Positions 1 through 64,000 of a stretch of 64,000 nt of DNA are shown piece after piece. The position numbers and the translations under genes were made by a program. The notes beneath the pieces are model-generated. The model ran no database searches. It saw only the letters and a program-made list of their open reading frames with translations, and was not told the DNA's origin. The stretch lies in NCBI GenBank assembly GCA_044229145.1, contig JBGATO010000002.1, forward strand, positions 45,873-109,872. The letters are read 5' to 3'. How positions within the stretch are numbered: the stretch's first letter is position 1; the number at the start of each line of letters is the position of its first letter. Source of the stretch: Candidatus Eiseniibacteriota bacterium. GTDB taxonomy: Bacteria > Eisenbacteria > RBG-16-71-46 > CAZEPH01.

Positions 1-679
1 CGGCCGGCGACCGGCGCGCCGCGAACGGCGCCGCGAGACCTTCCGGGTCGACGCTGTAGGCGCGCGCCACGGCCGCCGCGAGCGCCTCGCGCCCTTCGAC
101 CTGCGGCAGGCCGCGCAGCGTCAGCAGGTGGCGGAACAGCACCGCCGATCCGCCGGCCGCCTGCGCGGTGAGCGATTGCGCCGCGCCGCGCTCGGCGCCG
201 CTGAGCAGATACGCCTGCCGCAACGTCACCAACTTCGAGCGCAGCTCGAACTCGCACTGATGGCGCAGGTTGTCGGCCGACACCGTCGCCGCGGCGAGCA
301 CGTCCTCGCCGTCGAGCAACGCGCGGCGCTGCCCGAAGTCGAGGAACTCGAGCGGGAACACATCGCGCGAGTTGGCGATTTGGCGCTGCGTGAGCACGAG
401 CGGCGAAAAGCGCAGGCGCCCGCTGGAGTGCGCCGCGGGATCGCCGAGACGCGCCGCGCAGGTTTCCAGCGTGGCGAACGGCAGATCGCTCAGCACGACG
501 AGCACGTTGACGTCGCTCACCGACGCGTCGAAGCCCGGTTCGAGCACGCTGCCATACAGATACAGCGCGCGGAAGCGGTCGCCGGCGGCGGCGAGGAGCG
601 GCTTGATCCACGCGCGGGTCGCGGTGGCGATGTCATCGGGGGCGCGCAGGGGCGCCGCCGGAAGCGGAAGTTGTGTCAT
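1..679 (-). CDS. nucleotidyltransferase-fold (Pol-beta superfamily) protein, partial (3' end lies before window start)
   Basis: Minus-strand ATG at 679 (cat 677-679). Reverse-complement translation begins MTQLPLPAAPLRAPDDIATATRAWIKPLLAAAGDRFRALYLYGSVLEPGFDASVSDVNVLVVL, which carries the hG[GS]x9-13Dh[DE] nucleotidyltransferase motif (YGS...DVNVLVV). Absent from the ORF track because it runs off the window edge. Confidence 0.55.
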   Translation of the reverse strand, partial: MTQLPLPAAPLRAPDDIATATRAWIKPLLAAAGDRFRALYLYGSVLEPGFDASVSDVNVLVVLSDLPFATLETCAARLGDPAAHSSGRLRFSPLVLTQRQIANSRDVFPLEFLDFGQRRALLDGEDVLAAATVSADNLRHQCEFELRSKLVTLRQAYLLSGAERGAAQSLTAQAAGGSAVLFRHLLTLRGLPQVEGREALAAAVARAYSVDPEGLAAPFAARRSPA

Positions 680-796
680 GGCCGAAAGCCTACGAGTGCC
701 TCCGAGGACTGGCAAGCGAATGCGGACGAACGGTGCCAGTGAACGGACCAGTGGCAGGGATGGTTGCAGGAATCGACGCAGCCGACCGCTTGACGC

Positions 797-2041
797 GTGA
801 CGCCGCGCGCCCCACGCTCCGCGCCGATGACGCCCGCCACCATCCGCGACGCCCGCCTGCTCTACGCCTCCGCCTTCGTGCGCGCCTTCGCCACCGGCAT
901 GCTCGGTGTGTTGATGGGCGTGCAGTTGGCGCGGCAAGGATTCGACGCGTCGCGGATCGGCGTGATCGTCGCGTGCGGCTTGGCCGGCGCGGCGGCGGCC
1001 AGCGTGGTGGCGACTTTCGGCGCAGACCGCCTCGGGCGCCGTCGGCTGCTCATCGCCCTGGCGGTGCTCGGGGCGGCGGGCGCGCTTGGGCTCGCGGCGT
1101 CGTCGGGCATGGCGATGGCGATCGCCGCGGCGACGCTCGGCATGCTCAATGGCATGGGACGTGATCGCGGCGCGGCGCTGATCCTCGAGCAGGCGATCTT
1201 GCCGTCGCTCACCACCGACGCGACCCGGACCATCGCCTTCGCGCGCTACAACATCGCGCAGGACGCGGGGCATGCGCTCGGCGGTCTCGCGGCGGGCATT
1301 CCGGCAGTGTTGGCGGCGCACACGTCGCTGAGCGAGGTGGCGGCGGGGCGCGTGATGACCCTGGCGTATGCGCCGTTGGTCCTCGCCGCGATCCCGCTGT
1401 ACCTCGCGTTGTCTCCGGCCATCGCCGCCGCGCCACGCCCGCCGCGGCGGCGGCTCGATCCGCGCACGCGGTCGCTCCTGTGGCGCATCTCGTCACTGTT
1501 CGCGCTCGACAGCCTGGGCGGCGGCTTCCTCACCACCGCGTTGCTCGGCTACTTCTTCTTCCGCCGCTTCGGCGTCGGCGAGGGCACCATCGCCGTCTTG
1601 TTCTTCGCGGCGCGGGTCATGAACGCGCTGTCGCATCTCGGCGCGGCGTGGCTGGCGCGGCGCATCGGGTTGGTCAACACGATGGTGTTCACGCACATTC
1701 CGTCGTCGCTGTTGCTCGTCACGGTAGGGATGGCGCCGTCGTTCGCGGTGGCGGCGGTGCTGTTCGTGCTGCGCGAAGGACTCGTCGAGATGGATGTGCC
1801 GACGCGGCAGTCGTACGTCATGGCGGTGGTGCCGCCGGAGGATCGCACGCTGGCGTCCGGTGTCACTGGCTTGGTGCGCACGGCGGCGTGGGCGGTGGCG
1901 CCGGGATTCGCCGGCTGGGTGATGCAGCACGTGGCGTTCGCGGTGCCGCTCTACACCGGCGCGGGGATGAAGATCGTGTATGACGTGCTGTTGTGGCGCG
2001 CGTTCCGCGGCGTCAAGCCGCCCGAGGAGACGCGCGCGTGA
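797..2041 (+). CDS. MFS transporter
   Basis: 414-aa ORF with multiple hydrophobic helices and the MFS-like motif GADRLGRRR. GTG at 797; alternative ATG at 827. Confidence 0.8.
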   Translation: MTPRAPRSAPMTPATIRDARLLYASAFVRAFATGMLGVLMGVQLARQGFDASRIGVIVACGLAGAAAASVVATFGADRLGRRRLLIALAVLGAAGALGLAASSGMAMAIAAATLGMLNGMGRDRGAALILEQAILPSLTTDATRTIAFARYNIAQDAGHALGGLAAGIPAVLAAHTSLSEVAAGRVMTLAYAPLVLAAIPLYLALSPAIAAAPRPPRRRLDPRTRSLLWRISSLFALDSLGGGFLTTALLGYFFFRRFGVGEGTIAVLFFAARVMNALSHLGAAWLARRIGLVNTMVFTHIPSSLLLVTVGMAPSFAVAAVLFVLREGLVEMDVPTRQSYVMAVVPPEDRTLASGVTGLVRTAAWAVAPGFAGWVMQHVAFAVPLYTGAGMKIVYDVLLWRAFRGVKPPEETRA

Positions 2042-3135
2042 CGGCGACCGAGCGGCGGCGGCTGCATCTCGGCGGCATCGCGTGCGGGCTCGGCTCGGCG
2101 CTGTCGTTCGGCGCCAGCGCGCCGCTCGCCAAGCTGCTGCTGCCGCACGTCGGGCCGCTGACGATGGCGGCGCTGCTCTACGGCGGCGCGACGGTCGGCC
2201 TGCACCTCACGCAGCTGGTGGCATGGCTGGCGCGCGGCCGCACGCCGCCGGAGAACCCCGACACGCCGTTGCAGCGTCACGACTATCCCGTCCTGCTCGC
2301 GACCATCCTCGCCGGCGGAGTCGCCGGGCCGATCTTCCTCATGCTGGGCCTGCAGCGGGTGAGCGGCGTCACCGGATCGCTGCTGCTCAATCTGGAAGCG
2401 CCGTGCACCATCGGCATCGCGGTGCTGGTGTTCCGCGAGCATCTCGGCGTGCGGGCGCTGGGCGGCGCGCTGGCGATCCTGGCGGGCGCGGTGGCGCTCG
2501 GCGCGCGCAGCGCCGCACCCGGCGATGGCGCGCACACGACGCCGCTCGGCGTCGCCCTGGTGGCCGCCGCCTGCGTATCGTGGGCGATCGACAGCAACCT
2601 GTCGCAGAAGCTCTCGCTGCGCGATCCCTGGCACGTGACGCGGCTCAAGACGCTCGGCGCGGCTCTCGTCTCGACGGCGATCGCAGGGGCGGCGCGCGAG
2701 ACGGCGCCGGAGTGGCGCTACGTGCCGTGGACGCTGGCGCTCGGCTACGTCAGCTACGGGCTCAGCATCATCCTGTACATCCGCGCGCTTCGCGGCATCG
2801 GCGCGGCACGGCAGGGCGCGATCTTCGCCACTGCGCCGTTCGCCGGCGCGCTGCTCGCGGTGCCGGTGCTCGGGGAGCGCGTCGGGCCGTTCGACCTCGC
2901 GGCGGGCGCGGCGATGGCGGCGGGTATCGCGCTGCTCGCCGGCGACCATCACGAGCACGAGCATGCGCACGACGCACTGGAACACGACCACCTCCACGTG
3001 CATGATGCGCACCATCAGCACGCCCACGCGGACGTGCCCGCGGGCGACGAGCCGCACGCGCATCCGCACACACACGTGCCGCTCACCCACGCGCATCCGC
3101 ACGTGAGCGACGTGCACCATCGCCACGATCACTGA
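2038..3135 (+). CDS. DMT/EamA-family transporter with His-rich C-terminal tail
   Basis: GTG at 2038 overlaps the upstream stop (GTGA); GGAGA 8 nt upstream. About 10 TM segments in two EamA-like halves. Last ~65 aa are HEHEHAHDALEHDHLHVHDAHHQHAHADVPAGDEPHAHPHTHVPLTHAHPHVSDVHHRHDH. Confidence 0.8.
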   Translation: MTATERRRLHLGGIACGLGSALSFGASAPLAKLLLPHVGPLTMAALLYGGATVGLHLTQLVAWLARGRTPPENPDTPLQRHDYPVLLATILAGGVAGPIFLMLGLQRVSGVTGSLLLNLEAPCTIGIAVLVFREHLGVRALGGALAILAGAVALGARSAAPGDGAHTTPLGVALVAAACVSWAIDSNLSQKLSLRDPWHVTRLKTLGAALVSTAIAGAARETAPEWRYVPWTLALGYVSYGLSIILYIRALRGIGAARQGAIFATAPFAGALLAVPVLGERVGPFDLAAGAAMAAGIALLAGDHHEHEHAHDALEHDHLHVHDAHHQHAHADVPAGDEPHAHPHTHVPLTHAHPHVSDVHHRHDH

Positions 3136-3161
3136 GCCGCGCCCGAAGGAGACCGTTCGCC

Positions 3162-4082
3162 GTGTCCGATCGTTTCGCCGTGAACCTGCGTCTTGGCCTG
3201 GCCGCGGCCGCCGTCGCGGCGTGCGCGTGCGTGTTCGCCGCGTGCTCATCGACCACCGAGCCGAAGATCAACCCGACGGTGATCGACACCTATCCGGCGT
3301 GGTCGCCGGACGGCCACACCATCGCGTTCACGCGGCGCAGCAGTGAGGTGTGGACGCTCGACGTGGCGAGCGGGGCGACGACCAAGATCGCCGCCGGCGT
3401 GCTGCCCGCGTGGTCGCCCGACGGGACGAAACTGGGCTACGTCAACGCCGGCCGCTACTACACGCGGGTGTGGGCCACCGGCGACACCAGCTCGGTGCAG
3501 ATCAACGGCCGCTTCCCGACGCATGACGCGGACTGGAGCCGGCTCGCCTTCGGTCTCGGCAGCAACATCTCGGGCGACACGCTCAACGGCATCTGGTACA
3601 TCGGCGACGGCGCCACCACGCCGCGGCTCCTGATGCGCGCCAACGACGTCTACCTGCCCGACGTATCGATGCTGGCCTGGGCGCCGAGCGACACCACGAT
3701 CCTCTTCATGTCGCATGTCATCGAAGGCGCGGAGGAGATCTACCAGTTCCACCTGCGCGACTCGTCGGTGGTCCTGCTCACCTCGGGCGCGCTGGTCAAC
3801 CGCGACCCCGCGTGGTCGCCCGACGGCCGCACGATCGCGTGGGCCCGGGCCTACGCCGGCGACACTAACCCCAACTCGGGCATTTGGTTGATGGACAAGG
3901 ACGGCTACCAGCAGCGCTTGCTTACCACCGGCGGGACGAAGGAGACGGTGGCGCTGTCGCCGGCGTGGTCGCCCGACGGAGCGCAGATCGTCTACTCCGG
4001 CTACAACGACGACAGCGACACGTTCACGCTGTGGGTGATCAGCACGGACGGGACGGGGAAGCGTCAGCTCACTCGCCCATAG
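3162..4082 (+). CDS. TolB-like PD40 beta-propeller lipoprotein
   Basis: Lipobox-like signal (AACACVFAACSS). Repeated AWSPDG/PAWSPDG motifs typical of WD40-like (PD40) TolB-type propellers. Confidence 0.75.
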   Translation: MSDRFAVNLRLGLAAAAVAACACVFAACSSTTEPKINPTVIDTYPAWSPDGHTIAFTRRSSEVWTLDVASGATTKIAAGVLPAWSPDGTKLGYVNAGRYYTRVWATGDTSSVQINGRFPTHDADWSRLAFGLGSNISGDTLNGIWYIGDGATTPRLLMRANDVYLPDVSMLAWAPSDTTILFMSHVIEGAEEIYQFHLRDSSVVLLTSGALVNRDPAWSPDGRTIAWARAYAGDTNPNSGIWLMDKDGYQQRLLTTGGTKETVALSPAWSPDGAQIVYSGYNDDSDTFTLWVISTDGTGKRQLTRP

Positions 4083-4205
4083 GGCTCGCTCTGGCTTAGC
4101 CCATTGAGGTAGACTTTAGGCGGCATCTCGTCCGTTCCGGTACTCGCATCGCCGCCCAGCCGGACCTGCCCTCCCGGCCCCCCATGTCCTCACCCGAGGC
4201 CCCTC

Positions 4206-7200
4206 ATGCACCCCTGTGTCCGCCACGGCCTCCGCGCCGCCGCCTTGCTGTGCGCTCTCGCGCTCGCCCCCGTCGCCCACGCCGCCACCTCGGGCGACTA
4301 CCGCACCTACAACTCCGGCGACTGGTCCAACCAGGCCGTCTGGCAGAGGTACGACGGCTCGTCGTGGATCAACGTCTCGACCTCGCCGACCTCCGCCGAC
4401 GGCGCGATCACGATCCGCGACAGCATCACGGTCACCACCTCGGTGACCGTCGATCAAGTGACGGTGAACGCCGGCAGGCAGATCACGATCAAGCTCGGGA
4501 AGACGCTGACGCTCGCCGACGGCGCGGACACCGACCTCACGATCAACGGCACCGTGCTCAACCAGGGCACGCTCGCGCTCACCGGCAGCGCGACCTGGGC
4601 GGTCAACGACGGCGGGACCTACATCCACAACACCGTGTCGGCCGTCGCCACCTCGCTGGACGCGGCGACGCTCGGCGCCGCGAGCACGATCATCTACCGC
4701 GGCTCGGACACGCTCGATCCGCCGTCGAGTCTCGGCGGCCGCACGTACGGCCACTTGCGCTACGAGTCGACGTCCGGCGCGTGGTCGTTCAATCCGACGA
4801 CGGGCCAGCCGATCACCATCCTCGGCGACTTCTTCCTCGGCACCGGCGTGACCATGACCGCCGCGAATACCGGCGTCATGACTTTCGGCGGCAACTACAC
4901 GATCGACGGCACGCTGACCAATAGCGGCGGCACGCAGAAGTACACGTTCACCGGTGCGGCGGCCACCGTCGCGGGCGCGGGCGCGATCACCTTCGAGCAG
5001 TTCAGCGTCCCGGCGGGCGCCGACCTCACGCTGGCGGCGCCGGTGACGCTGGCGTCCGGCTTCACGGCGACGGTCGACGGCACGCTGGAGGCCAACGCGG
5101 CGCTCACGGCGAACAGCACGCCGCAGGTCAACGGGACGCTGCGCCTGAATGGCGGGTCGATCTCGAGCCAGCCGACCTATGGTGCGGCGTCGACGCTGGT
5201 GCTGAACGCGACCGGCGCCGTGGGGAACGAGTGGGGTGACTCCGGCAGCACCGCCGGGCCGGGCGTGCCGCAGAACGTCAGCGTCCTCTCCGGGACCGCG
5301 ACGATGCCGGCCGCCGCGCGCACCTGCCCCGGCACGCTGAGTCTCGACGGCGGGTCGCTCACGCTTGGCGGCGCCGACCTCACCGTGGGGCAATCGCTGG
5401 CCCTCACCAGCGGCGTGCTCGCCACCGGCGGCAACACCGTCATCCTCGCCAGCGGCGGCACGGTGACGCGCGGCACGGGCCAGGTGAACGGACTGCTGCG
5501 GAAGACGGTCCCCACCGGCGCGCCCAGCGTGACCTTCGAGATCGGCGACGGCGCGCGCTACACGCCGGTCAAACTCGACTTCGCCAGCGTGACCACCGCC
5601 GGTCCGGTGACGGCGGGCACCACGACCGGCGACAATCCCCAGCTCGCGACGTCGAAACTCGACGGCGCCAAGTCCGTGAACCGCTGGTGGACGCTCACGC
5701 CCGGCAGCTTCGTGTTCACCACCTGCGATGCCAAGTTCACCTTCGACCCGGCGGATGTGGACGCCGGCGCCACTCCGGCGAACTTCATCGTCGGGCGATA
5801 CGACTCCGCGGCGTGGAGCTACCCGGCTCTCGGCAACCTCACGACGACGAGCACGCAGGCCACCAACCTCACGGCCTTCGGCGATTTTGCCCTCGGGGAG
5901 ACGATCGCGTTCACGATCACCGCCACGGCCGGCGCGAACGGCAGCATCAACCCCAGCGGCGCGGTCAGCGTGACCTACGGCAACAACAAGAATTTCACGA
6001 TAGCGCCCAACCCCTCGTACTACGTGGAAGACGTGCTGGTGGATGGCGTGAGCGTCGGGGCGGTGGACAGCTACAAGTTCTTCGACGTGCGGGCCAACCA
6101 CACCATCGCCGTGTCGTTCGCGCTAGGAACGCTGGCGTATCGCTCGGCGGCATCGGGCAACTGGAACAGCCCGACGACATGGGAGGTGTTTGACGGCGCG
6201 GCGTGGGTCGCGGCCAGCGCGCTTCCCGATCCGTCGCTGGCCGGCCCGATCACCATCCGCAGCCCGCACGTCGTCACCTGCACGGACTCGCAGACGGTCG
6301 ACGAACTCACGGTAGATGCCGGCGCGACCCTCACCGTGAACGAAGGGGAGGCAGTCGCGGTGCAGGACGGCCCGGGGACCGACTTGGTATTGAACGGCAC
6401 CCTCCACAGCATGGGCACATGCTACATGGCCTTCACCTCAAACGGCGAGGTGAACGACGGCGGCAACTACATTATCTATGCGGCATCAAACGGCCAATTA
6501 GCCAACCTAGTACTCTCGGTCCACAGCACCGTTACCTATCGTACGGAAGATGGTGTCGGTCCCTTCCATGGGGACATGACGAGCTACGGAAACCTCGTGA
6601 TTGACGGGACAGGGGTCGTGGGATTTCAGGGTAACTTGGATCTCACCGTCAGAGGAGACTGCCTGATATTGGGGGCCTCGATGCATGTCACGGCAACGGG
6701 GACGCTTCGCTTCGCCGGGGACGTCACATGCCTATCGGGTTACTTCGATCTCGATCAGAACGATGAAGAAGGTCACACCCAGATTTGCGAGTTCACGGGC
6801 GTGGGGAAGACGGTCAGCGGCTCGTTCCCCCAAATGGAGCAGGTCAAGATCCCCACCGGGGCCGACATCACAATCGAGGGCCAGTTTGTCTTCCTTCCGG
6901 GATTCGAGTCCTCCATCGACGGCACTCTGCGCGCCCAAGGGGGGGACATCACCGCAGATGGGACGGTGCGGGTCAAGGGCACCGTGCGGCTCGCGGGCGG
7001 TCCAGGTAAAGTGAAAGGGACTGGATCATTCTCGTACACCGCCGGTGCGACGCTGATTTACGATGGCGATGTCACGATGGACGCCGTCTCGTGGCCCTCT
7101 GCAAATGGCCCTACCAAGGTGACCGTCAGCAGCGGCGCAAAACTCAACATGGGCGCAGCCGCGCGAACGGTGAGCGGGACATTCCGGACGGCGGGGATTG

Positions 7201-8279
7201 TGAAGGGCAACTCGGGTGCGCTCACACTCCCCGGCGTGACGCAGATCGATCCCGGCGGCTCCTTTAACTTCACGCCGACGTACACCACGGGCTCGACACT
7301 TGTGTACAACAGTTCGGCGACCGTCGGCTCCGAGTGGAAGGCTGGCTCGGTCGCCGGCCTCGGCGTACCACAAAACGTCACCATCCAGCCGGGCGTGGGC
7401 GCCGCCGTCTCGCTGCCCGCCACCGATCGCACCTGTCCGGGCACGCTGACGTTGACCAACGGCACGCTGGCGACGGGCAACGTGACGATGATCGCCGCCG
7501 GATCCGTCGTGCGCACCGGTGGCTGGGTGAATGGCCGCTTGCAGAAGCCTGTGGCGGCGGGTGCCGTGTCGCAGGTGTTCGCGATCGGCGACTCGACCCG
7601 CTACGCGCCGGTCCAGGTGAACTACACGTCGGTCTCGGTGGGCGGCACGGTGACCGCGTCGACGACGGCGGGCGATCACCCGAGCATCGCCAGCTCGCCG
7701 CTCAACCCGGCGAAGACGGCGAACCGCGTGTGGACGCTGACCAACGTGGGGACGGTGTTCGACTCGGCGGCGGTGACGGTCACCTTCGACCCGCTCGACG
7801 TGGACGCGGGGGCCGACCCGGCGGTGTTCCTCGTGGGGCGATTCACCGCGCCCTCGACGTGGACCGCGCCGGCCGTCGGCGCACGCACCGCGACGAGCAC
7901 GCAGGCGACGGGGCTCACGGCGTTCGGCGACTTTGCCGTGGGCGAGGCTCCGGCGCCGGTGGCGGTCGGTGACCCGTGGCTGGTGAGCACGGCGATCCCG
8001 GCGGCGACGGCGCTGTTGCCTGCTGCACCGAACCCGGCGCATGGAGTCGCGCACCTGCGCTTCGCCTTGCACGAGCGCGGACCGGTGCGCCTGGCCGTGT
8101 ACGACATCCGCGGGCGTCTCGTGCGCACGCTGCTGCGCGCCGACGCGATCGCCGGCACGCACGGCCTCGTGTGGGACACGCGTGACGCGAGCGGTCACGC
8201 GGTGGGCGCGGGGCTGTACCTGCTGCGGCTCGAGACGGGCGGACGCGCCGTCACCGGCCGCTTGCAGATCGTGCGCTAG
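4206..8279 (+). CDS. giant secreted repeat protein (adhesin-like) with TIGR04183-like C-terminal sorting domain
   Basis: ATG 4206. Signal peptide MHPCVRHGLRAAALLCALALAPVAHAATS. Two homologous ~600-aa halves separated by an InlB-B-repeat-like segment (FTITATAGANGSINPSGAVSVTYGNNKNFTIAPNPSYYVEDVLVDGVSV...HTIAVSF). C terminus NPAHGVAHLRF...VRLAVYDIRGRLVRTLL...GLYLLRLETGGRAVTGRLQIVR resembles a Por-secretion tail. Confidence 0.8.
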   Translation: MHPCVRHGLRAAALLCALALAPVAHAATSGDYRTYNSGDWSNQAVWQRYDGSSWINVSTSPTSADGAITIRDSITVTTSVTVDQVTVNAGRQITIKLGKTLTLADGADTDLTINGTVLNQGTLALTGSATWAVNDGGTYIHNTVSAVATSLDAATLGAASTIIYRGSDTLDPPSSLGGRTYGHLRYESTSGAWSFNPTTGQPITILGDFFLGTGVTMTAANTGVMTFGGNYTIDGTLTNSGGTQKYTFTGAAATVAGAGAITFEQFSVPAGADLTLAAPVTLASGFTATVDGTLEANAALTANSTPQVNGTLRLNGGSISSQPTYGAASTLVLNATGAVGNEWGDSGSTAGPGVPQNVSVLSGTATMPAAARTCPGTLSLDGGSLTLGGADLTVGQSLALTSGVLATGGNTVILASGGTVTRGTGQVNGLLRKTVPTGAPSVTFEIGDGARYTPVKLDFASVTTAGPVTAGTTTGDNPQLATSKLDGAKSVNRWWTLTPGSFVFTTCDAKFTFDPADVDAGATPANFIVGRYDSAAWSYPALGNLTTTSTQATNLTAFGDFALGETIAFTITATAGANGSINPSGAVSVTYGNNKNFTIAPNPSYYVEDVLVDGVSVGAVDSYKFFDVRANHTIAVSFALGTLAYRSAASGNWNSPTTWEVFDGAAWVAASALPDPSLAGPITIRSPHVVTCTDSQTVDELTVDAGATLTVNEGEAVAVQDGPGTDLVLNGTLHSMGTCYMAFTSNGEVNDGGNYIIYAASNGQLANLVLSVHSTVTYRTEDGVGPFHGDMTSYGNLVIDGTGVVGFQGNLDLTVRGDCLILGASMHVTATGTLRFAGDVTCLSGYFDLDQNDEEGHTQICEFTGVGKTVSGSFPQMEQVKIPTGADITIEGQFVFLPGFESSIDGTLRAQGGDITADGTVRVKGTVRLAGGPGKVKGTGSFSYTAGATLIYDGDVTMDAVSWPSANGPTKVTVSSGAKLNMGAAARTVSGTFRTAGIVKGNSGALTLPGVTQIDPGGSFNFTPTYTTGSTLVYNSSATVGSEWKAGSVAGLGVPQNVTIQPGVGAAVSLPATDRTCPGTLTLTNGTLATGNVTMIAAGSVVRTGGWVNGRLQKPVAAGAVSQVFAIGDSTRYAPVQVNYTSVSVGGTVTASTTAGDHPSIASSPLNPAKTANRVWTLTNVGTVFDSAAVTVTFDPLDVDAGADPAVFLVGRFTAPSTWTAPAVGARTATSTQATGLTAFGDFAVGEAPAPVAVGDPWLVSTAIPAATALLPAAPNPAHGVAHLRFALHERGPVRLAVYDIRGRLVRTLLRADAIAGTHGLVWDTRDASGHAVGAGLYLLRLETGGRAVTGRLQIVR
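4296..5900 (+). repeat. internal tandem duplication, copy 1 (within giant secreted protein gene)
   Basis: Residues ~31-565 (YRTYNSGDWSNQAVWQRYDGSSW ... TAFGDFALGE) align along their length with residues ~645-1240. Confidence 0.7.
6138..7926 (+). repeat. internal tandem duplication, copy 2 (within giant secreted protein gene)
   Basis: Residues ~645-1240 (YRSAASGNWNSPTTWEVFDGAAW ... TAFGDFAVGE). Shared blocks include STLV.N..A.VG.EW...GS.AG.GVPQNV and RTCPGTLSL/TLT, TFDP.DVDAGA.PA.F.VGR. Boundaries approximate. Confidence 0.7.
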
Positions 8280-8315
8280 ACCTCCGGCGCGGAGTGGCGG
8301 CTCGTCGCCGGGCCG

Positions 8316-9431
8316 CTACTCTGCCGCCGCGAACCCATACGCCGACGCGTGCTGCAGCGGCGGCAACGCCTCGCGCGGCAACAGCAGCGTCCGCACCGCC
8401 CACAGCTCCGTGAAGATGCGGTATTTCGCCGTCGCGTCCAGGTAATCCACGCCGCTCGACCCGCCGGTGCCCATGCGCCGTCCGATCGTGCGTTCGACCA
8501 TGCGGGCGTGGCGGGTCCGCCACAGCACCATGAGTTCCTCGAGTTCGACGATGGTGTCGATCAGAAGCCGCGGCCAGGCGAGCAGCGGCAGTTCGCGGTA
8601 CGACTCGATGAACAGCAGCCCGGCGCGCGTGCGGCGGACCTGCGGCCGTGCGGCGGCGTCCTCGACGTCTTCGGCGAACAGGAAGCGGCGCGCCGCCTCC
8701 TCGGCGGCGCCGAACTGCGCGGTGAGGTGCGCCGTTTCGTGACCTTGCTTCGGGGCGAAGTCGCGCGACTGCCGCGCGTGCAGCGTGTGCTGCGCGGCGA
8801 GGTACGCCTCGAGGAACGCCACCACGCGTGCGTCGTCGCCGGGATCGTCCGGGTGCGATCCGTCGATCGGCGTGCGGTACAGCCACGCGTGCAGCGTCGC
8901 GCGCAGGCTCGGCTCGGCCTGGGCGCGCTCGATGGCGGCCCACGCCTTGGCACCGCCTGGCGAGGCGGCGGCCAAACGGCGGATTGGCGCCAGCGGATCG
9001 CCGCCGCCTTCGCTGTGCCGCTGCGTGTCCGACAGCCCGAGCAGCAACTCGATCTCGCGCATCTGGTACGACTGGAAGCCCGACGCCGGCACCAACTTGT
9101 CGCGGAAGGCGAGGAAGTCCTGCGGCGTCAGCGTCTCCATGACGCGGAACTGGTCGATCGCCAGCTCGAAGATGGTGCCGACGCGGCGCAGGTGATGCAC
9201 CACCCACGGCACCGTCTCCTCCGGCACCTTCGGCTCGCCCAAGCGGTCGCGCGCCAGCCGCAGCTCGCGCAGCACCAGCTTGAACCACAGCTCGAAGACT
9301 TGATGCACGACGATGAAGTGGAGTTCGTCGGAGAGCAGTGCCGTGTCGTCGTCGTCGAGGCCGTTCTGCAGTGCGAGCAGGCGGTCGAGCGCGAGGTAGT
9401 CCCAGTAGGTCGGTGGGGCGGACGAGGACAT
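8316..9431 (-). CDS. kynA: tryptophan 2,3-dioxygenase
   Basis: Start MSSSAPPTYWDYLALDRLLALQ (cat 9429-9431). TDO-family sequence with conserved YWDYL..L......DE..FI..HQ..ELWFK block, consistent with the bacterial TDO family. Confidence 0.85.
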   Translation of the reverse strand: MSSSAPPTYWDYLALDRLLALQNGLDDDDTALLSDELHFIVVHQVFELWFKLVLRELRLARDRLGEPKVPEETVPWVVHHLRRVGTIFELAIDQFRVMETLTPQDFLAFRDKLVPASGFQSYQMREIELLLGLSDTQRHSEGGGDPLAPIRRLAAASPGGAKAWAAIERAQAEPSLRATLHAWLYRTPIDGSHPDDPGDDARVVAFLEAYLAAQHTLHARQSRDFAPKQGHETAHLTAQFGAAEEAARRFLFAEDVEDAAARPQVRRTRAGLLFIESYRELPLLAWPRLLIDTIVELEELMVLWRTRHARMVERTIGRRMGTGGSSGVDYLDATAKYRIFTELWAVRTLLLPREALPPLQHASAYGFAAAE

Positions 9432-9496
9432 GGCGAGATCTCCGGACGGCGCGGGCGAGGCTTGTCGGCGCGCATTACACCGCGCACACTGCGCCC

Positions 9497-10372
9497 ATGT
9501 CCAGCCTGCCGGCGCTCCGCCCGCGCACCGCGCTCGAATGGAAGCGCTTCTATGCCGCCGAGCGCGCCACGCTCGGCGCCGAGGGGCTGCTGCGGCTCGT
9601 CGACGAGGCGCCGCCTTGCGAGTTGCCGCGTGGCGGCGCATTGGTGTTTCCGCACACGCGGCTCGCGCACAGCGGCGTGGTGACAGCGGCGGCGGCGAAG
9701 GCGGTGATCGCGTCGGGTGTGGGAACGGTGCTGGCGCTCGGCGTGCTGCACGGCGGGCGGGAGTGCGATGCGGAGCGCGTCGCCGCCGCGCGGGCGGGCG
9801 ATGTCGCGGCCCGCGCGGCGTTGCGGCGCGTGCACGGGCCTGGCGCTGACGGGGACGATGGCGTCTGGGCCGAAGAGTTCTCGCTCGCCAATTTCCTGGT
9901 GCTGCTCCGCGCTGCGGCGTGGCGCGCGGGACAGCACCCGCCCCTCGTCGTCACACGCTATCCGTTCCTCACGGGCGACGATCCCGAATCCGTGCCGGGA
10001 TTCGACGAGCTGCGACGCCTGCGCGACGGCGGCGCCGCACTCGTCGCCACGGCCGACGCGATCCACCACGGCGTCGGCTACGGCACGCCGGAGAATGAAC
10101 AGCGGCGCCGCGTGGACGCGGCGACCTTCGCCTGGGCGACCCACCGGCTCTCGACGCACCACGGTCTGATCGCCCGCCGCGACTACGCCGAATTTCAGAT
10201 CGACGCGGCGCGGTTGCGCTCGGACTTCCGCGACAACGGTCCGGTGCTCGGCGCGCTGCTCGGCGGCGCTACGTCGTCCCTGCGCCAGTTGCGACTGGTC
10301 AACTACGCCGACGTCTTCGCCTGTGCCGAGCCCACGTGGGTCGCGGCCGCGCTCGTCGCCTACTCCGTGTAA
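9497..10372 (+). CDS. MEMO1-family (LigB-superfamily) protein
   Basis: ATG 9497, divergent from kynA. Motif FPHTRLAHSGVVTAAAAKAV resembles the MEMO1 PHAGYxYSGxxAAxAY signature. Otherwise no recognisable family. Confidence 0.5.
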   Translation: MSSLPALRPRTALEWKRFYAAERATLGAEGLLRLVDEAPPCELPRGGALVFPHTRLAHSGVVTAAAAKAVIASGVGTVLALGVLHGGRECDAERVAAARAGDVAARAALRRVHGPGADGDDGVWAEEFSLANFLVLLRAAAWRAGQHPPLVVTRYPFLTGDDPESVPGFDELRRLRDGGAALVATADAIHHGVGYGTPENEQRRRVDAATFAWATHRLSTHHGLIARRDYAEFQIDAARLRSDFRDNGPVLGALLGGATSSLRQLRLVNYADVFACAEPTWVAAALVAYSV

Positions 10373-10806
10373 CTGCGCCGCCGGCGCCACTCCATGTACT
10401 TCTCCGGCTCGGCGAGCGCGGTGTAGCCGATCTTCGCGTACAGCGGATGCGCGTCGCGCGTCACCAACACCCAGCGGCGGAAGCCTTGCAACGCTTCGTG
10501 ATCGTGCACCACGCGCATCATCCACTCGGCCAGCCCGCGGCCGCGGAACTCCTCGAGCACGTACACGTCGGCGAGATAGCCGAAGGTCGCGAAGTCGGTG
10601 ATGACGCGGCAAAAGCCGATCTGCCGTTCGCCGTCGCCCTCGGCGACGTAGAGCCCGAACGGCATCGAGTGCGCGATGCCGAGCGCCAGCGTCTCGAACG
10701 GAATCCCCGGCGACCAGTACGACCCGACGAGGTAGTCGTGGATCGCCTGCAGGTCGAGCCGGTCCGGATCGTCGCTCAGCGTGAATGCGTCGCGGGTCCA
10801 CTCCAT
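10360..10806 (-). CDS. GNAT-family N-acetyltransferase
   Basis: Start MEWTRDAFTLSDD (cat 10804-10806). GNAT core LYVAEGDGERQIGFCRV...VYVLEEFRGRGLAEWMM. Confidence 0.75.
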   Translation of the reverse strand: MEWTRDAFTLSDDPDRLDLQAIHDYLVGSYWSPGIPFETLALGIAHSMPFGLYVAEGDGERQIGFCRVITDFATFGYLADVYVLEEFRGRGLAEWMMRVVHDHEALQGFRRWVLVTRDAHPLYAKIGYTALAEPEKYMEWRRRRSYTE

Positions 10807-10808
10807 CG

Positions 10809-11732
10809 TCACGCCTCCCGACGCGTCGGCCGCCGCGCCGACGTCGTGATGAGCACCACCGCCGCGATCACCAGCGCGCTGGCGATCCAATGCCGCGTCG
10901 TCAGTTGCTCGCCGCCGAGCGACCAGCCGAGCAGCACGGCCACCACCGGATTGATGTATGCGTAGGTCGAGGCGCGCGCCGGACTCACGTGCTTGAGCAG
11001 CCAGATGTATGCGGTGAATGCCACCAGCGAGCCGAACACGATGAGATAGGCGAGCGACAACCACGCGCGCGTCGTCACCGTCGCCGGATGGAATGCGGGC
11101 CACTGATGCGTCGCCGCCGCCATCAGCGCGAGGCCGGCGCCGCCGGCGAGCATCTCCATCGCCGTGCCCATCGCCGCCGACTGCGGCAGCGGCGCCTGCC
11201 GCGCATACAGCGAGCCCGACGCCCAGCCCATCGCGCCGATCAAGATCGCCACCGTGCCGACGAGATCGAGCGGTTCGCCCGGCAAGATGCTCGACGGGCC
11301 GATGAGCCACGCCACACCCGCGAGGCCGACGAGCAGCCCGAGGATGGTCCCGCCGTGCGGCCGTTGCTTGGTGATGAACGCCCATTCGAGCACCGTCACG
11401 TAGATCGGCGTGATGCCGATCAGCACCGCCGCGAGGCCGCTCGGAATGCGTGTCTCGGCGAACACCACGCCGCCGTGCGACATGCACAACATGCCGACGC
11501 CGATGAGCGCCGCGCTGCGCCACTCGATGCGCCGCGGCCACGGTGCGCCGGTCGCCTTCGCCCACACCAGCATCGCCCCGCCGGCCATCAGGAACCGCAG
11601 TGCCGCCATCACGAATGGCGGCAGCGATTCGAGCGCGAAGCGGATCGCCAGATAGGTCGATCCCCAAATCACGTACACCGCCGCGAACGCGGCGACGAGC
11701 GGGAGCAACGCGGGACGGGACGAGGTGGGCAT
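10809..11732 (-). CDS. EamA/DMT-family transporter
   Basis: Start MPTSSRPALLPLVAAFAAVYVIWGSTYLAIRF (cat 11730-11732). Ten predicted TM helices in two EamA halves. Confidence 0.8.
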   Translation of the reverse strand: MPTSSRPALLPLVAAFAAVYVIWGSTYLAIRFALESLPPFVMAALRFLMAGGAMLVWAKATGAPWPRRIEWRSAALIGVGMLCMSHGGVVFAETRIPSGLAAVLIGITPIYVTVLEWAFITKQRPHGGTILGLLVGLAGVAWLIGPSSILPGEPLDLVGTVAILIGAMGWASGSLYARQAPLPQSAAMGTAMEMLAGGAGLALMAAATHQWPAFHPATVTTRAWLSLAYLIVFGSLVAFTAYIWLLKHVSPARASTYAYINPVVAVLLGWSLGGEQLTTRHWIASALVIAAVVLITTSARRPTRREA

Positions 11733-11814
11733 CGGGCGAGTGTGCGGAGGCGCGGCGGGGGAGGCGAGGTCCAAAGCGGGAGGGTGACGTCGCGGCGCCA
11801 AAATCGTGTATTGC

Positions 11815-12135
11815 CTACTCTCCGTACATCTCCGTCAGCGTGCGGCGGAGCGCGGACGCCTCGACGGCGGTGAGCCGTCCGATCTTGTCGCGCACACGCT
11901 TCTTGCTCACCGTGCGAATCTGATCGACCGCCACGTCGGCCGGTTGCCCCTCGCATTTGACCAGCACGCGTGACCGCCAGGTCGGCCTCGGTTGCGAGGT
12001 AAGCGGACACACCGTGATGGTGTGCAGGTGCCGATTCAGTTCGTCGAGACTGACGATGACGGCCGGCCGAGTCTTGCCGATCTCCGCGCCGCGCACGGGA
12101 TCGAACTCGACCCACACGATGTCGTAGCGCTTCAT
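11815..12135 (-). CDS. mazF: MazF/PemK-family type II toxin (mRNA interferase)
   Basis: Start MKRYDIVWVEFDPVRGAEIGKTRPAVIVS (cat 12133-12135), the classic PemK/MazF N-terminus. Overlaps the upstream antitoxin gene by 4 nt (ATGA). Confidence 0.8.
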   Translation of the reverse strand: MKRYDIVWVEFDPVRGAEIGKTRPAVIVSLDELNRHLHTITVCPLTSQPRPTWRSRVLVKCEGQPADVAVDQIRTVSKKRVRDKIGRLTAVEASALRRTLTEMYGE

Positions 12136-12455
12136 CGCCGCGGCTTCCGCGGCGACTTGGTTTTGTAGGCGGGAGCCTTTTCCGCGACCTTCGAGACCCA
12201 CGGGGCGGATTCGAGCCCGTCGGCATTCGTCGAATCCCATGCCGCCCAATCCTCGACGGCGGCTGCCATTTCACGCGCCGTATCAGCCCACGAGAGCTTC
12301 TCGGCGGCGTTTCCCGCGGGCCGCAGCAGGATGCCGTCGCTACGCTCCTCCATGATGACACTGTCGCCGATGTGGAAGCGCTTGAGCGTCGCGGCGGGAA
12401 TCCGCACGCCGCGCGAGTTGCCGATCTGGGCGATTTTCAGGCGGATAGCTGGCAT
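12132..12455 (-). CDS. mazE: MazE/AbrB-family antitoxin (SpoVT/AbrB domain)
   Basis: Start MPAIRLKIAQIGNSRGVRIPAATLKRFHIGDSV (cat 12453-12455), a swapped-hairpin AbrB fold. Lies immediately upstream of mazF and is translationally coupled to it. Confidence 0.75.
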   Translation of the reverse strand: MPAIRLKIAQIGNSRGVRIPAATLKRFHIGDSVIMEERSDGILLRPAGNAAEKLSWADTAREMAAAVEDWAAWDSTNADGLESAPWVSKVAEKAPAYKTKSPRKPRR

Positions 12456-12516
12456 GTGCTTACAGTAACTACATCGAAAGTGTGCTGTCAATGAGCGCGG
12501 GGCACGCCCGGGCGCG

Positions 12517-13002
12517 TCATGCGCGGATCTCCACCTCGCCCTCGATCTCGACCGGAATGCGGAACGGCAACTCCGCCATCCCGACCGCGCTGCGCGCATG
12601 CGCGCCAACCTCCGGCCCAAACACTTCGAGGATGAGATCGCTGAACCCGTTGATCACCTTCGGCTGTTCGATGAAACCCGGCGCCGAGTTGACCATGCCG
12701 AAGAAGCGTCCGAATGCCGTGATGCGATCGAGGTCGCCCAGCGCACGCTGCAGGCTGCCGAGGATCGACAGCGCCGTAAGACGCGCCGCGACGTAGCCTT
12801 CATCGACCGTGAGGTCGCTCCCGACCTTCCCGAACGGCGCGGCGAATGAACCGTCCGCCGCTTGCGGTCCGTGTCCGCTGATCAGCGCCCGCGTCCCGAC
12901 GACGCGCACGAACTGGAACGGCAGCACGAAGCCGGGCGGCGGCACCGTTGGCGGCGGCAGGACGAGGCCGAGGCCGGCGAGGCGGTTGGCGATCTGGGAC
13001 AT
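12517..13002 (-). CDS. RidA/YjgF/RutC-family protein
   Basis: Start MSQIANRLAGLGLVLPP (cat 13000-13002). 161 aa with the RidA-like C-terminal block GAHARSAVGMAELPFRIPVEIEGEVEI. Confidence 0.8.
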   Translation of the reverse strand: MSQIANRLAGLGLVLPPPTVPPPGFVLPFQFVRVVGTRALISGHGPQAADGSFAAPFGKVGSDLTVDEGYVAARLTALSILGSLQRALGDLDRITAFGRFFGMVNSAPGFIEQPKVINGFSDLILEVFGPEVGAHARSAVGMAELPFRIPVEIEGEVEIRA

Positions 13003-13030
13003 GGGGATCTCCGGAGAACGTTGAGTGCGG

Positions 13031-14009
13031 CTACTGCGAGCCGCCGCCGAGGAGGCACTCCATGTACACGACGCCCTCCAGCGGATTGTCGTAGTACGGC
13101 GCGATCTCGACGAAGCCGAGCGTGCGGTACAGCGCCTGCGCCGCCTGCATCTGCTGTGGCGAGCGTGTCGAGGCGCATCGCGCGGTAGCCGATCTCGCGC
13201 GCCGCATCGAGCACGGCGAGCGCGAGCGCGCGGCCGAGGCCGGTGCCGCGTGCCGAGGGCGTGACGAACAGCCGCTTCATCTCGCAGATGTCGCCGTCGA
13301 GCGGACGCATCGCGATGCAGCCGACGGCGGTGCCTTCGCCCGTTTCCGCCACGAACAGCCGCCCGCGCGGCGGCGCGTACTTGCCCGGCAGCGCCGCGAG
13401 TTCCGCCGAGAAGCCCTGGAAGCACAGATCGAGCGCCGTGTCCTCTTCGTACGCGCGGAACAGCGCCCGCACGGTGTCGAGATCGGCGTCCAGCGCCGGG
13501 CGAATCACGAATGGCGACGAGGTGCCCTGTCCCACGATCGCACTCCTCCTCTCGAGCAACACGGTGTCGCGCCACACGCCGTGCAGACGCCCGACCCGCT
13601 CTCGCACGCCGACGTCGCGGAAGCCGCAGGCGCGATGCAGCGCGAGGCTCGCCGCGTTGTCGGCCAGCACGCCGGCCTGCAGCGTCCACACGCCCGCCGC
13701 CTCCGACGCGGCGATCAGCGCCTCCAGTAATGCGCGGCCGACGCCCTGTCCGCGCGCCGACGCCGCAACGTACAGCCCGACATCCGCGACACCGCGATAG
13801 CACGCCCGCGACGACACCGGCGACAGCGCCGCCCAGCCGACGACCGCGCCGTCGCGCCGCGCCACCAGCCGTCCGGCCGCCAGCCGCGACGCATCGAATC
13901 GCTCCCACGACGGCACCGCCGTCTCGAACGTCGCCATGCCGGTGGCGATGCCCTCGGCATAGATCGCCGCGATGGCCGGCCAGTCGGCGGCTGTGAAGGT
14001 GTCGATCAT
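13031..14009 (-). CDS. tandem-GNAT N-acetyltransferase, apparent +1 frameshift near 3' end
   Basis: Start [17 protein letters not shown] (cat 14007-14009). Two GNAT cores (..[17 protein letters not shown].. and ..[18 protein letters not shown]..). After ...AMRLDTL the frame yields junk. Shifting by one nt at ~13160 restores the canonical GNAT end [42 protein letters not shown], with stop at 13031. Confidence 0.6.
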
Positions 14010-14539
14010 GCGTGTCTCCGGCGATGCGGCCACGTCGGCCCGGGCGGCGGCGGCACCGCCGCGTCCGGCGCCGCGCGCCGCGCGAGTTCGAGCCGCAACG
14101 AATCGAGCCCGCGCGCCATCGCCCAGCGGTGATTGAAGGCGAACAGCGGCCGCAAGAACGGCGTCAGCGCGCGCAAGAGCGGCTTCTCGGCGCGGATGCG
14201 CCAGTCGTAGACGATGTCGACGTCGTCGCCGCGCTGCGTGAACGTCCACTCGCCGCGCCCGACGAAATCGCCCTCGGCGGCGATGGTGAAGCCATGCGGC
14301 GTGCGCACGTCGACGACGCGGAAGTGCCAGCGCAGCGTGTACGGCAGCCAGCCCTTCGTCCACAGCGCGACCCGGCGGCCGACGCCGCGCGCGTCGCCCG
14401 GCTCGACGACGCGGACGTCGAGGTACACGCTTGGCCACCAGCGCGCGAGGCCGGGCGCGTCGCCGAGGATGTCGCTGACCTCCTGCGCGGTGCCGGGCAC
14501 CGTCCAGCGGGTGACGAAGTGGTAGTCGTTGACGGCCAT
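14006..14539 (-). CDS. SRPBCC-family (polyketide cyclase/START-like) protein
   Basis: Start MAVNDYHFVTRWTVPGTAQEVSDILGD (cat 14537-14539). Typical SRPBCC N-terminus. Overlaps the downstream GNAT start by 4 nt. Confidence 0.7.
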   Translation of the reverse strand: MAVNDYHFVTRWTVPGTAQEVSDILGDAPGLARWWPSVYLDVRVVEPGDARGVGRRVALWTKGWLPYTLRWHFRVVDVRTPHGFTIAAEGDFVGRGEWTFTQRGDDVDIVYDWRIRAEKPLLRALTPFLRPLFAFNHRWAMARGLDSLRLELARRAAPDAAVPPPPGPTWPHRRRHA

Positions 14540-14653
14540 CGCCTCTCTCGTGCGCGGAACTGTCGGGGGGAGGACGTATGCTCCGGGGCCCACGCGGAGA
14601 CTCGGAGATTTCATGGACGGACGTTCGGCACCGGCACGGCGGATCGCAGCGCG

Positions 14654-15784
14654 ATGAGATTCCTGCACACCGCCGATTGGCATCTCGGCCGCATGCTCGC
14701 CGGCTACTCGCTGCTCGATGATCAAGCGCACGTCCTCGACCAGTTCGTCGCGCTGGTGCGCGAGACGCGGCCGGACGCCGTGCTGCTCGCCGGAGACGTC
14801 TACGATCGCGCGGTGCCGCCGGCCGACGCGGTCGCGTTGCTCGACGACACGGTCGCGCGTCTGGCGGCGTGCGGCGTGCCGCTCGTCGCGATCGCCGGGA
14901 ATCACGATAGCCCCGAGCGTCTCGGCTTCGGCAGCCGCCTTTTCGCGGGCGGCGGGGTCCACATCGCGGGGCCACTGGGGGCCACGCCGTTGCGCGTGCC
15001 GCTGGCGGACGCGCACGGGCCGCTGCACATCGTCGCGCTGCCGTACGCGGAGCCGGCGGTGGTGCGCGAGGTGCTCGGCCGCGACGACCTCGACTCGCAC
15101 GACGCGGCGATGGGCGCACTGTGCGACGTGGTGCGCGCGGCGACGCCGGCCGGCACGCGGGTGGTGCTCGTCGCGCACGCGTTCGTGGCGGGCGGCGAGG
15201 AGAGCGCGTCGGAGCGCGCGCTGAGCGTCGGTGGCAGCGGCGTCGTGGCGCCGGAGCGCTTCGACGGCTTCGCGTACGTGGCGCTTGGGCACTTGCATCG
15301 CCCGCAGTTGGCGGGCGGGCCGCGCGTGCGCTACAGCGGGTCGCTGCTCAAGTACTCGGCGAGCGAGGCGCTGCAGCGCAAGTCGGTGTCGCTCGTCGAG
15401 GTCGACGCGGCGGGCGCGGCGCAGGTCGAGGAGATCACGCTGGCGCCGCGGCGCGATTTGCGCGTGGTGACAGGCGAACTCGACACGCTGCTGCGCGAGC
15501 CGCCGAGTGACGACTACATCCACGTGCGCCTGCTCGACCGCGAGCCGCCGCACCAGCCGGCGGAGCGGTTGCGCGCGGTGTTTCCGTCTCTGCTCGGCGT
15601 CGAGTTCGCCGGTGTCGACGCGCCCGGCTCGCTGGATGTCACCGCGATCGAACGCACGCGCCGCCGCAGCGACCTCGAGGTGTTCGACGACTTCGTCCGC
15701 GCGATGACCGGCGAGGCGATGTCCGACGCGGAGCGCGAGGCGTTCGCGGCCGCCGTCGGCACGCGTGCGGAGGACGACGCGTGA
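14654..15784 (+). CDS. sbcD: exonuclease SbcCD, nuclease subunit D
   Basis: ATG 14654. MRFLHTADWHLGRML...LLAGDVYDR...IAGNHDSP...GHLHRP: the Mre11/SbcD calcineurin-like phosphoesterase motifs I-V. Confidence 0.9.
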   Translation: MRFLHTADWHLGRMLAGYSLLDDQAHVLDQFVALVRETRPDAVLLAGDVYDRAVPPADAVALLDDTVARLAACGVPLVAIAGNHDSPERLGFGSRLFAGGGVHIAGPLGATPLRVPLADAHGPLHIVALPYAEPAVVREVLGRDDLDSHDAAMGALCDVVRAATPAGTRVVLVAHAFVAGGEESASERALSVGGSGVVAPERFDGFAYVALGHLHRPQLAGGPRVRYSGSLLKYSASEALQRKSVSLVEVDAAGAAQVEEITLAPRRDLRVVTGELDTLLREPPSDDYIHVRLLDREPPHQPAERLRAVFPSLLGVEFAGVDAPGSLDVTAIERTRRRSDLEVFDDFVRAMTGEAMSDAEREAFAAAVGTRAEDDA

Positions 15785-18700
15785 AGCCGCTGCGGCTACG
15801 TCTCCGCGCCTTTGGCGCCTTCGCCGGCGAGTGCGACCTCGACTTCCGCACCCTCGGCGCGCGCACCTTCTTCCTCATCCACGGGCCCACGGGCGCGGGG
15901 AAGTCGACCATCCTCGACGCGCTCTGCTTCGCCCTGTACGGCGAAAGCTCCGGCGACGAGCGCAGCGGCGCGCAACTGCGCTCCGATTACGCCGCGCCCG
16001 AGACGCCGACCGACGTCACGCTCGACTTCGCCGTCGGACGCGAGATCTACCGTGTCCAGCGCGCGCCTGAATACGAACGGGCGAAGAAGCGCGGCGAGGG
16101 CACCACGACCGTGAAGGCGTCGGCGACGTTGTGGCGCCGCACTGGCTGCGCGCGCGACGAGGACGAGGGCCGCGTGCTGGCCGCCAAGCCGAGCGACGCG
16201 ACGAAGGAAATCGAGCGCTTGCTCGGCTTCCGCGCCGAGGAGTTCCGCCACGTCGTCGTGTTGCCGCAGGGCCGCTTCCGCGAGGTGCTGACGTCGTCGA
16301 CGGACGATCGCAAGGCGATCTTCGAGAAGCTGTTCCGCACCGCGCGGTTCGCGTCGGTGCAGAAGACGCTCGACACGCGGGCGAAGGAGGCGCGGCGCGC
16401 GCTCGACGACGCGCTGACGGCGGTGCAGGCGCTACTCGATCGCGCCGGCGTCGCGGACGATGCCGGACTCGCCGCGCAGGTGGGCGAGCTGGCCGCGGCG
16501 GAAACGGCGGCGGCGGCGGCGTTGCAGACGGCGGCCGCGGCCGAGGCGCATGCGCGTGCGACGTTGCAGGCGGCGCAGGAGGTCGACGCGAAGTTCGTCG
16601 AGGCGGCGAACGCCGATGCGGCGCTGACCGCGTTGGAAGCGGAGCAGGCGACGCATGTCGCGCGTGCCGCGCGGCTGGAGGCCGCCGGGCGCGCGACGCA
16701 CGTGGACGCCGCGGCGCAGGCGGCGGTGACGGCGGGCGAGGAGGTTGCCCGCGCGCAGACCCGCGCGGATCAGGCCGGCGTGGCCGCGTCGGAGGCAACT
16801 GCGCGCGCGGCGCAGGCGAGCGAGGCGCGGGCGACGCGGAGGCGCGCGTGCCGGAGCAGGCCGCCGCGCGCCGAGGAGGCGTGGGCTCGACGCGCTCGCC
16901 GTGCATGCGAGTGCGTGGGACAGAGGCGCGTGGGAGCATGGCGGAGGCGGCGCGGACGGCGCTCGACGCTGCGGGGCGCGCGACGGCCGCGGGTGCGGCG
17001 GAAGCGTGCGACGCCGCGCGCCTCGGCGCGGCGAACGCCGCCGTCGCCGCGACGCCTGCGCGCCGAGGCCGCGAAGGCAGAGGCCGCGCGCCGCGCCGCC
17101 TCCGACGCGGCGGCGCTCTGCACGACGGCACAACAGGCCGCCGACCTCGCTCGCACGCTGGCGACAGAGCGCGATGTCGTCGAGAGCGACCAGGGCGCCG
17201 TCGCCCGCGCGCAGGAGATGGCTGCCGCCGCCCACGAGCAGGTCGCCGCGTGCAGCTGCGTGGCTCGCAGATCAGGCGGCGCTGCTCGCCGCGCGCCTCG
17301 TCGACGGCGAGCCGTGCGCCGTCTGCGGCGCCCGCACCCGGCGCCGGCGCGCGTCGACGGTGGCGGCGTCTCGTCCGGTGACCTCACCACCGCGCGCGAC
17401 GCCGCGCGTACCGCCGATGCCGCGGTGGCCACTGCGCTCGAAGCGCTCGGACGCTCGCAGGCTGCCGTCGCACGCTCCGAGGAGAAACTCGCCGGCCTGC
17501 TCCGCGCACTGCCCGCTTTCGAGGGCGACGTCGACGCGCATGTGCCGGCTGGCGCGCCGTCGCCGAGGACGCGGCGGCGAGCCGCCGCGGCCGAGGAGGC
17601 GGCGAGCCGGCTCCCCGCATTGCAGGCCGCCGCGGACGCGGCATCCGCCGCCTTGCGACCGCCAGCACCGCCGCCGACACCGCGCGCGGCGACGTGCAGC
17701 GCCTCGAAGGCGCGGCGGCGGCGGCCGCCGCTGCCCTTGCCCGCGCCGAGGCCGCGCTCCCGCCGGGTGGCGCTCGGCGCGACGGCGCCCTCGAGGCCGC
17801 GCGCACCGCGCACCAGGCGACGATCGAGGCCATCGATGCCGCGCCCACGCAGAGCCGCGCCGACGATCGACCGCCGCCCAGGCCGCCGTGGCGGCGGCCG
17901 CCGCCACGGCCGCACGCGAGCACCTCGCCGAGCGCACGACCGCCGCCACCGCCGCCGAATCCGCCTTCCTCGCCGCATGCACAGCGCATGGATTCGCCGA
18001 CGCCACCGCCTACCGCGCCGCGCGACTCGACGCCGCGGAACACGCCGCCCTGCGCGCTGCCCACGACGCGCACGAGCAAGCGCTCGCCGCCGCCCGCGAC
18101 CGCCGCGACCGCGCCGCCGCCGCGCTCGACGGTCTCGCACGCCCTGACCTCGCCGCCGCGCGCGACGCGGACGCCGCCGCCACCGCGCAGCGCACCGCCG
18201 CCGCCACCGCGCACGGCACGGCGCGCGAACGCCACGCCGCCGCCGTCGCCACGCGCGCGAGATCGCCACGCGCCGCGCCGCGCGCCGAGGATGAAGCGCG
18301 CTACCGCACGCTGCAGCGCCTCGCCGACCTCGCCTCCGGCAAGTCGACGCCGCGCCGCATCGACTTCCACACCTACGTGCAACTCGCGTATCTCGCCGAC
18401 GTGCTCGCCGCCGCCAGCCGCCGTTTGCTGGCGATGACAGGCGGCCGCTTCCGCCTCGTCACCCACGAGGCGGCACTCGACAAGCGCGCGAAGGAAGGTC
18501 TCGACATCGACGTGTTCGACGCGAACACCGGCGCCGTGCGCTCGGCCCGCACGCTCTCGGGCGGCGAAGGCTTCATGGCGGCGCTCAGTCTGGCGCTCGG
18601 CCTCGCCGACGTCGTGCAGCGCACCACCGGCGGCATCCACCTCGACACCATCTTCGTCGACGAAGGATTCGGCAGCCTCGATCAAGAATCGCTGGACGCC

Positions 18701-18846
18701 GCGATGCGTGCCCTGGTGGACTTGCAGGAAGGCGGCCGCATGGTCGGCGTGATCTCGCACGTCACCGAAATGCTGCAGCAGATCCCAACGCGCCTCGAGG
18801 TCCGCGGCGGCCGCGGCGGCAGCAGCGCGCGGTTCGTCATCGGATG
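15781..18846 (+). pseudogene. sbcC: exonuclease SbcCD ATPase subunit C; reading frame disrupted (pseudogene or sequencing indels)
   Basis: GTG 15781 overlaps the sbcD stop. N-terminal Walker A FLIHGPTGAGKST in frame 1 is intact to ~16850. The zinc hook LVDGEPCAVCGA (~17310) is only in frame 2. HPAPARVDGG...ALEALGRSQAAVARSEEKLAGLL is back in frame 1. QRLEGAAAAAAAALARAEAAL is in frame 0. From ~17870, signature and Walker B/D-loop (TLSGGEGFMAALSLALGLADV...IFVDEGFGSLD) are in frame 2 to the stop at 18846. Total length (~1022 codons) is as expected for SbcC. Confidence 0.7.
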
Positions 18847-20166
18847 AGGAGAATCCCCGTGAAGCGTCTCGCCCTCGCGGCCGCGCTGTCGTGCGTGCCG
18901 CTCGTCTCCCATGCCGCGCTCGCCCCGGCCGAACGTCGCCTCGCGCAGGCAGTCACGAAGCGCGAGCCGGCCGCGCAGGCGTTCCTCCACCGCGTCGTCG
19001 ACATCAACAGCGGCACGATGAACTTCGACGGCGTGCGCGAGGTCGCGAAGGCATTCGCGCCGGAGTTCGAGAAGCTCGGATTCACGACACGCTGGGTCGA
19101 CGGCGCGGGGTGGCATCGCGCCGGACATCTCATCGCCACCCGCGCCGCCGCGAAGCGTGGCGCGCCACAGGTGCTGCTGATCGGCCACCTCGACACCGTC
19201 TTCGAGAAGGACAGCCCGTTCCAACGCATGACGCCGCTCACCGACTCGACCGCTACCGGCCCGGGCCTCAGCGACATGAAGGGCGGCGACGTCGTCGTGC
19301 TCCTCGCGCTCCAGGCGATGCGCGACGCCGGCGTGCTCGACCGCATGACCGTCACCGTCTTCCTCTGCGGCGACGAGGAAAAGCGCGGCGAGCCGGAAGA
19401 CCTCGCGCGCGGCGATCTCCTCGCCGCGGCACGCGACGCCGACATCGCGCTCGGCTTCGAGGACGGCGACGGCGACCCCGGCCACGCGGTCATCGCGCGG
19501 CGCGGGTCGATGGGGTGGACGCTACGCGTGCACGGGACACCGTCGCACTCGTCGCAAATCTTCCGCGCCGACATCGGCATGGGCGCGGTGTACGAGGCCG
19601 CGCGTCTGCTCACCGCGTTTCGCGACTCGCTCGGTGGCGATCCGCTGCTCACCTTCAACGCCGGCCTCATCCTCGGCGGAACGACGGTCACCCACGACCC
19701 GCAGACGAGCAGCGGCACCGCGTTCGGCAAGACCAACGTCGTCCCCGAGAGCACCATCGTGAAGGGCGACCTGCGCGCGATCAGCCCGGAACGCTTCGAT
19801 GAGGCGCGGGCGACGATGACACGGATCGTCGCCGCGTCGTCGCCGCACACCAGCGCCACCATCGTCTTCGGCGACCGCTATCCGCCGCTCGCGCCGACGC
19901 CCGGCAACGATGCGCTGCGCGCGCTCTACAGCGCGGCGAGCCGCGATCTCGGCTACGGGGAGGTCACCGCGATGGATCCGTCACGCGCCGGCGCCGCCGA
20001 CATCTCGTACACGGCGGGTTTGGTCGGAGGCGCCATCGACGGCATCGGCATGCGCGGCGATCAAGAACACACGGTCGGCGAATGGGCGAACCTGCGCTGG
20101 CTGCCGCGCCAAGCGCAACGCTTGGCCGTGACGCTGACACGCTGGGCCGCGGGGCGCGGCCGCTAG
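18844..20166 (+). CDS. M20-family metallopeptidase (carboxypeptidase G2-like), secreted
   Basis: ATG 18844 (alternative GTG 18859). Signal peptide. M20 motifs HLDTV, DMKGG, CGDEE. Confidence 0.85.
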   Translation: MRRIPVKRLALAAALSCVPLVSHAALAPAERRLAQAVTKREPAAQAFLHRVVDINSGTMNFDGVREVAKAFAPEFEKLGFTTRWVDGAGWHRAGHLIATRAAAKRGAPQVLLIGHLDTVFEKDSPFQRMTPLTDSTATGPGLSDMKGGDVVVLLALQAMRDAGVLDRMTVTVFLCGDEEKRGEPEDLARGDLLAAARDADIALGFEDGDGDPGHAVIARRGSMGWTLRVHGTPSHSSQIFRADIGMGAVYEAARLLTAFRDSLGGDPLLTFNAGLILGGTTVTHDPQTSSGTAFGKTNVVPESTIVKGDLRAISPERFDEARATMTRIVAASSPHTSATIVFGDRYPPLAPTPGNDALRALYSAASRDLGYGEVTAMDPSRAGAADISYTAGLVGGAIDGIGMRGDQEHTVGEWANLRWLPRQAQRLAVTLTRWAAGRGR

Positions 20167-20877
20167 CTAGCGCGCGACCGGCACCTGCGGTCCGCGCCGC
20201 AACACATCGTCGCGCAAAGCCAGCAATGCGTCGTGGACGTCGCCCGGCATCGGCCCGGCGTGGCCTGCGCCATCGGTGCGCGTGACGGTGAGCTGGCTGC
20301 CGGTGTCGACGAGACGCCGCGTGCCGTCCACCCGCGCCAAACTCTGCGTGCGACCGTCCAACGCGCTGAGAGCCGTCTCGTCCGCCGCCGCGCGGATCGA
20401 CGCCGTGCCGCTCGTCACGTCCACCGCCGTCACCGGCGTGTCGACGTGAAAGCGCGAGCCGCTGAAGCCCGGCCCGCACGCGATCCGCAGCTCGCCCGCG
20501 CTCAACACCGTGCCGCACGCGCGGCCGACCCACTTGCCCGGCCCACGCGGCAAGTCGAACGACGTGCCCGACGTCGCCTCCACCACCGCGCTGCCGTCCG
20601 GCAGCGACATCCGCAACAGGCCGCCGTCGAGCACGGTGAGCGTGTCGCCCTCGTGCGCCGCCGATGGCGCGGCGAGCAGCGCCGAATCCGCCACGGCGTG
20701 GCCATTGACCGCGACGTGCGATGCCGCCTCGATGCGCCACCCCGGGCCGCCATTCGACGTCGTCACGAAGAGCAGGAACATCACCGCCAGCCCGAGCCCG
20801 GCCGCGGCGAACCAAAACGCGCGCTTGCCGATCTCCTCGGGTGTCGGGGTGGGAGAGGTGGTCGAGTCGTCAGACAT
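20167..20877 (-). CDS. FecR-domain-like membrane protein (putative anti-sigma/sensor type)
   Basis: Start MSDDSTTSPTPTPEEIGKRAFWFAAAGLGLAVMFLLFV (cat 20875-20877). One TM helix followed by a beta-rich FecR-like domain. Confidence 0.5.
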   Translation of the reverse strand: MSDDSTTSPTPTPEEIGKRAFWFAAAGLGLAVMFLLFVTTSNGGPGWRIEAASHVAVNGHAVADSALLAAPSAAHEGDTLTVLDGGLLRMSLPDGSAVVEATSGTSFDLPRGPGKWVGRACGTVLSAGELRIACGPGFSGSRFHVDTPVTAVDVTSGTASIRAAADETALSALDGRTQSLARVDGTRRLVDTGSQLTVTRTDGAGHAGPMPGDVHDALLALRDDVLRRGPQVPVAR

Positions 20878-21009
20878 GCGGCGGAGTGTAGGGGGCGCGA
20901 TGGCGCGGGGCAAGGCAACCGGACGGGACCTACGCCACCGGCCCCGCCACCGTCCTCCCGCCATACACCGCCCGCGCGGGGCGATGGGGCGTCGTGGATG
21001 CCGGGGGTG

Positions 21010-21435
21010 CTAGTGCAGCGGATGCGCCTCCAACGCGTCGATCGCCTTGTCGAATTGTTCGGGCCGCACGTAGATCAAGTACCCGTAGTGGCCGTTGCCG
21101 TCGGCGCAGCCGGAGGTCGCGTAGACGTTCACGCCGACGTGCGCGAGACGCTCGTGGACTTTGGCGAGCGCGCCGAGTTCGTCGTCGCCCTGGACCAGGA
21201 TCGCGCCGTGCGGGCCGAGCAGCGTGAAGCGCGCGCGTTCGGCGGCGCGGGTCAGCGTGTGCGGGTCGTCGGGGAAGAGGGTGAGCTGCGTGGTGTCCGG
21301 GCCCACCGGCACCGAGCTCACCGCCAGCAAGTTCACGCCGAGGGACGCGAGCTGCGAGAGCAGCTTGTAGGATTCGCCGGGCAGGTCTTGCACCGTCGTG
21401 TAGTAGTAGTCGATGCGCCGAATCTTGAACGCCAT
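21010..21435 (-). CDS. hypothetical protein (two ACT-like beta-alpha-beta-beta-alpha-beta units)
   Basis: Start MAFKIRRIDYYYTTVQDL (cat 21433-21435). 141 aa with real-frame composition. ACT-like architecture is inferred only. Confidence 0.45.
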   Translation of the reverse strand: MAFKIRRIDYYYTTVQDLPGESYKLLSQLASLGVNLLAVSSVPVGPDTTQLTLFPDDPHTLTRAAERARFTLLGPHGAILVQGDDELGALAKVHERLAHVGVNVYATSGCADGNGHYGYLIYVRPEQFDKAIDALEAHPLH

Positions 21436-21578
21436 GACCTTGCCTCCCCTGGCTCGCGACCGCAAACGTGCACGCTCCGGCACCGCGCCGGAGCCCGAGA
21501 CGCCGAGAGCATGGCCGACGCGCCCGGGCTCCGCAGTGGTGCTATCGTCGCACATGGACGGCTACGGACGGGCGGGCG

Positions 21579-22472
21579 TTACGACTTTCGCGAGGGCTTC
21601 GGTGGCACGCTCTGGAGGAACATCCACAGCGCCGCGAGTTCGTCGTCGGTCATTTGCCCGAAGTTCGGCCACGGCATGTAGCGGCTCAGCACCTTGCCCT
21701 CCGGCGTTTGGCCGGTGCGCAGCGTGTGGACGAACTGCTCCTGTGTCCAGTGGGCGAGGTTGCCGCCCTCACCGCGTGTCAGGTTGGGCGCCGGCGGCGC
21801 GCCGGGCTCGCCGGTGGAGCCGCCGGCGAGGTCCTTCTGGTGGCAGCCGATGCACGAGTTCGCCAGGTAGCTGCCGTAGGCGGCGGTGACGCCGATCGCC
21901 GGCGCGGGCGGATACGGCGCGGCATGGTCGATCTGATCGGCGGGGATGAAGCCGGACGGCTGCAGGGTGGCCAGGAGCCAGCCCAAGGGCCGCAACGTGC
22001 AGCCGGGGCTCGGCTTGTCGCTGGCCGGCAGGCTGCGGGCGTAGGCAATCAGCGCGCCGACATCGGAGTCGCTCAGGTGCCAGTAGAGGTCGGCGGGCAT
22101 GACGAACAGCGCGCGCCCGCTTGGCGTCACGCCGTGGCGGATGGCGCGATTCCAGTCGGCGGGCGAGAAGTCCTTGGTCAGACCGCCGCGCGTGATGTTC
22201 GGCGCGTGGACGCGGCCCACCGGGCCGGCTTCGAAGATCGTCGTTCCAGCCAAGTCCGCGCCGTGACATCCCTGGCAGTCGAAGATCACGGCCAAGTGCT
22301 TGCCGCGGGCGATCGCGGCGGAGTCGCTCGGCACGGTCACCGAGACAGCGGGCACGACGTGGGTGCGCGTGCGCAAGTACTGCACGCGGACTCCCATCAC
22401 GGCGAACGCGAGGACGACGAGGGCGAGCAGTGCCACGACGGCACGCACCAGCCAACGGACGAAGGTTCGCAT
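21579..22472 (-). CDS. diheme c-type cytochrome, membrane-anchored
   Basis: Start MRTFVRWLVRAVVALLALVVLAF (cat 22470-22472). Two CxxCH motifs (CQGCHG, CIGCHQ). Confidence 0.8.
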   Translation of the reverse strand: MRTFVRWLVRAVVALLALVVLAFAVMGVRVQYLRTRTHVVPAVSVTVPSDSAAIARGKHLAVIFDCQGCHGADLAGTTIFEAGPVGRVHAPNITRGGLTKDFSPADWNRAIRHGVTPSGRALFVMPADLYWHLSDSDVGALIAYARSLPASDKPSPGCTLRPLGWLLATLQPSGFIPADQIDHAAPYPPAPAIGVTAAYGSYLANSCIGCHQKDLAGGSTGEPGAPPAPNLTRGEGGNLAHWTQEQFVHTLRTGQTPEGKVLSRYMPWPNFGQMTDDELAALWMFLQSVPPKPSRKS

Positions 22473-22634
22473 GGGGGCGACCTCCTGTGCTCTTCGGGTC
22501 GACGAGACCCCGGCGGGGCCGACGGTGGGGAGTTCGCCTAAAGTAGCCCATCCGTGCGCTCCCGCAAGTCCCTTTCTCGGCTGAATCCTTCGCGCCCCTG
22601 TGTGTCTCGCACGCCGTGAAAGGGGGATCCACAG

Positions 22635-22844
22635 ATGACGTTCGGACGCAACGAAGGCGCGGTGGACCGTGTGGTGCGCGCGGTGGTGGGAGCAGCGCTG
22701 GTGGGCTCGGCGGTGGTGGGGCCGCATTGGAAGTGGGGCTGGATCGGCGTCATCTTGCTGGTCACCGCCGCGCTCGGCATGTGCCCGCTGTACTCGATCT
22801 TCGGCATCTCGACCTGCCCGGCCAAGCCGGCGCGCAAGGCCTGA
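22635..22844 (+). CDS. DUF2892 (YgaP-like) small inner-membrane protein
   Basis: ATG 22635 with AAGGGGGA RBS. 69 aa ending GMCPLYSIFGISTC, the DUF2892 signature. Confidence 0.7.
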   Translation: MTFGRNEGAVDRVVRAVVGAALVGSAVVGPHWKWGWIGVILLVTAALGMCPLYSIFGISTCPAKPARKA

Positions 22845-22932
22845 CGCCGGACGCGCCTCGCGAGGGCGCGCCATGCAGAACGCCCCGGGCGACGGCATCC
22901 CGCCCGGGGCGTTCGCGTGTGGGGGGCGATGA

Positions 22933-23352
22933 TCAGCGGGCCGGTTGCGCGGTCCGGGCGACCAAGGCGTCGAGGGCGCGGGTGAGGCCGGCGGCCACCT
23001 CGTCGGCGAGCGGCTGCAGGCGCAAGTCGCCCGCCGCGGCGAGCGTCCGGCGCGGGTCGATCGCGGTGACCACGGTCTGTCCGTCGTCGGCTTCGTAGAC
23101 GGTGACGTTGCACGGCATCATGAGCCCGACGTCGAGGGTCGCCGACAGCGCCTTGTAGGCGAACGGCGGATTGCACGCGCCGAGGATGCGGTAGCGGCGG
23201 AAGTCGACGTCGAGTTTCTTCTTGAGCGTCGCCGTCACGTCGATTTCGGTCAGGATGCCGAACCCTTCGGCCTGGAGGGCCTCGGGGACCAGCGTGAGGG
23301 CATCGTCGAAGCTCACCGGGACGGTGCGCTGGATGCCGAAGGATTCACTCAT
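22933..23352 (-). CDS. DUF302-domain protein
   Basis: Start MSESFGIQRTVPVSFDDALTLVPEALQAEGFGILTEIDV (cat 23350-23352). DUF302 fold signature. Confidence 0.75.
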   Translation of the reverse strand: MSESFGIQRTVPVSFDDALTLVPEALQAEGFGILTEIDVTATLKKKLDVDFRRYRILGACNPPFAYKALSATLDVGLMMPCNVTVYEADDGQTVVTAIDPRRTLAAAGDLRLQPLADEVAAGLTRALDALVARTAQPAR

Positions 23353-23658
23353 CGGGTCTCCTCGGATGTCGGGGGTGTTGGATCGGCGTGTCCGCGCGCC
23401 CGGCGCGGTTCAGGCACCGCTCAGGTGCCGACGCCCATCGCCGGCAACAGCCAGCGGCTGATCACCAGCCACGCACCGATGGCCAGCAGGACTTGCAGCA
23501 GATCGTGTGGCATGTGCCCTCCGTGTTCACAGGTGTCCGAACGTGGGAGTCCGGACCCGCGCGCGAAGATTCACGGCGGCCGGCGGGCGGCGGCCGTGCG
23601 GACGGGATGCGGCGCGGGCGGGTTCTCGGCTACACTGCGCGCCTCACCAGGAGATGCC

Positions 23659-24462
23659 ATGTCCGATCTACTCCACTCGATGTCGCTGCGTGGCCGCCAC
23701 GCGCTGGTCTGCGGGGCGAGCGCCGGCATCGGCCGCGCCACCGCGATCGCCCTCGCGAGCCTCGGCTGCCGCGTGACGCCGCTGGCCCGCCGCGCGGATC
23801 GCCTCGATGCGCTGCTGCACGAGCTGCACGCGGCCGGATCGCCTGACTCGACGCGCTTCGTGGTCGCCGACCTCAACGATCGTGTCGCCGCGCGCGTCGC
23901 CGTCGAGGCGCTGCTCGGCGAAGTCGGGCCGGTGCACCTGCTGCTCAACAACAGCGGCGGCCCGGCGGCCGGTCCCGTGCTCGAGGCCGACGAGCGCGCC
24001 TTCCTCGACGCCTTCGGGCGCCACGTGCTGGCGGCGCACATGTTGACGCGGCTCGTGCTGCCCGGCATGCGCGAGGCGGGCTTCGGGCGCATCGTCAACG
24101 TCATCTCGACGTCGGTGCGCGAGCCGATCCCGAACCTCGGCGTCAGCAACACGATTCGCGGCGCGATGGCGTCGTGGGCGAAGAGCGTGTCGCGCGAGTT
24201 GCCGCCCGGCGTCACCATCAACAACATCCTGCCGGGTTACACCGCCACCGAGCGGCTCGGCGAACTCGCGGCGACGCTGTCCGCGAAAACCGGTCGCACC
24301 GAAGCACAAGTCGAACACGATTGGGTGGCGGCGGTGCCGGAGGGCCGGCTCGGCCAGCCGCAGGAGACCGCGGCGGCGATCGCGTTCTTGATGTCGCCGG
24401 CGGCGTCGTACATCCGCGGGGTGAGTCTCGCCGTCGACGGCGGGCGCTTGCAGTCGATCTGA
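23659..24462 (+). CDS. SDR-family oxidoreductase
   Basis: ATG 23659 with AGGAGA RBS. Glycine-rich NAD(P)-binding motif ALVCGASAGIGRA. Confidence 0.85.
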   Translation: MSDLLHSMSLRGRHALVCGASAGIGRATAIALASLGCRVTPLARRADRLDALLHELHAAGSPDSTRFVVADLNDRVAARVAVEALLGEVGPVHLLLNNSGGPAAGPVLEADERAFLDAFGRHVLAAHMLTRLVLPGMREAGFGRIVNVISTSVREPIPNLGVSNTIRGAMASWAKSVSRELPPGVTINNILPGYTATERLGELAATLSAKTGRTEAQVEHDWVAAVPEGRLGQPQETAAAIAFLMSPAASYIRGVSLAVDGGRLQSI

Positions 24463-24475
24463 GGTCGGAGCCGCG

Positions 24476-25693
24476 ATGAAATTCGACGTCTTCTTCTCCA
24501 TCAGTCAAACGCCGGTGCGGGGCGAACTGCCGAGTGAAGCGCAGATGTTCCGCAACTTCTTCCACGAGGTGGAAGCGGCGGATGCGCTCGGGTATGACAC
24601 GGCGTGGATCGCCGAGTCGCATCTCAGTTCCGAGGTGCAGAAGCAGCACGCGAAGCCGGTCATTCCCCACTGGCAGGGCGAGGTCGGACTCAACTGCGAT
24701 TTCCTGCAGCTCGCGTCGCACATCTTCCGCCGCACGCGCCGCATCGAGGCGGGCTCGGCGGTGATGAACATCCTCGTCAATGGCGGGCCGGTGGCGGCCG
24801 CGGAGCGGATTGCCGCGTTCGCGGCGCTACATGGCCTGGACGACGCCGAACGGCGCCGCATCCACGTCGGCTTCAGTCAGGGCCGCTTCGAGTTCATGAA
24901 CCGCGCGTCGGGCATCGTGCCGCGCAGCGCGCTCGAAGAGGCGGCGTGGCCGGCGTTGCGCCAAGCGATCTTCGCCGAGGCGAGCGAGATCTTCGTGCGG
25001 CTGTTGCGCGGCGACACGCTCTGCGGCGACGACATCGCCGCGCCGGTGCTGACCCGCGCGCACTTCAAGACCGACGCCGAATGGGCGCGCGTGCAAGACG
25101 CGGCGAACGCGCCGGCCGCGACATCCATCGCGATGCCGCGCCGCTTCGTGTTCGACGTGTTGCAGATCGTGCCGCGCGCGTGGCGTCGCGAGTTGGTGCA
25201 GCTGGTCGTGGGGTCGCATGATCCCGCGCTCCAGGAAGCGGTCAACGCGTGGGCGCCGGTGCAAGTGTTCAACCTGTCGATTACGCAACCAGCGGTGATC
25301 GAGGAGACGCATCGCCGCATGACGGCGGCCTATCATCGCGACGGCGGGCCGTGGAAGCGCGAATACATGCCGCGCACGGTGATGGTGTTCCTCAACGAAC
25401 AACCGGGACTGTCGCCCGAGCAGCGCCGGGCGCGCGCGCGCGAGGAAGCCGAAGCGGCGCTCGGCGCCTACTGGACCGCGCTCGAAGGCACGCTCGATCC
25501 GGCGAAGACGCAGAATGCCGCCGACAACTCACTGGTCGGCAACGCGGCCGATGTCGCGCAGCAAATTCGCGAACGCTTCCACCCGGACGACCGCCTGATG
25601 CTCTGGTTCGATTTCTTCAATCACGACGCCGCGCGCGTCGTCGCCGACATGGAGGCGTTCATGACGCAGGTCGCGCCGCAGGTGAACGCGTGA
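24476..25693 (+). CDS. LLM-class (luciferase-like) flavin-dependent oxidoreductase
   Basis: ATG 24476. 405 aa TIM-barrel LLM family (MKFDVFFSISQTP...GYDTAWIAESH...). Confidence 0.85.
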   Translation: MKFDVFFSISQTPVRGELPSEAQMFRNFFHEVEAADALGYDTAWIAESHLSSEVQKQHAKPVIPHWQGEVGLNCDFLQLASHIFRRTRRIEAGSAVMNILVNGGPVAAAERIAAFAALHGLDDAERRRIHVGFSQGRFEFMNRASGIVPRSALEEAAWPALRQAIFAEASEIFVRLLRGDTLCGDDIAAPVLTRAHFKTDAEWARVQDAANAPAATSIAMPRRFVFDVLQIVPRAWRRELVQLVVGSHDPALQEAVNAWAPVQVFNLSITQPAVIEETHRRMTAAYHRDGGPWKREYMPRTVMVFLNEQPGLSPEQRRARAREEAEAALGAYWTALEGTLDPAKTQNAADNSLVGNAADVAQQIRERFHPDDRLMLWFDFFNHDAARVVADMEAFMTQVAPQVNA

Positions 25694-26856
25694 GCGCGCC
25701 GCGCACGCCGGGCCTCGCGTTGCGCAGCGCCGTCTATCCGCGTTCGCCGCTCGGCGAACACGATGCGCGCATTCCCACCGGCCGCGATGTCGAGTGGGAG
25801 CCGCTCGTCGACTACCGCCGCCACGGCGTCAGCGAGACCACGATCCACGGCGCCGTCGCGTGGGCGCACGGTGACGAGATGATCCACTCGTTCGGCGGCA
25901 ACGTGTTGTGCTACGGCCGCTCGATGATGAAGCCGCTCACGATGAAGGTGTTCACCGACGTGCTCGGGCCGGTGCTGTCACCGAAACAGCGCGCCATCAG
26001 CGTCGCCTCGCACAACGGCACCGCGGAACACGTCGAAGCCGCGCAGTCGATTCTGCGCGAGGACGAGTGGGGCTTGATGCAGGCGCCGCTCGACGTGCCG
26101 CTGGTGCAGTTCGGCCGTCAAGTGCGCCGCCCGCGCCGCTGGTATCACACGTGCTCCGGCGAACACGCGGCGATTCTGCTCGGCTGCCGCCTGAAGGGCT
26201 GGAGCCGTGCCGGCTACACGCTGCCGCACCATCCGTTCTTTCAGGCGTATCTCGATGTCCTGCGGCGCTACCTCGGCCCCGACTGGTCGCCGCTGCGCGT
26301 GGCGCGCGATGGCTGCGGCCTGCCGACGGTGTCGAACACGGTGAGCGAGCTTGCGTTGCTGTTCGCCGGTGTTGCCGCGCGCCGCGACGAGGACTGGATC
26401 TGGGACGCGATGGTGTCGTTCCCGGACTTGGTCGGCGGCTTCAATCGACTCGACTCGACGATCCTCAAAGCCTGCGGCGGCCGCGTCATCGCGAAGGAAG
26501 GCGCCGACGGCTTGCTCGGTCTCGCGGTCGAACACGAAGACTTCCCGCGCGGCCTCGGCATCGTGATCAAGATCGCGCACGGCTGGGATCCGCGCGCCAC
26601 CTGGTACGTCGCGCGCGCGGTGCTCGGGGTGCTCGGGTTCGAGTTGCGCAATCCGTACCCGCTGCATCGCCAGAAGGCGTTCCTGGTGCCGGGCGTCGTG
26701 CCGGAGTCGCTGCTCGCGCGGCTCGAGCAGATTCCGACCTGGGATGAATGGGATCCCGACCGCGACCGCTGGTATTACGAGTGGGAGCAGTACGACGACG
26801 GCTTCGCGTTGTGGAGTGGCGAAGGCGCATCCGGCGGCGACGGGAGGACGCCATGA
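25690..26856 (+). CDS. asparaginase-II-family (PF06089-like) amidohydrolase
   Basis: GTG 25690 overlaps the LLM stop (GTGA). Motifs SHNGTAEHV and CSGEHAAILLGC match the L-asparaginase II family. Confidence 0.75.
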   Translation: MSAPRTPGLALRSAVYPRSPLGEHDARIPTGRDVEWEPLVDYRRHGVSETTIHGAVAWAHGDEMIHSFGGNVLCYGRSMMKPLTMKVFTDVLGPVLSPKQRAISVASHNGTAEHVEAAQSILREDEWGLMQAPLDVPLVQFGRQVRRPRRWYHTCSGEHAAILLGCRLKGWSRAGYTLPHHPFFQAYLDVLRRYLGPDWSPLRVARDGCGLPTVSNTVSELALLFAGVAARRDEDWIWDAMVSFPDLVGGFNRLDSTILKACGGRVIAKEGADGLLGLAVEHEDFPRGLGIVIKIAHGWDPRATWYVARAVLGVLGFELRNPYPLHRQKAFLVPGVVPESLLARLEQIPTWDEWDPDRDRWYYEWEQYDDGFALWSGEGASGGDGRTP

Positions 26857-28298
26857 CCGCGACGACGCTGACGCATCACATCGGCGGCACGCGTCGCGCA
26901 CCGGCCTCCGGTGCCTACATCGACGACATCGGCCCGGCCACCGGCGAAGTCATCGCGCGCGTGCCACGCGGCGATGAGGTCGATGTCGACGCCGCGGTGG
27001 GCGCCGCACACGACGCGCTGCGCGGCGCGTGGGGCCGCGCGACGCGCCACGAGCGCGCCGACCTCTGCGACGCCATCGCCGACGCGATCGAAGCGCGGCT
27101 CGACGAACTCGCCGAACTCGAGTCGCGCGACACCGGCAAGCCGGTCGCACTGGCGCGCAGCCTCGACGTGCCGCGCGCGGTCGCCAACTTCCGCTTCTTC
27201 GCGGGCGCGGTGCGGCACGATGCCACCGGCGCGCACGAGATGGACGGCGCGCTCAACTACACGTTGCGTCGCCCGCTCGGCGTGGTCGGCTTGATCACGC
27301 CGTGGAATCTGCCGCTCTACTTGTTGTCGTGGAAGGTGGCGCCGGCGCTGGCATGCGGCAACGCCGTGGTGGCGAAGCCGAGCGAGCTGACGCCGCTGAC
27401 CGCGAGCGCGCTCGCCGACATCGTGCAGGAGGTCGGCGCGCCGGCCGGTGCGTTCAACTTGGTGCACGGCCTCGGTGGCGAAGCGGGCCAGGCGCTGGTC
27501 GAGCACCCGCGCGTCGCGGCGATCAGCTTCACCGGCGGCACCGCGACCGGCGCACACGTCGCGCGCACCGCGGCGCCGCAGTTCAAGAAGCTCTCGCTCG
27601 AACTCGGCGGCAAGAACCCGACGATCGTGTTCGCCGATTGCGATTTCGACGCGACCGTCGAAGGCACTGTCCGTGCGGGATTCCTCAATCAAGGCCAAGT
27701 GTGTCTGTGTGGCTCGCGCATCCTGGTCGAACGACCACTCTACGACCGATACGTCGAAGCGTTGATCGCGCGCGTCGGCGCAATGCGCATCGGCGATCCC
27801 TCGGATCCCGCCACCGAACTCGGCGCGCTGGTGAGCGCGGCGCACCGCGAGAAGGTGGAATCGTACATCGCGCTCGCGAAGGCGGAAGGCGGCACCGTGC
27901 ATGGCGGCGAGCGTCCGTCGTTGCCCGCGCCGTTCGACCGCGGCGCGTTCGTGCGCCCGGCCGTCGTCACCGGACTTGCACCCGAGTGCCGCACCGCGCA
28001 GGAGGAGATCTTCGGCCCGGTGGTCACCGTGCATCCGTTCGACACCGAGGACGAAGCGATCGCGATCGCCAACGGCGTGCGCTACGGTCTCGCCGCCAAC
28101 GTGTGGACGAACGATCTCCGCCGTGCGCATCGCGTCAGTGCGGCACTCGAGACCGGCATGGTGTGGGTCAACACGTGGCTGTTGCGCGATCTGCGCGTGC
28201 CGTTCGGCGGCGTGAAGGACAGCGGCGTCGGCCGCGAAGGCGGCGTGCACTCGCTCGAGTTCTTCACCGAGTCGCGCAACGTCTGCATCAAGTTGTAA
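26853..28298 (+). CDS. NAD(P)-dependent aldehyde dehydrogenase
   Basis: ATG 26853 overlaps the upstream stop (ATGA). ALDH motifs: catalytic Cys in GQVCLCGSRI, GG motif HGLGGEAG, ELGGKNP. Confidence 0.9.
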   Translation: MTATTLTHHIGGTRRAPASGAYIDDIGPATGEVIARVPRGDEVDVDAAVGAAHDALRGAWGRATRHERADLCDAIADAIEARLDELAELESRDTGKPVALARSLDVPRAVANFRFFAGAVRHDATGAHEMDGALNYTLRRPLGVVGLITPWNLPLYLLSWKVAPALACGNAVVAKPSELTPLTASALADIVQEVGAPAGAFNLVHGLGGEAGQALVEHPRVAAISFTGGTATGAHVARTAAPQFKKLSLELGGKNPTIVFADCDFDATVEGTVRAGFLNQGQVCLCGSRILVERPLYDRYVEALIARVGAMRIGDPSDPATELGALVSAAHREKVESYIALAKAEGGTVHGGERPSLPAPFDRGAFVRPAVVTGLAPECRTAQEEIFGPVVTVHPFDTEDEAIAIANGVRYGLAANVWTNDLRRAHRVSAALETGMVWVNTWLLRDLRVPFGGVKDSGVGREGGVHSLEFFTESRNVCIKL

Positions 28299-28301
28299 CC
28301 G

Positions 28302-29858
28302 CTAGCGTGCGACGCGGACGAGGCGCGTCGTGGCGCTGACCGCACTGTCGGTGCCGAGTCGCGCGAAGTAGATCCCCGCCGCCAGGCGGGTGTCGGTCCA
28401 GCGAACGATCCAGGGCGTCGCGGCATCGCGATGCTGCCACCGGCGGACGAGCCGGCCCCGCGCGTCGAGGATCGACAGCACGGCGTCGCGTGCCGGCGAG
28501 GCGATGCGGAATTCCCAGCCGTTCGCGAGCTGCCGGGTCTGCACCACGGGCGGCGCTTCGGTGGGCGCGGAGACATCGGCGGGACCCGCGTAGCGAATGC
28601 GCCGCAGTTCTCCGCTCGGATTGAGGAAGTCGGTGAACAAGAGCAGGTAGTAGATCGCGCCATCGGGCCCAACGTCCACCGACGATAGCAGCCACGGCAA
28701 GTTGGTCACCTTCGCCCAGTTCACCGAATCGGGCTGCCCAGGCTCGCGCGCCACGGTGCCCCACGTGCCGTCGCCGCGATCGCCCAGCATCCGCATCCAC
28801 CGTTGGAATCCGTCGGCGCACACGTAACGGCCTTCGTACGACGCCGGCATCGGGAAGCGCTGGCCGCTGCGTCCGCGGATCACGCCGCCACCGAGCACGG
28901 CGGAGCCAGTCGGCGGATTGTGTGCGTAGACGTAGACGGGAAAGGTGAAGCCCATCGCGGTGTCCGGCTGCACGCACGATTGGCCGTACTGCGTGCGCTG
29001 GAAGCCTTCGAAGTACTCCCATCCGAGATTCAGCCCGCCGCCGGTCACGCGGTCGATCTCCTCCCACGATTGATCGCCGACGTCGGCGATGAACAGTGCG
29101 CCGGTGGCATCGTCCACGTCGAGGCTGAACGGATTGCGCACGCCGAGCAGCCACACCAGACGCGTCCACTCGTTCGCACTTGCGACGAACGGATTCGTCG
29201 CCGGTGTGATCACCGACTTCGCCGGCGGGCCGCCCGGCCCATCGGGCAAACCGCTGACATCGAGACGCAGGATCTTGCCGCGCGGATCCGCCAGTGAGGG
29301 CGACGTGCACTCCAATGCGTCATTGCCCGAGCAGACGTAGAGCATGCCGTCGGTGCCGAAGCGCAGACCGCCGCCGTTGTGGACCGCGTACATGTCCGGC
29401 ATGTCGGCGAGCACGAGGTAACGCGATGCCGGATCGGCCGTCATCACGCCGTTCCCGCTGAAGGCGACATCGCCCTGTAGCGTATAGCGCGCCAGGCGCA
29501 TCGTCTGCGCGCCGGAGAACGTGTAGTAGACGTAGAGATACGGCGCGGCGGGGAAGCGCGGGTCGACGGCGACGCCGAGGAGTCCCTGCTCCCAATCGCC
29601 GTAGCGCACGCTGTCGAGTGTCGCCACTGGCGCGGCGACGAGCGTGTCGCGCACGATCTCTCGCACCTTTCCGCTCGCCGTCTCGGTGATCAGCAGGCGG
29701 CCGTCGGGCAGGAATGCCATGCCCGCAGGGCGGTTCATGCCGCCCCGGGCGAGTGTCTCGTCGAGGAAGCCGGTGGGCAGCAGCACGGTCTGCGCGCGCG
29801 CGGACACCGCAGTGCAGACGAGGACGCAGACGAGGACGACGAGACGTGGGACGCGCAT
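28302..29858 (-). CDS. PQQ/GSDH-like (soluble quinoprotein sugar dehydrogenase family) beta-propeller with C-terminal sorting domain
   Basis: Start MRVPRLVVLVCVLVCTAVSARAQ (cat 29856-29858). Propeller blocks (GLLGVAVDP, LRFGTDGMLYV). C terminus ILDARGRLVRRW...AAGIYFARLGTDSAVSATTRLVRVAR is TIGR04183-like. Confidence 0.8.
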   Translation of the reverse strand: MRVPRLVVLVCVLVCTAVSARAQTVLLPTGFLDETLARGGMNRPAGMAFLPDGRLLITETASGKVREIVRDTLVAAPVATLDSVRYGDWEQGLLGVAVDPRFPAAPYLYVYYTFSGAQTMRLARYTLQGDVAFSGNGVMTADPASRYLVLADMPDMYAVHNGGGLRFGTDGMLYVCSGNDALECTSPSLADPRGKILRLDVSGLPDGPGGPPAKSVITPATNPFVASANEWTRLVWLLGVRNPFSLDVDDATGALFIADVGDQSWEEIDRVTGGGLNLGWEYFEGFQRTQYGQSCVQPDTAMGFTFPVYVYAHNPPTGSAVLGGGVIRGRSGQRFPMPASYEGRYVCADGFQRWMRMLGDRGDGTWGTVAREPGQPDSVNWAKVTNLPWLLSSVDVGPDGAIYYLLLFTDFLNPSGELRRIRYAGPADVSAPTEAPPVVQTRQLANGWEFRIASPARDAVLSILDARGRLVRRWQHRDAATPWIVRWTDTRLAAGIYFARLGTDSAVSATTRLVRVAR

Positions 29859-29953
29859 CGGGAACCCCGGGCAGTGAGGAGGCGGCAGGCGGCGGGAGAG
29901 TCCAAGCGTAGACGACCGCGCCGCGCCGGGGAAGCGGGGAGTGCGTCCGGCGC

Positions 29954-31672
29954 CTAGCGCTCCGGTCGCGCGCCGGACGCTGCGATCGACTCTTCGCCGC
30001 GTGCCACCGCCTCGGCGAGCGTCCCGACGACGTTGTCGAGTCCGATGTCGACGAGCAGCCCCGCCTTCTCCAACGCGAACATGGGTTGCGCGTGGACGCC
30101 GGCGAGCACCAGCAGGGTGCGGTCGCGCCGGCACTGGCGCAACAGTTCGACGATCGCGTGCAGGCCCGAGGCGTCGATCGCCAACACGTCGCGCACCAGA
30201 AGGATCAGCACCTTCGGCTTCTTCTCGATGGCGCGCAGCGCATCGTTGAACTGGCTGACCGCCCCGAAGAACAGCGCACCATGCACCTCGAACACTTCGA
30301 CGCCGCGCGGGATGCGCATGCCGGCGCGGCCGTCGCCCGCGCCCTCGTGCAGCAGACCGGTGACGACACTCGACTGCGAGAGCGTCGCCATCCGCATCAT
30401 GAACAGCAGCGCGGCGAGGACCATGCCGACGCCGAGCGCGGTGGTGAGGTCGACGACGATCGTCAGGGTGAACGTGGCGAGCAGCACACCGACGTCGCTG
30501 CGCGGGCCGCGGAACATGCGCAGGAAACTCCGCCACTCGCTCATGTTGTACGCGACGACGAGCAGGATGCCGCTGAGCGCGGCGATCGGCACGTGGCCGG
30601 CGAGCGGTCCGGCGGCGAGCAGGATGACCAGCAGCACGACCGCGTGGACCATCCCCGCGATCGGCGATGTCGCGCCGTTCTTGATATTCGTCGCGGTGCG
30701 CGCGATGGCGCCGGTCGCCGGAATGCCGCCGAAAACCGGCGACGCGATATTGGCGATGCCTTGCGCGACGAGCTCCGCGTTGGAGCGGTGACGTCCGCCG
30801 GTCATGCCATCCGCGACGACCGCCGACAACAGCGATTCGATGGCCGCGAGCAGCGCGATGGTGAAGGCGACCGGTGCGAGCTGGCGCAGCATCGTCCACG
30901 GCACGTGTGGCAAGCTCGGCGTCGGGAGCGTCGATGGGACGCCGCCGAAGCGCTGCGCGATGGTCTCGGCCGGCACGTGGAAGAGCGCGGTGACGAGCGT
31001 GGCGGCGACCACGGCGACGAGCGGACCCGGGACCCGCCGCGACACGCGCGGCCACAGCACCGTGATGAGGAGCGCGCCGGCCGCGACGGCGCACGACGCC
31101 GGCGTCCACGAGCCGAGGGCCCGCGCGTCCGCCGCGAGCTGCCCGAGCACGTCGGCGCCTGCGGCCGCCGGATGCACCCCGAGGAAATCCTTCACCTGCC
31201 CGCCGGCGATGATGACGGCGATTCCCGCCGTGAAGCCGACGGTCAGCGGGTAGGGCACGAACTTGATGACATCGCCCATCCGCGCGATCCCCATGACCAC
31301 GAGGATGACGCCGGCCATGAGCGTCGCGACCGCGAGTCCCGCGTACCCGAACTGGTGCACCGTCGCGGCCACCGTGACGATGAAGGCACCGGTCGGTCCG
31401 CCGATTTGCACCGTGCTCCCGCCGAGCGCGGAGATCAGGAAGCCGGCGACGATCGCCGTGAACAAGCCCTGCTCGGGCTTGACCCCCGAGGCGATGGCGA
31501 AGGCGATGGCGAGCGGCAATGCCACGACACCGACCGTGAGACCCGCCTGGATGTCGCGCACCGCGCGGCCGGCCGAATAGCCGCGCAGCGTGGTGGCGAG
31601 CATCGGGCGCTCGACGTCCCACCAATGGCGGGAGTCTGCTGTGCGCGAAGCGCGGACCGAGGGACCGGACAT
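29954..31672 (-). CDS. SulP-family anion permease with C-terminal STAS domain
   Basis: Start MSGPSVRAS (cat 31670-31672). SulP TM core plus STAS (FEVHGALFFGAVSQF...LVRDVLAIDASGL). Confidence 0.9.
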   Translation of the reverse strand: MSGPSVRASRTADSRHWWDVERPMLATTLRGYSAGRAVRDIQAGLTVGVVALPLAIAFAIASGVKPEQGLFTAIVAGFLISALGGSTVQIGGPTGAFIVTVAATVHQFGYAGLAVATLMAGVILVVMGIARMGDVIKFVPYPLTVGFTAGIAVIIAGGQVKDFLGVHPAAAGADVLGQLAADARALGSWTPASCAVAAGALLITVLWPRVSRRVPGPLVAVVAATLVTALFHVPAETIAQRFGGVPSTLPTPSLPHVPWTMLRQLAPVAFTIALLAAIESLLSAVVADGMTGGRHRSNAELVAQGIANIASPVFGGIPATGAIARTATNIKNGATSPIAGMVHAVVLLVILLAAGPLAGHVPIAALSGILLVVAYNMSEWRSFLRMFRGPRSDVGVLLATFTLTIVVDLTTALGVGMVLAALLFMMRMATLSQSSVVTGLLHEGAGDGRAGMRIPRGVEVFEVHGALFFGAVSQFNDALRAIEKKPKVLILLVRDVLAIDASGLHAIVELLRQCRRDRTLLVLAGVHAQPMFALEKAGLLVDIGLDNVVGTLAEAVARGEESIAASGARPER

Positions 31673-31981
31673 GTCGCCTCCACTCCTACACCTGGAGAGC
31701 GGCGACCGCAAGCACGGGGAGGTGCGCCATTCATCCGTCTGCGCGATACGCGTCACGGTCGCACGGTGCGGCCCACTCGCATCAATGCTCGCTTGTGCAT
31801 GGCGCTGCCGTTTGCCGTGCGGTGCCGTGGCCGGCAACGATGCACGGGTAGCGAGTGGTTGCATCCTCCCTGGCTTCTCCGCACAATTGTCCTCGTCGCC
31901 GCCAACGACTGCCCGCCTGGTGCGACAGAGTTCGCGTCCCTGCTCCCCCAGCCCCTCTCTCATTCCGGAGGATGCGATTCC

Positions 31982-34780
31982 ATGCGCTCGACGTCCTGCG
32001 CACCGCGTCTCGTGACGTGGTGCCTCCCTCTGCTTGCCCTCGTCCCCCTCGCCTCCGCGAGCGGGGCTACACGCACCGGTTCCGTCCCTCGTGCCGCAAT
32101 CTCGCGCGATCCCGACAATCGCCTGGCGGCCAGCCGCGTGTGGCGCGGTTTTCCAGGCGCCACGGTGGCCGCCGGCGACATCGCCGCGTCTGCCACCGAC
32201 GGGTCGATGTCGACCGCCGTCACGATGCCGGCCGGCGAAGCGCTCGAATTCCAGTTCATCGGCGCCCCCCGCTGGCTCAGCGAGATCACGGTGCAGACGG
32301 ATGCGCCCCTGTGGCGGGTGGACGTGCGCGGACTCGACGGCCAGTGGACGACGTTCGGCGCTGGCTCCTCGCACGGTGTCGAGCAGCCGGTGACGTTGAC
32401 GGGCGAGGCGGTGCAGGCAGTCGGAGTGCGCTTCGTGCCCGCCGCCGCAGCACCGTCGGCTCCGGCCGTGCGGCTGGCGGAGATCGCCGCGCACTTCCGG
32501 TATCACGATCCCGATGACGCCGGCCGTGCCGCAGCGGGTAACACCTATCACTCAGATTGGGTGAATCACTATTCCGGCGACACCAACGACCTGAGCAAAT
32601 GCGACGACGACTCGCGTGATCTGCGCGACGCCCTGCAGAACCACAGTTGGACGACGTGGGAACACACCGAGACGAACGCGCACGAAGCGCACTTCAAGTC
32701 GACCATCATCGGGACAGGCGACAACAACGATCACGCGGACAACGCGGATCTTGCGTACTTCTCCGGCCATGGCTCGAGCGGCACCGTCGATCCGGTGTAT
32801 ACCGGGACCGCGTTGGGCTCGATGCTGTTCGACGACGAAACACACGATGACGCCACGCTGGTGCCGAGCGACATGGACGATTCGTGGGGCAACGGCGAGA
32901 TGGAGTGGCTGATCTCCACGTCCTGCCGCACCCTGCGCGGCGAAGGGCGCCCGTACTGGAAGTGGGGCATGGAAGGCGTGCATCTGCTCTGCGGCTCGGA
33001 ATCGTCGATCGCCGACCAGTCGTATGGAGACGTTCTCGGCGACGAGTTGATCGACAACGGCATCTTCGACAGCCCGATCACCGTGAAGCAGGCGTGGTTC
33101 GACGCGATGGAGGAGTGGAACGGCGGGCACGACGTGGCGGTCGTGCAGGGCGAAACATCGGTGATGGGCACCGATTTCATCTGGGGCGAAGGGTCCGTTT
33201 CCGCAGATCCTGTCGTCGACAACACCTCATTCGTCTGGCTCTACGATGTGGGAGCCACTGCGCCGTCGCGCGGCCAGCTCCCGGCGGTGCCGCGCCTGCA
33301 CGATCCCGTGCGAATCCGCGCGGCCGGCCGTGCCGCCTGGACGGTGCGTCTCGAACGTGCCGAACTCGAGCGCCCAGCGGCGGCGCAGATGCCGGTGTGG
33401 AACGTGGTGCCGCGCATGGTCGATTCGGTGTACGTGCGCAACCTGTCCAACCAGGTGTGCGGCGTGTACGGCCAGCTGTGCGCCACCGACATCGGGATCG
33501 GCGCGCCGAATGAATACACCAGTGTCCAGGGGCCCTACCAACTGCGCGTGCGCACCGAGACCGGCGGCCTCTCGCTGACCGACGTGTCGAATTGGATGTC
33601 GGTGCGGGCGATTCCGCCGCAGCTGCTCACCGGACAGGCGGCGCTCACTCAGGCGGATCAAATCCTCACGCAGTTGAATTTCAGGCCGGCGGATGCGACC
33701 GCCACAGGGGTGTCCTACCTCTGGCAGCGCGGCGAGAGCGCCACCGGACCCGGCTCGCTGGCGGCCGGGGACACCAGCTTTGCGATCGCCACGAAGGTGA
33801 CGTTTACGCGGCGGGTCGGCAGCGGCGAAGGCTATCCGGTCTTCGGCCCGGGCGCCTCGATCTCCGTCACCATGGGGCACAATGGGGCGCTTCAGCGGAT
33901 CTTCGGCCGCGGGTGGCGGCAACTGTCGCAGGGTGCCCAGGCGACGATTCTCCCGCTCAGCACACTGCTGCCGTCGCTCTCGGCGCTCGGCAACGGCGCC
34001 TTGCTCGACCCGGTGCGGCAGCCGATCGACAGCCTGGTGATCACCAATTGGGAGCTCGGCTACTTCGAACCGGGATGCCGGGAAGCGGTGAACTCGTTGC
34101 GCCCCACGTACCGGCTGCACTGCATCTGCTACGAAGGCACGACCACGTTCGCCGCGGACTTCTCGATGTACGCGGACGCGCTGCCGCTCAACGCGACCAT
34201 TCTCACGCCCGTGGAGGACTTCACGATTCCGCCGGGCGGCAGTGTCTGCTTCAACGGATCGGCCAACGGCGGCACTTCGCCGTACAGCGCGGAGTGGGTG
34301 CACGACGACGGCGAGATCTTCAGTGGCTGGATGTGGTGCCGCACGCTCGGCATGCCGGCCGACCCGCACTCGAACCAGGACAGCGTCCGCACCATGACGC
34401 TCCGGGTCACCGACAGCCGCGGCGCGGTCGCGGAGGCGAAAGTCCACGTCCGTCTGGCGACGGTGACTGCGGCGGATCTCGGCACGGGCGCCCAGGCCGG
34501 CGACGGCTTCCAATCCGTGCCGTCCGTGCTGCGGGATGGCGCCACGCTCGGCTTCCGGGTGCCGGACGGCGGCGGACGCGGGCCGGTTTCGCTGCGTCTC
34601 GTCGACCCTTCGGGGCGCATCGTGCGGACTCTCTTCGAGGGACACCCGGGCGACGGCGCGACGACTGTCCGCTGGAGCCGGTCGGACGCGACGGGAGGGA
34701 AGCTCGCGGCGGGCGTGTACTGGCTCATTCTCGACGCGCCCGCGCTCCACCAATCGCGGCGCATCATCGTCGTCGACTAA
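31982..34780 (+). CDS. secreted 932-aa protein with putative clan-CD-like peptidase module and C-terminal sorting domain
   Basis: ATG 31982 with GGAGGA RBS. Signal peptide MRSTSCAPRLVTWCLPLLALVPLASASG. His-Gly ... Cys dyad candidates (ADLAYFSGHGSSG ... WLISTSCRTLRGE). C terminus VSLRLVDPSGRIVRTLF...AAGVYWLILDAPALHQSRRIIVVD is TIGR04183-like. Confidence 0.75.
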   Translation: MRSTSCAPRLVTWCLPLLALVPLASASGATRTGSVPRAAISRDPDNRLAASRVWRGFPGATVAAGDIAASATDGSMSTAVTMPAGEALEFQFIGAPRWLSEITVQTDAPLWRVDVRGLDGQWTTFGAGSSHGVEQPVTLTGEAVQAVGVRFVPAAAAPSAPAVRLAEIAAHFRYHDPDDAGRAAAGNTYHSDWVNHYSGDTNDLSKCDDDSRDLRDALQNHSWTTWEHTETNAHEAHFKSTIIGTGDNNDHADNADLAYFSGHGSSGTVDPVYTGTALGSMLFDDETHDDATLVPSDMDDSWGNGEMEWLISTSCRTLRGEGRPYWKWGMEGVHLLCGSESSIADQSYGDVLGDELIDNGIFDSPITVKQAWFDAMEEWNGGHDVAVVQGETSVMGTDFIWGEGSVSADPVVDNTSFVWLYDVGATAPSRGQLPAVPRLHDPVRIRAAGRAAWTVRLERAELERPAAAQMPVWNVVPRMVDSVYVRNLSNQVCGVYGQLCATDIGIGAPNEYTSVQGPYQLRVRTETGGLSLTDVSNWMSVRAIPPQLLTGQAALTQADQILTQLNFRPADATATGVSYLWQRGESATGPGSLAAGDTSFAIATKVTFTRRVGSGEGYPVFGPGASISVTMGHNGALQRIFGRGWRQLSQGAQATILPLSTLLPSLSALGNGALLDPVRQPIDSLVITNWELGYFEPGCREAVNSLRPTYRLHCICYEGTTTFAADFSMYADALPLNATILTPVEDFTIPPGGSVCFNGSANGGTSPYSAEWVHDDGEIFSGWMWCRTLGMPADPHSNQDSVRTMTLRVTDSRGAVAEAKVHVRLATVTAADLGTGAQAGDGFQSVPSVLRDGATLGFRVPDGGGRGPVSLRLVDPSGRIVRTLFEGHPGDGATTVRWSRSDATGGKLAAGVYWLILDAPALHQSRRIIVVD

Positions 34781-34889
34781 GCGGGACGAGATTTACGGCG
34801 GCCCCGCCAGGCTCGGCGCCTGGCGGGGCTGTCTGCTACACTGCCGCGCGATTCGTCCCCGTCTTCGTCGATCCAGGAGAGTCGCCCGC

Positions 34890-35801
34890 ATGTCCGGCCC
34901 CGGTCGCATCGTCGGTGGCGCCATCGCGCCGCATCCGCCGCACCTCGTGTACGCCGAGAACCCACCGCAAAACGAGCCGCGCGCCGAGTGCGGGTGGGAG
35001 ACGCTGCGGTGGGGCTACGAGCGGCTGCGCGCCAACCTCGCCCGCAAGGACTACGATGTCCTGATCGTGCACTCCCCGCACTGGCGCACCGTCGTTGGTC
35101 ATCACTTTCTCGGCGTGCCGCACTTCAGCGGCTTGAGCGTCGATCCAATCTTTCCGAACTTGTTCCGCTATCACTTCGAACTCGACGTCGATGTCGCACT
35201 CGCCGAGGCGATCCACGACGAAGCGCGCGACGCCGGCCTGGTCACGAAGATGATGCGCAATCCGCACTTCCGCATCGACTACGGCACCATCGCCTCGTGC
35301 CACCTGACGAATCCGGCGTGGGACAAGCCGATCGTCGGCATCTCATCGAACGCGGCATTCTTCTATTACTCGAACGAGGTCGGGCAAGAGCAAATGCTGG
35401 CACTCGGCGAGGCGACGCGCCGCGCGGTGGAGAAGTCGGGCAAGCGCGCGATCGTGCTCGCGAGCAATTCGCTCAGTCACCGCCACTTCACGAGCGAGCC
35501 GCCGATTCCGGAGGACATGTCGCACGAGCACATCTACCACCACGGCCAATACCTGTGGGACATGCACGTGCTCGACTTGCTGCGCCGCGGCCGCGCGCGC
35601 GAGTTCCTCGACGAGATGCCGGACTTCACCGATCAAGCCGAGAGCGAGACCAAGGCGGGCTCGACGAGCTGGCTGATCGCGGCGCTCGGGTATCCCGAGT
35701 ATCCGGCGGAGGTGCACGGCTACGGCACGGTGATCGGCACCGGCAACGCGATCGTCGAGTGGGACCCCGAACGCGCCGCGGTCGCGGGAGGTGCGCGATG
35801 A
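34890..35801 (+). CDS. LigB-type (class III) extradiol ring-cleavage dioxygenase, catalytic beta subunit (AmnB-like)
   Basis: ATG 34890. N-terminal GGAIAPHPPHLV and LIVHSPHW retain the metal-ligand/catalytic histidines of the LigB/AmnB family. Confidence 0.8.
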   Translation: MSGPGRIVGGAIAPHPPHLVYAENPPQNEPRAECGWETLRWGYERLRANLARKDYDVLIVHSPHWRTVVGHHFLGVPHFSGLSVDPIFPNLFRYHFELDVDVALAEAIHDEARDAGLVTKMMRNPHFRIDYGTIASCHLTNPAWDKPIVGISSNAAFFYYSNEVGQEQMLALGEATRRAVEKSGKRAIVLASNSLSHRHFTSEPPIPEDMSHEHIYHHGQYLWDMHVLDLLRRGRAREFLDEMPDFTDQAESETKAGSTSWLIAALGYPEYPAEVHGYGTVIGTGNAIVEWDPERAAVAGGAR

Positions 35802-37186
35802 GCCGCGAGGGAACCATCGTCGCCGGCTACATCGTGCCGGGCATGCCGCATCCGCTGCTGGTGCCGGAGCGCAACGCCGGATGGGCATCGCTGCGCGCGA
35901 GCTACGAACGTGTCGCGGCGGAGATCGCGCGTCACGACGCCGACCTGCTCATTCTCTACAGCACGCAGTGGATCTCGATCATCGGTCACCAAGTGCAGGC
36001 CGATCCCGAACCGGTGTGGCATCACGTCGACCCCGAGTGGCACGAGCTCGGCGACATGCCGTATCGCTTCCGCATCGACGCGCCGTTTGGCGCCGCGCTC
36101 GAATCGGCGGCACACGCGCGCGGACTCGCGGCGCGCACCGTCGCCTACCACGGTTTCCCGATCGACACCGGCACCGTCGTCGCGCTCACACTGCTCAATC
36201 CGGGCAATCGCCTGCCGGCAAGCGTCGTGTCGTGCAACATGTATGCGGATCGCGCCGAGACGCTCATCTGGGGCAAGGCGGCACGCGACGCCGTGCGCGC
36301 GTGCGGCAAGCGCGCGGTGGCCATCGCGGTGACCGCATTGTCGAACCGCATGTTCACGCATGACATCGATCCGGCTGAGGATCGCATCAGTTCGCTCAAG
36401 GACGACGAGTGGAATCGCAAACTCCTCGAATTGCTCGGCGAAGGGCGGCTCGAGGACGTGTCGCAGTTGGCGCGCGAGTTCAGCGCGCAGGCCAACGGCG
36501 ATCAGAGGCTGAAGGCCCTGTGGTGGCTCGCCGCGCTCATGGGACAGCACAACGACTACGTCGGCGTGGTGCATGACTATCAGGCCGTGTGGGGAACCGG
36601 CGCGGCCATCGTCGGCCTGACGCCGACCGATACCCCGGCGGCGCGCCTCGAGTTCGACGAGGAAGATGTCGACGTCTTCGCGGGCGAGCGCAATGTGCTC
36701 GGCGCGCCCGGCGCACAGCCGCCGCGTGTCGCGTCGCCGTCGCGCGACGCGGCGGTCGCCGTCGCGGAGCCGCCCACCGCAATTCACTCGGAGCACGCAC
36801 CGGCGCCGGTCGGCCCGTATCCGCATGCGCGGCGCGTCGGCGAGTTGCTCTTCGTCAGTGGCATGGGGCCGCGCGACCCGAAGACCAACGAGATCCCGGG
36901 CGGGCCGGTGCGTGGCGCCGACGGACAGCCGCGCGACTACGACATCGAGGCACAAACGCGCGCGACGATCGAGAACGTCAAGCGTGTCCTCGAGGATGCC
37001 GGCGCGTCGCTGCGCGACGTGTTCGACGTGACAGTGTTCCTGATCGACATGGATCGCGATTTCGCGACGTTCAATCGGGTGTACGGCGAATATTTCGCCG
37101 ACATCGCGCCGACGCGCACGACGCTCGCGGTGCGTGCATTGCCGACGCCGATCGCGGTGGAACTCAAGGTCATCGCCCAGGGGTGA
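35798..37186 (+). CDS. fusion: LigB-type dioxygenase alpha (non-catalytic, AmnA-like) subunit + RidA/YjgF deaminase-like domain
   Basis: ATG 35798 overlaps the upstream stop (ATGA). N-terminal ~290 aa is LigB-like but has STQW in place of SPHW. The C-terminal ~125 aa (HAPAPVGPYPHARRVGELLFVSGMGPRDP...TVFLIDMDRDFATFNRVYGEYF...PTRTTLAVRALPTPIAVELKVIAQG) is a complete RidA fold. Confidence 0.75.
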   Translation: MSREGTIVAGYIVPGMPHPLLVPERNAGWASLRASYERVAAEIARHDADLLILYSTQWISIIGHQVQADPEPVWHHVDPEWHELGDMPYRFRIDAPFGAALESAAHARGLAARTVAYHGFPIDTGTVVALTLLNPGNRLPASVVSCNMYADRAETLIWGKAARDAVRACGKRAVAIAVTALSNRMFTHDIDPAEDRISSLKDDEWNRKLLELLGEGRLEDVSQLAREFSAQANGDQRLKALWWLAALMGQHNDYVGVVHDYQAVWGTGAAIVGLTPTDTPAARLEFDEEDVDVFAGERNVLGAPGAQPPRVASPSRDAAVAVAEPPTAIHSEHAPAPVGPYPHARRVGELLFVSGMGPRDPKTNEIPGGPVRGADGQPRDYDIEAQTRATIENVKRVLEDAGASLRDVFDVTVFLIDMDRDFATFNRVYGEYFADIAPTRTTLAVRALPTPIAVELKVIAQG

Positions 37187-37776
37187 ACGCCCCGCTGGTC
37201 ACCGACGGTGCCGGCGCGCTCCTGCCGTGGGCGCGCAGCCTGTGGGTGTACGCCGGCGTGCTGTTCGCGGACGCGCTCTCGCTGCCGGTGGGCTCGACAC
37301 TCTACGTGGCGGCGATGGGCACGGTGCACTCGCCGCTGGTCGTCGCGTTGGTCGGCGCATCGGCGACGACGGCCGGCTCGCTGGCGCAGTATGGGATCGT
37401 GCGGTGGATCATGCGGGCGGGTGTCACGCGGCGGGGCGCGGTAGCCCGTGTGCGTGCGCGCATCGAGCATGCGGTGGCCCATGCACGCGATGCGACGGCG
37501 GCGGCGCTGTTCGTCGTCTATGCGACGCCGCTCAGCGCGGGGCCCCTGCGGTTGATCGCCGCGGTGAGCGGCTTCTCGCTGTGGCGCTTCACGGCCGCCA
37601 TCTGGTTGGGCTGCCTGCCCTACTATTTCGTGCTCGCCACCCTCGGGCGGGCGATTCACTTTCCGTGGTGGATGTTGGCCGCGGGCATCGGCATCGTGCT
37701 GGGATTGGGGATCGTGCACGCGGTGCAGATGTGGCGCGCCGCGTCCCCCGAGGGCGGCGCGGCGCGCGACGACTAG
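37183..37776 (+). CDS. DedA/VTT-domain-like membrane protein (start uncertain)
   Basis: GTG 37183 overlaps the upstream stop. Hydrophobic 197 aa (LSLPVGSTLYVAAMG...). Family assignment tentative. Confidence 0.5.
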   Translation: MNAPLVTDGAGALLPWARSLWVYAGVLFADALSLPVGSTLYVAAMGTVHSPLVVALVGASATTAGSLAQYGIVRWIMRAGVTRRGAVARVRARIEHAVAHARDATAAALFVVYATPLSAGPLRLIAAVSGFSLWRFTAAIWLGCLPYYFVLATLGRAIHFPWWMLAAGIGIVLGLGIVHAVQMWRAASPEGGAARDD

Positions 37777-37780
37777 CGGA

Positions 37781-40291
37781 TTACGGTTCGAGCAATCCCG
37801 GCGCATCGAGCGGCAGCATCATCACGCACGGCGCGCCCGCGGAGCCCAGGAGGCGCACGTAGAATTCGCGGTCGCGCGCCGCCATCGCCGGCAACCACGC
37901 GCTCGCGTTCGCGGCCAGCGGCGACACCTTGAAAGCGTCCGGGTTGATGGCGCCGCGCTGCGGACCTTGGACGACCTCCACCTCGCGGCTCCGCGAGAGA
38001 CCGGCGAGATCCCGCGCGGCTTCCATCGCCTCCCACAGCCCGCCGAGTGAGTCCACCAGGCCGATGCGGCGCCCGGCGACGCCGCTGAAGAAGTGGCCTT
38101 GGCCGATCGTATCGACGGCATCCGGCGTCATGTGCCGGCCACGCGCCACGGCGCCGACGAATTCGCCGTACATGGTGCGGAACTGCGTCTCGATGATGCC
38201 ACGTTCGTCGCCGGTGAGCTGCCGCTGCGGCAGGGTCGCGCCGACGAGCGGAAACGTCACGCCGCGCGACATGTCGGCGTGGGCGCCATGCTGGACTCCG
38301 TCGTACGTGAGTCCCAGCTTGGCGGACGCCTTCTTGTCCCAGAACCAGCCGCCGATGACGCCGATCGACCCGGTGATGGTGACCGGTGTCGCCAAAATGC
38401 GCGTGGCGTCCATCGAAATCCAATAGCCGCCGGAACCGGCGAGCGCGCCCTGCGACACGACCACCGGCTTGCGTGGTGTCAGCGCGCGAATCTCACGTGC
38501 CACGAGGTCGCTCGGCAGGGGATCGCCGCCCGGCGAATCGACGCACAGGACGACCGCCTTCACCGTGCGATCCTCCGCCGCCGCGTGCAGCGCGCGGCTC
38601 AGCGCGCGGCCGCGGATTCCGGTGTCCATGTCGCACGGGCCGATGGCGTAGAGCAACGCGATGCGGTCGCGCGCGCCCCATTCGTCCGACGCGAATGCGT
38701 CAGAGCCTCCGAGAGGGGCGAGCGGTGAGGCGGCGCCGCGCACACGCGCGGTCACGCGCCGGGCATCCGCGCGCGCGTCCGCGTACGAGCCTGTCGTGTC
38801 GGCCAATCCCGCGGCCACGGCGGCGTGGCCGCGCGCGTAGACCTGTCGATCCACGAACCCATCGAATGCGGCGCGCGAAAGGCCACGCGACGCGCAGATC
38901 GCGTCTGCCATCGCCGCGTATGCGTCGTCGACGAAGTTCTGGCGCTGCGTGCTGTCGGCCGGCGACATCGTGGTGCGCGAAAAACTCTCCATCGCCGACT
39001 TGTAGGTGAAGAAGCGCCACTCGTCGAAGCCGATGCCCATCTTGGCGATGGCATCGTGATAGAAGGTGCGGCCCATCGCCAGGCCTTCCAGCATCACGCT
39101 CCCCTGCGGATCGAGCCACAGGCGATCGGCGCTCGCGGCCACGAGATAGGTGGTGAAGTCGAGATCGTCCGCGTACACGGTGACCGTCTTTCCGCGCGCC
39201 TGCAGACGGCGCAGCTGCTCGTGCAGTTGCCACGCTTGCGCGCCCGGGATCGACGCGCGCGACAGCTTCACCACGACGCCGTGTACGCTGGGGTCGTCGG
39301 CCATCCGCGCGAGGCGCGACAGCACGCCGAAGAACGCCGTCCGGTCGTCGAACAGCCGGAAGCGCTGGTAGGTCATGACGCGCCCGAGGTCGATCTCGAC
39401 GATGCGGCGCGCGCGCGGCGCGAGCTGTTCGGTCAATGCGCGTCCGCGCGTCCCGAGTTCGACCGAGTAGCCGTCCTGGAGGTGGTTGCCATCGGTGTCG
39501 TACTGCGAGCGAATGGTGCCACGGACACCGCGGAGGAGGTCGGCGGCCACCGCGACGCTGAATCCGCCAGTTCCGCGCGCCTTGCCGGCGATGCTGAGGC
39601 CGGGGAGCGGGCGCAACTCGGCGCCGTAGCCCAACTGCGCATCCTTCCAGCGGTCCCCGCGCTCGCGGCTGACATCACCGAAGAGGGTCAGCCGCGGGCC
39701 GAACGGCCGCACGCCGAGGTCGCCCTGGAATGTGTGTCCGCGCTGATTCAGATCCCACGTCTGCGCCAGGCCGACGGAGACGTAGCGATTCGGCCGCATG
39801 ACCGTGCCGAGCGTGAATCGCTCGTGGCGCAGCGCCGCGATGTTGTGGCCTTCACTCCACCCATAGCCGAAGCCGAGCGCTCCCGCCCGTCCGCCGAAAC
39901 CGAGGCCGAGCGAGTAGTCGGTCAACGTCTGCTCGGCCACCCCGGATCCGCCGGTCACGAACGCGCGCCGCGTGAACCCGAGCCCGCCGGTGGACACCAC
40001 GAACGTCGACGCGCGCTGCGGGATGCCGCCGGCGCCCAGCGAATCTCCCGCGAAGAACAATCCGCCGTGGCCCTGCACCGCCCACACGGCGGGATTGAAC
40101 AGTCCGCCCGCGATGCTGCGTGTGGTGCCGGGCGTGTCGAGCAGGAACTGCGATTCGCGGGGATAGTCGGGAAGGGAACCGGTTTGCGCGAGAGCGCTTC
40201 GGGCAATGGTGATCGCCAGAAACGCGGTCACCGCTCGCAGGGTGGGGAGCGCCGCGGCGAGTCGAGTCGCGCGCGTGCCGTGTCCGGACAT
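37781..40291 (-). CDS. sppA: signal peptide peptidase SppA (protease IV, two S49 domains) with ~300-aa Gly-rich N-terminal extension
   Basis: Start MSGHGTRATRLAAALPTLRAVTAFLAITIARSALAQ (cat 40289-40291). Two ClpP/S49-like domains (..VVKLSRASIPGAQ.., ..VVVSQGALAGSGGYWIS..). Confidence 0.85.
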   Translation of the reverse strand: MSGHGTRATRLAAALPTLRAVTAFLAITIARSALAQTGSLPDYPRESQFLLDTPGTTRSIAGGLFNPAVWAVQGHGGLFFAGDSLGAGGIPQRASTFVVSTGGLGFTRRAFVTGGSGVAEQTLTDYSLGLGFGGRAGALGFGYGWSEGHNIAALRHERFTLGTVMRPNRYVSVGLAQTWDLNQRGHTFQGDLGVRPFGPRLTLFGDVSRERGDRWKDAQLGYGAELRPLPGLSIAGKARGTGGFSVAVAADLLRGVRGTIRSQYDTDGNHLQDGYSVELGTRGRALTEQLAPRARRIVEIDLGRVMTYQRFRLFDDRTAFFGVLSRLARMADDPSVHGVVVKLSRASIPGAQAWQLHEQLRRLQARGKTVTVYADDLDFTTYLVAASADRLWLDPQGSVMLEGLAMGRTFYHDAIAKMGIGFDEWRFFTYKSAMESFSRTTMSPADSTQRQNFVDDAYAAMADAICASRGLSRAAFDGFVDRQVYARGHAAVAAGLADTTGSYADARADARRVTARVRGAASPLAPLGGSDAFASDEWGARDRIALLYAIGPCDMDTGIRGRALSRALHAAAEDRTVKAVVLCVDSPGGDPLPSDLVAREIRALTPRKPVVVSQGALAGSGGYWISMDATRILATPVTITGSIGVIGGWFWDKKASAKLGLTYDGVQHGAHADMSRGVTFPLVGATLPQRQLTGDERGIIETQFRTMYGEFVGAVARGRHMTPDAVDTIGQGHFFSGVAGRRIGLVDSLGGLWEAMEAARDLAGLSRSREVEVVQGPQRGAINPDAFKVSPLAANASAWLPAMAARDREFYVRLLGSAGAPCVMMLPLDAPGLLEP

Positions 40292-40439
40292 GTGACACCT
40301 CCTGTCGCGTGGGAGCACGGCGCGTCGGCCCAGGGGGCGGCGACGAATCGCGCAACGTGCTGTCGAATCGAACACTTGGTCCGCGCGAGGCGCGGAACCG
40401 GCAGGGCCCATGGCGGCGGGCCGCGATCCGAAAACGCAA

Positions 40440-40467
40440 GGCCGGTGCCACGCGTGCGGCACCGGCC
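40440..40467 (-). terminator. rho-independent terminator candidate downstream of sdhB
   Basis: Perfect 10-bp stem (GGCCGGTGCC / GGCACCGGCC) with 8-nt loop. On the minus strand it is followed by TTGCGTTTTCGG, 30 nt past the sdhB stop. Confidence 0.5.
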
Positions 40468-40497
40468 TGTCGAGACGACGACGAATCGAACGCCACA

Positions 40498-41274
40498 CTA
40501 CACCTGCATCGGCTCCTTCTTGCCGCCGCCGGTCAGCGCGCGCCAGATCATCTTGATCGGATCATAGTAGCGGTCCGCGACGCGCTCCTTCAGAGGGATG
40601 ATGGCGTTGTCGGTGATGGTGATGCTTTCGGGGCACACCTCCGTGCAGCACTTGGTGATGTTGCACAGCCCGATCCCGCCCTCGTGACGCAGGAACGGCA
40701 CGCGATCGGCGCCGTCCATCGGGTGCATTTCGAGCGCCGCGTTGCGCACGAAGAAGCGCGGCCCGGCAAACTGCTCCTTCTTCTCGTGCGACCGCAACAC
40801 GTGGCAGACGTCCTGGCACAGGAAGCACTCGATGCACTTGCGGAACTCCTGCACGCGATCGATCTCGTGCTGGTAGTAGATCCAGTTCGCGTCGGCGCGC
40901 GGGGTGAAGCCGGTGATCTGGCGATTCACCTCGTAGTTCCACGAGACGTCGGTCACCAAGTCCTTGATCACCGGGAAGGTCTTGAGCGGCATGACCGTGA
41001 TCGTCTCGCCTTCGGCGAAGTGATCCATGCGCGTCTTGCACATGAGCGACGGCTTGCCGTTGACCTCGGCGCTGCACGAGCCGCACTTGGCGGCCTTGCA
41101 GTTCCACCGCACCGCGAGATCCGGTGCGGCGTTGGCCTGGATCCAGTGGATCGCGTCGAGCACCACCATGCCGGGCTCGATGGGGACGGTGAAGTCCTGC
41201 GTCTGCCCGCCGTTCTGGTCGCCGCGAAAGACCTTGAGCAGCGCATTGCGGGTTCCGCTTCCGTGTCCGCTCAC
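40498..41274 (-). CDS. sdhB: succinate dehydrogenase/fumarate reductase iron-sulfur subunit
   Basis: GTG 41274 overlaps the sdhA stop. 2Fe-2S, 4Fe-4S and 3Fe-4S cysteine clusters (CKAAKCGSC, CIECFLCQDVC, CTEVCP). Confidence 0.95.
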   Translation of the reverse strand: MSGHGSGTRNALLKVFRGDQNGGQTQDFTVPIEPGMVVLDAIHWIQANAAPDLAVRWNCKAAKCGSCSAEVNGKPSLMCKTRMDHFAEGETITVMPLKTFPVIKDLVTDVSWNYEVNRQITGFTPRADANWIYYQHEIDRVQEFRKCIECFLCQDVCHVLRSHEKKEQFAGPRFFVRNAALEMHPMDGADRVPFLRHEGGIGLCNITKCCTEVCPESITITDNAIIPLKERVADRYYDPIKMIWRALTGGGKKEPMQV

Positions 41275-43094
41275 TTCGCGGCCTCCTTCTTCGGCGCGTC
41301 GAACAACGCCTTGAGCTCCGCCGGCATCACCGGCAGCGGCGTCGCCTCCACCGACATCGCGCCGTCCTTCAGCTTGGTGCAGTGGTTGACCGAGCCGAAC
41401 GCCTCGCTCTTGTCGGGGAAGTCGAGACGCGCATGGCCGCCGCGCGATTCCTTGCGCAGGATCGCCGAGCGCACGATGGCCTCCGACACCAGCAGCATGT
41501 TCTGCAGGTCGCGCGACAGGTGCCAGCCGGGGTTGTAGACGCGCGAGCCGGCGACGCTCACCTTGTCGGCGCGCGCGCGCAGCGCCAGGATGGCGTCGAG
41601 GCCCTTCTGCATCTCCGACTCCTCGCGGAAGATGCCGACGTGGTCGTTCATCGCCTGCTGCAGTGCCTTGTGCACCGCGTACGGCGACTCGCCGCCGCTG
41701 CGCGCGAACGGTGCAAGCATCAGCGACTGTTGTTCGCCGATCTCGCTCTCGCTGATCGCCAGGTTCTTCGGCGCCGACTTGGCATAGAGCGCGGCGTGCT
41801 CGCCGGCCCGCCGGCCGAACACCAGCAAGTCGCTCAGCGAGTTGCCGCCGAGGCGGTTCGCGCCGTGCATGCCGGCGGCCGCTTCACCGGCCGCGAACAG
41901 GCCGGGCACGGTGGCCGCGGTGGTGTCGGCTTCGACGCGCACGCCGCCCATGATGTAGTGCGTGGTCGGCCCGACTTCCATCGGCTGCTGCGTGATGTCG
42001 ACGTCGGCGAGTTCCTTGAACTGGTCGTACATCGACGGCAACTTCTTGCGCACGCGCTCCGCCGGCAGGTACGAGATGTCGAGGAACGCGCCGCCGTGCG
42101 GGCTGCCGCGTCCATCCTTCACCTCGGTGTAGATGGCGCGCGCCACGTTGTCACGCGTCGACAGCTCCGGCGGCCGCCGCGCGTCGGTCTGCTTGCGCTC
42201 GAACGACGCCTCGAGCCACGCGCGTGCTTCGTCCTCGTTCTCGGCGTACTCGTGCCGGCGCTCCTCCGGCAGGTACTTCCACATGAAGCGCTCGTTCTTG
42301 CTGTTGCGCAGGATGCCGCCCTCGCCGCGCACGCCTTCGGTCACCAGCAAGCCCATGACGCCGGGCGGCCACACCATGCCGGTCGGGTGGAACTGGATGA
42401 ACTCCATGTCGATGAGTTCGGCGCCGGCGCGGTAGGCGAGCGACTGCCCGTCGCCCGTGTACTCCCACGAGTTCGACGTGATCTTGTACGACTTGCCGAT
42501 GCCGCCGGTGGCCAGCACGACGGCCGGCGCGCGGAACAGCACGAACTCGCCGGTCTGCCGCTTGTAGCCGAACGCGCCGGCGATCTTGCCGCCGCTCTGG
42601 AACAGATGGACGATCGTCGTCTCCATGTAGACCTGGAGACCTTGGTGCACGCCGCGGTCCTGCAGCGTGCGGATCATCTCGAGGCCGGTGCGGTCGCCGA
42701 CGTGGGCGAGGCGCTTCCACTTGTGGCCGCCGAACGCGCGCTGCAGGATCTTGCCGTCCGTCGTGCGGTCGAACGCGGCGCCCCACTGCTCGAGTTCCTT
42801 GACGCGGGCCGGCGCTTCCTGCGCGTGGAGTTGCGCCATGCGCCAGTTGTTGAGGAAGCCGCCGCCCTTCATGGTGTCCTGGAAGTGCGTTTCCCAGCCA
42901 TCCTGCGGGTCGACGTGGCCGAGCGCGGCGGCGATGCCGCCTTCCGCCATCACGGTGTGCGCCTTGCCGAGCAGCGACTTGCAGACGAGTCCCACCGAGA
43001 CGCCATGGTTCGAGGCCTGGATCGCCGCGCTGAGGCCGGCGCCGCCGGCGCCGATGACGAGAACGTCGTGTTCGTAGGTCGTGTACTTTTCCAT
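41271..43094 (-). CDS. sdhA: succinate dehydrogenase/fumarate reductase flavoprotein subunit
   Basis: Start MEKYTTYEHDVLVIGAGGAGLSAA (cat 43092-43094). FAD-binding GxGxxG, covalent-FAD His region, catalytic HPTG...RGEGG. Confidence 0.95.
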   Translation of the reverse strand: MEKYTTYEHDVLVIGAGGAGLSAAIQASNHGVSVGLVCKSLLGKAHTVMAEGGIAAALGHVDPQDGWETHFQDTMKGGGFLNNWRMAQLHAQEAPARVKELEQWGAAFDRTTDGKILQRAFGGHKWKRLAHVGDRTGLEMIRTLQDRGVHQGLQVYMETTIVHLFQSGGKIAGAFGYKRQTGEFVLFRAPAVVLATGGIGKSYKITSNSWEYTGDGQSLAYRAGAELIDMEFIQFHPTGMVWPPGVMGLLVTEGVRGEGGILRNSKNERFMWKYLPEERRHEYAENEDEARAWLEASFERKQTDARRPPELSTRDNVARAIYTEVKDGRGSPHGGAFLDISYLPAERVRKKLPSMYDQFKELADVDITQQPMEVGPTTHYIMGGVRVEADTTAATVPGLFAAGEAAAGMHGANRLGGNSLSDLLVFGRRAGEHAALYAKSAPKNLAISESEIGEQQSLMLAPFARSGGESPYAVHKALQQAMNDHVGIFREESEMQKGLDAILALRARADKVSVAGSRVYNPGWHLSRDLQNMLLVSEAIVRSAILRKESRGGHARLDFPDKSEAFGSVNHCTKLKDGAMSVEATPLPVMPAELKALFDAPKKEAAK

Positions 43095-43873
43095 CAGCGC
43101 CCCGGGAAGTTGAGGATGCCCGCCGCGCACATGCGGATGTAGGCATCGGCGATGACGACGGTGTAGAGGCTCGCCCAGAAGTACTGCATGTGGCGGCCGT
43201 TGAGCGCGCTCACCAGGCTCCACGCCTTGTAGCGGACCTCGCCGCCCTTCGCACACGAGAAGCAGTCGACGTTGCCGCCGATCATGTGGCGGAAGGCGTG
43301 ACACGAAGTGGCGTAGAGCGTGAGCAGCGCGGTGTCGAGGATGAGCAGCAAGTTTCCGAGACCGACGCGCACGTGGCCGTCGTACCAGAACGATCGCACC
43401 ACGTGGAACCAGTGGATGGCGATCAACGCGAGCGCGAGGTAGAGGAAGTAGCGGTGCAGATTCTGCAGCCAGAACGGGAAGCTCTTTTCGCCGCCGTAGC
43501 CTGCGAGATGCGGCGCGGTGCCCACCGCGCAGGCGGCCGGCGAGCCGAACACCGAGCGGTAGTAGACGCGGCGCATGTAATAGCAGGTGGCGCGGAAGAG
43601 GATCGGCACCGCGAGCGTCAGCGCGGTCAGCAGGCCGGTCATCGCGATGCCCGGCAACTCGGCGTGGATCGGCGAGCGCAGCGATTCGAACTGCACACCG
43701 TCCGGATGGCTGCCGGACCAGCCGGCGTATCCCATCGCGACGAGTAACGCGACGAGTTGGAACAGAGGCGATTGCCACCACGCGTCTGTGCGTTCGGTGG
43801 CGCCGAAGGGCTGACCGCACCCCGCGCCGCGATAGGCTTCGGGCGTGGCGGTCAAAGTACGTGCAGGAGGCAT
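43094..43873 (-). CDS. sdhC: succinate dehydrogenase cytochrome b subunit (type-B, Bacillus-like single large subunit)
   Basis: Start MPPARTLTATPEAY (cat 43871-43873). Five TM helices with conserved heme-ligand histidines. ATGA overlap with sdhA. Confidence 0.8.
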   Translation of the reverse strand: MPPARTLTATPEAYRGAGCGQPFGATERTDAWWQSPLFQLVALLVAMGYAGWSGSHPDGVQFESLRSPIHAELPGIAMTGLLTALTLAVPILFRATCYYMRRVYYRSVFGSPAACAVGTAPHLAGYGGEKSFPFWLQNLHRYFLYLALALIAIHWFHVVRSFWYDGHVRVGLGNLLLILDTALLTLYATSCHAFRHMIGGNVDCFSCAKGGEVRYKAWSLVSALNGRHMQYFWASLYTVVIADAYIRMCAAGILNFPGR

Positions 43874-44224
43874 CGTCCGTCTTCCGTCGTGGGACCATGT
43901 GCGATGATGCGAGCGCATCATCCGGCGGGGAGCCGTGCGCATGGCGAACGCGATGCAAAACCGAGAGGCGCGGGCAGCATGCGGCCGACATCCCCAGAAT
44001 TGCGGCACCTTAGCACAGGGCACCACCCCCGGAAACCCGCGCCGGGGTCGCCATCGGGTCCATCGCCCGGGAGATGTCGGGCATCGCGGAACCTGAATCC
44101 CCTCCGCGGCCTCTGTGATCTCGTGCAAAGCCGGCGTGCGCGCCGGCGTACCACCTCTGGCTGATCTGGATCGTCCACGCGGTCCCCGGCTGGAGCGCCG
44201 TCCCCGTCTGCCGGGGGGCTTCCC

Positions 44225-46126
44225 ATGCCCAACAGGATCCTGCCACGTCCCCGCGCCTTGCGCGCCGGGGGCGGCTTCCTGCTTCGCCGCGCCGCGCCGG
44301 CCGTTCTCGCGCTGGTGCTGGCCGCCGCCATGACGCTTCCCGTCCTCCAGGTGCTCCACGCTCACCGCGTCAACGGCGCGGACGGTTTCCCGCTCGACGA
44401 CGCCTGGATCCACCTGACCTACGCCCGGCAGTTGCACGACGGCCTCGGGTTCGTCTATTCGCCCGGGGACGCACCGACCGCCGGCTCGACCTCGCCGCTC
44501 TACACCTGCGTGCTCGCGTTGCTCTTCGGCCTGACACCGGATGAGAAGCGCCTCAGCTACGGCCTCGACATCGTCTGCCAGGCGATCTTCGTCGGGGCGC
44601 TCGCGCTGTGGGCACGCGCACGCTTACGAAGCATCTGGTGGACGATCGCGGTGGTGGCCCTCGTCGCCTTCGATGCCCGCATCCTGATCTTGTCGACCTC
44701 GGGGATGGAGACATCGCTCTTCCTCGCGCTGGTGGCGGTGGCGTTCGCGAGCGCGGCGTCCGGGCGATGGTGGGGGAGCGGCGCGGCGGTGGCGGCGGCG
44801 ATCTGGACGCGGCCAGAGGGAATCCTGCTGGCAGCCGTGGTGGCAATCAGCGCAGCGGCGGGCGGGGCGGGGCGTGTCCGGCGCGTCGTCGGTGTGGCGA
44901 TGCCGGCGGCCGTCGCGGCGTGCGGCTACCTGGCGTTCAACCACGCGCTCGCCGGAGAGTGGCTCCCCGGGACCTTTGCCGCCAAGCGCGCGGCGATCTA
45001 TCCGCCCATTCCACCGCAGACGTTCCTGCTGCACGACGTCCTGCCGTTTCTCGCGGATCACGGCTGGGTGGCGCTGATGCCGGCGCTGATCGCCGGGCTC
45101 GTCTGGGCGGTGGGGGCGCTGCGGTGGCATCGCCTGCCGCCGTGCGCGGCGGAGGCGCTCTGGGTGATCGGCGTGCTCGCGGCGTACGCGCTGCTCTTGC
45201 CGACCGGCCATCGTTTCGACCGCTATCTCGTCCCGGTGTTGCCAGCCGCGGCGATCGTCGCGATGGTGGCGTTGCAGCGGGTGGCGGAGGCCATCACTGC
45301 AGCGCGAGGGCGCGGCTGGCTGCAGCATGCCGCGCCGGTCGTCCCGCTGGTGTTCGTGGGCGCGGGGGCGCTCCACGCGAGCGCGCCGCCCGACGCGTCG
45401 CGTGCGTTCGCGACGTGGTGCCAGTATCACGCGGTGCGGCACGAACGCGCGGGGCGCTGGCTTGCCGCGCACACGCCGCCCGATGCGGTGATTGCCACCC
45501 ACGACGTCGGGGCGATCGCCTTCTACTCGCATCGGCGCATCGTCGACATCGCCGGGCTGGTCACGCCCGAGGTCGTCCCGCATGTGCGGCAGCCTGACTT
45601 CACCGCATACCTCGCGGGATTGTTCGCGCGGCGCCACGTGACGCACCTCGCGATGCTGCGCGAGTGGATGCAAGTGACGAACGTCGCGCCGGCGTTCGTC
45701 GCCGATCCGCGTCCGGAAATCCTCGAGATCTTTCCGTGGCGCGCGGGCGTCACGCATTTGGTGAGCCGCGAAGCGACCAGCGACGCGCTGACCGCGCAAG
45801 GTCTGCTCCGTGCCGGACGCATCGCCGACGCTGCGACAGTCGCCCAGATTGCGGTGGCACGCGACTCATTGAACGCGGACGGCTGGATCGCGTGGGGGTA
45901 TGCGCTCGGTGCGACGCGCCGGCCGGATCTCGCGGCCGACTGCTTCGCGCGCGCCCTCCGCCTGCGGCCCGGTGACCGGCTCGCGCGCGTCGGACTGGCG
46001 CGGCTGGCGATCGATGCAGAGCGATACGAGGTTGCGCAAGCGTTGGTGGATTCCCTGCACGACGAACTGCCTGACGATCCGGACGTGAACGCGCTCGCCG
46101 AGCGCATTCCGCTCGCGCCCCGCTAG
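44225..46126 (+). CDS. GT39/GT83-like (PMT/ArnT-type) membrane glycosyltransferase with C-terminal TPR repeats
   Basis: ATG 44225. About 11 TM helices with an early DD/loop region (GFPLDDAWIHLTYARQL). C-terminal ~100 aa TPR-like. Confidence 0.7.
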   Translation: MPNRILPRPRALRAGGGFLLRRAAPAVLALVLAAAMTLPVLQVLHAHRVNGADGFPLDDAWIHLTYARQLHDGLGFVYSPGDAPTAGSTSPLYTCVLALLFGLTPDEKRLSYGLDIVCQAIFVGALALWARARLRSIWWTIAVVALVAFDARILILSTSGMETSLFLALVAVAFASAASGRWWGSGAAVAAAIWTRPEGILLAAVVAISAAAGGAGRVRRVVGVAMPAAVAACGYLAFNHALAGEWLPGTFAAKRAAIYPPIPPQTFLLHDVLPFLADHGWVALMPALIAGLVWAVGALRWHRLPPCAAEALWVIGVLAAYALLLPTGHRFDRYLVPVLPAAAIVAMVALQRVAEAITAARGRGWLQHAAPVVPLVFVGAGALHASAPPDASRAFATWCQYHAVRHERAGRWLAAHTPPDAVIATHDVGAIAFYSHRRIVDIAGLVTPEVVPHVRQPDFTAYLAGLFARRHVTHLAMLREWMQVTNVAPAFVADPRPEILEIFPWRAGVTHLVSREATSDALTAQGLLRAGRIADAATVAQIAVARDSLNADGWIAWGYALGATRRPDLAADCFARALRLRPGDRLARVGLARLAIDAERYEVAQALVDSLHDELPDDPDVNALAERIPLAPR

Positions 46127-46136
46127 CGACGGCGGA

Positions 46137-46997
46137 CTACGGCACGCGCGCCGCGACCAATACCGCCGTCACCGCCAGGCGCACCGCGCCGCTCGCATCC
46201 GTTCCCTGTGCGAGCAATACGCGCGCGTCCGCTTCCACCGCGCGCTGCACCGCGTCGGGTTCCTCGCGCAGTGAGTGCCCGAGCGGTGTGCCCTCCATCG
46301 TCATGCGCCAGTAGTCGTCCACTGACGGCGCGGTGAAGAAGCCCGGGTGGAGCGTCTCGCGTGTGTCGGTGCATCCGGCCGCCTCGAGGAGAGCGGCCAA
46401 CTCGCCCGGTCCGCCGAGCTCGTAGGGCGTCGGCAGGTAGCCGGTCTCGTCCGGCTCGGCGTGCGCGAGCATCGGTCCGACCACGGCGTGGAGGCCAGGG
46501 TTCCGTTCCGCCACCGACCACACAGTGAGGCCGATGCGTCCGCCGGGCTTCACCACGCGCACCAATTCGCGTGCTGCGGCCTCCGGGTCGGTGATGATCT
46601 GGAAGCCGAAGCGGGAGAGCGCGACATCGAAAGTGGCGTCGGCGAAGCTGAGGGCCTCGGCGTCCTCGACGAGGAAGCGGGCGCGCCCGAGGCCGCGTTC
46701 GGCGGCACGGCGCGCGGCGATGGCGATCATCGCGGGCGACAAGTCGACGCCGGTCACGGAACCGCGACACGTGGTGGCGCGCTCCATGCTCTCGGCGATG
46801 TGGAGCGCCGGTTCGCCGGGTCCGGTGGCGAGATCGAGGACGTGATCGTCGAGCGAGACGTCGCAAAACGCCAGCAAGGCGTGGCCGAACGGGGCGAGTT
46901 GTCGCGCGAATCCGGTTTCGTAGAACGGAGCGGCTTCGTCCCATGTGTCGCGCGTGTAGTTCTTGTAATAGTCGTCGCTGTAGGTCCAGCCGCCCAT
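46137..46997 (-). CDS. class I SAM-dependent methyltransferase
   Basis: Start MGGWTYSDDYYKNYTR (cat 46995-46997). Motif I VLDLATGPGEPAL, post-I acidic residue, motif III VKPGGRIGL. Confidence 0.85.
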   Translation of the reverse strand: MGGWTYSDDYYKNYTRDTWDEAAPFYETGFARQLAPFGHALLAFCDVSLDDHVLDLATGPGEPALHIAESMERATTCRGSVTGVDLSPAMIAIAARRAAERGLGRARFLVEDAEALSFADATFDVALSRFGFQIITDPEAAARELVRVVKPGGRIGLTVWSVAERNPGLHAVVGPMLAHAEPDETGYLPTPYELGGPGELAALLEAAGCTDTRETLHPGFFTAPSVDDYWRMTMEGTPLGHSLREEPDAVQRAVEADARVLLAQGTDASGAVRLAVTAVLVAARVP

Positions 46998-47013
46998 GGA
47001 TCCCTCCTGCGCG

Positions 47014-48513
47014 TTACTCGGTGAGCAGAATGGTGCCCGTGGCGCGGGCGCCCTGTGACTCGACGTCGAGCCGGTACACGCCGTGCGGCAGGCGCCGCCC
47101 GGTGGAATCGTGCCCATCCCAACTCACGGTGCGTTCGCCGCGTGCGCCGTCGACGTGCCACCGCCGCACCACGCGTCCCCGCACGTCGCTGAGCAGCAGG
47201 CGCGTGGCGCCGGCGTCGGCTTGCGCCCAGCACAGCCGCGCCCGGCTCGACGTCGTCCCGCGCACCTGCAGGGACGATTCCGACGCCGGCGGAGGCGCCA
47301 CGGCCGTGACGGTCGGCTCGAGTCGCCACACCGCGTTGCTGGTGAGATCGACGATGTGCAGGATGCCGTCGGGATCGAGATCGAAATCGGTCACCGCGCC
47401 GAATCCCTGGCCCCAGGTCAGTGAGGCAACCTCGCTCGTGTTGTTGTCCGCGACGCGATCGGCGAGCAGCGGATCGCTCAGCACGAACGAATCGCGCGAC
47501 GCCGCCATCGGGAACAGGTACAGCCTGCCGAAGTTGTTGTCGCCGACGATGCACTGATCTTGCAGCGCCGGACCGTAGTGCGGCGTGTGCAGGAAGAGGA
47601 TCGCGCACGGCGTCACCACCTGCGCCCACGAGAACTCCGGATCGCTGTACGCGGCGCCGGGCGCCATCCAGAGATCCGCGACGCCCTTCGGCGAGCGCGC
47701 GTCGGGCCCGACGATCTGTTCCCAGCCGCCGTTCATGCCCGGCGTGATGCGATTGATCTCGTCGTAACTGGTGGGCCCCGGCTCGGTGTTCCACAGTGTG
47801 CCGGTGAGCGGATCGAAGGTCATGCCGAAGCAGTTGCGCAGGCCGTACGAGTACACCAGCTCCATGCGTGTCACGCCGGCGAACGGATTGTCGGCGGGCG
47901 CGCTGCCATCGTCGTTCATGCGCATGACGACGCCGGTGGTGTCCGGCGCCGGTCCGGCCGGATAGTTCTGCAACTTGCCGTTGCGATTGAGTTCGCCGAT
48001 CACCGCGTAGAGTTTGCCATCGGGACCGAACTGCAGGATACCGCCGTCGTGATTCGGGCCCGGCGTGACCTCGAGCCGCTGGATGATGGTCGGCGTCGTG
48101 AGCGCGCTGCCCGTCCACGTATAGCGCACGATGCGATTGTCGAGCGCCTGCGTCGAGTTGCTGGTGTCGTTGAGCGTCGAGCTCTGCGTGAAGTAGACGT
48201 AGACCCACGGCGTCGCCGGGAACTGCGGGTGCAAGGCGATGCCGAGCAGGCCGCGCTCGCTCGCCGAGTTGACGGCGACATCGAGCACCGGCGCCGGCTG
48301 CAAGACGCCGCCGATGACGCGCTGCACGCGGCCGGTGGTCTTCTCGCACACCAAGAAATCGCCGCGATCGAGGAACACCATGGTGGTCGGCGAGTTGAGG
48401 CCAGTGACCACCGCGGTGACCTTGAGCGTGGTGTCCGCCATCGTCGGCGCCGCCAGGGCAGGCCGCGCGCAGGCGACGACGAGCAGCGTGAGGGCACGAC
48501 CGAGCATTCGCAT
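47014..48513 (-). CDS. PQQ/GSDH-like beta-propeller with C-terminal sorting domain (paralog of 28302-29858)
   Basis: Start MRMLGRALTLLVVACARPALA (alternative ATGs 48525, 48507). Propeller blocks (GLLGIALHP, LQFGPDGKLY). C terminus LLSDVRGRVVRRWHV...HGVYRLDVESQGARATGTILLTE. Confidence 0.8.
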   Translation of the reverse strand: MRMLGRALTLLVVACARPALAAPTMADTTLKVTAVVTGLNSPTTMVFLDRGDFLVCEKTTGRVQRVIGGVLQPAPVLDVAVNSASERGLLGIALHPQFPATPWVYVYFTQSSTLNDTSNSTQALDNRIVRYTWTGSALTTPTIIQRLEVTPGPNHDGGILQFGPDGKLYAVIGELNRNGKLQNYPAGPAPDTTGVVMRMNDDGSAPADNPFAGVTRMELVYSYGLRNCFGMTFDPLTGTLWNTEPGPTSYDEINRITPGMNGGWEQIVGPDARSPKGVADLWMAPGAAYSDPEFSWAQVVTPCAILFLHTPHYGPALQDQCIVGDNNFGRLYLFPMAASRDSFVLSDPLLADRVADNNTSEVASLTWGQGFGAVTDFDLDPDGILHIVDLTSNAVWRLEPTVTAVAPPPASESSLQVRGTTSSRARLCWAQADAGATRLLLSDVRGRVVRRWHVDGARGERTVSWDGHDSTGRRLPHGVYRLDVESQGARATGTILLTE

Positions 48514-48721
48514 GGGAGGGCGCATCCTTTCCGAGAGGGTGTGCTGAGTGTGCCACAGGCCGCGGGCGCACACTAGTCGCGGGCCAGCCGATGGCCGGAC
48601 GCTCAGGAAAACCCCGCAGGCGTGGCGTCGTTCCGCTCGACCGGCGGCGGGTCATCGCCGATACTCCGGCCGCGCCGCCGCGCAGGCAACTTCCGGCTCC
48701 CACTCACCTTGCGAGGATGTC

Positions 48722-50686
48722 ATGGCCCGCACGTCGTCCCGTCGTCCCGCCGTCCACGGTCTCGACGACCTGCTGCACGAGAATCGCGTCTTCAAGCCGT
48801 CCGCCGCCTTCCGCCGCGCCGCGCACGCGAATGACGCCGCGATCTACGACCGCGCGGCCCGCAATCCCGAGCGGTTTTGGGCCGGCTGGGCGAAGCAGCT
48901 CGTGTGGACGAAGCCGTGGACGACCGTGTGTCAGTGGAAGCCGCCGCACGCGCGCTGGTTCGTCGGTGGGCATCTCAATGCGAGCGTCAACTGCCTCGAT
49001 CGCCATCTGTCGACCGCGACGCGCAACAAGGCGGCGATCCTGTGGGAAGGCGAGCCCGGCGAGGAGCGCACGCTGACCTACGCGCAGCTGCATCGCGAGG
49101 TCTGCAAGTTCGCCAACGTGCTCAAGTCGCTTGGGGTGAAGAAGGGCGATCGCGTGACGCTCTACATGCCGATGGTGCCCGAGTTGCCGGTGGCGATGCT
49201 GGCGTGCGCGCGCATCGGCGCGCCGCACAGCGTGGTGTTCGGCGGCTTCTCGCACGAGTCGTTGCGCGATCGCATCAACGATGCGCAATCAGCCGTGGTG
49301 GTGACCGCGGACGGCGGATTCCGGCGCGGCAGCGAAGTGCCGCTCAAGCGCATCGTCGACGAGGCGGTCCGCGAGACCCCGTGCGTGCGGCACGTCGTCG
49401 TCGTCAAGCGCGGCGCGTTCGTGGTGCACATGCAGGAAGGCCGCGATCACTGGTGGCATCGCCTGATGCAGGATGCCGCGGCGGAGTGCGCGCCGGCGGC
49501 GATGTCCTCCACCGATCCGCTGTTCATGCTCTACACGTCGGGCACCACCGGCAAGCCGAAGGGCATCGTGCATGGCACCGGCGGGTACCTCACCGGTGTC
49601 TACGCGACGACGAAATGGGTGTTCGATCTCAAACCGGAAGACGTCTACTGGTGCACCGCCGATATCGGCTGGATCACCGGCCATTCGTACGTCGTCTACG
49701 GCCCGCTGATGAACGGCGCCACGGTGCTGATGTACGAAGGCGCGCCGGACTGGCCGGACCGCGGCCGCTTCTGGGAACTGATCGCCAAATACGGCGTGAC
49801 GATCTTCTACACCGCGCCGACCGCGATCCGCGCCTTCATGCGGTGGGGCGAGGAATGGCCGCGCCGTCATGCGTTGTCATCGCTGCGATTGCTCGGAAGC
49901 GTCGGCGAGCCGATCAACCCCGAAGCGTGGATGTGGTATCACGACGTCATCGGCGGCAAGCGCTGTCCGGTGGTCGACACCTGGTGGCAGACCGAAACCG
50001 GCCACATCATGATCGCGCCGTTGCCGGGTCTCACGCCCACCAAGCCAGGCTCGGCGACGCGTCCGTTCCCCGGCATCCACGCCGAAGTGTTGAGCGACGA
50101 AGGCACGCGTCTCGCGCATGGCGGCGGTTACCTCGCGATCACCAAGCCGTGGCCCGGCATGCTGCAGACGATCCACGGCGACGACAAGCGCTACGTGCAG
50201 ACGTACTGGTCGCGCTGGAACAAGGCGACGTACTTCCCCGGCGACGGCGTGAAGAAGGACAAGCAGGGGAACTTCTGGCTGCTCGGCCGCGTCGACGATG
50301 TGCTCAACGTCGCCGGTCACCGCATCGGCACCATGGAAGTCGAGAGCGCGCTCGTCGATCACCACGCGGTGGCAGAGGCCGCGGCGGTGGGGAAGTCGCA
50401 CGACCTCAAGGGACAGGCGCTGGCGGTGTTCGTCACGGTGAAAGAGGGCGTGGCGACGGGCCCGGCGCTCGCCGATGCGTTGAAGGCGCACGTCGCCAAG
50501 AAGATCGGCGCGCTGGCGCGTCCCGACGACGTGCTGTTCACCGCGGAGCTGCCGAAGACGCGCAGCGGGAAGATCATGCGCCGGCTGCTCAAGGACATTG
50601 CCGAGGGCCGCGCGCTCGGCGACACCACGACGCTTGCCGACCCCAACGTGGTGGCAGAACTCAAGCGGCATTACGAGGAAGACTAG
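48722..50686 (+). CDS. acs: acetyl-CoA synthetase
   Basis: ATG 48722. AMP-binding signature [11 protein letters not shown]. Acs-family motifs throughout, conserved C-terminal [11 protein letters not shown]. Confidence 0.95.
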
Positions 50687-50707
50687 CCGCGCCGCGAAAG
50701 ACAAAAC

Positions 50708-50742
50708 GGGCCGGAGCGCCGTGTGGCACTCCGGCCCGTTCG
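50708..50742. terminator. bidirectional terminator candidate between convergent acs and secretin genes
   Basis: ACGGGCCGGAG-cgccgtgtggca-CTCCGGCCCGT is an 11-bp perfect stem. On the minus strand it is followed by TTTTGTCTTTCG. Confidence 0.45.
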
Positions 50743-50756
50743 CGAGTCGCGCGGTT

Positions 50757-51815
50757 CTACTTCTGGTCGCCCTGCATCGATCCATCCACCGTCGCCGCCA
50801 TGTCGACGACGTGCGGCGTCAACACGAGATACGTCTTCCACGACGAATGCGACTTCGAACGGTGACTGAACAGGAATGGCAGGATGTGCCCGAGGCCGGG
50901 CACGCTGACCTCGCTCTTGCTGTCGCTGGTGCGATCGAATCCGCCGAGGAGCACCGGCTGGCCATCACGCGTGACGACCTCGTTCTCGATCATCTGGCCG
51001 ACCTTGCTGAGGCCCCCGCCCTGGAGCGAGCTGAGAGCGCACATCTCCGCGCGAACCGCGAGCCGGAGCGTGCCGCCCGCACCGAGTGACGGCAGCACGC
51101 TCAGCGTGACACCGGCGTCGAGCGAGTCGGTCTGGAACAACGAATTGTACGAGGCGAAGCGCGCCAAATAGACGACACGCGCACCGTCGAGAATCGTCGC
51201 GCGGCGGTTGTTGAGCGTGACCACGCGCGGCACCGTGCGGGTGTGCGCCCAGCCTTTGGATTCCGCGAGGCGGATCGACGCGCCCCATCCCAGATCGGCA
51301 TCGAACCCAAGCAGCTTACGCGTCGTCGTTTGCTTCGGTGTCTTGTTGGATCCGGTGGATGCGTCCCACTGCGACCGAGTGAAGTAGTCGGCTTGCGATG
51401 TGACCGACCCAAGGGACGTGTTCCACAGGAGACCGCCGGCGCGCGCCTTGTCCTCGTCGATCTGCACGATCTGCGCATCGAGCACGATCTGGTGCGGCGC
51501 GACATCGGCGGCACGCGCGAGGTCCTGGATGGCTTGCACGTCGGCCGCGTCGCCCTGGACGACGAGCAGATTCGCGGTGTCCTGCACGAGGACGCGCACA
51601 TCGTGGCCGGGGGCCATCGAGGCGACGAAGCCAGTGCCGTCGGTGCGGGCGCCGAGGAACTGCAACAGCTCGCGTGGAGGCACGTACGACGGAGTGATCG
51701 ACGCCACGGTCGCACCGGCCACGCTGGCCAGGGCAATCGCGACGAGTACACCGGCGCTTCCCACCACACGCCGAGCCGCGCGTGCGGTGTGGAACCTGCG
51801 AAGGTCAAGAATCAT
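50757..51815 (-). CDS. secretin-family outer-membrane channel protein (short, 352 aa)
   Basis: ATG 51815. Signal/anchor. C-terminal secretin domain (VTLSVLPSLGAGGTLRLAV...VVTRDGQPVLLGGF...VPGLGHILPFLFSHRSKSHSSWKTYLVLTPHVVD). Confidence 0.8.
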   Translation of the reverse strand: MILDLRRFHTARAARRVVGSAGVLVAIALASVAGATVASITPSYVPPRELLQFLGARTDGTGFVASMAPGHDVRVLVQDTANLLVVQGDAADVQAIQDLARAADVAPHQIVLDAQIVQIDEDKARAGGLLWNTSLGSVTSQADYFTRSQWDASTGSNKTPKQTTTRKLLGFDADLGWGASIRLAESKGWAHTRTVPRVVTLNNRRATILDGARVVYLARFASYNSLFQTDSLDAGVTLSVLPSLGAGGTLRLAVRAEMCALSSLQGGGLSKVGQMIENEVVTRDGQPVLLGGFDRTSDSKSEVSVPGLGHILPFLFSHRSKSHSSWKTYLVLTPHVVDMAATVDGSMQGDQK

Positions 51816-51942
51816 CTGAGCAACTCTCCTGTGAGGACGTCACGGAAGTGCGCCTGCTGCGGGCCGAGAACCGACGGCGCGAGGGATGGTGCCGACTGTC
51901 AACACAGTCTAGGACGCTTCGTAGTTCCTGCAAATTGATAAG

Positions 51943-51963
51943 TGTCACATGCGCCATGTGGCG
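51943..51963. promoter_or_regulatory. near-palindromic operator candidate in secretin/ABC divergent intergenic region
   Basis: GTGTCACATG-cgc-CATGTGgC (8/9 inverted repeat) inside an unusually AT-richer intergenic stretch. TTGATA hexamer just upstream at 51935-51940. Confidence 0.25.
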
Positions 51964-52020
51964 TATGGAAACGGTTACGGCGATTTGCCCCCGCGCGGGC
52001 GGGCGGGTATCCTGCGCGGC

Positions 52021-53058
52021 ATGACCATGACGAACGATTCGGCCGCCGCCGTGCACGTGCGCGGCCTGACGCGGAGTTTCCAAAGCGGCAAGCGCGGCGC
52101 GCGCCGAGAGACGCAAGCGTTGCGCGGCATCGACCTGACGATCCCGCGCGGCCACTTGTACGGCGTGCTCGGCCCCAATGGCGCCGGCAAGACGACGCTG
52201 ATGAAAATCCTCACGACCTTGCTGGCGCCGACCAGCGGCGAGGTGCATGTCGCCGGCTTCGATGCGGTGCGGCAGGCGCGTGACGTGCGCCGCCGCATCG
52301 GACTGGTGTCTGGTGGCGACAACGCGGGCTACGGCATCCTCACCGTGCGCGAGACGCTGTGGATGTTCTCCCAGTTCTATGGCGTGCCGACGCGTGTGGC
52401 CCGCGAACGCGGCGAAGTGTTGCTCGACGCGCTCGGCCTGCGCGAGAAAGCCGACGAGCGCGTCAATCGCCTATCGACCGGTTACAAGCAGCGTCTCAAC
52501 TTCGCGCGCGGCTTCATCAGCGAGCCCGAGATCGTCTTCTTGGACGAACCGACGCTGGGGCTCGACGTTGCATCCGCACGTCAGATTCGTCAGTTCTTGC
52601 GCGGCTGGATGGCAGCCCATGCGGATCGCACCATCGTTCTCACCACGCACTACATGGCCGAGGCCGACGAACTGTGCGAGACGATCTCGATCATCGACCA
52701 CGGGCGCATTCTCGAAACCGATTCGCCGCTCGGGCTCCGCACGCGCGTGCATGCGCAGCGCACGGTGACGCTCGAGTGCGACGCGGCCGACGACGTGCAC
52801 GCCGTGCTCGCGTCGACGCCCGGCCTCGACGTGCAACGCGTCTCGGCGCCGAATGAGCGCGGCACGGTGACCGCGCAGCTCGCGGTGCGCGAGAACGCCG
52901 CCGTCGGCGCGGTGCTCGAACGCCTGACGCACGCCGGCCGCACCGTGCACAACGTCACCACGCGCGATCCGTCGCTCGAAGACGTCTTCGTGGCGATCGT
53001 CGGCCGCGAGATGGACGCCGAGGGCAACGTGGTGGGCGACGAGGACGACGCGCGATGA
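52021..53058 (+). CDS. ABC transporter ATP-binding protein
   Basis: ATG 52021. Walker A GPNGAGKTT, signature LSTGYKQRL, Walker B IVFLDEPT. Confidence 0.9.
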   Translation: MTMTNDSAAAVHVRGLTRSFQSGKRGARRETQALRGIDLTIPRGHLYGVLGPNGAGKTTLMKILTTLLAPTSGEVHVAGFDAVRQARDVRRRIGLVSGGDNAGYGILTVRETLWMFSQFYGVPTRVARERGEVLLDALGLREKADERVNRLSTGYKQRLNFARGFISEPEIVFLDEPTLGLDVASARQIRQFLRGWMAAHADRTIVLTTHYMAEADELCETISIIDHGRILETDSPLGLRTRVHAQRTVTLECDAADDVHAVLASTPGLDVQRVSAPNERGTVTAQLAVRENAAVGAVLERLTHAGRTVHNVTTRDPSLEDVFVAIVGREMDAEGNVVGDEDDAR

Positions 53059-53876
53059 ACTGGGAACCGTTCGTCACCAACTGGCGCGCCGCATGGGCGC
53101 GCGCCTACGTCCGCACCTTCGCCGCCTCGCGCGAGCCGTCGTGGCTGATCGGCGAAGTGCTGTTCCCGGTCATCGGCATGTTCGCGTACGTCTACATCTA
53201 CCGCGCGCTCGGCGCGCCGCGCGCCTATGAATCGTTCGCGGTCATCGGCGGCGTGATGATGGCGTATTGGGTCGCGGTGTTGTGGTCGATGGGCGCGCAG
53301 TTCCACTGGGAAAAGCAGGGCGGGCAACTCGAACTCTACATGGTGGCGCCCTGCTCGCGCATGGCGATCCTCACCGGCATGGCGATCGGCGGGCTCGCGA
53401 TGACCTCGGTGCGCGCGGTGGCGTCCGGCGTCATCGGTCTGTGGGTGTTCCACGTGCCGTTCCATCCCGCGCAGCCGCTCGCGCTGGCCGCGGTGTTTCT
53501 GCTCGCGCTGTGCAGTCTCTACGCGCTCGGCATGTGCCTCGCCTCGCTGTTCCTTCTGTATGGGCGCGAGATTTGGCAGCTGTCGCATGCGTTGCAGGAG
53601 CCGGTGTTTCTCGCCAGCGGGATGTATTTCCCGCTCAAGGCGCTCGGCCCGTGGGCGGTCGCCGGCGTATCGGCGTTGCCGCTGGCGCTCGGGCTCGACG
53701 CCATGCGCCAACTGCTCTTCGCGCCGGAGATCGCGCAGGGTCTCTTCCCGCTCCGCACCGAAATCGCGGCGCTCGCGGTGTCGTGCGTCGTCTTCCTGAT
53801 CGCGGCGACGTGGCTGATGGCGGCGATGGAACGCATCGCCAAGCGCAACGGCACGCTCGTGCTGCGGCACCAATAG
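53055..53876 (+). CDS. ABC-2-type transporter permease
   Basis: ATG 53055 overlaps the ATPase stop. Six TM helices. Confidence 0.75.
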   Translation: MNWEPFVTNWRAAWARAYVRTFAASREPSWLIGEVLFPVIGMFAYVYIYRALGAPRAYESFAVIGGVMMAYWVAVLWSMGAQFHWEKQGGQLELYMVAPCSRMAILTGMAIGGLAMTSVRAVASGVIGLWVFHVPFHPAQPLALAAVFLLALCSLYALGMCLASLFLLYGREIWQLSHALQEPVFLASGMYFPLKALGPWAVAGVSALPLALGLDAMRQLLFAPEIAQGLFPLRTEIAALAVSCVVFLIAATWLMAAMERIAKRNGTLVLRHQ

Positions 53877-53884
53877 GAGACGCG

Positions 53885-54739
53885 ATGGCCCGCTCGCTCC
53901 ATCATCGCTGGCGCACCTTCCGCGCCGCCGCGTGGCTCGGCTACCAGATCGAGGCGAACTGGACGCGCCCCGACATCTTTCTGGTCTTCGCGCTCGCCAA
54001 GCCGCTCGCCACCGCGCTCATCCTGCTCGTGATGTACCGCGTGGTATCGGGCGGCCAGGCGTCCGACGCGCGTTTCGTCGCGCTGTACGTCGGCAACGCG
54101 TTCTTCATCTTCGTGCCGCTGCTCTTGGTCGGCCTCTCGTGGGCGGTGTTCGAGGACCGCGAGCAGTATCAGATGCTGAAGTATGTGGTGACATCACCCG
54201 CTGGATTGCTGACCTACCTGCTCGGCCGCGCGGTGACCAAGGCGACGATGGCACTGGCCTCGGCCGCCGTCGTACTGGGCTTCGGCGCGATGGTGCTCCA
54301 CATGCAGTTCGTGTGGACACTGCCGCATCTCGTGGCGCTGGTGGCGAGTCTCGCGTGCGGCATCGTCGCGGTGGTCGGCATCGGCATGATGCTGACCGGT
54401 GCGTCGCTGGTGTTCGCGCGCCAGGCGATGACGATCAACGAAGGGGCGGCAGGCGTGCTGTATCTGTTCTGCGGCGCCGTCTTCCCGATCGACCTCTTGC
54501 CGCTGCCGCTGCGGGCGATCGGCCTGTCGTTGCCCCTGACCTATTGGCTGGAGGCGTGCCGGCGTGCGCTCGTCGGCCATTCGCCGTCGGGGATGCTGCA
54601 TGCGTGGAGCAACGGCCAACTCGCGCTCGCGCTTGCCGGCACGACGGCGGTGTGGCTCGCGGCCGGCGTCGCGCTCTACTCGGCGCTCTTGCGCGCCGCG
54701 CAGCGCGACGGCAAGTTGGACCAAACGACGGCGTGGTGA
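53885..54739 (+). CDS. ABC-2-type transporter permease (second)
   Basis: ATG 53885. Six TM helices. Paralogous to the preceding permease. Confidence 0.7.
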   Translation: MARSLHHRWRTFRAAAWLGYQIEANWTRPDIFLVFALAKPLATALILLVMYRVVSGGQASDARFVALYVGNAFFIFVPLLLVGLSWAVFEDREQYQMLKYVVTSPAGLLTYLLGRAVTKATMALASAAVVLGFGAMVLHMQFVWTLPHLVALVASLACGIVAVVGIGMMLTGASLVFARQAMTINEGAAGVLYLFCGAVFPIDLLPLPLRAIGLSLPLTYWLEACRRALVGHSPSGMLHAWSNGQLALALAGTTAVWLAAGVALYSALLRAAQRDGKLDQTTAW

Positions 54740-54782
54740 GCGCCGGAACGCCCACCACGCACGTATCATCGCACCTGGGTGC

Positions 54783-55217
54783 CTAGACGTCCGACGTGCA
54801 GAACCCGCAGCGCGTCGCCTTCACCGGAATCGCCGAACAACAGCGCGGACAGTCCTTCGTCGGCGGCGCCGGCGGCGCAGGTTCCGGCGCCGGCATCAAC
54901 CGATTCACCTGCTTGACGACGAAGAAGATCACCAGCGCGATCAGCAAGAAGTCGATGATGGTGTTGATGAAGACGCCGTACTTGATGAGCGGCGCGCCCG
55001 CCTTCTGCGCCGCGTCGAGCGACTCGTACGCCGTTCCCGACAAGTTGATGTAGAGGTTCTTGAAGTCGACCTTGCCGAGCACGAGGCCGATCGGCGGCAT
55101 CAGCACGTCGTCCGTGAGCGAGGACACGATCTTGCCAAACGCGCCGCCGATGATGACACCGATGGCGAGGTCCAGCACGTTGCCCCGCATGATGAACGCC
55201 TTGAATTCCTTCATCAT
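54783..55217 (-). CDS. mscL: large-conductance mechanosensitive channel with C-terminal Cys4 tail
   Basis: Start [34 protein letters not shown] (cat 55215-55217). Canonical MscL TM1/TM2. Tail [26 protein letters not shown]. Confidence 0.85.
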
Positions 55218-55261
55218 GATGTGGATCTCCGGGACCGTTGGGAGTGCGTGGGGAGAGGACG

Positions 55262-55828
55262 TTACAGCGTGCGGCGCATGATGGGCCGCGAGGGTGAGCG
55301 GCGCAACACCTCCGTGAAACCTGCCGCGAGAAATGTCCCCGGCAGTCCCGTCCATACGAAGGCGTCGGGCGAGGCGCCGCCGGAGGTGTCCACCGGATAG
55401 CCCTCGAGCACGCGGGCGCCGTGTTCGCGGGCGAGGCGTGCAGCGGCCTTCAGCAGGCGCACCGACACGCCGCGCCGCCGGTACGGCTTGGCCACGAAGA
55501 AGCACACGACCGACCACACTGGCGTGTCATCGACCGGTTTCAAGACGCGCGACGTCTCGAGCCGCGTCATCTCGTCGCGCGGTCCGAGCGCGCACCAGGC
55601 AATCGGCGTGTTGCCGTCGTAGGCGAGGATGCCGGGCGGCGGATCGCGGCGCACCCGGGCCCGGAACGCCTTCTTGTTCGCGGCGCCCTTGCAGGCGCCG
55701 AATTCCTTGGCGCGCAGCCGCGGCCACATGCACCAGCAGCCGCCGCACGCGCCGCGTTCTCCGAACAGCGCCTCGATGTCGTCCCAGCGATCCGCGGTCG
55801 CCGGCGCAAAGGTCACGCGTGCTGCCAT
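55262..55828 (-). CDS. GNAT-family N-acetyltransferase with N-terminal CGGCWC motif
   Basis: Start [22 protein letters not shown] (cat 55826-55828). Motif [10 protein letters not shown]. Acetyl-CoA-binding block [18 protein letters not shown]. Confidence 0.75.
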
Positions 55829-56089
55829 CTAGCCTCCACTCAACGCGGCGATCAGATGCACCTCGTCGCGTTCCTCCACCGCCTCGTCGATCGTCTGCGC
55901 GACGTCGCTGTTGCGGAAGATCCGGATGTGCGGCCGGATGCGATCCTGCTCGTCGATGACGCGAAAGCGAATGCCGGGATACCGCGCGTCGAGATCGCGC
56001 AGCACTGCGTCGAGCGTCGCGCCGCGGCCCGGCACCCGCGCCACGCCGCCCGTGTAGCTCTGGAGCGGCGTCGGGATGTGCACCGTCAT
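55829..56089 (-). CDS. MoaD/ThiS-family small sulfur-carrier/ubiquitin-like protein
   Basis: Start MTVHIPTPLQSYTGG (cat 56087-56089). 86 aa beta-grasp fold ending ...HLIAALSGG (C-terminal Gly-Gly). Confidence 0.65.
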   Translation of the reverse strand: MTVHIPTPLQSYTGGVARVPGRGATLDAVLRDLDARYPGIRFRVIDEQDRIRPHIRIFRNSDVAQTIDEAVEERDEVHLIAALSGG

Positions 56090-57246
56090 CCGCGCTCCGC
56101 CATCGTCACGCTGAGGATTTGCGGCAGGTGCGCGGCGATGCGCGTCCACGATTCGCCTTCGCTGCGCGACATCCACACCTCACCGGTCGTCGTGCCGAAG
56201 TAGAGGCCGACGTTCGGCTCGCTATCGCGCGTCATCGCTTGGCGCAACACCGTCCAGTACGCGTGCTCGGTGGGGAAGCCGGCGTCTTGGCGCTGCCAGG
56301 TCTTGCCACCATTCTGCGTGCGGTACACCGCCGGCTTGCCGCCGGGCGAGGTGCGCGGCCACACGCTGGTGCCGTCCATCGGCAACACCCACGCGGTGTC
56401 GGCATCGCGCGGATGGATGACGATGGGGAAGCCGATGTCGCCGACCTTCTTCGGCATCTTCGCGCCGATGCGCGTCCACTCGCGACCCGGCCGGTCGAGA
56501 CGGTAGATGCCACAGTGATTCTGGTGGTAGAGCCGATCGGGGTTGCTGGGCGCGAACTGCACGCAGTGCGGATCGTGGCCGAACTCGGACTGCGGATCGG
56601 GCAGGAAGTACGCTTCGACGCCACGGTTGAGCGGCGTCCAGTCGGCGCCGCCGTCCACCGTCTCGAAGATGCCGCCGCTCGACAGCCCCATGTACATGTG
56701 CCGCGCATCGCGCGGGTCGATCAGGATCGAGTGCGTGATCGGGCCGACAGGCGTGTTGGCGTCCTTCGTCCATGCGTCGTGCATCGGGTGCTCGTCGAAG
56801 CCGCGGACGATCGCCCAGCGCGCGCCGCCATCGTCGCTGCGGAACAGGCCGTGCGGCGAGGTGCCGGCCCACCACACGCCAGGTTGCGTGGCGTGGCCCG
56901 GCGTCAGCCAAAACGTACACTCGACGGCGCGGCGCGGGGTGCCGCCGCGCGCCTTCGGAAACGCCGGTGGCTGCTCGGCTTCCTTCCACGCGCGGCCCCA
57001 GTTCGTGGAACGGAACACCGTCGGGCCGAGGTGCCCGGTGCGCGCCGCCATCATCAGCGTCTTGCCATCGCGCGGATCGAGCACCAGGTGGTTGATCTGA
57101 CTCCCGAGGAAATGCGGTCCGTCGATCGACCACCGCCGCCGCGCGCGATCCGACGACAGAAAGAACGCGCCCTTGCGGGTGCCAACCAACAGGGTGAAGC
57201 GGGGCGAGGCGGCACGCGGGCGCGCCGGACGAGAACTCGAGGCCAT
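56086..57246 (-). CDS. BNR/Asp-box repeat beta-propeller protein (sialidase/Ycf48-like)
   Basis: ATG 57246. Four SxDxGxTW-type motifs (SDDGGARW, TVDGGADW, TQNGGKTW, SRSEGESW). Overlaps the MoaD-like start by 4 nt. Confidence 0.75.
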   Translation of the reverse strand: MASSSRPARPRAASPRFTLLVGTRKGAFFLSSDRARRRWSIDGPHFLGSQINHLVLDPRDGKTLMMAARTGHLGPTVFRSTNWGRAWKEAEQPPAFPKARGGTPRRAVECTFWLTPGHATQPGVWWAGTSPHGLFRSDDGGARWAIVRGFDEHPMHDAWTKDANTPVGPITHSILIDPRDARHMYMGLSSGGIFETVDGGADWTPLNRGVEAYFLPDPQSEFGHDPHCVQFAPSNPDRLYHQNHCGIYRLDRPGREWTRIGAKMPKKVGDIGFPIVIHPRDADTAWVLPMDGTSVWPRTSPGGKPAVYRTQNGGKTWQRQDAGFPTEHAYWTVLRQAMTRDSEPNVGLYFGTTTGEVWMSRSEGESWTRIAAHLPQILSVTMAERG

Positions 57247-57355
57247 GGGACCATCTCCTTCGACGGGGGGCGGGAGGGGTCGACCATAGCACCAGCGCGG
57301 CAGGGCGTCACCGCCCCGCCGCGCCGGAGAGTGCCGAGACCGCGCCGGAGCGCGG

Positions 57356-58162
57356 CTATCTGCTGTTGTCGCCGTCCAGCAACGAGCCCAAGCCGCCGAG
57401 AATCGAGCCTTCCTCGCGCCCGCGCCCGCGGGTCTGCGGCGCCGCCGCGTAGATGCGGCCCGCGAGACGCGACAGCGGCAGCGACTGCAGCCAGATCTTG
57501 CCCGGGCCGCGCAACGTGGCGAAAAACAACCCTTCGCCGCCGAACAGCGCCGACTTGATGCCGCTCACCGTCTGGATGTCGTAGTCCACCGTCGGCTGGA
57601 ACCCGACGATGCAGCCGGTGTCGACGCGGATCACCTCGCCCGGCGCCAGCATGCGCTCGTGGACCGAGCCGCCGGCGTGCATGAACGCCCAGCCGTCGCC
57701 GGTGAGGCGCTGCATGATGAATCCTTCGCCGCCGAACAAGCCGACGCCGAGGCGGCGCTGGAACTCGATGCCGAGCGACACGCCCTTCGCCGCGCACAGG
57801 AACGAGTCCTTCTGCGCGATGACGGTGCCGCCGACTTCCGACAACTTCACCGGCACGATGTGGCCCGGGTACGGCGCGCCGAACGCCACGCGTTGTTTGC
57901 CGCCGGCCTGATTGCCGAACACCGTCATGAACAGCGACTCGCCGGTGAGCAACCGCTTGCCGGCGCCGAGCAGCGCATTCATGAAGCCGCCGCCCTGCTG
58001 CTGGCTGCCGTCGCCGAAGATCGTCTCCATGACGATGCCGCCGTCCATGTACATCATACCGCCGGCTTCGGCGATCACCGCTTCGCCCGGATCGAGTTCG
58101 ATTTCGACGTACTGCATGTCGTCGCCATAGATCCGGTAATCGACTTCGTGCATTTGCGACAT
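57356..58162 (-). CDS. TIGR00266/AIM24-family protein
   Basis: ATG 58162. [39 protein letters not shown] matches the TIGR00266 N-terminus. Confidence 0.75.
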
Positions 58163-58417
58163 GGTGTGTCAGTCTCCGAGTGCAAGTGGGGCGCCGACGC
58201 GGCGGCGCTTGCGCGTTGGGATTTGCGCGGAATGCTGCCTGAGAACGTTGCTCTTGGCTAGCCGGTTGCAGCGGGGCGTGGCGGGGTGGGCGGCGCGTCC
58301 CGCACATCCCGCCCCGCCGCCCCCGCCGGACCGTCGCAGCAACCGTTCGTCGCCGGATTCCGGCCGTCCGTCGATGGCCCCGCGCAGCCCCGGCGCGAAT
58401 CGCCGATACTGACGCCC

Positions 58418-59641
58418 ATGGCAACGTCCTCCGTCATTTCGCCGGCCGAGCGCTGGCTCAGGTGGCTCCTGCGGGTGTCGCTCACGACGCTCGTCATGGG
58501 GATCCCGTTCGGGCTGTTCTTCGGACTCTTCCAGCATCGGCCGTACTGGCAAGGCGCGCTGATCTGCTACGGCATCTCGGTGGCGATCGGGCTCAGCGTG
58601 TCGATCTTCGTGCAGCTGGCCGAGGAGCTGTATTGCCGGCTCTTCCCGCACGGCCAAAACGCCCGCGGCCGCCAGCTCGTGGTGCAGATGGCGATGTTCG
58701 GCGTCACCGGCGTGGTCGGCAGCCAGGTGCCGATGGTGCTGCTGTCCACATTCGGCCACATCGAGATGTACGGCAGCTGGCGCGGTCTGTGGATCAACGT
58801 CGGCTACAGCCTGGTGTTCACGACGCTCTTCATGGGCATTGCCTATGCGCGCGTGTTCTACGTCCGCATGCGCGAACGCGAAGCGGCGGAACTCGCCGCC
58901 CGTGCCGAACTCGCCACCGCGCGGCTCGCGGCGCTCCGCGCGCAAGTACACCCGCACTTCCTCTTCAACACGCTGAACACGATCGCAGCGCTCATCCCGC
59001 AGGAGCCGGCGGTGGCCGAAGAGGTGACCACGCGGCTTGCCGAAGTGTTCCGCTTCGTGCTCCAAGCCGGCGATCGCGATTGGGTGACGCTGTCCGAAGA
59101 GATCGAGTTCGTGCGCGCCTATCTCGACATCGAGATGGTGCGACTCGGCGATCGCGTGCGCGTCGAGGAAGCGTGGGATGCGGCCTCCCTGACCGTGCCG
59201 GTGCCCACGCTCCTGCTCCAGCCGTTGGTCGAGAACGCGGTGCGCCACGGTATCGGGCCGCGCGCCGAGGGCGGCCGCATCCGGCTCGCCTCCCGTCTCG
59301 ACGGCGAGGTCCTCGTCCTGACGGTGGACGACGATGGGGTCGGCTTCGACCCGGTGGGGCGTCGCGGGCGCGCGGCCAGCGGGTTCGGCTTGCGCTCGGC
59401 GGAGGATCGGATCCGGGCGCTGGGGGCGCCCGCGGAGCTCACCATCGACAGCGCACCGCACGCTGGGACGCGCATCGCGCTGCGCTTGCCGCGCGATCCG
59501 CAGCCGCTGCAGGCGGCCCCGCCGGCTCCTCCGGCCCGTCGCCCCGACAACCCACTCGGCGCGCCGCTGCGCGCGCCGTTCGCGCCCGAGGGGCCACGCC
59601 CGCCGCTCAGCGGCCACTCACCATTCGCAGAAGGAGATTGA
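58418..59641 (+). CDS. LytS/YehU-type sensor histidine kinase (5-6 TM sensor + His_kinase + HATPase_c)
   Basis: ATG 58418. H-box VHPHFLFNTLNTIAAL. N, G1 and G2 boxes (LLLQPLVENAVRHGI, DDDGVGFD, GFGLRS). Confidence 0.85.
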   Translation: MATSSVISPAERWLRWLLRVSLTTLVMGIPFGLFFGLFQHRPYWQGALICYGISVAIGLSVSIFVQLAEELYCRLFPHGQNARGRQLVVQMAMFGVTGVVGSQVPMVLLSTFGHIEMYGSWRGLWINVGYSLVFTTLFMGIAYARVFYVRMREREAAELAARAELATARLAALRAQVHPHFLFNTLNTIAALIPQEPAVAEEVTTRLAEVFRFVLQAGDRDWVTLSEEIEFVRAYLDIEMVRLGDRVRVEEAWDAASLTVPVPTLLLQPLVENAVRHGIGPRAEGGRIRLASRLDGEVLVLTVDDDGVGFDPVGRRGRAASGFGLRSAEDRIRALGAPAELTIDSAPHAGTRIALRLPRDPQPLQAAPPAPPARRPDNPLGAPLRAPFAPEGPRPPLSGHSPFAEGD

Positions 59642-59643
59642 CG

Positions 59644-60465
59644 ATGCGACGACTTCTCATGCACGGCGTGTTTGCCGCCTTCCTAGCGGTACCCAGCATT
59701 GCCGCGGCAGTCGACCCCGACGTGTCCGGCGCCGTCGTGCAAGCGCGGCGCGACATCCAAGCCGCGGTCGACATCGGCTCGGCAGACGAGCTGCTCGGCG
59801 TCCGCGCCACGCTGCTCGCCCTCAGCGACGCCGAGCAGGCGAGCACACCGGTGCAATACACGCTCGCGTATCTCGACTGGCGCGTCGTGCCACTCTGGCT
59901 GCGCGAGCACGAGGGCGACAAGGAGACGGCCTTGCGCTACGTCGAGGAGGGACTCGCCGCTGCGCGCGCCGTGCAAAAGGCGGAGCCGAAGAACGCGGAG
60001 GCGTTCGCCCTCGAGTCGTCGCTGCTCGGCCTCAAGATGATGGGTGCCGGCGCCGACGTGATGACGCTCGGGCCGCTCTCGATGCAGGCGATGATGAAGG
60101 CGGCGAAACTGGCGCCGGCGAACCCGCGCGTGCTGTTCTTGCAGGGACTCAGTTTGCTCTACACGCCGGCGCAGTTCGGCGGGGGCGCTGCGCCGGCGAT
60201 CGCCGTCCTGCGCGATGCTGCGCGTGCTGCGGCGGCGGACGCGCCCGCGGATTCGCTCGCCCCCGCGTGGGGGCACGACGACGCCGCGGTGTGGCTCGCC
60301 CAGGCATGCATGCAGAGCGGTCAGGGGGCCGACGCGCGCGCCGCGTTGCGCGATGCGCTCGCCGCGAATCCGCGCAACGGCATGGCGCTCGCCTTGCAGC
60401 GGCAATGGGCGGCCGCCCCCGCCGATTCGGCCAGCGGCAACACTCCGGCGAAGGCAGGGAAGTGA
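59644..60465 (+). CDS. secreted alpha-helical (TPR-like) hypothetical protein
   Basis: ATG 59644, 2 nt after the kinase stop. Signal peptide MRRLLMHGVFAAFLAVPSIAAA. Ala-rich helical repeats. Confidence 0.55.
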   Translation: MRRLLMHGVFAAFLAVPSIAAAVDPDVSGAVVQARRDIQAAVDIGSADELLGVRATLLALSDAEQASTPVQYTLAYLDWRVVPLWLREHEGDKETALRYVEEGLAAARAVQKAEPKNAEAFALESSLLGLKMMGAGADVMTLGPLSMQAMMKAAKLAPANPRVLFLQGLSLLYTPAQFGGGAAPAIAVLRDAARAAAADAPADSLAPAWGHDDAAVWLAQACMQSGQGADARAALRDALAANPRNGMALALQRQWAAAPADSASGNTPAKAGK

Positions 60466-62738
60466 TGCGTGTGATCCGTCGGCTCGCGCTGGTGTGTATC
60501 GCGGCCGGCATCGTCGTCGCGACTGCGCACGCGGCGGCGGCGCCGCCATCCGGTCCGGCGCTGCACGGCATCGTCGTCGATCAGAAGGGCGACCCGCTCG
60601 AGGCGGTCACGGTCAGCGTGCCGCAGGTGCGGCGCGGAGCGATCACCCGCAAGGATGGCACCTTTCGCATCGCCGTGCCCGGTCCGGGCGCGTACAGCCT
60701 GCGCGTCAGTCAAGTCGGCCTCACGACCGTCACGATGCAAGCCACGGTGCCGGCGAGCGGCGAGCCGCCGCTGCTGCGCGTGGTGTTGAAGGAAGCGCCC
60801 ATCCCGGTGGCCGAAGTGTCGGTGCGCGCGTCCTCGTTCGGGGCGGAGGGCAAGCGACAGGGCGCGACGTTGCGCCGCATGGACATCATGACGACGCCGG
60901 GTGCCGCCGCCGATCTGATGCACAGCCTCCACACGCTGCCCGGCGTGCACGCGCCGAACGAAGGCGCCGCACTCTACGTGCGCGGTGGCGCGCCGCTCGA
61001 AACCGTCGTGCGTCTCGACGGCGGCGATGTCGGCCATCCCTACAAATACGAGACGGCGAGCGGCGGCTTGTTCGGCGTCATCGACCCGTCGCTGGTGTCC
61101 TCGGCCTACTTCTCGAGTGGGGCGTTCGCCCCGAAGTACGGCAACGCGCTGTCCGGCGTGCTCGACATCGAGAGCACGAGCGACGTGCGGCAGACGTCGT
61201 TCAACCTCGGCGCCAACCTGGTCGGCGGTGGCGGCACCGTCGGCGTGCCGCTGTCCGGCGAACGCGCCGGCCTGCTGCTGACCGCGCACTACACCGATGT
61301 CACGTTGCTCGATCGCCTCTATGGCGCCTCGAGCGACTTCACGCAATATCCGCGTTCGTACGATGGCGGCGCGAAGATCCTCGTCCATCCGACCGCGACG
61401 CAATCGATCTCGCTGTTCGGCGCCGCGTCGCACGACCGCACCGGCGTGCACCTGCGCTTCCCGAGCTATCGCGGCGAATTCACCAATGGCGCCACAGTGC
61501 AGGTGTGGAACGCCGGCTACACCAACGTGGTCTCGAAGGCGTTGGCGGTGCGCGTCAACGCCGCCGACACCCACTTCGACGACACCTGGGCGTTCTCGGA
61601 CTTCCGCTACACCACGACGTCGAATCAATACACCGCGCGGGCAGACGTGGTGTGGCAGGTGCGCAGCGGGTCGGAGGTGAACGCCGGACTCGACGGCGAG
61701 CGCGAGAGCGAAACCTATGCCGGCACCGTGCCGCACGACTCCACCGACTACGCGCCCGGCGCGCCGACCCGCGCCATCGCGCAGGACGGCGTGCGCGAGC
61801 GGTTCGGCGCCTACGCCGACGAGAAACTTCGCGTCTGGCGCACCGTGTTCGCGAATGTCGGCGCGCGTGTCGACCGCTACGGCAGCGTGCGGCTGCGCGC
61901 CACCGATGGCACACGCACCACCGGCAGCACCGAATGGACCGTCGATCCGCGCGTCGCGCTCTCGTGGAAGCCGCGCCGTGCGTGGACGCTGCGGGCCTCG
62001 ACCGGCGACTTCCACCAGAACGCGCCGCTGCGCTACACCGACGCGCGCTTCGGCAATCCGGCGCTCGGACCGCTCGCCGCGCGGCATTTCGTCGGCGCGA
62101 TCGAATATGCGACCGTAGACCGCACGCTGCGCGCCGAGGTGTACGACAAGGACTACCGCCACCTGGTGCTCAACGATCCGCTCACCCACTATTCGACCGA
62201 CGGCGACGGCTACGCGCGCGGCATCGACCTGTTCGCCGAAGGCCGCTGGCCGCGGCTCCGCGCCTGGGCGTCGTACGGCTATCTCGCGTCGCAGCGCCGG
62301 GAATTCCAGGCGACCGCCCGCGTCACCTCGCCCTATGCGCCGACGCATGACCTCAGCGCGGTGGCGACGTATCATCTCAACGGCGGCTGGGACATCGGCG
62401 CGCGGGCGCGCGTCGCCTCCGGCGCGCCGTACACGCCGATCGTCGGCGCGGTGAAGGATTCGACGCGCGACGTGTGGCATCCGGTCGAAGGCGAACTCTT
62501 TTCGGCACGCTACCCCGCGTACGGCCGGCTCGACGTGCGCCTGATGAAATACGTCGAGGCACCGAAGTTCCTCGGTCTGCCGCAGTCATGGCTGGTGATC
62601 TACGTGGAAGGTCTGAACGTGCTCGACATCAAGAACGTCCTCGAATACCAGTACACGCCCGACTACAGCGCGCATCAGGCGGTGTTGTCGTACTTCAGCC
62701 GCCGCGCGTTCGTGGCCGGCGCCTCGATCGGCTGGTGA
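60465..62738 (+). CDS. TonB-dependent receptor-like outer-membrane protein with N-terminal carboxypeptidase-regulatory-like domain
   Basis: ATG 60465 overlaps the upstream stop by 1 nt. Signal peptide. CarbopepD_reg-like domain (HGIVVDQKGDPLEAVTVSV...TRKDGTFRI). Plug-like region. C-terminal beta-barrel ending aromatic (ASIGW). Confidence 0.8.
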   Translation: MRVIRRLALVCIAAGIVVATAHAAAAPPSGPALHGIVVDQKGDPLEAVTVSVPQVRRGAITRKDGTFRIAVPGPGAYSLRVSQVGLTTVTMQATVPASGEPPLLRVVLKEAPIPVAEVSVRASSFGAEGKRQGATLRRMDIMTTPGAAADLMHSLHTLPGVHAPNEGAALYVRGGAPLETVVRLDGGDVGHPYKYETASGGLFGVIDPSLVSSAYFSSGAFAPKYGNALSGVLDIESTSDVRQTSFNLGANLVGGGGTVGVPLSGERAGLLLTAHYTDVTLLDRLYGASSDFTQYPRSYDGGAKILVHPTATQSISLFGAASHDRTGVHLRFPSYRGEFTNGATVQVWNAGYTNVVSKALAVRVNAADTHFDDTWAFSDFRYTTTSNQYTARADVVWQVRSGSEVNAGLDGERESETYAGTVPHDSTDYAPGAPTRAIAQDGVRERFGAYADEKLRVWRTVFANVGARVDRYGSVRLRATDGTRTTGSTEWTVDPRVALSWKPRRAWTLRASTGDFHQNAPLRYTDARFGNPALGPLAARHFVGAIEYATVDRTLRAEVYDKDYRHLVLNDPLTHYSTDGDGYARGIDLFAEGRWPRLRAWASYGYLASQRREFQATARVTSPYAPTHDLSAVATYHLNGGWDIGARARVASGAPYTPIVGAVKDSTRDVWHPVEGELFSARYPAYGRLDVRLMKYVEAPKFLGLPQSWLVIYVEGLNVLDIKNVLEYQYTPDYSAHQAVLSYFSRRAFVAGASIGW

Positions 62739-63589
62739 TGCGCGTCGTTCTGGTCGAGGACGAGCGGCCGGCGCGCATGCGTCTGCGTCGACTGCTCGCC
62801 GCACATGCCGATGTCGAGATCGCTGGCGAATCGGCGACCGCGGCGGATGCGCGCCTGCTGATTGCGCGTGAGCACCCCGACGTCGTCTTCCTCGACGTGC
62901 AACTGCCCGGCGAGTCGGGTTTCGAGTTGCTGGCGACGCTGCCCGCACCGCGTCCGCTGGTCATCTTCACCACCGCGTTCGAAGCGTACGCGGTGCGTGC
63001 GTTCGAGGAGTCGGCGCTCGATTACCTGATGAAGCCGTTTCGCCCCGAGCGGCTGGGGGCCGCACTCGACCGCGCCCGCGGCGATCTCGCGCGGCGCGGG
63101 ATGCCGGGTGGTGAGGCGGCGTTGGCAGAGCGACTCGAACGATTGCTTGCGCGTCTCGAATCCGGTGGCGATCCGCGCGAGGGCGTGACGGCGCGCGGCG
63201 CACCGCTCGACACCGCCGCACGCGAGCCTGGCCTCGGCGCTCGCGGCCTCCACTACGTCGACCGCCTCACCGCCCGCGTCGGCGAACGCGTCGACGTCAT
63301 TCCCGTGCGCGAGATCCTCTACTTCCGCGCGGAGGACAAATACGTCGCCGCGTACACGAAGTCGGGCAGTCACCTGCTGACCTCGACGCTCGACCAACTC
63401 GAAGCCGACCTCGATCCCGCCCACTTCGCCCGCACCCACCGCTCTGTCCTGGTCAATCTCGACGACGTCACCTCGATCGAACCGGCCTTCGCCGGCACGT
63501 TTACGCTCCGTCTGCGATCGCTGCCGTCCGTCGGTTTGCCGGTGTCGCGTCAACGCGCCCGTGCGCTGAGGCAGCGCCTCGGCTTTTAG
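62738..63589 (+). CDS. LytR/AlgR-family response regulator (REC + LytTR DNA-binding domain)
   Basis: ATG 62738 overlaps the upstream stop by 1 nt. REC motifs MRVVLVEDE...FLDVQLPG...YLMKP. LytTR C-terminus (EILYFRAEDKYVAAYTKSGSHLLTSTLDQLEADL...FARTHRSVLVNLD). Confidence 0.9.
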   Translation: MRVVLVEDERPARMRLRRLLAAHADVEIAGESATAADARLLIAREHPDVVFLDVQLPGESGFELLATLPAPRPLVIFTTAFEAYAVRAFEESALDYLMKPFRPERLGAALDRARGDLARRGMPGGEAALAERLERLLARLESGGDPREGVTARGAPLDTAAREPGLGARGLHYVDRLTARVGERVDVIPVREILYFRAEDKYVAAYTKSGSHLLTSTLDQLEADLDPAHFARTHRSVLVNLDDVTSIEPAFAGTFTLRLRSLPSVGLPVSRQRARALRQRLGF

Positions 63590-63709
63590 CGCGTCGCGCG
63601 AGCGTCCCGCGCAGCCCGCCCCCGCCGTCCCCGCCCGCAATCAGGTGCCCACGCGTGACTCCGCCTCGGGTAGACTGCGCGCTCCACGGCACCCGCACAG
63701 GAGACAGCG

Positions 63710-64000
63710 TTGCTTCCGTTCTCATCCGCCCCCGCGAAGTTTGGATCGCCCGATGACGTGTTGCGTCAGGTGTTTGGCTATGCGGAGTTCCGGCCGGGAC
63801 AGCAGGCGATCATCGACTCGGTGCTCGCGGGGCGCGACTGCATCGGCGTGATGCCGACCGGCGCGGGGAAGTCGCTGACGTTCCAGGTGCCCGCAAAGAT
63901 CCTCGGCGGGACCGTGCTGGTGATTTCGCCGCTCATCTCACTGATGAAGGATCAGGTGGACGCGCTGGTGCGGTTCGGGTTCAAGGCGACCGCGTTGAAC
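63710..64000 (+). CDS. recQ: ATP-dependent DNA helicase RecQ (N-terminal fragment, continues past window end)
   Basis: TTG 63710 preceded by CAGGAGACA. VLRQVFGYAEFRPGQQAIIDSVLAGRDCIGVMPTGAGKSLTFQVPA is the RecQ helicase motif 0/I region. Confidence 0.8.
   Translation, partial: MLPFSSAPAKFGSPDDVLRQVFGYAEFRPGQQAIIDSVLAGRDCIGVMPTGAGKSLTFQVPAKILGGTVLVISPLISLMKDQVDALVRFGFKATALN

Follow-up and report, generated by a model that had tools for sequence, protein, structure and literature searches.

A large Eisenbacteria protein built from two β-helix modules, an Ig-like spacer and a C-terminal sorting-type domain

The DNA analyzed here (the window) is a stretch of 64,000 nucleotides from a Candidatus Eiseniibacteriota contig. 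The open reading frame of 1357 residues that the initial annotation had placed on its forward strand was recovered exactly as claimed. The frame has a GAGG 7 nt 5' of its ATG and a strong coding signal (GC3 of 0.89 and a codon log-odds of 517, the maximum for the window), and its product is identical to a database record (P0001, NCBI contig). The genes on its flanks (MFS, EamA, PD40 β-propeller, and tryptophan dioxygenase on the opposite strand) are all unrelated to it, and a promoter and terminator scan returned zero sites. An operon partner was ruled out based on these unrelated neighbors and on the lack of synteny at the loci of homologues. The gene product is a real, intact, adhesin-like exported protein, with the following features:

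4206..8279, + strand: complete CDS, 1357 residues plus stop codon, ATG start, stand-alone gene
4206..4283, + strand: signal peptide, residues 1-26 (MHPCVRHGLRAAALLCALALAPVAHA, then A), with basic n-region, hydrophobic core and AHA↓A site, read by eye from the sequence
4287..4595, + strand: head A, residues 28-130, the N-terminal start of the β-helix, with the motif GDYR..SGxW....W...DG..W....PTS.DG.ITI (local HMM)
4596..5378, + strand: β-helix body A, residues 131-391, modeled as a solenoid of short β-strands (AF2), with weak fold matches
5169-5372, + strand: sub-repeat in body A, residues 322-389 (phmmer sub-repeat search)
5379..5903, + strand: end domain A, residues 392-566, conserved and all-β, closing the module (HMM instances, AF2)
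5904..6137, + strand: spacer, residues 567-644, divergent InlB B-repeat (PF18998-like) β-sandwich (profile match, relatives, AF2)
6126..6443, + strand: head B, residues 641-746 (self-alignment, HMM instances)
6444..7427, + strand: β-helix body B, residues 747-1074 (self-alignment, sub-repeat search)
7080-7193, + strand: degenerate sub-repeat in body B, residues 959-996 (phmmer)
7275-7478, + strand: clear sub-repeat copy, residues 1024-1091, beginning in body B and extending into end domain B (phmmer)
7428..7949, + strand: end domain B, residues 1075-1248, sharing 53% identity with end domain A (HMM instances)
7950..8021, + strand: Ala/Pro-rich linker, residues 1249-1272, with no domain match (sequence)
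8022..8276, + strand: C-terminal sorting-type domain, residues 1273-1357, FlgD_ig / T9SS type-A-like (profile matches)

The layout is that of a signal peptide, two paralogous modules joined by an Ig-like spacer, a linker and a C-terminal tag. Secretion, which had been predicted from the sequence, agrees with the Sec-type signal peptide found by inspection at residues 1-26, and a lipoprotein reading was dropped, also by inspection, given the poor lipobox.

To compare the two modules, residues 1-640 were aligned with residues 641-1357 by BLASTP with composition-based statistics. The result was a single alignment of residues 32-565 with residues 645-1247 (37% identity over 618 columns, 99 of them gap columns, E = 4e-85), which bears out the internal tandem duplication of ~600 residues, aligning block by block, that the initial annotation had described. 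A low-complexity explanation from Thr/Gly-rich stretches did not survive shuffling, as the Smith-Waterman score of unit A versus unit B was 865, compared with 83.6 +/- 12.8 for shuffled unit B (n = 200; z = 61). The head (z = 30), the body (z = 21) and the end domain (z = 52) were each significant when tested separately, so the match is not an effect of Thr/Gly/Ala composition. Between the two copies, conservation peaks in the end domain (53% identity), drops to 37% in the heads and is lowest in the helix body. The difference in length between the units is accounted for by an extra sub-repeat of ~68 residues in unit B, where phmmer identified a degenerate copy (i-E 0.01) and a clear one (i-E 5e-17). 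The duplication had also been called exact and uncommon, and neither description held: the units are 37% identical, only the last ~370 nt of each (within the end domain) can still be aligned as DNA, and tandem head-to-end modules are frequent in the homologue family. Since the DNA identity is merely 67% and limited to that one sub-region, a recent duplication or an assembly artefact was ruled out. Unit A is nearer to a unit of another protein (51% identity) than to unit B. Judged from these sequence comparisons, the two homologous units of ~540-600 residues appear to stem from an old duplication.

The spacer between the modules matched the PF18998 model at 17.5 bits, under the cut-off of 23.6, with an E-value of 0.004 and a match over essentially the full profile (positions 2-70 of 73). 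Nineteen of 20 aligned relatives of the spacer (35-60% identical to it) matched PF18998, with a best E-value of 1.2e-15, and repeats in L021, L016 and L006 share 60-70% identity with the spacer. Its model has seven strands with a pLDDT of about 95. The InlB-B-repeat-like character proposed earlier is thereby upheld, and the spacer belongs to the PF18998 family as a divergent Ig-like domain. Like other InlB B-repeat / Flg_new_2 domains it spans the whole profile, and it shares 45-60% identity with repeats scoring above the model's threshold; it differs in that its own score lies below the gathering threshold, and in being present as a single copy versus arrays of 6-10 in homologues such as P0003, P0004 and P0005.

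The initial annotation held that no function could be assigned to the duplicated unit. At the level of fold an assignment is now possible, based on structure prediction and fold search: a β-helix stalk followed by a conserved β-sandwich end domain. The AF2 model of the unit (pLDDT 92.1, pTM 0.83) is a right-handed β-helix stalk, and head A within it was modeled with a pLDDT of about 90-97 (model m900c3c9a1548). The best fold matches of the unit, all weak, were autotransporter passenger β-helices (Hbp, Hap, IgA1 protease, SepA, EspC and Ag43), with phage tailspikes also among them; every fold match of the unit and of the end domain had E > 0.001. When the end domain, the spacer and the whole unit were each searched against the PDB by sequence profile, all matches were at chance level; a viral fold search gave no match, and no NCBIfam model matched any of 18 unit sequences. 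The local head HMM identified 88 instances in 69 of 101 homologues. Pfam G8 (PF10162) had no match in the protein at E <= 1, and the equivalent head of one homologue (P0017) was the only one to match it, at G8 positions 1-41.

Of the 101 homologues, 83 contain the complete head-to-end module, and tandem copies are frequent. Scanning a genome collection with the 1357-residue sequence alone found no relative, and a profile scan detected the module in MAGs of Patescibacteria and Chloroflexia as well, which makes the module itself uninformative on the export route. Those homologues that bear names are called "fibronectin-binding autotransporter adhesin" or "beta strand repeat-containing protein", and JGI names several as autotransporter adhesin. 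The passenger β-helix of an autotransporter serves as a surface-displayed scaffold. With the type V passengers (Hbp, Hap, IgA1 protease, Ag43) the protein shares a long right-handed parallel β-helix stalk, as its best but weak fold matches indicate; however, it lacks a C-terminal β-barrel translocator and carries another export tag, and a dedicated β-sandwich end domain caps its helix. Searches of Pfam and NCBIfam matched it to no autotransporter or PATR family at E <= 1, and its C-terminus is a sandwich of ~85 residues. A likeness to MshQ-like proteins (DUF6701, PF20419) comes from homologues P0083 and P0087, in which one head-to-end module precedes DUF6701, whereas the protein described here has neither DUF6701 nor a link to a pilus operon; a literature search on MshQ/DUF6701 returned nothing relevant.

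Taken as a whole, the protein is probably a Sec-exported, fibre-like protein of the cell surface or extracellular space, of the "giant β-helix adhesin" kind, with a rigid stalk, a T9SS-like tag route and end domains as interaction surfaces. In such a scheme it would be exported to the periplasm by Sec, its C-terminal tag would be recognized by a T9SS-like outer-membrane pathway, the rigid two-segment stalk would be displayed or released, and the conserved end domains would act as putative binding surfaces. The analysis establishes the anatomy, the homology, the folds and the presence of one tag type on unrelated exported proteins, whereas the export route, surface display and an adhesive function are inferred.

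The C-terminal domain passes FlgD_ig (PF13860; 28.6 bits, cut-off 27, residues 1294-1343) and, by only 0.8 bit, TIGR04183 (23.8 bits, cut-off 23, residues 1274-1353), but fails PF18962 (16.6 bits, gathering score 27). The TIGR04183-type tail proposed at the outset is hence retained marginally, and by its scores the domain lies at the edge of the T9SS type-A family. Two other proteins of the window, each with a signal peptide, carry tails of this type: 47014-48573 (- strand), a GSDH β-propeller with an FlgD_ig tail (32.5 bits), and 32012-34780 (+ strand), a DUF6345 protein whose tail was detected by phmmer at 4e-6. The loci of relatives contain 3-5 FlgD_ig-tailed proteins per 20-26 kb. The protein resembles T9SS type-A CTD cargo (TIGR04183 / PF18962) known from Bacteroidota, for example large cargos of adhesin-like type, in its signal peptide, its large β-rich passenger, its β-sandwich tag of ~85 residues, the passing of TIGR04183, and a tag that other, unrelated exported proteins of the same genome also carry. 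It differs from them in the failed PF18962 match, in a lineage that is not Bacteroidota, and in a tail nearer to FlgD_ig than to canonical Por tails. The T9SS core genes (SprA/Sov, PorV, PorU, GldK/L/M/N) are absent from the about 50 genes of the 64 kb window.

An alternative that we consider unlikely, if the best of those weighed, is that in this lineage the C-terminal domain does not act as a T9SS signal: it would be an FlgD-Ig-like domain that serves some other route of export or anchoring, or an Ig-like domain with a function of its own. In its favor are the FlgD_ig score, which lies above those of the T9SS models, the two other tails in the window, which match FlgD models only and fall short of TIGR04183 at E <= 0.1, and the lack of T9SS genes in the window; the literature search found no link between Eisenbacteria and T9SS, and nothing relevant on FlgD-Ig tags. 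Against it, in the window and in the loci of relatives the domain invariably forms the very C-terminal end of proteins that have a signal peptide and whose passengers are unrelated, and the tails of homologues form a continuum up to strong TIGR04183 matches (53.5 bits) and show matches to the C-terminal domains found in PorU, PorZ and T9SS-dependent proteases. According to a published review, FCB phyla other than Bacteroidota may have a T9SS as well (PMC11285876).

It is distinctly improbable that the modules are secreted enzymes, such as pectate-lyase-like or tailspike-like polysaccharide lyases or hydrolases that degrade extracellular polymers, as opposed to passive stalks or adhesins. Other tail-bearing proteins of the window are enzymes, such as GSDH, and phage tailspike depolymerases (K2-2 TSP, CBA120 TSP4, HK620 and Dettilon) are among the weak fold matches, but at a match probability of only 0.06-0.13. 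Moreover, no lyase, hydrolase or Beta_helix family in Pfam or NCBIfam matched at E <= 1, and the conserved positions of the unit fall in the end domain, not in the poorly conserved helix body.

An exhaustive search for the end domain gave 6,451 representatives at 50% clustering; they span over ten phyla, and a single protein can hold as many as 11 copies. No model of this ~175-residue domain is present in the Pfam and NCBIfam copies searched. End domain A was modeled with a pLDDT of 97.4 and a pTM of 0.92. The top Foldseek matches of that model were the FIIND of NLRP1 and CARD8, the GAIN domains of BAI3 and CD97, and the ZU5 domains of ankyrin and UNC5b; these matches are weak (probabilities up to 0.99, TM 0.38-0.47), and were the same for the isolated domain and the whole unit. 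We can only speculate, and at long odds, that the end domain is an undescribed bacterial family related in evolution or mechanism to eukaryotic ZU5/GAIN/FIIND, which may serve as a specialized junction terminating the β-helix modules of giant surface proteins and may bind ligands or, in its Ser-bearing third, cleave itself. ZU5/GAIN/FIIND domains (ankyrin, UNC5, adhesion GPCRs, NLRP1, CARD8) are its nearest solved folds, and GAIN likewise lies at the junction of a long extracellular region with the next part of a protein, but there is no sequence similarity and the matched structures are animal proteins whereas this one is bacterial. The further step of reading it as a bacterial autoproteolytic sandwich, by which each module would end in a non-covalent junction releasable by force or signal, is very improbable: it draws on the consistent Foldseek ranking and on the Ser that 33% of instances have in F-(G/S)-D-F, a motif on the last strand (Gly in 58%, including both copies here), yet the last strands have no conserved His, Ser, Thr or Cys and no conserved cleavage motif (HL↓T/S or SF↓S).

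Taken alone, the protein adds another large surface protein lacking annotation to those of an uncultured lineage from soil or sediment, and it is unexceptional within a very large class of bacterial surface proteins that is poorly annotated. Its analysis defines a recurrent module of head, β-helix and end domain from which thousands of giant proteins in many phyla are constructed, and provides a confident model for a conserved end domain that the searched libraries lack. It also adds evidence that FlgD-Ig-like C-terminal tags may be general sorting signals outside Bacteroidota, in lineages whose export machinery is unstudied.

The open reading frame at 4206..8279 on the forward strand was present as the initial annotation had described it, encoding a 1357-aa protein, and its coding signal was strong (GC3 = 0.89 in a window of ~70% G+C; codon log-odds 517, the top score within the window). 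The identical database record (P0001) carries no name. Comparison of the window genes with the homologue contigs identified no conserved neighbours of this gene and no synteny. Elsewhere in the window are a MazF/PemK-type toxin gene (11815-12249, reverse strand; 94 bits) and, at 14654-18847 on the forward strand, SbcD and the C-terminal portion of SbcC on either side of a region of very high GC content (0.78 at 16-18 kb), in which codon-based gene calling found no clean ORF and which is probably the SbcC coiled-coil region. The domain limits of the 1357-aa protein, derived from local HMMs iterated over the 101 proteins of a homology search, were as follows:

Residues 1-26, signal peptide
Residues 28-130, head of unit A
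Residues 131-391, β-strand body of unit A
Residues 392-566, end domain of unit A
Residues 567-644, spacer
Residues 641-746, head of unit B
Residues 747-1074, body of unit B
Residues 1075-1248, end domain of unit B
Residues 1249-1272, Ala/Pro linker
Residues 1273-1357, C-terminal domain (tail)

When the N- and C-terminal halves of the protein were compared by BLASTP with composition-based statistics, only one collinear alignment resulted, pairing residues 32-565 with 645-1247 (37% identity, 618 columns, E = 4e-85). Since Thr, Gly and Ala are abundant in the protein, the alignment was tested against shuffles, and the real Smith-Waterman score of 865 was far above that of 200 shuffled sequences (83.6 ± 12.8; z = 61), with the head (z = 30), body (z = 21) and end region (z = 52) each significant separately. 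The match thus exceeds any composition effect, and the proposed internal tandem duplication is real. It is not "exact", as had been suggested, given that DNA similarity between A and B is left only in ~370 nt of the last domain, at 67%. Unit B is longer than unit A because a ~68-aa sub-repeat (TY..STL.YN...G.EW...GVP.NV....P...RTCPG.L) occurs in it once more; this sub-repeat is found at residues 322-389 in unit A and, in unit B, at 959-996 (degenerate) and 1024-1091 (clear). Four copies are present in P0002, the closest homologue.

The duplication was also thought to be uncommon, which the homologues do not bear out. The head-to-end module was found again in 83 of the 101 homologues, and the tandem order head-end-head-end is seen in P0028, P0031, P0032, P0034, P0035, P0037, P0043 and P0051. 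In a larger set of 224 end-domain proteins, skewed to high-scoring, multi-copy proteins, 122 had at least two end domains, with eleven in one protein. Despite that skew, gene-internal repetition of the module is a habit of the family and no oddity, although the exact architecture of our protein occurs in none of the homologues. Its nearest relatives are 41-52% identical over one unit only. Unit A shares 51% identity with the only unit of P0006 (542 columns, 403 bits) but 37% with unit B (269 bits), while over its full length unit B matches unit A best (257 bits) and P0004 next (224 bits). At the level of single domains, neither copy is the other's nearest neighbour: the end domains share 53% identity versus 57% with the best outsider (reciprocal ranks 5th and 8th), and the heads 37% versus 50-56% with outsiders (37th and 35th of ~88). 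Because A and B are not mutual nearest neighbours, the units may have arisen either by an ancient duplication with faster divergence of unit B or by the joining of two already distinct paralogous modules.

The spacer aligns to the whole of the PF18998 (divergent InlB B-repeat) profile (positions 2-70 of 73), at 17.5 bits, below the 23.6 threshold (E 0.004), but PF18998 matches 19 of 20 aligned spacer relatives, which are 35-60% identical to the spacer (best E 1.2e-15). The earlier label of InlB-B-repeat-like spacer is therefore correct in substance. In homologues this type of domain forms arrays of up to 10 copies immediately after the end domain.

The reading of the tail as a T9SS-type sorting domain held in part: it passes the FlgD_ig model (28.6 bits versus 27) and narrowly passes TIGR04183 (23.8 versus 23), but fails PF18962 (16.6 versus 27). 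The homologue tails form a continuum of TIGR04183 scores (P0009, 53.5 bits; P0008, 33.7; P0006, 30.1; P0007, 29.3; P0002, 26.7; P0005, 25.1; P0016, 24.2; P0004, 17.0) and resemble the C-terminal domains of PorU, PorZ and T9SS-dependent proteases. Two other window proteins, with unrelated passengers, have the same kind of tail:

47014-48573, reverse strand, signal peptide, GSDH (glucose/sorbosone dehydrogenase) β-propeller and FlgD_ig tail (32.5 bits)
32012-34780, forward strand, signal peptide, DUF6345 and tail (phmmer 4e-6 against the tail of the 1357-aa protein)

Neither of these tails reaches TIGR04183 at E ≤ 0.1. The start codon of the second gene is uncertain, an upstream Met giving a better signal peptide. 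The first is another cargo of the sorting route presumed for the 1357-aa protein; a second GSDH paralogue (28302-29858, reverse strand) had no detected C-terminal tail. The contigs of the closest homologues encode 3-5 FlgD_ig-tailed proteins per 20-26 kb, and on those of P0002, P0006 and P0005 (L080, L081 and L082) the passengers are He_PIG, FG-GAP, NHL and lactonase; the tail-tagged secretome of this lineage appears to be very large. The occurrence of one tail on unrelated signal-peptide passengers, and the density of FlgD_ig-tailed proteins near homologues, suggest that the tail behaves as a sorting tag. The tag could instead serve a route other than T9SS, a rival to be set against the TIGR04183 match: no T9SS core components were found among the ~50 window genes scanned, nor any link between Eisenbacteria and T9SS in the literature searched. 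The only secretion-related gene in the window encodes a lone T2SS/T4P-type secretin (50757-51767, reverse strand; Secretin and Secretin_N), apparently without the remaining secretion or pilus operon nearby. T9SS may occur in FCB phyla such as Gemmatimonadetes and Ignavibacteriota (review, PMC11285876).

An AF2 model of unit A plus spacer (617 aa; input alignment of 18 sequences; pLDDT 92.1, pTM 0.83) shows a solenoid-like succession of dozens of short β-strands, which leads into two compact β domains. Foldseek found nothing in the PDB at E ≤ 0.001 for this model, whose best weak matches were right-handed β-helix proteins, namely autotransporter passengers (Hbp, Hap, IgA1 protease, SepA, EspC, EspP and Ag43) and phage tailspikes. 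The end domain alone (175 aa; 53 sequences) was modelled as all-β (pLDDT 97.4, pTM 0.92), and sequence-profile searches of the PDB identified no relative of it or of the whole unit. Its top fold matches were weak yet shared a FIIND/GAIN/ZU5 theme:

Rat NLRP1 FIIND, E 0.008, probability 0.99, TM 0.38
BAI3 GAIN, probability 0.96, TM 0.42
CD97 GAIN
Ankyrin ZU5, TM 0.47
CARD8 FIIND
UNC5b

These matches raise the rival, an improbable one, that the end domain is self-cleaving. Among 335 non-redundant instances from the homology-search and exhaustive-search proteins, about one-third have Ser in the last-strand motif F-(G/S)-D-F, and the variant SFSDF resembles the FIIND cleavage site SF|S, but the family has no conserved His, and both end domains of our protein have Gly.

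The evidence best supports a fibre-like protein, exported through Sec and sorted by its tag, that would be located at the cell surface or outside the cell, and the initial annotation was correct in outline. Sec would carry the protein out, the tail then serving as sorting tag; two rigid β-helix segments, each closed by a conserved β-sandwich, would be joined by a single Ig-like domain as hinge. Adhesion or binding is the putative role, in view of the architecture, the likeness to autotransporter passengers and conservation focused in the end domains; that conservation does not focus in the helix sits poorly with the rival of a β-helix enzyme.

An exhaustive profile search found the end domain in 6,451 representatives at 50% clustering (E ≤ 1e-3), 1,797 of them at E ≤ 1e-30, in proteins of up to 5,419 aa. 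Two short patterns retrieved 288 relatives from species-representative genomes, in phyla including Ignavibacteriota, Bacteroidota, Acidobacteriota, Gemmatimonadota, Chloroflexota, Eisenbacteria, Latescibacterota, Planctomycetota, WOR-3 and Patescibacteria. Within the genome collection, the locus that best matches the whole protein, L061, is from an Eisenbacteria MAG (71% G+C; 38.6% identity over residues 24-648). The SdhA encoded in the window shares 74-76% identity with proteins named Candidatus Eisenbacteria, although the named hit with the top score, also from a MAG, carries the label Verrucomicrobia; the window is thus likely to be of Eisenbacteria-like origin. Loci with the end domain include L026, L046, L053 and L060 in Patescibacteria and L022, L037 and L040 in Chloroflexia. 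These lineages are not known to possess a T9SS, and some of them probably have no outer membrane, so the module is independent of the export route. Homologue C-terminal parts are so varied (FlgD_ig or T9SS tails, PATR repeats, Big_3_5 arrays, DUF6701, peptidase C25) that the module is a portable building block. Where homologues are named, the names are unspecific ("fibronectin-binding autotransporter adhesin", "autotransporter-associated beta strand protein", "beta strand repeat-containing protein"), and the Pfam and NCBIfam copies searched held no model for the unit or end domain, in this protein or its relatives. Two MshQ-like homologues, P0083 and P0087 (DUF6701), have the module at the N-terminus; three newer Pfam accessions precomputed on them, PF28238, PF28243 and PF28247, fall outside the Pfam copy searched and might cover related regions.

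The protein is an ordinary member of a very large class with poor annotation, and its internal duplication, an old one, is what members of that class typically show. Among the by-products of the analysis, the most useful is the end domain, which is absent from the libraries searched and is now defined and confidently modelled.

Follow-up and report, generated by a model that had tools for sequence, protein, structure and literature searches.

A block of A/T-ending codons within a predicted surface-protein gene of Candidatus Eisenbacteria: a possible segment replacement

Introduction

The pspA clades of pneumococci and ospC of Borrelia are intragenically recombinant surface-protein genes. Amelioration of compositionally atypical, horizontally acquired DNA was reportedly described by Lawrence and Ochman. 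Candidatus Eisenbacteria, the phylum considered here, is known from metagenomes only. Mosaic surface-protein genes have been reported (PMC3018475, PMC2945197), and both such genes and "replacement islands" of atypical codon usage have ample documentation (PMC4971588, citing Smith et al. 2005). The replacement islands of Pseudomonas aeruginosa comprise the pyoverdine, O-antigen, pilin, and flagellin loci; diversifying selection, horizontal transfer, or both are invoked to explain them (PMC4971588). An association of GC3 with recombination, or GC-biased gene conversion, has also been described in bacteria (Lassalle et al. 2015, PMC4450053).

Herein, we analyzed a 64-kb window (the whole stretch of DNA under study) in which one gene carries a compositional island of ~300 codons. 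The likeness to pspA and ospC would be a block in a surface-protein gene swapped for a diverged homologous block with the frame kept. Donors and alternative alleles of those genes are known from population samples, whereas the present block was seen by composition alone. With the P. aeruginosa replacement islands, the locus shares a GC-rich genome, highly divergent surface- or receptor-related sequence, and unusual codon and oligonucleotide usage, and its island shows the atypical codon usage that marks replacement islands in a GC-rich genome. In contrast, those islands are whole genes or clusters found by strain comparison, and the present one spans ~300 codons of one gene in one assembly. 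Like ameliorating acquired DNA, the island is GC-poorer than its host genome, most of all at third codon positions; however, it is intragenic, has no mobile-element genes or tRNA nearby, and gave no source lineage. GC-biased gene conversion is a force already known, and its loss at one locus could depress GC3 over ~1 kb, but it has been described between genes rather than as a sharp-edged intragenic valley (PMC4450053).

Results

The gene under study had been called giant in the original prediction, and its product is only 1,357 aa long. An identical protein, P0001 (NCBI), is known from one 114-kb contig only. The parts of the gene are listed below.

4206..8279, + strand: gene for a predicted secreted surface protein of 1,357 aa, from ATG to stop (ORF list and translation), in the order signal peptide, module 1, linker, module 2, T9SS-type C-terminal domain
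4206..4286, + strand: probable Sec signal peptide MHPCVRHGLRAAALLCALALAPVAHAA (translation read by eye)
4299..5915, + strand: module 1, aa 32–570, GC3 ~0.95 (self-alignment, family alignment, GC3 profile)
5916..6137, + strand: linker, aa 571–644, resembling a repeat unit with many tandem occurrences in relatives
6138..7955, + strand: module 2, aa 645–1250, predicted right-handed beta-helix followed by a beta-sandwich (AlphaFold2 model)
8025..8276, + strand: predicted C-terminal sorting domain of FlgD_ig / T9SS type A (PF13860, TIGR04183)

By self-alignment, the two module copies were 30–55% identical in protein, well short of the closeness that had been implied for them, and their sequences indicate old, distant paralogues. 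Module 1 is without a segment of ~85 aa that the family alignment shows to be canonical. An insertion of these extra residues in copy 2 was therefore ruled out, and copy 1 has a deletion. The linker shares 56–66% identity with the "TITASAGANGSISPSG..." units repeated in P0004, P0006, P0007, and P0015. The best whole-protein match was 41% identical over 42% of the query. No orthologue was found, a whole-protein scan of species-representative genomes being empty, and no solved structure was found among the sequence relatives.

The AlphaFold2 model of aa 640–1250 was all-beta (mean pLDDT 86.7, pTM 0.77), and a Foldseek search with the module 2 model gave weak matches to autotransporter passengers and phage tailspikes (TM 0.14–0.26). 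The predicted right-handed beta-helix and the extracellular role would be shared with the Hbp, EspP, and Ag43 passengers and the tailspikes. Unlike autotransporter adhesins, of which a C-terminal beta-barrel translocator is the hallmark, this protein ends in a FlgD_ig / T9SS domain and the translocator is absent. The domain scored marginally above the cut-offs of PF13860 (28.6 bits, cut-off 27) and TIGR04183 (23.8 bits, cut-off 23) and below that of PF18962. Judging by this predicted domain, the product is probably a T9SS-secreted, adhesin-like surface protein.

Change-point analysis and codon mapping placed the following features within module 2.

6450..6473, + strand: conserved motif VNDGGNYI, aa 749–756, with the compositional break at its 3' end (codon map)
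6471..7373, + strand: compositional island, codons 756–1056 (change-point analysis, synonymous-codon test, calibration against other genes)
6471..6785, + strand: island core, codons 756–860, GC3 0.63
7362..7379, + strand: conserved motif GVPQNV, aa 1053–1058 (codon map)

The low-GC island originally placed at 6400–7420 corresponds to a real dip, with its break at 6471 (6456–6482) and its end near 7373, where the edge is poorly defined. The string quoted for it, AACTACATTATC...GTACTC, is present at nt 6465–6515. The proposed sliding-window GC/GC3 profile gave a significant dip, with an island GC3 of 0.73 versus 0.92–0.95 in the flanks. Lower GC and atypical A/T-ending codons were likewise borne out. 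GC in 300-nt windows fell to 0.56–0.62 between ~6300 and 7050, the lowest stretch of the 64-kb window (mean 0.698, sd 0.038), and 81/316 degenerate codons of the island ended in A or T, whereas elsewhere in the gene 73/1,010 did (Fisher p = 1.7e-16). GC3 in 50-codon windows was 0.64–0.84 for codons 726–1050 and 0.88–1.00 over most of the remaining gene. Across the 64 kb, codon-phase GC was depressed longest from 6271 to 7380; the other depressed runs were gene boundaries or intergenic gaps, leaving this valley as the only long intragenic one in the window. None of 5,000 permutations was as low as the observed minimum. Calibration on 19 genes of the window that have Pfam support (9,899 codons) gave 0.754 as the lowest 301-codon value elsewhere, and the core value of 0.63 was reached by only 0.25% of 105-codon windows. 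The compositional anomaly is real, block-like, synonymous, and far beyond chance.

The island encodes beta-helix rungs, residues 117–417 of the AlphaFold2 model, and its core protein is only ~30% identical to the family consensus. It is internally uneven, with a GC3 of 0.63 followed by 28 codons at 0.96 and then 0.76; the 3' part reached 0.68–0.84. All three codon positions shifted, and GC2 and amino-acid composition changed as well. A3 and T3 rose equally, with no strand bias. Preference between C- and G-ending codons departed from that of the genome as well: the GGC:GGG ratio of Gly codons was 20:14 versus ~82% GGC (p = 0.003), and the CCC:CCG ratio of Pro codons was 6:2 versus ~25% CCC (p = 0.003), with a combined p of 8e-4 from small counts. 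C:G ratios among the G/C-ending island codons were near 1:1. The non-coding stretches of the 64 kb had a GC content of 0.56–0.69, close to the island GC3.

The two edges differ. On the left, the change point lies after codon 755, with 2-lnL support covering codons 750–759 (nt 6456–6482). This sharp edge is directly 3' of VNDGGNYI, the motif whose DNA is best conserved in the N-terminal domain; over 24 nt, that DNA is 87.5% identical to the copy-1 motif. The protein departs from the family ~20 codons upstream, in GC-ending codons. On the right, the edge is diffuse. It is best placed after codon 1056 with wide support (codons 987–1080), and A/T-ending codons cluster for the last time (GTA CCA CAA) inside the GVPQNV motif.

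The copy-1 counterpart (codons 114–314) had genome-typical codons, as originally predicted, with A3 = 0.000 and T3 = 0.035. Through the same domain, GC3 was also flat at 0.9–1.0 in homologues from three other high-GC organisms; the low GC3 is thus no property of the domain itself, and no rare-codon position is conserved among the homologues. In the island, A/T-ending codons made up 24% at family-shared and 29% at diverged residues (p = 0.34); in the core, the values were 36% and 39% (p = 0.83). These equal frequencies rule out a by-product of amino-acid replacements. Despite its lowered GC3, the island's 3' part ranks with the most conserved stretches, and the poorly conserved linker and tail retain a GC3 of 0.84–0.92. 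A dependence of GC3 on protein conservation was unsupported across five family genes (Spearman rho -0.39 to +0.25).

Further simple causes were also rejected. A frameshift or wrong frame was dismissed, as no other codon phase is GC-rich in the island and the protein is co-linear with the family across it, with motifs kept and the ORF intact. Amino-acid composition as the sole cause was discarded, the shift being synonymous within amino acids. The equal rise of A3 and T3 is not the signature of single-strand deamination. An overlapping antisense gene was excluded, as the ORF list holds no long antisense ORF across 6471–7026.

No foreign best match, as the original prediction proposed to look for, was found for the segment. 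Among 1.84 billion protein cluster representatives, its closest relative was P0102 (36% identical), a member of the same GC-rich family. Neither these representatives nor metagenome contigs, viral contigs, plasmids, or phages yielded a donor or closer relative, and the searches gave no closer relationship of the island to another lineage than that of its flanks (phylogenetic incongruence). Within the 64 kb, there was no island repeat, template repeat, paralogue, cassette, or flanking inverted repeat and no second copy of any island-flanking sequence. The 20 larger ORFs scanned with Pfam included no reverse transcriptase, recombinase, or mobile-element genes. No tRNA was found near or within the island, and no RNA families, promoter- or terminator-like sites, or tandem repeats were found embedded in it.

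Discussion

We tentatively favor, at a little below an even chance, that 4206–8279 is a mosaic gene in which a segment was replaced via recombination with a diverged, lower-GC homologue. A segment swap from a related gene of another lineage is the most likely event, of a familiar kind and with no new mechanism. The ~0.9-kb segment (nt ~6471–7373) for the central beta-helix rungs of module 2 would have been replaced by a homologous, strongly diverged module from a lineage with a GC3 of 0.63–0.75 or less. Crossovers may have fallen at two short family-conserved motifs, VNDGGxYI and GVPxNV, and the reading frame and module architecture would therefore have been kept. As modeled, the exposed surface of one module would likely be altered. 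Recombination as the cause is suggested by the block-like anomaly, the sharp left edge, the independence from conservation, and the commonness of mosaic surface-protein genes. The regional synonymous shift, the left edge at a motif, and A/T-ending codons regardless of conservation support this reading, as do the changed choice between C- and G-ending codons, the flat high-GC homologues, and the valley being the only long intragenic one. Family genes with GC3 in the range required of the donor exist: the P0002 gene on L001 has a GC3 of 0.64–0.94, and the C-terminal tail of P0002 is 64% identical to that of the 4206–8279 protein. Composition, left edge, and codon choice agree with the original proposal that the segment was replaced from, or supplied by, a lower-GC source, but no database searched yielded a donor and the right edge is diffuse. 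Also against replacement, ordinary homologous recombination at 36% identity would have only microhomology, protein divergence begins ~20 codons before the compositional edge in GC-ending codons, and the island interior is uneven.

The near 1:1 C:G ratios, from small counts, would also be expected from loss of codon preference, and in-place relaxation predicts an island GC3 near the non-coding GC of the window (0.56–0.69). Such decay of a native segment that lost the force holding GC3 near 0.9, a more specific version of the relaxed or variable selection originally named as the alternative, is somewhat unlikely in our estimate. Silent sites would drift to an AT-biased mutational equilibrium while the protein diverged fast, as in a hypervariable, allele-specific surface segment that no longer recombines and escapes GC-biased gene conversion or efficient selection. 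The coincidence of lowest GC3 and lowest family identity in the core, the equal A3 and T3 rise, the graded right edge, the island GC3 of 0.63–0.77, and the lack of an external donor in the searched collections are consistent with it, and GC3 is higher in recombining bacterial genes at the ~1-kb scale (PMC4450053). However, the left edge is sharp to ~10 codons, and GC-ending codons are still used at diverged residues just upstream of it. GC3 also does not follow conservation, with a well-conserved sub-domain inside the island and poorly conserved high-GC3 parts outside. Decay would need a long, strictly local relaxation with the ORF intact and co-linear with the family. An assembly chimera, with the island threaded into a metagenome contig from the homologous gene of a co-occurring organism, is quite improbable. 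The single NCBI contig, a source that is very likely a metagenome-assembled genome, given a best marker match to an Eisenbacteria MAG, and edges at conserved motifs fit this origin, but frame and module architecture are kept across both junctions, the left-junction motif (87.5% to copy 1 over 24 nt) is shorter than usual assembly k-mers, the flanks have no second copy in the 64 kb, and the flanks of a related strain ought to differ too.

Selection of A/T-ending codons to slow beta-helix translation for folding or export seems very unlikely. The modeled position of the island within the beta-helix and the GC3 valleys in beta-helix repeat regions of some other family genes would suit it. Described rare-codon clusters, however, are far shorter than ~300 codons, GC2 and amino-acid composition changed as well, and module 1 and the three high-GC homologues fold the same domain at a GC3 of 0.9–1.0. 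Targeted hypermutation, by a diversity-generating retroelement (DGR) or a comparable system, or gene conversion by a silent cassette of the same genome has an equally slim chance. The segment is a surface-exposed part of an adhesin-like protein by prediction, its composition is like the genome's own non-coding DNA, and no external donor was found. Against this, the 64 kb held no template repeat, paralogue, or cassette, the 20 larger ORFs scanned included no reverse transcriptase or recombinase, and DGR variable regions are much shorter than 0.9 kb.

If the gene is a mosaic, it would represent segment-level exchange in an adhesin-like surface protein of Candidatus Eisenbacteria, with the module 2 beta-helix as the part under pressure to vary. 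If decay in place is the answer, the segment would offer an uncommon natural experiment below the scale of a gene. It would be a stretch with sharp bounds, freed from an extreme-GC3 force, and with population data it could be used to measure that force (biased gene conversion or selection). In either case, screens for horizontal transfer that rely on composition can pick out portions of genes, and such junctions in metagenome-assembled genomes call for checks at the read level. A broader form of the replacement reading, which we regard as improbable, is that beta-helix segments are exchanged repeatedly, in the manner of cassettes, within this T9SS-type surface-protein family and that the island is one case. 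Crossovers would be anchored at short conserved motifs, and the donors would be diverged population alleles or silent, untranslated cassettes at other sites of the genome. If true, this would be a way for an uncultured soil phylum to vary its surface. Further cases could be the intragenic GC3 valleys that we observed, at varying positions, in the beta-helix repeat regions of L094, L103, L095, and L108.

A Local Dip in GC3 within a Two-Module Surface Protein Gene

The low-GC island lies in one gene, the product of which contains two copies of a module of ~600 aa:

4206-8279 (+): secreted-type surface protein gene, a single ORF of 1,357 aa with a signal-peptide-like N-terminus
4299-5915 (aa 32-570): copy 1 of the module
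between the copies: linker of 74 aa
6138-7955 (aa 645-1250): copy 2 of the module
C-terminal end: FlgD_ig / T9SS type A sorting domain, which passed curated thresholds marginally

The two copies were only 30–55% identical to each other in a protein self-alignment. The original prediction had described a giant gene with a low-GC island beginning at 6400 in copy 2, while the counterpart in copy 1 used genome-typical codons. At 1,357 aa, the gene is not giant; its relatives encode 2,000–4,200 aa. The dip itself is real. Sliding 300-nt windows at ~6300–7050 gave a GC of 0.56–0.62, the minimum of the entire 64 kb; the window as a whole averaged 0.698 (sd 0.038). In 50-codon windows, third-codon-position GC (GC3) was 0.64–0.84 at codons 726–1050 and 0.88–1.00 across most other parts of the gene. 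Compared within amino acids, degenerate codons ended in A or T in 81 of 316 cases in the island and in 73 of 1,010 outside it (p = 1.7e-16), and none of 5,000 permutations reached the observed GC3 minimum. No 301-codon window as low was found across 19 other Pfam-supported genes of the window, where the remaining long runs of low codon-phase GC were gene boundaries or intergenic gaps. The copy-1 equivalent did use genome-typical codons (A3 = 0.000, T3 = 0.035). In the island, A3 and T3 rose equally and GC2 was also lowered. The rest of the gene had a GC3 of 0.92–0.95, higher than the 0.88 averaged by the other 19 genes examined, so the contrast within the gene exceeds the contrast with the genome.

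The BIC-best segmentation gave three blocks, codons 1–639 (GC3 0.95), 640–1056 (0.77), and 1057–1357 (0.92). In finer segmentations, the principal fall in GC3 came after codon 755 (nt 6471), and the core at codons 756–860 had a GC3 of 0.63. Based on these boundaries, the predicted island was retained with its position corrected to 6471–7373. The left edge was sharp (2-lnL support, codons 750–759) and lay at the 3′ boundary of VNDGGNYI, a conserved motif and the sole stretch of the N-terminal domain still matching copy 1 in DNA (87.5% over 24 nt). The right edge was diffuse (support, codons 987–1080). The final A/T-ending cluster, GTA CCA CAA, sits within GVPQNV, a conserved motif where the beta-helix meets the C-terminal half of the module.

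The AlphaFold2 model of module 2 was confident (mean pLDDT 86.7, pTM 0.77), and predicts an all-beta fold in which a beta-sandwich follows a long beta-helix. The Foldseek matches of the model, weak but consistent, were phage tailspikes and passenger domains of autotransporters; no sequence-related solved structure was found for the module. A family alignment showed the island to be co-linear with the canonical module. A segment of ~85 aa (aa 936-1015 of copy 2) was absent from copy 1 and present in the family proteins P0003, P0008, and P0102. An insertion in copy 2 was rejected, since the segment is canonical in the family and its presence in relatives indicates that copy 1 carries a deletion. 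Identity to the family consensus was lowest in the island core (~30%), compared with 0.53–0.72 at the module start and 50–58% in the same region of copy 1.

The stretch at 6471-6800 (aa 739-863) carries four cysteines (TGC; aa 739, 819, 844, and 863), with none in the equivalent part of copy 1, and charged residues are commoner than in that part. An RGD tripeptide also occurs in the island region at aa 816-818 (TVRGDCLIL). Judging from these residues, disulfides or a binding surface are possible.

Origin of the Island

No donor of the island was detected. An exhaustive HMMER search of 1.84 billion cluster representatives gave a best match of only 36% identity, to P0102, a member of this GC-rich family with eight matching stretches. 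No match was found in metagenome contigs, viral contigs, plasmids, or phages. Queried with just the island, a word-indexed protein search gave zero matches, missing even the identical parent protein P0001, and its negatives are uninformative; its candidate list was probably filled by low-complexity T/G/S-rich proteins. The expected foreign best match was not obtained. Replacement from a lower-GC source, as originally proposed, is partly supported by the block-like shift and the sharp left edge but lacks a donor in all collections searched.

A/T-ending codons were about as frequent at family-shared as at diverged residues, both in the island (24% vs 29%, not significant) and in its core (36% vs 39%, not significant). 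Because both kinds of residue are equally affected, the codon shift is a property of the DNA block and not of individual replacements. GC3 was also independent of protein conservation (Spearman rho −0.39 to +0.25, five family genes): it was only 0.68–0.84 in the 3′ part of the island, which ranks with the best-conserved stretches, and stayed at 0.84–0.92 in the linker and tail, where conservation is poor. In three homologues from other high-GC organisms, GC3 of the domain was flat at 0.9–1.0. P0002 is the protein most closely related to the C-terminal part, and its gene had a GC3 of 0.64–0.94 on a contig of 66% GC. Codon choice in the island differed from that of the genome for Gly (GGC:GGG 20:14 vs ~82% GGC, p = 0.003) and Pro (CCC:CCG 6:2 vs ~25% CCC, p = 0.003; Fisher-combined p = 8e-4). 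The C:G ratios were all near 1:1, which is compatible with foreign codon usage or with lost codon preference.

We tentatively favor, at slightly under even confidence, a mosaic gene in which recombination with a diverged homologue of lower GC3 would have replaced a contiguous segment. In favor of this reading, the codon shift is synonymous and block-like, its left edge is sharp and falls at a conserved motif, it does not depend on conservation, and other GC-rich homologues show no such valley. Mosaic surface-protein genes belong to the same general class, as do the Pseudomonas aeruginosa 'replacement islands', for which unusual codon usage within a GC-rich genome is reported (PMC4971588). The main rival, which we consider rather unlikely, is decay in place after a GC-favoring force was lost locally. 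Its basis in the literature is that GC3 is higher in recombining bacterial genes at a scale of ~1 kb (PMC4450053). Such decay accounts for the lack of a donor, the graded right edge, and the C:G ratios of 1:1, and also for an island GC3 that resembles the GC of the window's non-coding stretches (0.56–0.69). A sharp left edge and a GC3 unrelated to conservation are hard to reconcile with it.

An assembly chimera is rated improbable; retention of the reading frame and architecture, together with junctions devoid of long exact repeats, counts against it. A functional cluster of rare codons is given very little weight, and conversion from a silent cassette or targeted hypermutation receives the same. 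Searches of the 64-kb window detected no template, cassette, or paralogue of the island.

GC3 Valleys in Other Family Genes

In an exploratory survey, 30 more family loci were retrieved through the conserved beta-sandwich domain. Strong internal GC3 valleys were found in L094 (5959-12543; codons ~701–1150, 0.30–0.46 vs ~0.6) and L103 (9203-15565; codons ~626–1000, 0.42–0.58 vs 0.72–0.85), and weaker ones in L095 (5996-11245) and L108 (1942-4620). These four loci come from unrelated metagenomes, and each of the four valleys falls within beta-helix repeats, not within the conserved domain. In L108, GC3 steps from ~0.72 to ~0.90 near the module junction equivalent to that of the island. The control with neighboring ORFs fails in high-GC loci, and the comparison was confined to mid-GC loci, where 3 of ~20 family genes and 0 of ~17 neighboring long ORFs had a comparable valley (not significant). 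The family-wide valleys are a lead, not a result.

On L001, the contig of P0002, GC3 of the adhesin-like gene was 0.80 and dipped to 0.64 in valleys; the hypothetical genes upstream of it, two in number, had 0.64 and 0.69. Housekeeping neighbors were far higher at 0.84–0.94. The genes of lower GC3 at this locus are 779-3160, 3489-4859, and 10001-13657.

Genomic Neighborhood

The genes around 4206-8279 are ordinary chromosomal ones, including MFS and EamA transporters, a PD40 protein, tryptophan dioxygenase, and SbcCD; searches of the neighborhood turned up neither mobile-element genes nor tRNAs or Rfam matches. Among species-representative genomes, the top match of the acetyl-CoA synthetase of the window was a Candidatus Eisenbacteria MAG (88% identity). 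The same FlgD_ig / T9SS-type tail ends two more window proteins, at 47017-48651 (−) and ~34577-34774 (+), one of which is a glucose/sorbosone dehydrogenase fusion. This recurrence suggests that such tails commonly serve as an export tag in the genome.

The sole other 105-codon windows with GC3 down to 0.60–0.64 lie in a cytochrome c gene (21582-23117, −), at codons ~80–205 of the ORF as set, upstream of the first Pfam domain (aa 268). This dip may be no true valley but the product of a wrongly set start or of a linker of low complexity. A further stretch of ~1.1 kb at 11800-12900 had an overall GC of 0.59–0.69 and contained short ORFs only, with a best-phase GC of 0.78–0.86.

Follow-up and report, generated by a model that had tools for sequence, protein, structure and literature searches.

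As sequenced, the sbcC gene in the window (the whole 64-kb stretch of DNA that was analyzed) cannot encode SbcC, as judged from an ORF scan and from frameshift-aware alignment. Six significant frame switches divide the gene among three reading frames, and all of them fall in the coiled-coil region. We consider it probable that the underlying indels are residual sequencing, consensus, or assembly errors in a metagenome-derived contig, and we infer that they are absent from the real DNA of the organism.

The gene is adjacent to and co-oriented with sbcD, and the TGA stop of sbcD overlaps the GTG start of sbcC in the sequence GTGA; sbcC is translationally coupled to an intact sbcD (Table 1). SbcD scored 171 bits against TIGR00619 (NCBIfam cutoff, 77.65), and an identical protein is encoded on the Logan contig L081. 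When SbcD was scanned against genome contigs, the closest of the matches listed had 59% identity (Cupriavidus). From its sequence, the downstream gene is predicted to be an ordinary sbcC, for the Rad50-like ATPase of the nuclease SbcCD; its long coiled coil would be antiparallel, with the CxxC zinc hook in the middle. Residues 1 to 1017 of the spliced product aligned with residues 1 to 1020 of full-length SbcCs (best match, 532 bits and 44% identity), and its length of 1019 aa compares with 1016 to 1027 aa in the best family matches. The best PDB match was E. coli SbcC (6S6V chain C; E = 2e-36). In searches of protein databases, the best SbcC matches had 44% identity from end to end or ~60% over short local stretches. 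All top NCBIfam matches were SbcC, while the score against TIGR00618 (sbcc) was 251.5 bits, under the cutoff of 478.5; we therefore place the protein in a divergent SbcC lineage.

Table 1. Positions in the window of sbcD, sbcC, the frame segments of sbcC, and the GC-rich stretch (f0, f1, and f2 are reading frames)
Feature	Position	Strand	Description
sbcD	14654..15784	+	376 aa, intact; Metallophos and SbcD_C (Pfam), TIGR00619
sbcC, whole	15781..18847	+	Interrupted; spliced product 1019 aa
Segment 1, f0	15781..16825	+	N-terminal ATPase head and start of coiled coil; Walker A GPTGAGKS 15883-15906; VVLPQGRF 16255-16278
Segment 2, f2	16826..17055	+	Net -1 on entry, +1 on exit; GC 82.6%
Segment 3, f0	17056..17257	+	Coiled coil; aligned to profile positions ~430-490
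Segment 4, f1	17258..17334	+	Zinc hook LVDGEPCAVCGA 17297-17332; CAVC 17315-17326
Segment 5, f0	17335..17656	+	HPAPA 17335-17349 first (segment start aligned to consensus HPaPAra), then descending coiled coil
Segment 6, f2	17657..17868	+	Coiled coil; GC 82.1%
Segment 7, f1	17869..18847	+	Coiled-coil end and C-terminal ATPase head; LSGGEGF 18554-18574; Walker B/D-loop IFVDEGFGSLD 18650-18682; VISHV 18749-18763; TGA stop 18845-18847
High-GC stretch	16551..18400		GC >=79% in 300-nt windows, maximum 83.7%

Instead of a single uninterrupted ORF of about 1000 to 1050 codons, the ORF scan found f0 open from 15781 to 18147 and f1 open from 16745 to 18847, with no single ORF covering sbcC (frames are named so that f0 is (pos-15781)%3=0). 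In the gene calls of the source contig, too, sbcC is split: a 319-aa product running from the GTG at 17888 to the sbcC stop is on record, and the 788-aa f0 ORF is not. Exact look-ups of 14 ORF products from the sbcC region matched this C-terminal fragment only; 7 of the 14 candidates were spurious off-frame or antisense ORFs. The split gene calls, and the plain fact that the sequence as it stands cannot give SbcC, would be expected of a genuine and fairly recent pseudogene, in which one inactivating frameshift was followed, too recently for decay of the heads, by small indels in slippage-prone coiled-coil DNA, and sbcD is still intact. We regard such a history as possible but less likely than an artifact.

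We located the frame switches by two methods. A codon-usage Viterbi model trained on the other genes of the window required six switches, at ~16825 (f0 to f2), ~17055 (f2 to f0), ~17257 (f0 to f1), ~17339 (f1 to f0), ~17656 (f0 to f2), and ~17868 (f2 to f1). In the codon-usage DP, the gain per switch pair was 36 to 56 nats (56.5 nats for the pair that bounds segment 2 and 49 nats for that of segment 6); as a null, an extra switch pair in nine intact GC-rich sbcC controls gained 7.5 to 17.7 nats. Another pair, at 17545/17580 (14.7 nats), and three additional switches at 16869 to 16922 (<14.7 nats), where segment 2 perhaps holds up to three further shifts, were nonsignificant. Because their gains lie within the range of the intact controls, these five extra shifts are not claimed. 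A model with a single frameshift, from f0 to f1, was rejected (355 nats, versus 497 nats for six shifts); it would leave HPAPA, together with 500 nt of coiled coil, in a nonsense frame rich in Arg and Pro.

The second method used homology only and aligned the DNA, allowing frameshifts, to a profile of 109 full-length homologs. This alignment, which the earlier note on this DNA had named as a check that could refute a split gene, found no continuous frame. With the penalty set to 8 or 11 nats, the alignment placed shifts at 17251, 17333, 17644, and 17871, the third and fourth of which bound segment 6; at a penalty of 5, it added shifts at 16837, 16872, 16919, and 17055, so that the segment 2 pair (16837 and 17055) was recovered at the low penalty only. 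The two methods agree on shifts at ~16825, 17055, 17255, 17333 to 17339, 17650, and 17870. The count is thus at least four by homology alone and six with codon statistics, or, in total, six significant shifts and up to five more that are nonsignificant.

The individual segments matched the family in their own frames. The N-terminal head matched PF13476 (AAA_23; E = 7.5e-21) and 108 of the 109 homologs aligned to it in f0 with tblastn. The profile match that includes the hook was in f1 (HMM 343-519; E = 7.6e-8), with hook HSPs in f1 from ~44 of the 109 homologs. Segment 6 was matched in f2 (17553 to 17867 versus HMM 591-694; E = 1e-4), and segment 7 was matched in f1 over HMM 658-1020 with 384 bits, with tblastn matches to the C-terminal head from 102 of 109 homologs. 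A coding signal was retained in every segment. All along sbcC, DNA and profile stay in register at 3 nt per profile position (17338 corresponds to HMM 519 and 17753 to HMM 658), and the indels are 1 to 4 nt each, are of mixed sign, and leave the net length unchanged. These results bear out most of what the earlier note had read from the letters: a gene split over three frames by about six small indels in the coiled coil, with the N-terminal head in one frame, the hook in another, a coiled coil that alternates among all three, a C-terminal head that is clean in the frame of the hook, a normal SbcC length, and an intact sbcD.

The zinc hook carries one of the lesions. CAVC is at residue 511 of the 1019, or 0.500 of the protein length (homologs, 0.499 ± 0.004). 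The spacing CxxCG-3 aa-HP is kept in 109 of 109 homologs; in the window, there are 5 nt at 17330 to 17334 where homologs have an invariant 9 nt (3 codons), and so 4 nt are missing. In place of the family context CPVCG-3 residues-HP, the window has CAVCG, 5 nt, and HP, and this failure of the invariant context is the lesion itself. The lesion shows GC microhomology, and it adjoins a P>A substitution (CAVC versus CPVC) in a column conserved at >=97%. Both features count in favor of a pseudogene and against an artifact, since a 4-nt loss with GC microhomology resembles a real slippage deletion as much as a consensus error and the substitution affects a conserved column.

The composition of the affected DNA points the other way. 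The stretch from 16551 to 18400 is the only one in the 64-kb window with GC of >=79%, and it contains all six significant switches; the lesions are thus confined to DNA that is hard to sequence. The stretch is 79 to 84% GC, with low-complexity Ala/Arg/Glu codon repeats. The earlier note had placed indels in G/C homopolymer runs. This part did not hold, and a homopolymer explanation was rejected: only two homopolymers of >=4 nt occur between 16700 and 18000, both of them away from the shift sites. The absence of homopolymers at the lesions counts against an artifact. The shift sites instead lie in GC-rich imperfect short tandem repeats; those at 16801 to 16846, 17012 to 17056, and 17546 to 17609 hold ~16825, ~17055, and the nonsignificant 17545/17580, respectively, as would fit a pseudogene whose small indels arose in slippage-prone repeats. 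GC-rich, repeat-like DNA could also be a true mutational hotspot in an already dead gene, which again counts against an artifact.

Conservation of the rest of the gene argues against a pseudogene. Walker A, the signature motif, Walker B, and the H-loop were all found in the spliced SbcC, which keeps 56 of 56 invariant columns and 92 of the 96 columns conserved at >=97% (minimum among homologs, 91). The ~2 kb of DNA that encodes the heads has zero lesions in both the codon-usage DP and the profile alignment. All six lesions lie in the central 34% of sbcC, for which uniform placement has a probability of 0.34^6, or ~0.002. In bacterial pseudogenes, larger deletions are usual, unlike the present indels of 1 to 4 nt without net length change. 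The relaxed constraint and the gene-wide spread of lesions that mark a bacterial pseudogene were not observed, and sbcD and the translational coupling are untouched. In the sbcC head, the window differs from the strain variant on L081 by three substitutions, all three of them third-position and synonymous; this fits purifying selection on sbcC in the population and argues against a pseudogene.

We scanned the ~57 kb of coding sequence outside sbcC for shifts with the same codon-usage model. At a penalty of 10, one genuine intragenic shift was left after inspection, at ~13157; the other sites were rejected as overlapping stop/start junctions or gene ends. At a penalty of 7, a few further sites without nearby stops were flagged, namely 11968/12003, 31958, 44209, 55303, and 57199/57248, which, judged from their positions only, are near gene ends or in intergenic DNA. 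The shift at ~13157 is in an unrelated double GNAT gene, in which two frames must be merged to obtain the whole Acetyltransf_7 domain. The contig therefore has either sporadic indel errors or a second pseudogene. Pseudogenes normally make up a few percent of genes, a load that one more broken gene would fit. No insertion sequences or multicopy elements, which could have pointed to a long-read assembly, were found among 26 Pfam-scanned products (of ~50 predicted genes).

Outside sbcC, the window agreed base for base, apart from strain SNPs, with the k-mer assembly of run SRR28480386 over 4.2 kb, and the contig assembly is therefore generally accurate. This accuracy against an independent assembly favors a pseudogene over an artifact. 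Logan contigs of this run matched only sbcD plus the first 330 nt of sbcC (L081, which ends at 16112, upstream of all lesions) and a gene located at 24.5 kb in the window (L082); a literature search found no papers on the run. L081 and L082 both end in clusters of third-position SNPs relative to the window, which reveals strain microdiversity. In the source NCBI contig (114,485 nt), six of seven proteins from the exact look-up are the sole members of their 90%-identity clusters. Given these lone cluster members and the microdiversity, the source has the appearance of a piece of a metagenome-assembled genome, recovered from a population of diverse strains.

The same microdiversity suggests a particular kind of artifact, a chimeric consensus of coexisting strains, which overlaps our preferred explanation and is not counted separately from it. 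If alleles with in-frame indels were collapsed or polished together, parts of these indels could be incorporated and would shift the frame, provided that polymorphism within sbcC is highest in the coiled coil. The coiled coil is indeed the least conserved part in the family (apart from the window's own gene, homologs score <=80 bits on the 649-aa middle region), and lesions that are independent of homopolymers would fit as well. However, the sequences retrieved included no coiled-coil alleles of this population, and de Bruijn bubble-popping alone should not turn in-frame polymorphisms into frameshifts. We consider a chimeric consensus unlikely.

Among 29 complete loci of relatives, 28 have sbcC in one frame, some of them with a mid-gene GC content of 78 to 80%. 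The exception, L057, has four shifts, all in the coiled coil. L057 is a Nanopore-only genome bin of Microflora Danica, assembled with Flye and one round of Medaka (PMC12313526). Broken copies of sbcC were also found in the ENA contigs L083, L084, and L085, which have long-read-style names, and the gene is thus broken in four of the public assemblies checked besides the window. In a published study, the indel errors of PacBio assemblies of GC-rich genomes lay in GC-rich regions (PMC8574707). PMC12007338 also belongs to the literature on indel errors that break up genes in long-read or hybrid (meta)genome assemblies.

The single frame in these relatives also bears on recoding, in which programmed ribosomal frameshifting or transcriptional slippage at every one of the shifts would still yield SbcC. 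That every frame segment is still coding-like fits such recoding, and nothing else does. At least six sites, some +1 and others -1, would have to be recoded, neither slippery heptamers nor long homopolymers were seen at the shift sites, and, to our knowledge, multisite recoding in SbcC/Rad50 has no precedent. The anatomy of the gene effectively refutes recoding, which we consider extremely improbable.

The earlier note had offered a choice between an inactivated sbcC and a cluster of indel errors, and everything testable fits that dichotomy. The evidence leans toward an artifact, given the confinement to GC-rich DNA, the tiny indels, the pristine heads and invariant residues, the GNAT gene, the source that resembles a metagenome-assembled genome, and the four broken assemblies. 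The GC-extreme, low-complexity stretch has the composition that is hardest to sequence and polish, and errors of sequencing, consensus calling, or assembly could have produced six or more small indels there, with a strain-diverse sampled population as a further setting of the assembly. The organism's own sbcC would then be a single ORF of ~1020 codons. One consideration against an artifact is that, if the contig is Illumina-only, indel errors of ~0.6 to 1% over 1 kb would be very unusual. It is conceivable, though we give it less than even weight, that the indels are real and that a free-living GC-rich bacterium recently lost SbcC while keeping an intact SbcD, with its extreme-GC repeat coiled coil acting as an indel hotspot. 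If that hotspot is strong, a dead sbcC would collect frameshifts before its heads decay, and the broken sbcC in L057, L083, and L084 might be partly biological too.

The broken sbcC is mainly useful as a quality flag. Should the indels be artifacts, the organism has a normal SbcCD, and annotations of the gene as a pseudogene or as a pair of partial ATPases are wrong. With four checked loci broken, public (meta)genome assemblies have a recurring weak point in the GC-rich DNA that encodes the SbcC coiled coil; pseudogene counts could be inflated in this way, and databases could gain spurious "partial SMC-family ATPase" proteins. Real indels would mean the loss of one more dispensable repair gene in a single lineage, which would be of modest importance.

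The spliced protein resembles E. coli SbcC (6S6V) in its Walker A head, Q-loop-like LPQG, long coiled coil, mid-length CxxC hook, LSGGE, Walker B/D-loop, and H-loop, in its overlapping upstream sbcD, and in its colinearity with SbcCs of 1016 to 1027 aa. It differs from known SbcCs in that its frame is broken at least six times as sequenced, its hook reads CAVC instead of CPVC with 4 nt lost before HP, and the protein is divergent (best identity, 44%, and below the TIGR00618 cutoff). An ordinary bacterial pseudogene, frameshifted and of the kind that PGAP flags, would share the disrupted ORF and the split gene calls; in contrast to such a pseudogene, the heads are free of lesions, there are no large deletions, the partner sbcD is undecayed, and 56 of 56 invariant residues remain. 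Indel errors of long-read or hybrid assemblies are similar in that they are small, of mixed sign, and concentrated in GC-rich DNA of an otherwise conserved gene with a frameshifted neighbor, and the same gene is broken in L057 (Nanopore-only) and in L083 and L085 (ENA). Unlike such errors, the lesions of the window are off homopolymers, and one is 4 nt long. Frameshifts are also essentially absent from the rest of the window, a pattern that suits an assembly polished with short reads and having a coverage gap better than one built from long reads and left unpolished.

We scanned sbcC in its three reading frames, here called f0, f1, and f2, with f0 in phase with the GTG start. No single open reading frame (ORF) crossed 15781-18847; f0 is open over 15781-18147 and f1 over 16745-18847. 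In a three-frame readout combined with third-position GC per frame, plausible coiled-coil text alternated among all three frames from ~16830 to ~17870, a stretch in which the off-frames are Arg/Pro/Gly-rich nonsense. The earlier note had described an sbcC split across three frames beside an intact sbcD; sbcD was indeed intact, and the split was confirmed by the ORF scan, a codon-usage parse, and a profile alignment. The gene calls of the source contig include a 319-aa C-terminal SbcC fragment (GTG at 17888 to the stop) and lack the 788-aa f0 ORF. Hence, sbcC is split in the source annotation too. Two causes had been proposed, inactivation of sbcC or sequencing/assembly indels, and we judged these to be the right pair.

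Shifts were placed both by homology and by codon usage. A profile hidden Markov model (HMM) built from 109 full-length homologs (1000 to 1050 aa) was searched against the three frames separately and gave colinear pieces. Since (DNA position - 15781)/3 equals the profile position in every match, there is no net length change. By tblastn of the 109 homologs, the N-terminal head fell in f0 (108/109), and the hook (~44) and the C-terminal head (102) fell in f1. A GeneWise-like frameshift-aware alignment of the DNA with the profile, written for this analysis, gave not the one continuous frame that would have refuted the earlier note but at least four shifts: 17251, 17333, 17644, and 17871 with the penalty set to 8 or 11 nats, and 16837, 16872, 16919, and 17055 in addition at a penalty of 5. 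The additional shifts coincide with places found by the codon-usage model.

For that model, log-odds of in-frame versus off-frame codons were trained on 13 further genes from the window, and sbcC was parsed by a Viterbi algorithm allowing 1- or 2-nt skips at a penalty. A parse with six switches was stable at penalties of 8 to 12 nats; a seventh switch, at 18842, was produced by the chosen segment end and was rejected. With the number of shifts fixed, the score was 355.5 nats for one shift, 404.5 for two, 461.0 for four, 497.2 for six, and 511.9 for eight. As a null, the same procedure was applied to nine GC-rich relatives with an intact sbcC, in which an extra pair of shifts gained just 7.5 to 17.7 nats. 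We concluded that the six shifts in sbcC are significant, in line with the roughly six indels first proposed. Against the same null, an extra pair at 17545/17580 (+14.7 nats) and three extra shifts at 16869-16922 were nonsignificant.

Coordinates of genes, profile matches, and frame switches in the window
Feature	Position	Strand	Details
sbcD	14654-15784	+	376 aa, intact
sbcC	15781-18847	+	directly after sbcD; GTG start overlaps sbcD stop (GTGA)
Profile match, f0	from 15781		HMM from 1
Profile match, f1	16796-17338		HMM 343-519; hook included; E = 7.6e-8
Profile match, f2	17553-17867		HMM 591-694; E = 1e-4
Profile match, f1	17753-18841		HMM 658-1020; 384 bits
Switch 1	~16825		f0 to f2, net -1; codon-usage Viterbi
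Switch 2	~17055		f2 to f0, +1; codon-usage Viterbi
Switch 3	~17257		f0 to f1, +1; codon-usage Viterbi
Switch 4	~17339		f1 to f0, -1; codon-usage Viterbi
Switch 5	~17656		f0 to f2, -1; codon-usage Viterbi
Switch 6	~17868		f2 to f1, -1; codon-usage Viterbi
Double-GNAT acetyltransferase gene	13031-14041	-	frame switch ~13157, after ...RAMRLDTLA
MazF/PemK-type toxin	11818-12162	-	stop/start overlap with antitoxin
MazE-type antitoxin	12135-12446	-	stop/start overlap with toxin
1357-aa protein	4206-8279	+	sole domain, weak C-terminal FlgD_ig match
922-aa protein	32012-34780	+	DUF6345; almost no recognizable domains

The spliced protein has 1019 aa. When 1.84 billion cluster representatives were searched exhaustively, its residues 1-1017 aligned in a single stretch to residues 1-1020 of full-length SbcCs (1016 to 1027 aa), consistent with the normal overall length claimed earlier; the top match had 44% identity and a score of 532 bits. 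Walker A, LPQG, LSGGE, Walker B/D-loop, and H-loop were all found. The homolog alignment showed that 56/56 invariant columns and 92/96 columns conserved at ≥97% were kept, and the two hook cysteines sit at 0.500 of the spliced length, versus 0.499 ± 0.004 in homologs. The top NCBIfam matches were all SbcC, yet they scored under the curated cutoffs, and for this reason we regard the protein as a divergent lineage. Pristine heads, invariant residues, and partner sbcD favor a sequencing or assembly artifact, as do indels that are tiny, of mixed sign, and without effect on length.

Of the lesions, that at the hook is resolved best; the hook reads LVDGEPCAVCGA in f1 and then HPAPA in f0; the homolog consensus is LAaeLaagepCPVCGsteHPaPA. 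The spacing from CxxCG to HP is exactly three residues in all 109 homologs; these would take 9 nt, but only 5 nt (GCCCG) are present here, a loss of 4 nt. A change such as GCC CGC GAG CAC to GCC CG. CAC, with GC microhomology, would fit. The hook itself is CAVC, versus the near-invariant CPVC of homologs. A 4-nt microhomology deletion beside this P>A change argues for a real, recent pseudogene, as does the position of the lesions away from homopolymers. The earlier note had located at least two of the indels in G/C homopolymer runs. This claim failed: only two runs of ≥4 nt occur in 16700-18000, neither at a shift site, at a density under the window average, and we rejected a homopolymer origin. 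Two of the shifts, near 16825 and near 17055, do fall within imperfect short tandem repeats (16801-16846 and 17012-17056), and another such repeat, at 17546-17609, contains the nonsignificant pair 17545/17580. Repeats of this kind, imperfect and GC-rich, could form a genuine hotspot of slippage once a gene is dead, which again points to a pseudogene.

GC content in the window is 69.8% overall and reaches ≥79% only at 16551-18400 (peak, 83.7%), bearing out the extreme GC richness reported for this region. All six lesions lie inside this stretch, and their confinement to one compositionally extreme region favors an artifact. We ran a six-frame version of the codon model over the whole window. 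At a penalty of 10, the sites flagged outside sbcC proved on inspection, in all cases but one, to be gene ends or junctions where a stop overlaps a start; a penalty of 7 gave a few further sites without nearby stop codons, judged from positions only. The one exception at a penalty of 10 is the double-GNAT gene, which switches frame where GC is ordinary (~70 to 73%); only merging the two frames yields its complete Acetyltransf_7 domain (residues 215-302). The cause of this frameshift is another assembly error or else another pseudogene; a second frameshifted gene on the same contig favors the artifact. Frameshifts thus number one in ~57 kb of coding DNA outside sbcC versus six in the 1.05 kb of its coiled coil.

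GC skew flips sign between the coiled-coil arms (16300-18400), from +0.14 in the ascending arm (local windows up to +0.21) to -0.13 in the descending arm (down to -0.25). Codons are of the GCG/GAG type in the former and the GCC/ACC/CGC type in the latter, and hence many imperfect long-range inverted repeats join the arms. The flip is absent in most homologs and partial in L014, a contig from what is probably the closest relative. Elsewhere, the window encodes a MazEF-type (type II) toxin-antitoxin pair 2 kb upstream of sbcD, two large proteins with hardly any recognizable domains (see the table), and a CarboxypepD_reg-TonB receptor.

Exact look-ups assigned proteins of the window to a single NCBI contig (114,485 nt). 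Among ~15 billion proteins, six of the seven identified in this way were sole members of their 90%-identity cluster, and the organism appears poorly sampled. The best SbcC match, P0121, was 44% identical and probably comes from L014, a Phycisphaerae genome bin contig; the best SbcD match among those listed was 59% identical (Cupriavidus). Neither a closer relative nor another assembly covering the coiled coil turned up among the contig matches listed, protein clusters, and exact ORF look-ups. A 1.9-kb Logan contig (L081; run SRR28480386), which corresponds to 14213-16112, encodes an identical SbcD and differs from the window only by three substitutions near its end (15891, 15948, and 15960), all of them synonymous changes in the third position of sbcC codons. 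A second contig from this run, L082, differs only by four near its end (25773, 25776, 25788, and 25800), spaced by multiples of three. These clusters indicate co-existing strains of the organism in the sample, and we infer that the genome was assembled from a metagenome and that its population is diverse in strains. The L081 pattern would also fit purifying selection on the sbcC head. Synonymous strain differences and a source that looks metagenome-derived both favor the artifact. On the side of a pseudogene, the contig outside sbcC agrees at every base, over 4.2 kb, with an independently built k-mer assembly, apart from strain differences.

We compared the orthologous locus in other species, as had been suggested, and found sbcC in a single frame in 28 of 29 complete sbcD-sbcC loci, including three with 78 to 80% GC mid-gene (L014, L059, and L079). 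The sole exception, L057 (9143-12186), belongs to a genome bin of the Microflora Danica project and has five frame pieces and four shifts, all in the coiled coil; Microflora Danica assemblies are Nanopore-only, made with Flye and one round of Medaka (PMC12313526). We also picked three shortened "SbcC N-terminal" proteins from very long ENA contigs with long-read-style names. One sbcC had a single frameshift (L083, 4001-6710), one an in-frame stop just before the hook (L084, 4001-7051), and one many shifts, with sbcD broken too (L085, 4001-6671). In a published analysis, the indel errors left in PacBio assemblies of GC-rich genomes were located in GC-rich regions, and most were C/G deletions (PMC8574707). 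Broken sbcC in other public assemblies favors an artifact here, and fragments of broken sbcC may account for many of the long-contig entries that databases call "partial SMC/AAA family ATPase."

Taken together, we lean toward a sequencing or assembly artifact, strain chimeras included, as the probable cause of the indels; such an artifact is best matched by a long-read or hybrid assembly that escaped polishing in places where short-read coverage breaks down. A real, recent pseudogene is a credible though somewhat doubtful alternative. This locus, and split SbcC or "partial SMC ATPase" calls in GC-rich assemblies generally, should be held suspect until reads are checked. The probability of programmed recoding is negligible. 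We conclude that nothing at sbcC points to a new system or mechanism: the spliced product is a normal, commonplace SbcC, and its nearest solved structure is that of E. coli SbcC (PDB 6S6V).

What the first reader, a model, noticed from the sequence alone, without database searches (positions are those of the whole stretch)
31982..34780. 932-aa secreted sorting-domain protein with a candidate clan-CD-like His/Cys peptidase dyad and no recognisable family
After an N-terminal jelly-roll-like domain there is a segment with a His-Gly (ADLAYFSGHGSSG) followed ~55 residues later by a Cys preceded by a hydrophobic strand (EWLISTSCRTL). That spacing and local context are typical of caspase/gingipain-type (clan CD) peptidases.

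The remaining ~450 residues before the CTD have no obvious motifs. If correct, this would be a gingipain-like secreted protease of unknown specificity exported by the T9SS route.
Basis: inference. Interest (0 to 1): 0.55.

Follow-up and report, generated by a model that had tools for sequence, protein, structure and literature searches.

The report
Secreted caspase-fold protease with conserved partner domain
This gene encodes a secreted five-domain protein whose core is an uncharacterised caspase/gingipain-type (clan CD) cysteine protease domain, Pfam DUF6345, that is almost always fused or adjacent to a second conserved domain of unknown function.

Summary

"No recognisable family" is wrong. 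Residues 192-420 match Pfam DUF6345 (E=4.7e-31), a curated family with no assigned function.

The clan-CD idea holds:
- His263 is kept in 180/184 relatives and Cys315 in 181/188.
- In an AlphaFold2 model (pLDDT 91) they follow strands beta3 and beta4.
- All 50 best Foldseek PDB hits are clan CD peptidases (CHAT, MALT1, caspases, C11, metacaspase, gingipain R).
- The domain alone just passes Pfam's Peptidase_C14 cut-off.

The "motif-less" remainder is organised. Residues ~441-731 form a conserved partner domain with no Pfam or PDB match.
- It is fused after DUF6345 in 108 of 191 relatives and placed before it in 9.
- It is a separate gene 8-17 nt downstream in all 5 stand-alone cases examined.
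- An Ig-like domain and a C-terminal beta-sandwich follow it.

The query's own C-terminal domain is below threshold for the sorting-domain models. Homologues with the same architecture pass the T9SS model; others carry dockerin or IPTL-CTERM.

Verdict: a new, uncharacterised clan CD family member. Catalysis, specificity, export route and the partner's role are all inferred.

The parts
31967..31972 (+). Shine-Dalgarno-like GGAGGA, 9 nt upstream of the ATG
   Evidence: Read in the sequence.
31982..34780 (+). Whole gene: 932 codons plus TAA stop
   Evidence: Translation. GC3 is 0.86. An identical protein, P0001, is in the public collection, with an 85% relative and 26-53% full-length relatives.
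31982..32059 (+). Predicted Sec signal peptide, residues 1-26, with an ASA|S cleavage motif and no lipobox
   Evidence: Read from the sequence: two Arg, a 15-residue hydrophobic core, then A-S-A. Model pLDDT is below 50 for residues 1-39. No signal-peptide predictor was available, so this is inference.
32114..32497 (+). N-terminal all-beta sandwich (jelly-roll-like) domain, residues ~45-172, with an invariant PRW motif (96-98)
   Evidence: DSSP on the model shows only strands, with pLDDT 87-96. Whole-protein Foldseek hits include galactose oxidase, sialidase and fucosidase accessory beta-sandwiches, but the aligned regions are not reported, so the carbohydrate-binding-like assignment is inferred. 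There is no Pfam hit.
32537..33247 (+). DUF6345 domain with a caspase/haemoglobinase (clan CD) fold, residues ~186-422
   Evidence: Pfam PF19872, E=4.7e-31, residues 192-420. Domain model pLDDT 91.3. All 50 best Foldseek PDB hits are clan CD peptidases. Peptidase_C14 scores 22.0 bits against a cut-off of 21.4 for the domain alone, and 12 of 40 relatives also hit C14.
32768..32773 (+). Candidate catalytic His263 and the adjacent Gly264, directly after strand beta3 (257-261)
   Evidence: His is kept in 180/184 and Gly in 173/184 relatives. Strand position comes from DSSP. His on L3 plus a neighbouring Gly is conserved in all clan CD families (PMC4357240).
32924..32926 (+). Candidate catalytic Cys315, directly after strand beta4 (309-313)
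   Evidence: Cys is kept in 181/188 relatives, with Ser in 4. Strand position comes from DSSP.
32738..32983 (+). Second conserved cluster within the domain: Asp253, Asp256, Glu308, Trp309 and His334, at the N-terminal ends of beta3, beta4 and beta5
   Evidence: Kept in 179/182, 180/182, 181/188, 184/188 and 181/190 relatives. Their placement on the face opposite the dyad is inferred from strand order, not measured.
33248..33301 (+). Low-confidence linker, residues 423-440, between the peptidase domain and the partner domain
   Evidence: pLDDT falls to 70-77 here, against above 90 on either side. A role as a processing site is speculation.
33302..34174 (+). Conserved partner domain, residues ~441-731: three alpha+beta modules, each a helix followed by antiparallel strands
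   Evidence: pLDDT 89-98. No Pfam hit in 23 members and no PDB sequence relative. Fused after DUF6345 in 108 of 191 relatives and placed before it in 9. Encoded by the next gene in 5 of 5 stand-alone cases: hhalign probability 98.4%, E=6.4e-15; hmmsearch E from 3e-35 to 1e-15.
34184..34459 (+). Ig-like (PKD-type) beta-sandwich, residues ~735-826
   Evidence: All-beta in DSSP. Many Ig-domain Foldseek hits. The equivalent stretch of relatives gives sub-threshold PKD and K319L-like_PKD hits.
34529..34777 (+). C-terminal beta-sandwich, residues ~850-932: a diverged FlgD_ig / T9SS-CTD-like domain
   Evidence: FlgD_ig scores 22.4 bits against a cut-off of 27. There is no TIGR04183 hit at E<=1. Six same-position C-terminal domains of homologues with this architecture pass TIGR04183, and P0007 also passes Por_Secre_tail PF18962. 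Two other proteins in the window end in FlgD_ig above the cut-off.

Best explanation
The gene encodes a secreted or surface-displayed multidomain cysteine peptidase of clan CD. It belongs to the uncharacterised family Pfam DUF6345.

Proposed sequence of events:
1. A Sec signal peptide takes the protein across the inner membrane.
2. The C-terminal beta-sandwich acts as a sorting or anchoring module, of T9SS-CTD type in homologues with this architecture.
3. The N-terminal beta-sandwich and the Ig-like domain position the enzyme on a target.
4. The DUF6345 domain cleaves peptide bonds with His263 as general base and Cys315 as nucleophile.
5. The ~290-residue partner domain that follows is an obligate accessory. 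Most likely it keeps the enzyme latent or stabilises it, as the C-terminal prodomain does in legumain or the Ig domain in gingipains. Alternatively it holds the substrate.

What is shown:
- the gene and its domain layout;
- membership of DUF6345;
- the caspase-like fold;
- the position and conservation of the dyad;
- the evolutionary coupling of the peptidase domain and the partner domain;
- the interchangeable extracellular C-terminal modules in relatives.

What is inferred:
- catalysis itself;
- signal-peptide cleavage and the export route;
- the role of the partner domain;
- substrate specificity. A preference for basic P1 residues is only a guess, from conserved Asp203 and Asp208 at the L1/alpha1 position.
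For: - Family: Pfam DUF6345, E=4.7e-31. A search of every cluster representative found 316 relatives.
- Dyad conservation: His263 180/184, Gly264 173/184, Cys315 181/188.
- Dyad position: DSSP on two confident models puts His just after beta3 (257-261) and Cys just after beta4 (309-313), within a beta-alpha-beta succession. This is the clan CD arrangement described in PMC4357240.
- Fold: all 50 best Foldseek PDB hits of the domain model are clan CD peptidases, probability up to 1.00, best E=4.7e-5, TM 0.45-0.51.
- Sequence link to C14: Peptidase_C14 at 22.0 bits for the domain alone (cut-off 21.4), and 12 of 40 relatives hit it.
- Whole protein: the best PDB match is PorU, a gingipain-type multidomain T9SS enzyme.
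- Partner coupling: fused in 108, permuted in 9, and encoded by the adjacent downstream gene in 5 of 5 split cases from different lineages.
- Compactness: a whole-protein pTM of 0.84 indicates confidently packed domains.
- Extracellular setting: relatives end in T9SS CTD, dockerin, IPTL-CTERM or membrane anchors.
- Only literature mention of the family: a Tannerella forsythia DUF6345 protein is listed in a proteome table of that study (host-cell EVs and bacterial OMVs), with predicted outer-membrane location (PMC10682907).
Against: - No member of DUF6345 has been tested, and no literature exists beyond one proteome listing.
- Structural similarity to solved clan CD enzymes is moderate (TM about 0.45, sequence identity 8-16%).
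- The whole protein falls below Pfam's C14 cut-off (18.6 against 21.4 bits).
- The query's own C-terminal domain fails both sorting-domain thresholds.
- The reviews consulted describe T9SS as a Bacteroidota system, whereas the closest genome hit is Candidatus Eisenbacteria.
- Some stand-alone relatives, and their partner genes, have no signal peptide, so the module is not intrinsically extracellular.
- Residues Asp253, Asp256, Glu308 and His334 are as conserved as the dyad and remain unexplained.
Confidence: 0.72

Rival explanations
1. It is a transpeptidase or sortase-like enzyme rather than a hydrolase. By analogy with PorU (the T9SS C-terminal signal peptidase/sortase) or GPI8, it would use the same His/Cys dyad to cleave a sorting signal and attach cargo to a surface polymer.
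For: The best whole-protein Foldseek hit is latent PorU 6za2 (E=1.5e-8). The protein has a PorU-like multidomain layout ending in a CTD-like sandwich. At least two other proteins in this 64-kb window end in FlgD_ig-type domains and could be cargo.
Against: TM-score to PorU is only 0.11 over the whole chain. The NCBIfam PorU model NF033707 does not hit the protein. In relatives it matches only the CTD. The family also occurs with dockerins, with IPTL-CTERM, in archaea, and as cytoplasmic-looking two-gene pairs. That spread does not fit a dedicated T9SS sortase.
Confidence: 0.08
2. The dyad serves only self-processing, as in the MARTX/TcdB cysteine protease domains (C80). The domain would cut its own chain once, for example in the 423-440 linker, to release or activate the flanking domains, and would have no external substrates.
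For: A low-confidence linker separates the peptidase and partner domains. The same two parts exist as separate polypeptides in other genomes. Clan CD includes dedicated autoprocessing domains (PMC4357240). A conserved Asp/Asp/Glu/His cluster away from the dyad could be an allosteric ligand site.
Against: In split systems there is nothing to self-cleave between the two parts, yet the dyad is fully conserved there. No toxin or effector domain is present in the protein.
Confidence: 0.1
3. It is a non-catalytic or non-peptidase protein. The caspase-like fold would be a scaffold or binding module, and the conserved His and Cys would be structural or bind a metal together with Asp253, Asp256, Glu308 and His334.
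For: No biochemical data exist for any member. The Asp/Asp/Glu/His cluster is at least as conserved as the dyad. Structural similarity to active peptidases is moderate.
Against: The His-Gly after beta3 and the Cys after beta4, each preceded by a hydrophobic strand, match the catalytic arrangement of every clan CD family. Pseudo-enzymes usually lose one of these residues, whereas here they are kept in 96-98% of relatives. By strand order, the Asp/Glu/His cluster lies at the opposite end of the sheet from the His/Cys pair, so the two sets are unlikely to form one site.
Confidence: 0.1

Closest known systems
Pfam DUF6345 (PF19872), family of unknown function
   Same: The protein is a full-length match (108.4 bits, residues 192-420 covering profile positions 2-218 of 221). 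All named relatives are called 'DUF6345 domain-containing protein' or 'hypothetical protein'.
   Different: No functional difference can be stated, because the family has no assigned function. The Pfam model covers only the peptidase-like domain, not the co-evolving partner domain.
Family C14 of clan CD: caspases, paracaspase MALT1, metacaspases and bacterial orthocaspases; also CHAT-domain proteases
   Same: It has the same alpha/beta fold. The His-Gly follows beta3 and the Cys follows beta4. The best structural hits are SAVED-CHAT, MALT1, Dronc and caspase-9. There is a marginal Pfam Peptidase_C14 match.
   Different: Sequence identity to these is 8-16%. The whole protein is below the C14 cut-off. 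It is predicted to be secreted, with beta-sandwich accessory domains, rather than cytosolic with death-fold, SAVED or TPR partners. It has a family-specific partner domain and a conserved Asp/Asp/Glu/His cluster.
Gingipains RgpB/Kgp and PorU (family C25, T9SS cargo and sortase of Porphyromonas gingivalis)
   Same: It shares the overall logic of signal peptide, N-terminal domain, clan CD catalytic domain, Ig-like domain and C-terminal beta-sandwich. PorU is the best whole-protein PDB hit, and RgpB 1cvr is among the domain hits (E=0.013).
   Different: There is no Pfam or NCBIfam C25/PorU match outside the CTD. A ~290-residue partner domain lies between the catalytic and Ig-like domains. The probable host lineage is outside Bacteroidota.
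Legumain (C13) with its C-terminal LSAM prodomain, and C11 proteases (clostripain, PmC11) with C-terminal extensions
   Same: These are clan CD enzymes whose catalytic domain is followed by a C-terminal domain that controls latency or stability. That is the role proposed here for the partner domain. C11 structures 6mzo and 6n9j are among the hits.
   Different: There is no sequence relation. The partner domain here is alpha+beta, not helical like LSAM (LSAM fold recalled from general knowledge). It can be a separate gene or can precede the peptidase domain. The regulatory role is untested.

Membership tests
Pfam DUF6345 (PF19872) | Score above the curated gathering cut-off of the family HMM over most of the model | tested here: met
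   108.4 bits against 26.9, profile positions 2-218 of 221. All 40 aligned relatives also match.
Clan CD cysteine peptidases (caspase/haemoglobinase fold) | An alpha/beta/alpha sandwich built on a central sheet like the caspase six-stranded 2-1-3-4-5-6 sheet | tested here: met
Clan CD cysteine peptidases (caspase/haemoglobinase fold) | Catalytic His before Cys in the sequence, at the C-terminal ends of beta3 and beta4 (loops L3 and L4), with a conserved Gly next to the His | tested here: met
   Strand 257-261 is followed by Gly262-His263-Gly264. Strand 309-313 is followed by Ser314-Cys315. Conservation is 180/184, 173/184 and 181/188. The criterion is taken from PMC4357240.
Clan CD cysteine peptidases (caspase/haemoglobinase fold) | His and Cys side chains close enough to form a dyad beside an S1 pocket formed by L1/alpha1, L4 and L5 | not testable with these tools
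   Model coordinates cannot be read, so no distances were measured.
Clan CD cysteine peptidases (caspase/haemoglobinase fold) | Peptide-bond hydrolysis dependent on the Cys | not testable with these tools
   This needs biochemistry.
Peptidase family C14 (Pfam PF00656) | Score above the gathering cut-off (21.4 bits) | tested here: inconclusive
   The whole protein scores 18.6 bits (E=0.0016), below the cut-off. The domain alone scores 22.0 bits, just above it, and 12 of 40 relatives match with a best E of 3.6e-5. The protein is better described as a sister family than as C14.
Peptidase families C25 (gingipain/PorU), C11, C13 and the CHAT domain | A match to the family HMM | tested here: not met
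   None of these appears for the query at E<=1 in Pfam or NCBIfam. CHAT is hit by 1 of 40 relatives at E=0.021.
T9SS type A C-terminal sorting domain (TIGR04183 / Pfam PF18962) | Score above the cut-off (23 and 27 bits) for the last ~80 residues | tested here: not met
   The query's last 100 residues give no TIGR04183 hit at E<=1 and no PF18962 hit at E<=0.1. Six same-position domains of homologues with this architecture pass TIGR04183 at 24.6-38.2 bits, so the query domain looks like a diverged homologue.
T9SS type A C-terminal sorting domain (TIGR04183 / Pfam PF18962) | A compact Ig-like seven-stranded beta-sandwich at the extreme C-terminus | tested here: inconclusive
   DSSP shows six or seven strands between residues 841 and 930, with pLDDT 82-94. 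The fold description comes from the abstract of PMC11285876. Strand topology was not checked.
T9SS type A C-terminal sorting domain (TIGR04183 / Pfam PF18962) | Presence of the T9SS machinery (PorU/V, SprA, etc.) in the same genome | not tested
   Only a 64-kb window is available. No T9SS component was seen among the ORFs scanned.
FlgD_ig (Pfam PF13860) | Score above the cut-off (27 bits) | tested here: not met
   17.8 bits in the whole protein and 22.4 bits for the C-terminal 100 residues. Relatives P0003-P0005 carry a precomputed PF13860 hit.

The most novel reading that the evidence does not exclude
DUF6345 and its partner domain form a previously undescribed two-component protease module, found in both bacteria and archaea. 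The partner would be a dedicated built-in regulator: an inhibitor or chaperone that occupies the active site until a trigger releases it, or an obligate substrate-presenting subunit. The conserved Asp253/Asp256/Glu308/His334 cluster on the face opposite the dyad would be an allosteric metal or ligand switch. The module would have been recruited repeatedly. In cytoplasmic forms it is a two-gene cassette. In secreted forms it is a fusion carrying lineage-specific anchors (T9SS CTD, dockerin, IPTL-CTERM, membrane anchor).
Probability: 0.3. Interest if true: 0.62.

Novelty: new variant of a known kind. Interest (0 to 1): 0.48.

Why it matters
Clan CD contains caspases, gingipains, legumain, separase and toxin-processing domains. 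Each new family has so far revealed its own mode of latency and specificity.

DUF6345 is found in many lineages:
- Eisenbacteria, Planctomycetota, Chloroflexia, Acidimicrobiales, Burkholderiales, Bacteroidota and Bathyarchaeota;
- 316 cluster representatives at 50% identity.

It is nevertheless annotated only as a DUF.

Three things follow if the assignment is right:
- The whole family gains a testable function and candidate active-site residues (His263, Cys315).
- The ~290-residue partner domain, which has no Pfam model, is flagged as a candidate for curation and structure determination.
- Environmental bacteria outside Bacteroidota would be shown to export gingipain-style multidomain proteases.

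The fused, split and permuted arrangements are a clean Rosetta-stone case that makes the partner's role directly testable.

Tried and rejected
- A domain-only word-index homology search found nothing, not even the protein itself. I replaced it with the exhaustive representative search.
- The look-up of encoding contigs for P0001 and P0004 returned no record. The listing of cluster members gave no names or accessions.
- A profile search of PDB sequences found nothing with the DUF6345 alignment and only noise with the partner alignment.
- The single-sequence PDB search gave only noise, including gasdermin-D at E=0.3 within the peptidase domain. I rejected this as chance.
- Anti-phage defence (PADLOC) models gave no hit for the protein, the stand-alone pair or their neighbours. 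A defence-system reading, such as a gasdermin-type cassette, has no support.
- Gene neighbourhood gave no conserved partner other than the partner-domain gene:
  - the window neighbours are unrelated metabolic genes: SulP, GSDH, LigB, RidA, SppA and Sdh;
  - the neighbours in the Planctomycetales, Bathyarchaeota and Chloroflexia loci differ from one another.
- The promoter and terminator scan found nothing useful.
- Literature searches for DUF6345, PF19872, Eisenbacteria with T9SS, and 5COZ gave one incidental proteome mention and nothing else.
- The partner domain's 'PVxGPGxxxxVxxGxxGxL' hairpin reminded me of FTP/PepSY propeptide motifs. No member hits those Pfam families at E<=1, so I do not claim this.
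Full report
**Observation**

The ORF at 31982-34780 (+) translates without interruption to 932 residues plus a TAA stop.
- A GGAGGA sits 9 nt upstream of the ATG.
- GC3 is 0.86 in a 70% GC window. A third-position GC frame plot assigns the whole interval to this frame.
- The longer TTG-initiated ORF from 30086 overlaps a SulP permease gene on the other strand (29957-31672). It is not the real start.
- The N-terminus reads as a Sec signal peptide: two Arg, a 15-residue hydrophobic core, then Ala-Ser-Ala|Ser, with no lipobox. The model has pLDDT below 50 for residues 1-39.

**Family**

The statement that the protein belongs to no recognisable family is wrong.
- Residues 192-420 match Pfam DUF6345 (PF19872) at 108.4 bits against a cut-off of 26.9.
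- A weak Peptidase_C14 hit overlaps it, at 18.6 bits and below cut-off.
- Scanned alone, the domain scores 22.0 bits on C14, just over the 21.4 cut-off. Twelve of 40 relatives also touch C14, and one touches CHAT.
- There is no hit to the C25, C11 or C13 models.
- No solved structure is related by sequence, even with a family profile.
- Every relative that carries a name is called 'DUF6345 domain-containing protein' or 'hypothetical protein'.
- The only paper that mentions the family lists a Tannerella forsythia member in a proteome table of a study of host-cell EVs and bacterial OMVs.

**Conservation**

The word-index search found six full-length relatives at 26-100% identity, with His263 and Cys315 invariant. 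The exhaustive search of 1.84 billion cluster representatives found 316 proteins at E<=1e-3.

Counts below are from 191 collected sequences.

| Residue | Kept in |
|---|---|
| His263 | 180/184 |
| Gly264 | 173/184 |
| Cys315 | 181/188 (Ser in four) |
| Asp253 | 179/182 |
| Asp256 | 180/182 |
| Glu308 | 181/188 |
| Trp309 | 184/188 |
| His334 | 181/190 |

The last five residues lie at the N-terminal ends of strands beta3 to beta5. By strand order they should therefore sit on the face of the sheet opposite the dyad. I could not verify this in three dimensions, and the cluster is unexplained. A metal or allosteric site is one possibility.

**Fold**

- AlphaFold2 with a 62-sequence alignment gave a confident whole-protein model (pLDDT 88.4, pTM 0.84).
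- A 40-sequence alignment of residues 176-432 gave pLDDT 91.3 and pTM 0.90.
- DSSP places His263 directly after strand 257-261 and Cys315 directly after strand 309-313, within alternating strands and helices.
- The clan CD review (PMC4357240) names three features as common to all families of the clan: the dyad on L3 and L4 at the ends of beta3 and beta4, an adjacent conserved Gly, and a caspase-like central sheet.
- All 50 best Foldseek PDB hits for the domain model are clan CD peptidases. They include SAVED-CHAT (E=4.7e-5, TM 0.47-0.51), MALT1, Dronc, caspase-9, CED-3, two C11 proteases, metacaspase 9 and gingipain R.
- The whole-protein model's best hit is latent PorU, the gingipain-type T9SS sortase (E=1.5e-8). 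The alignment is multidomain and TM is only 0.11.

**The rest of the protein**

The model shows five domains.
1. An all-beta sandwich, residues ~45-172, with an invariant PRW motif.
2. The DUF6345 domain.
3. After a lower-confidence linker (423-440), a ~290-residue alpha+beta region. It has three modules, each a helix followed by antiparallel strands, with pLDDT 89-98.
4. An Ig-like sandwich, residues ~735-826.
5. A C-terminal sandwich, residues ~850-932.

The alpha+beta region has no Pfam match in any of 23 members and no PDB relative, yet it is tightly coupled to DUF6345.

| Arrangement among 191 relatives | Number |
|---|---|
| Partner region follows the peptidase domain | 108 |
| Partner region precedes the peptidase domain | 9 |
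| Short stand-alone DUF6345 protein | 60 |
| Long protein with DUF6345 only | 14 |

I examined the gene neighbourhood of five stand-alone genes: Roseateles, Acidimicrobiales and three other metagenome or MAG contigs.
- In all five, the next gene lies 8-17 nt downstream and is 282-380 residues long.
- In all five it is homologous to this region. hhalign gave probability 98.4% and E=6.4e-15 over 228 columns. hmmsearch gave E from 3e-35 to 1e-15.

This fused, split and permuted pattern argues that the two parts work together. What the partner does is not shown. It has no conserved catalytic-type residues. Its nearly invariant positions are Arg610, several Gly, Trp645-Arg646, Tyr694 and Pro708. 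I therefore favour a regulatory, stabilising or substrate-binding role.

**Sorting domain and localisation**

- The query's last 100 residues score 22.4 bits on FlgD_ig (cut-off 27). They do not hit TIGR04183 at E<=1 or Por_Secre_tail at E<=0.1.
- The equivalent domains of six homologues with the same architecture pass TIGR04183. One also passes Por_Secre_tail.
- Other relatives replace this module with type I dockerins, an IPTL-CTERM signal, or what read as hydrophobic membrane-anchor-like C-termini.
- Two other proteins in the window end in FlgD_ig above cut-off: 4113-8276 (+) and 47014-48651 (-).
- The fused form is therefore most likely extracellular, with a lineage-specific anchor.
- The T9SS route is an inference. 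The closest genome match is a Candidatus Eisenbacteria MAG at 53% identity, and the reviews consulted describe T9SS as a Bacteroidota system.
- Some split forms lack signal peptides altogether.

**Context**

The neighbours in the window are unrelated: SulP/STAS permease, GSDH, aldehyde dehydrogenase, two LigB-like genes, RidA, SppA and succinate dehydrogenase. The neighbours in the Planctomycetales, Bathyarchaeota and Chloroflexia loci differ from one another. PADLOC gave nothing.

**Conclusion**

The protein is best described as a secreted multidomain member of DUF6345, an uncharacterised clan CD family nearest to C14/CHAT by structure and gingipain/PorU-like in overall layout. It has an obligate partner domain that is not in Pfam.

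Catalysis, specificity, the export route and the partner's function remain inferred. I score it as a new variant of a known kind, with moderate interest.

Noticed in passing
window 4113-8276 (+): This 1388-aa ORF has only one Pfam match, a C-terminal FlgD_ig domain (28.5 bits, cut-off 27). About 1300 residues are unannotated. It is probably another secreted protein using the same C-terminal module.
   Followed up: no
window 47014-48651 (-) and 28305-29900 (-): There are two glucose/sorbosone dehydrogenase (GSDH) beta-propeller genes. The one at 47014-48651 carries a C-terminal FlgD_ig domain (32.3 bits). The one next to the target gene does not.
   Followed up: no
window 34836-35798 (+) and 35801-37183 (+): There are two consecutive LigB-type extradiol dioxygenase-like genes directly downstream of the target. 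The second is fused to a RidA/L-PSP domain.
   Followed up: no
window 41274-43991 (-): In this 906-aa ORF the succinate dehydrogenase flavoprotein domains begin only at residue 309. The GC3 frame plot changes frame near 43080. The long ORF is therefore probably an over-extension across two genes.
   Followed up: partly
window 32738-32983 (+), residues Asp253, Asp256, Glu308, Trp309, His334: This second residue cluster is as conserved as the catalytic dyad (95-99%). By strand order it lies at the opposite end of the sheet. It may be a metal or allosteric site, and no function is known.
   Followed up: partly
L005 6001-7540 (Roseateles sp. CP170545.1); L008 4001-5547; L010 4001-5546; L011 4001-5973; L012 4001-5735: Stand-alone DUF6345 genes (224-273 aa) are each followed 8-17 nt downstream by a 282-380-aa gene without Pfam annotation. 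That gene is homologous to residues ~441-731 of the window protein. The Roseateles pair has no signal peptides, whereas the partner gene in L012 does.
   Followed up: yes
L004 2463-4028 and 7985-10252 (Chloroflexia MAG): Here the DUF6345 gene sits between a gene with a Peptidase_C13-like (legumain family, also clan CD) domain and a CARDB/PPC extracellular protein.
   Followed up: no
L003 4199-4900 and 9121-10086 (Bathyarchaeota chromosome CP070759.1): An archaeal DUF6345 protein (838 aa) has a Rce1-like CAAX protease gene upstream. An M48 peptidase gene lies two genes downstream. This may be coincidence.
   Followed up: no
L005 2830-5430 compared with L007: A block of seven small genes without Pfam hits lies upstream of the Roseateles DUF6345 pair in two contigs (L005, L006). 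A third contig (L007) carries only one small ORF there, so the block looks like a variable insertion.
   Followed up: no
window protein residues 290-344: Weak phmmer matches to human and mouse gasdermin-D chains (E about 0.3) fall inside the peptidase domain. I judged them to be chance.
   Followed up: partly
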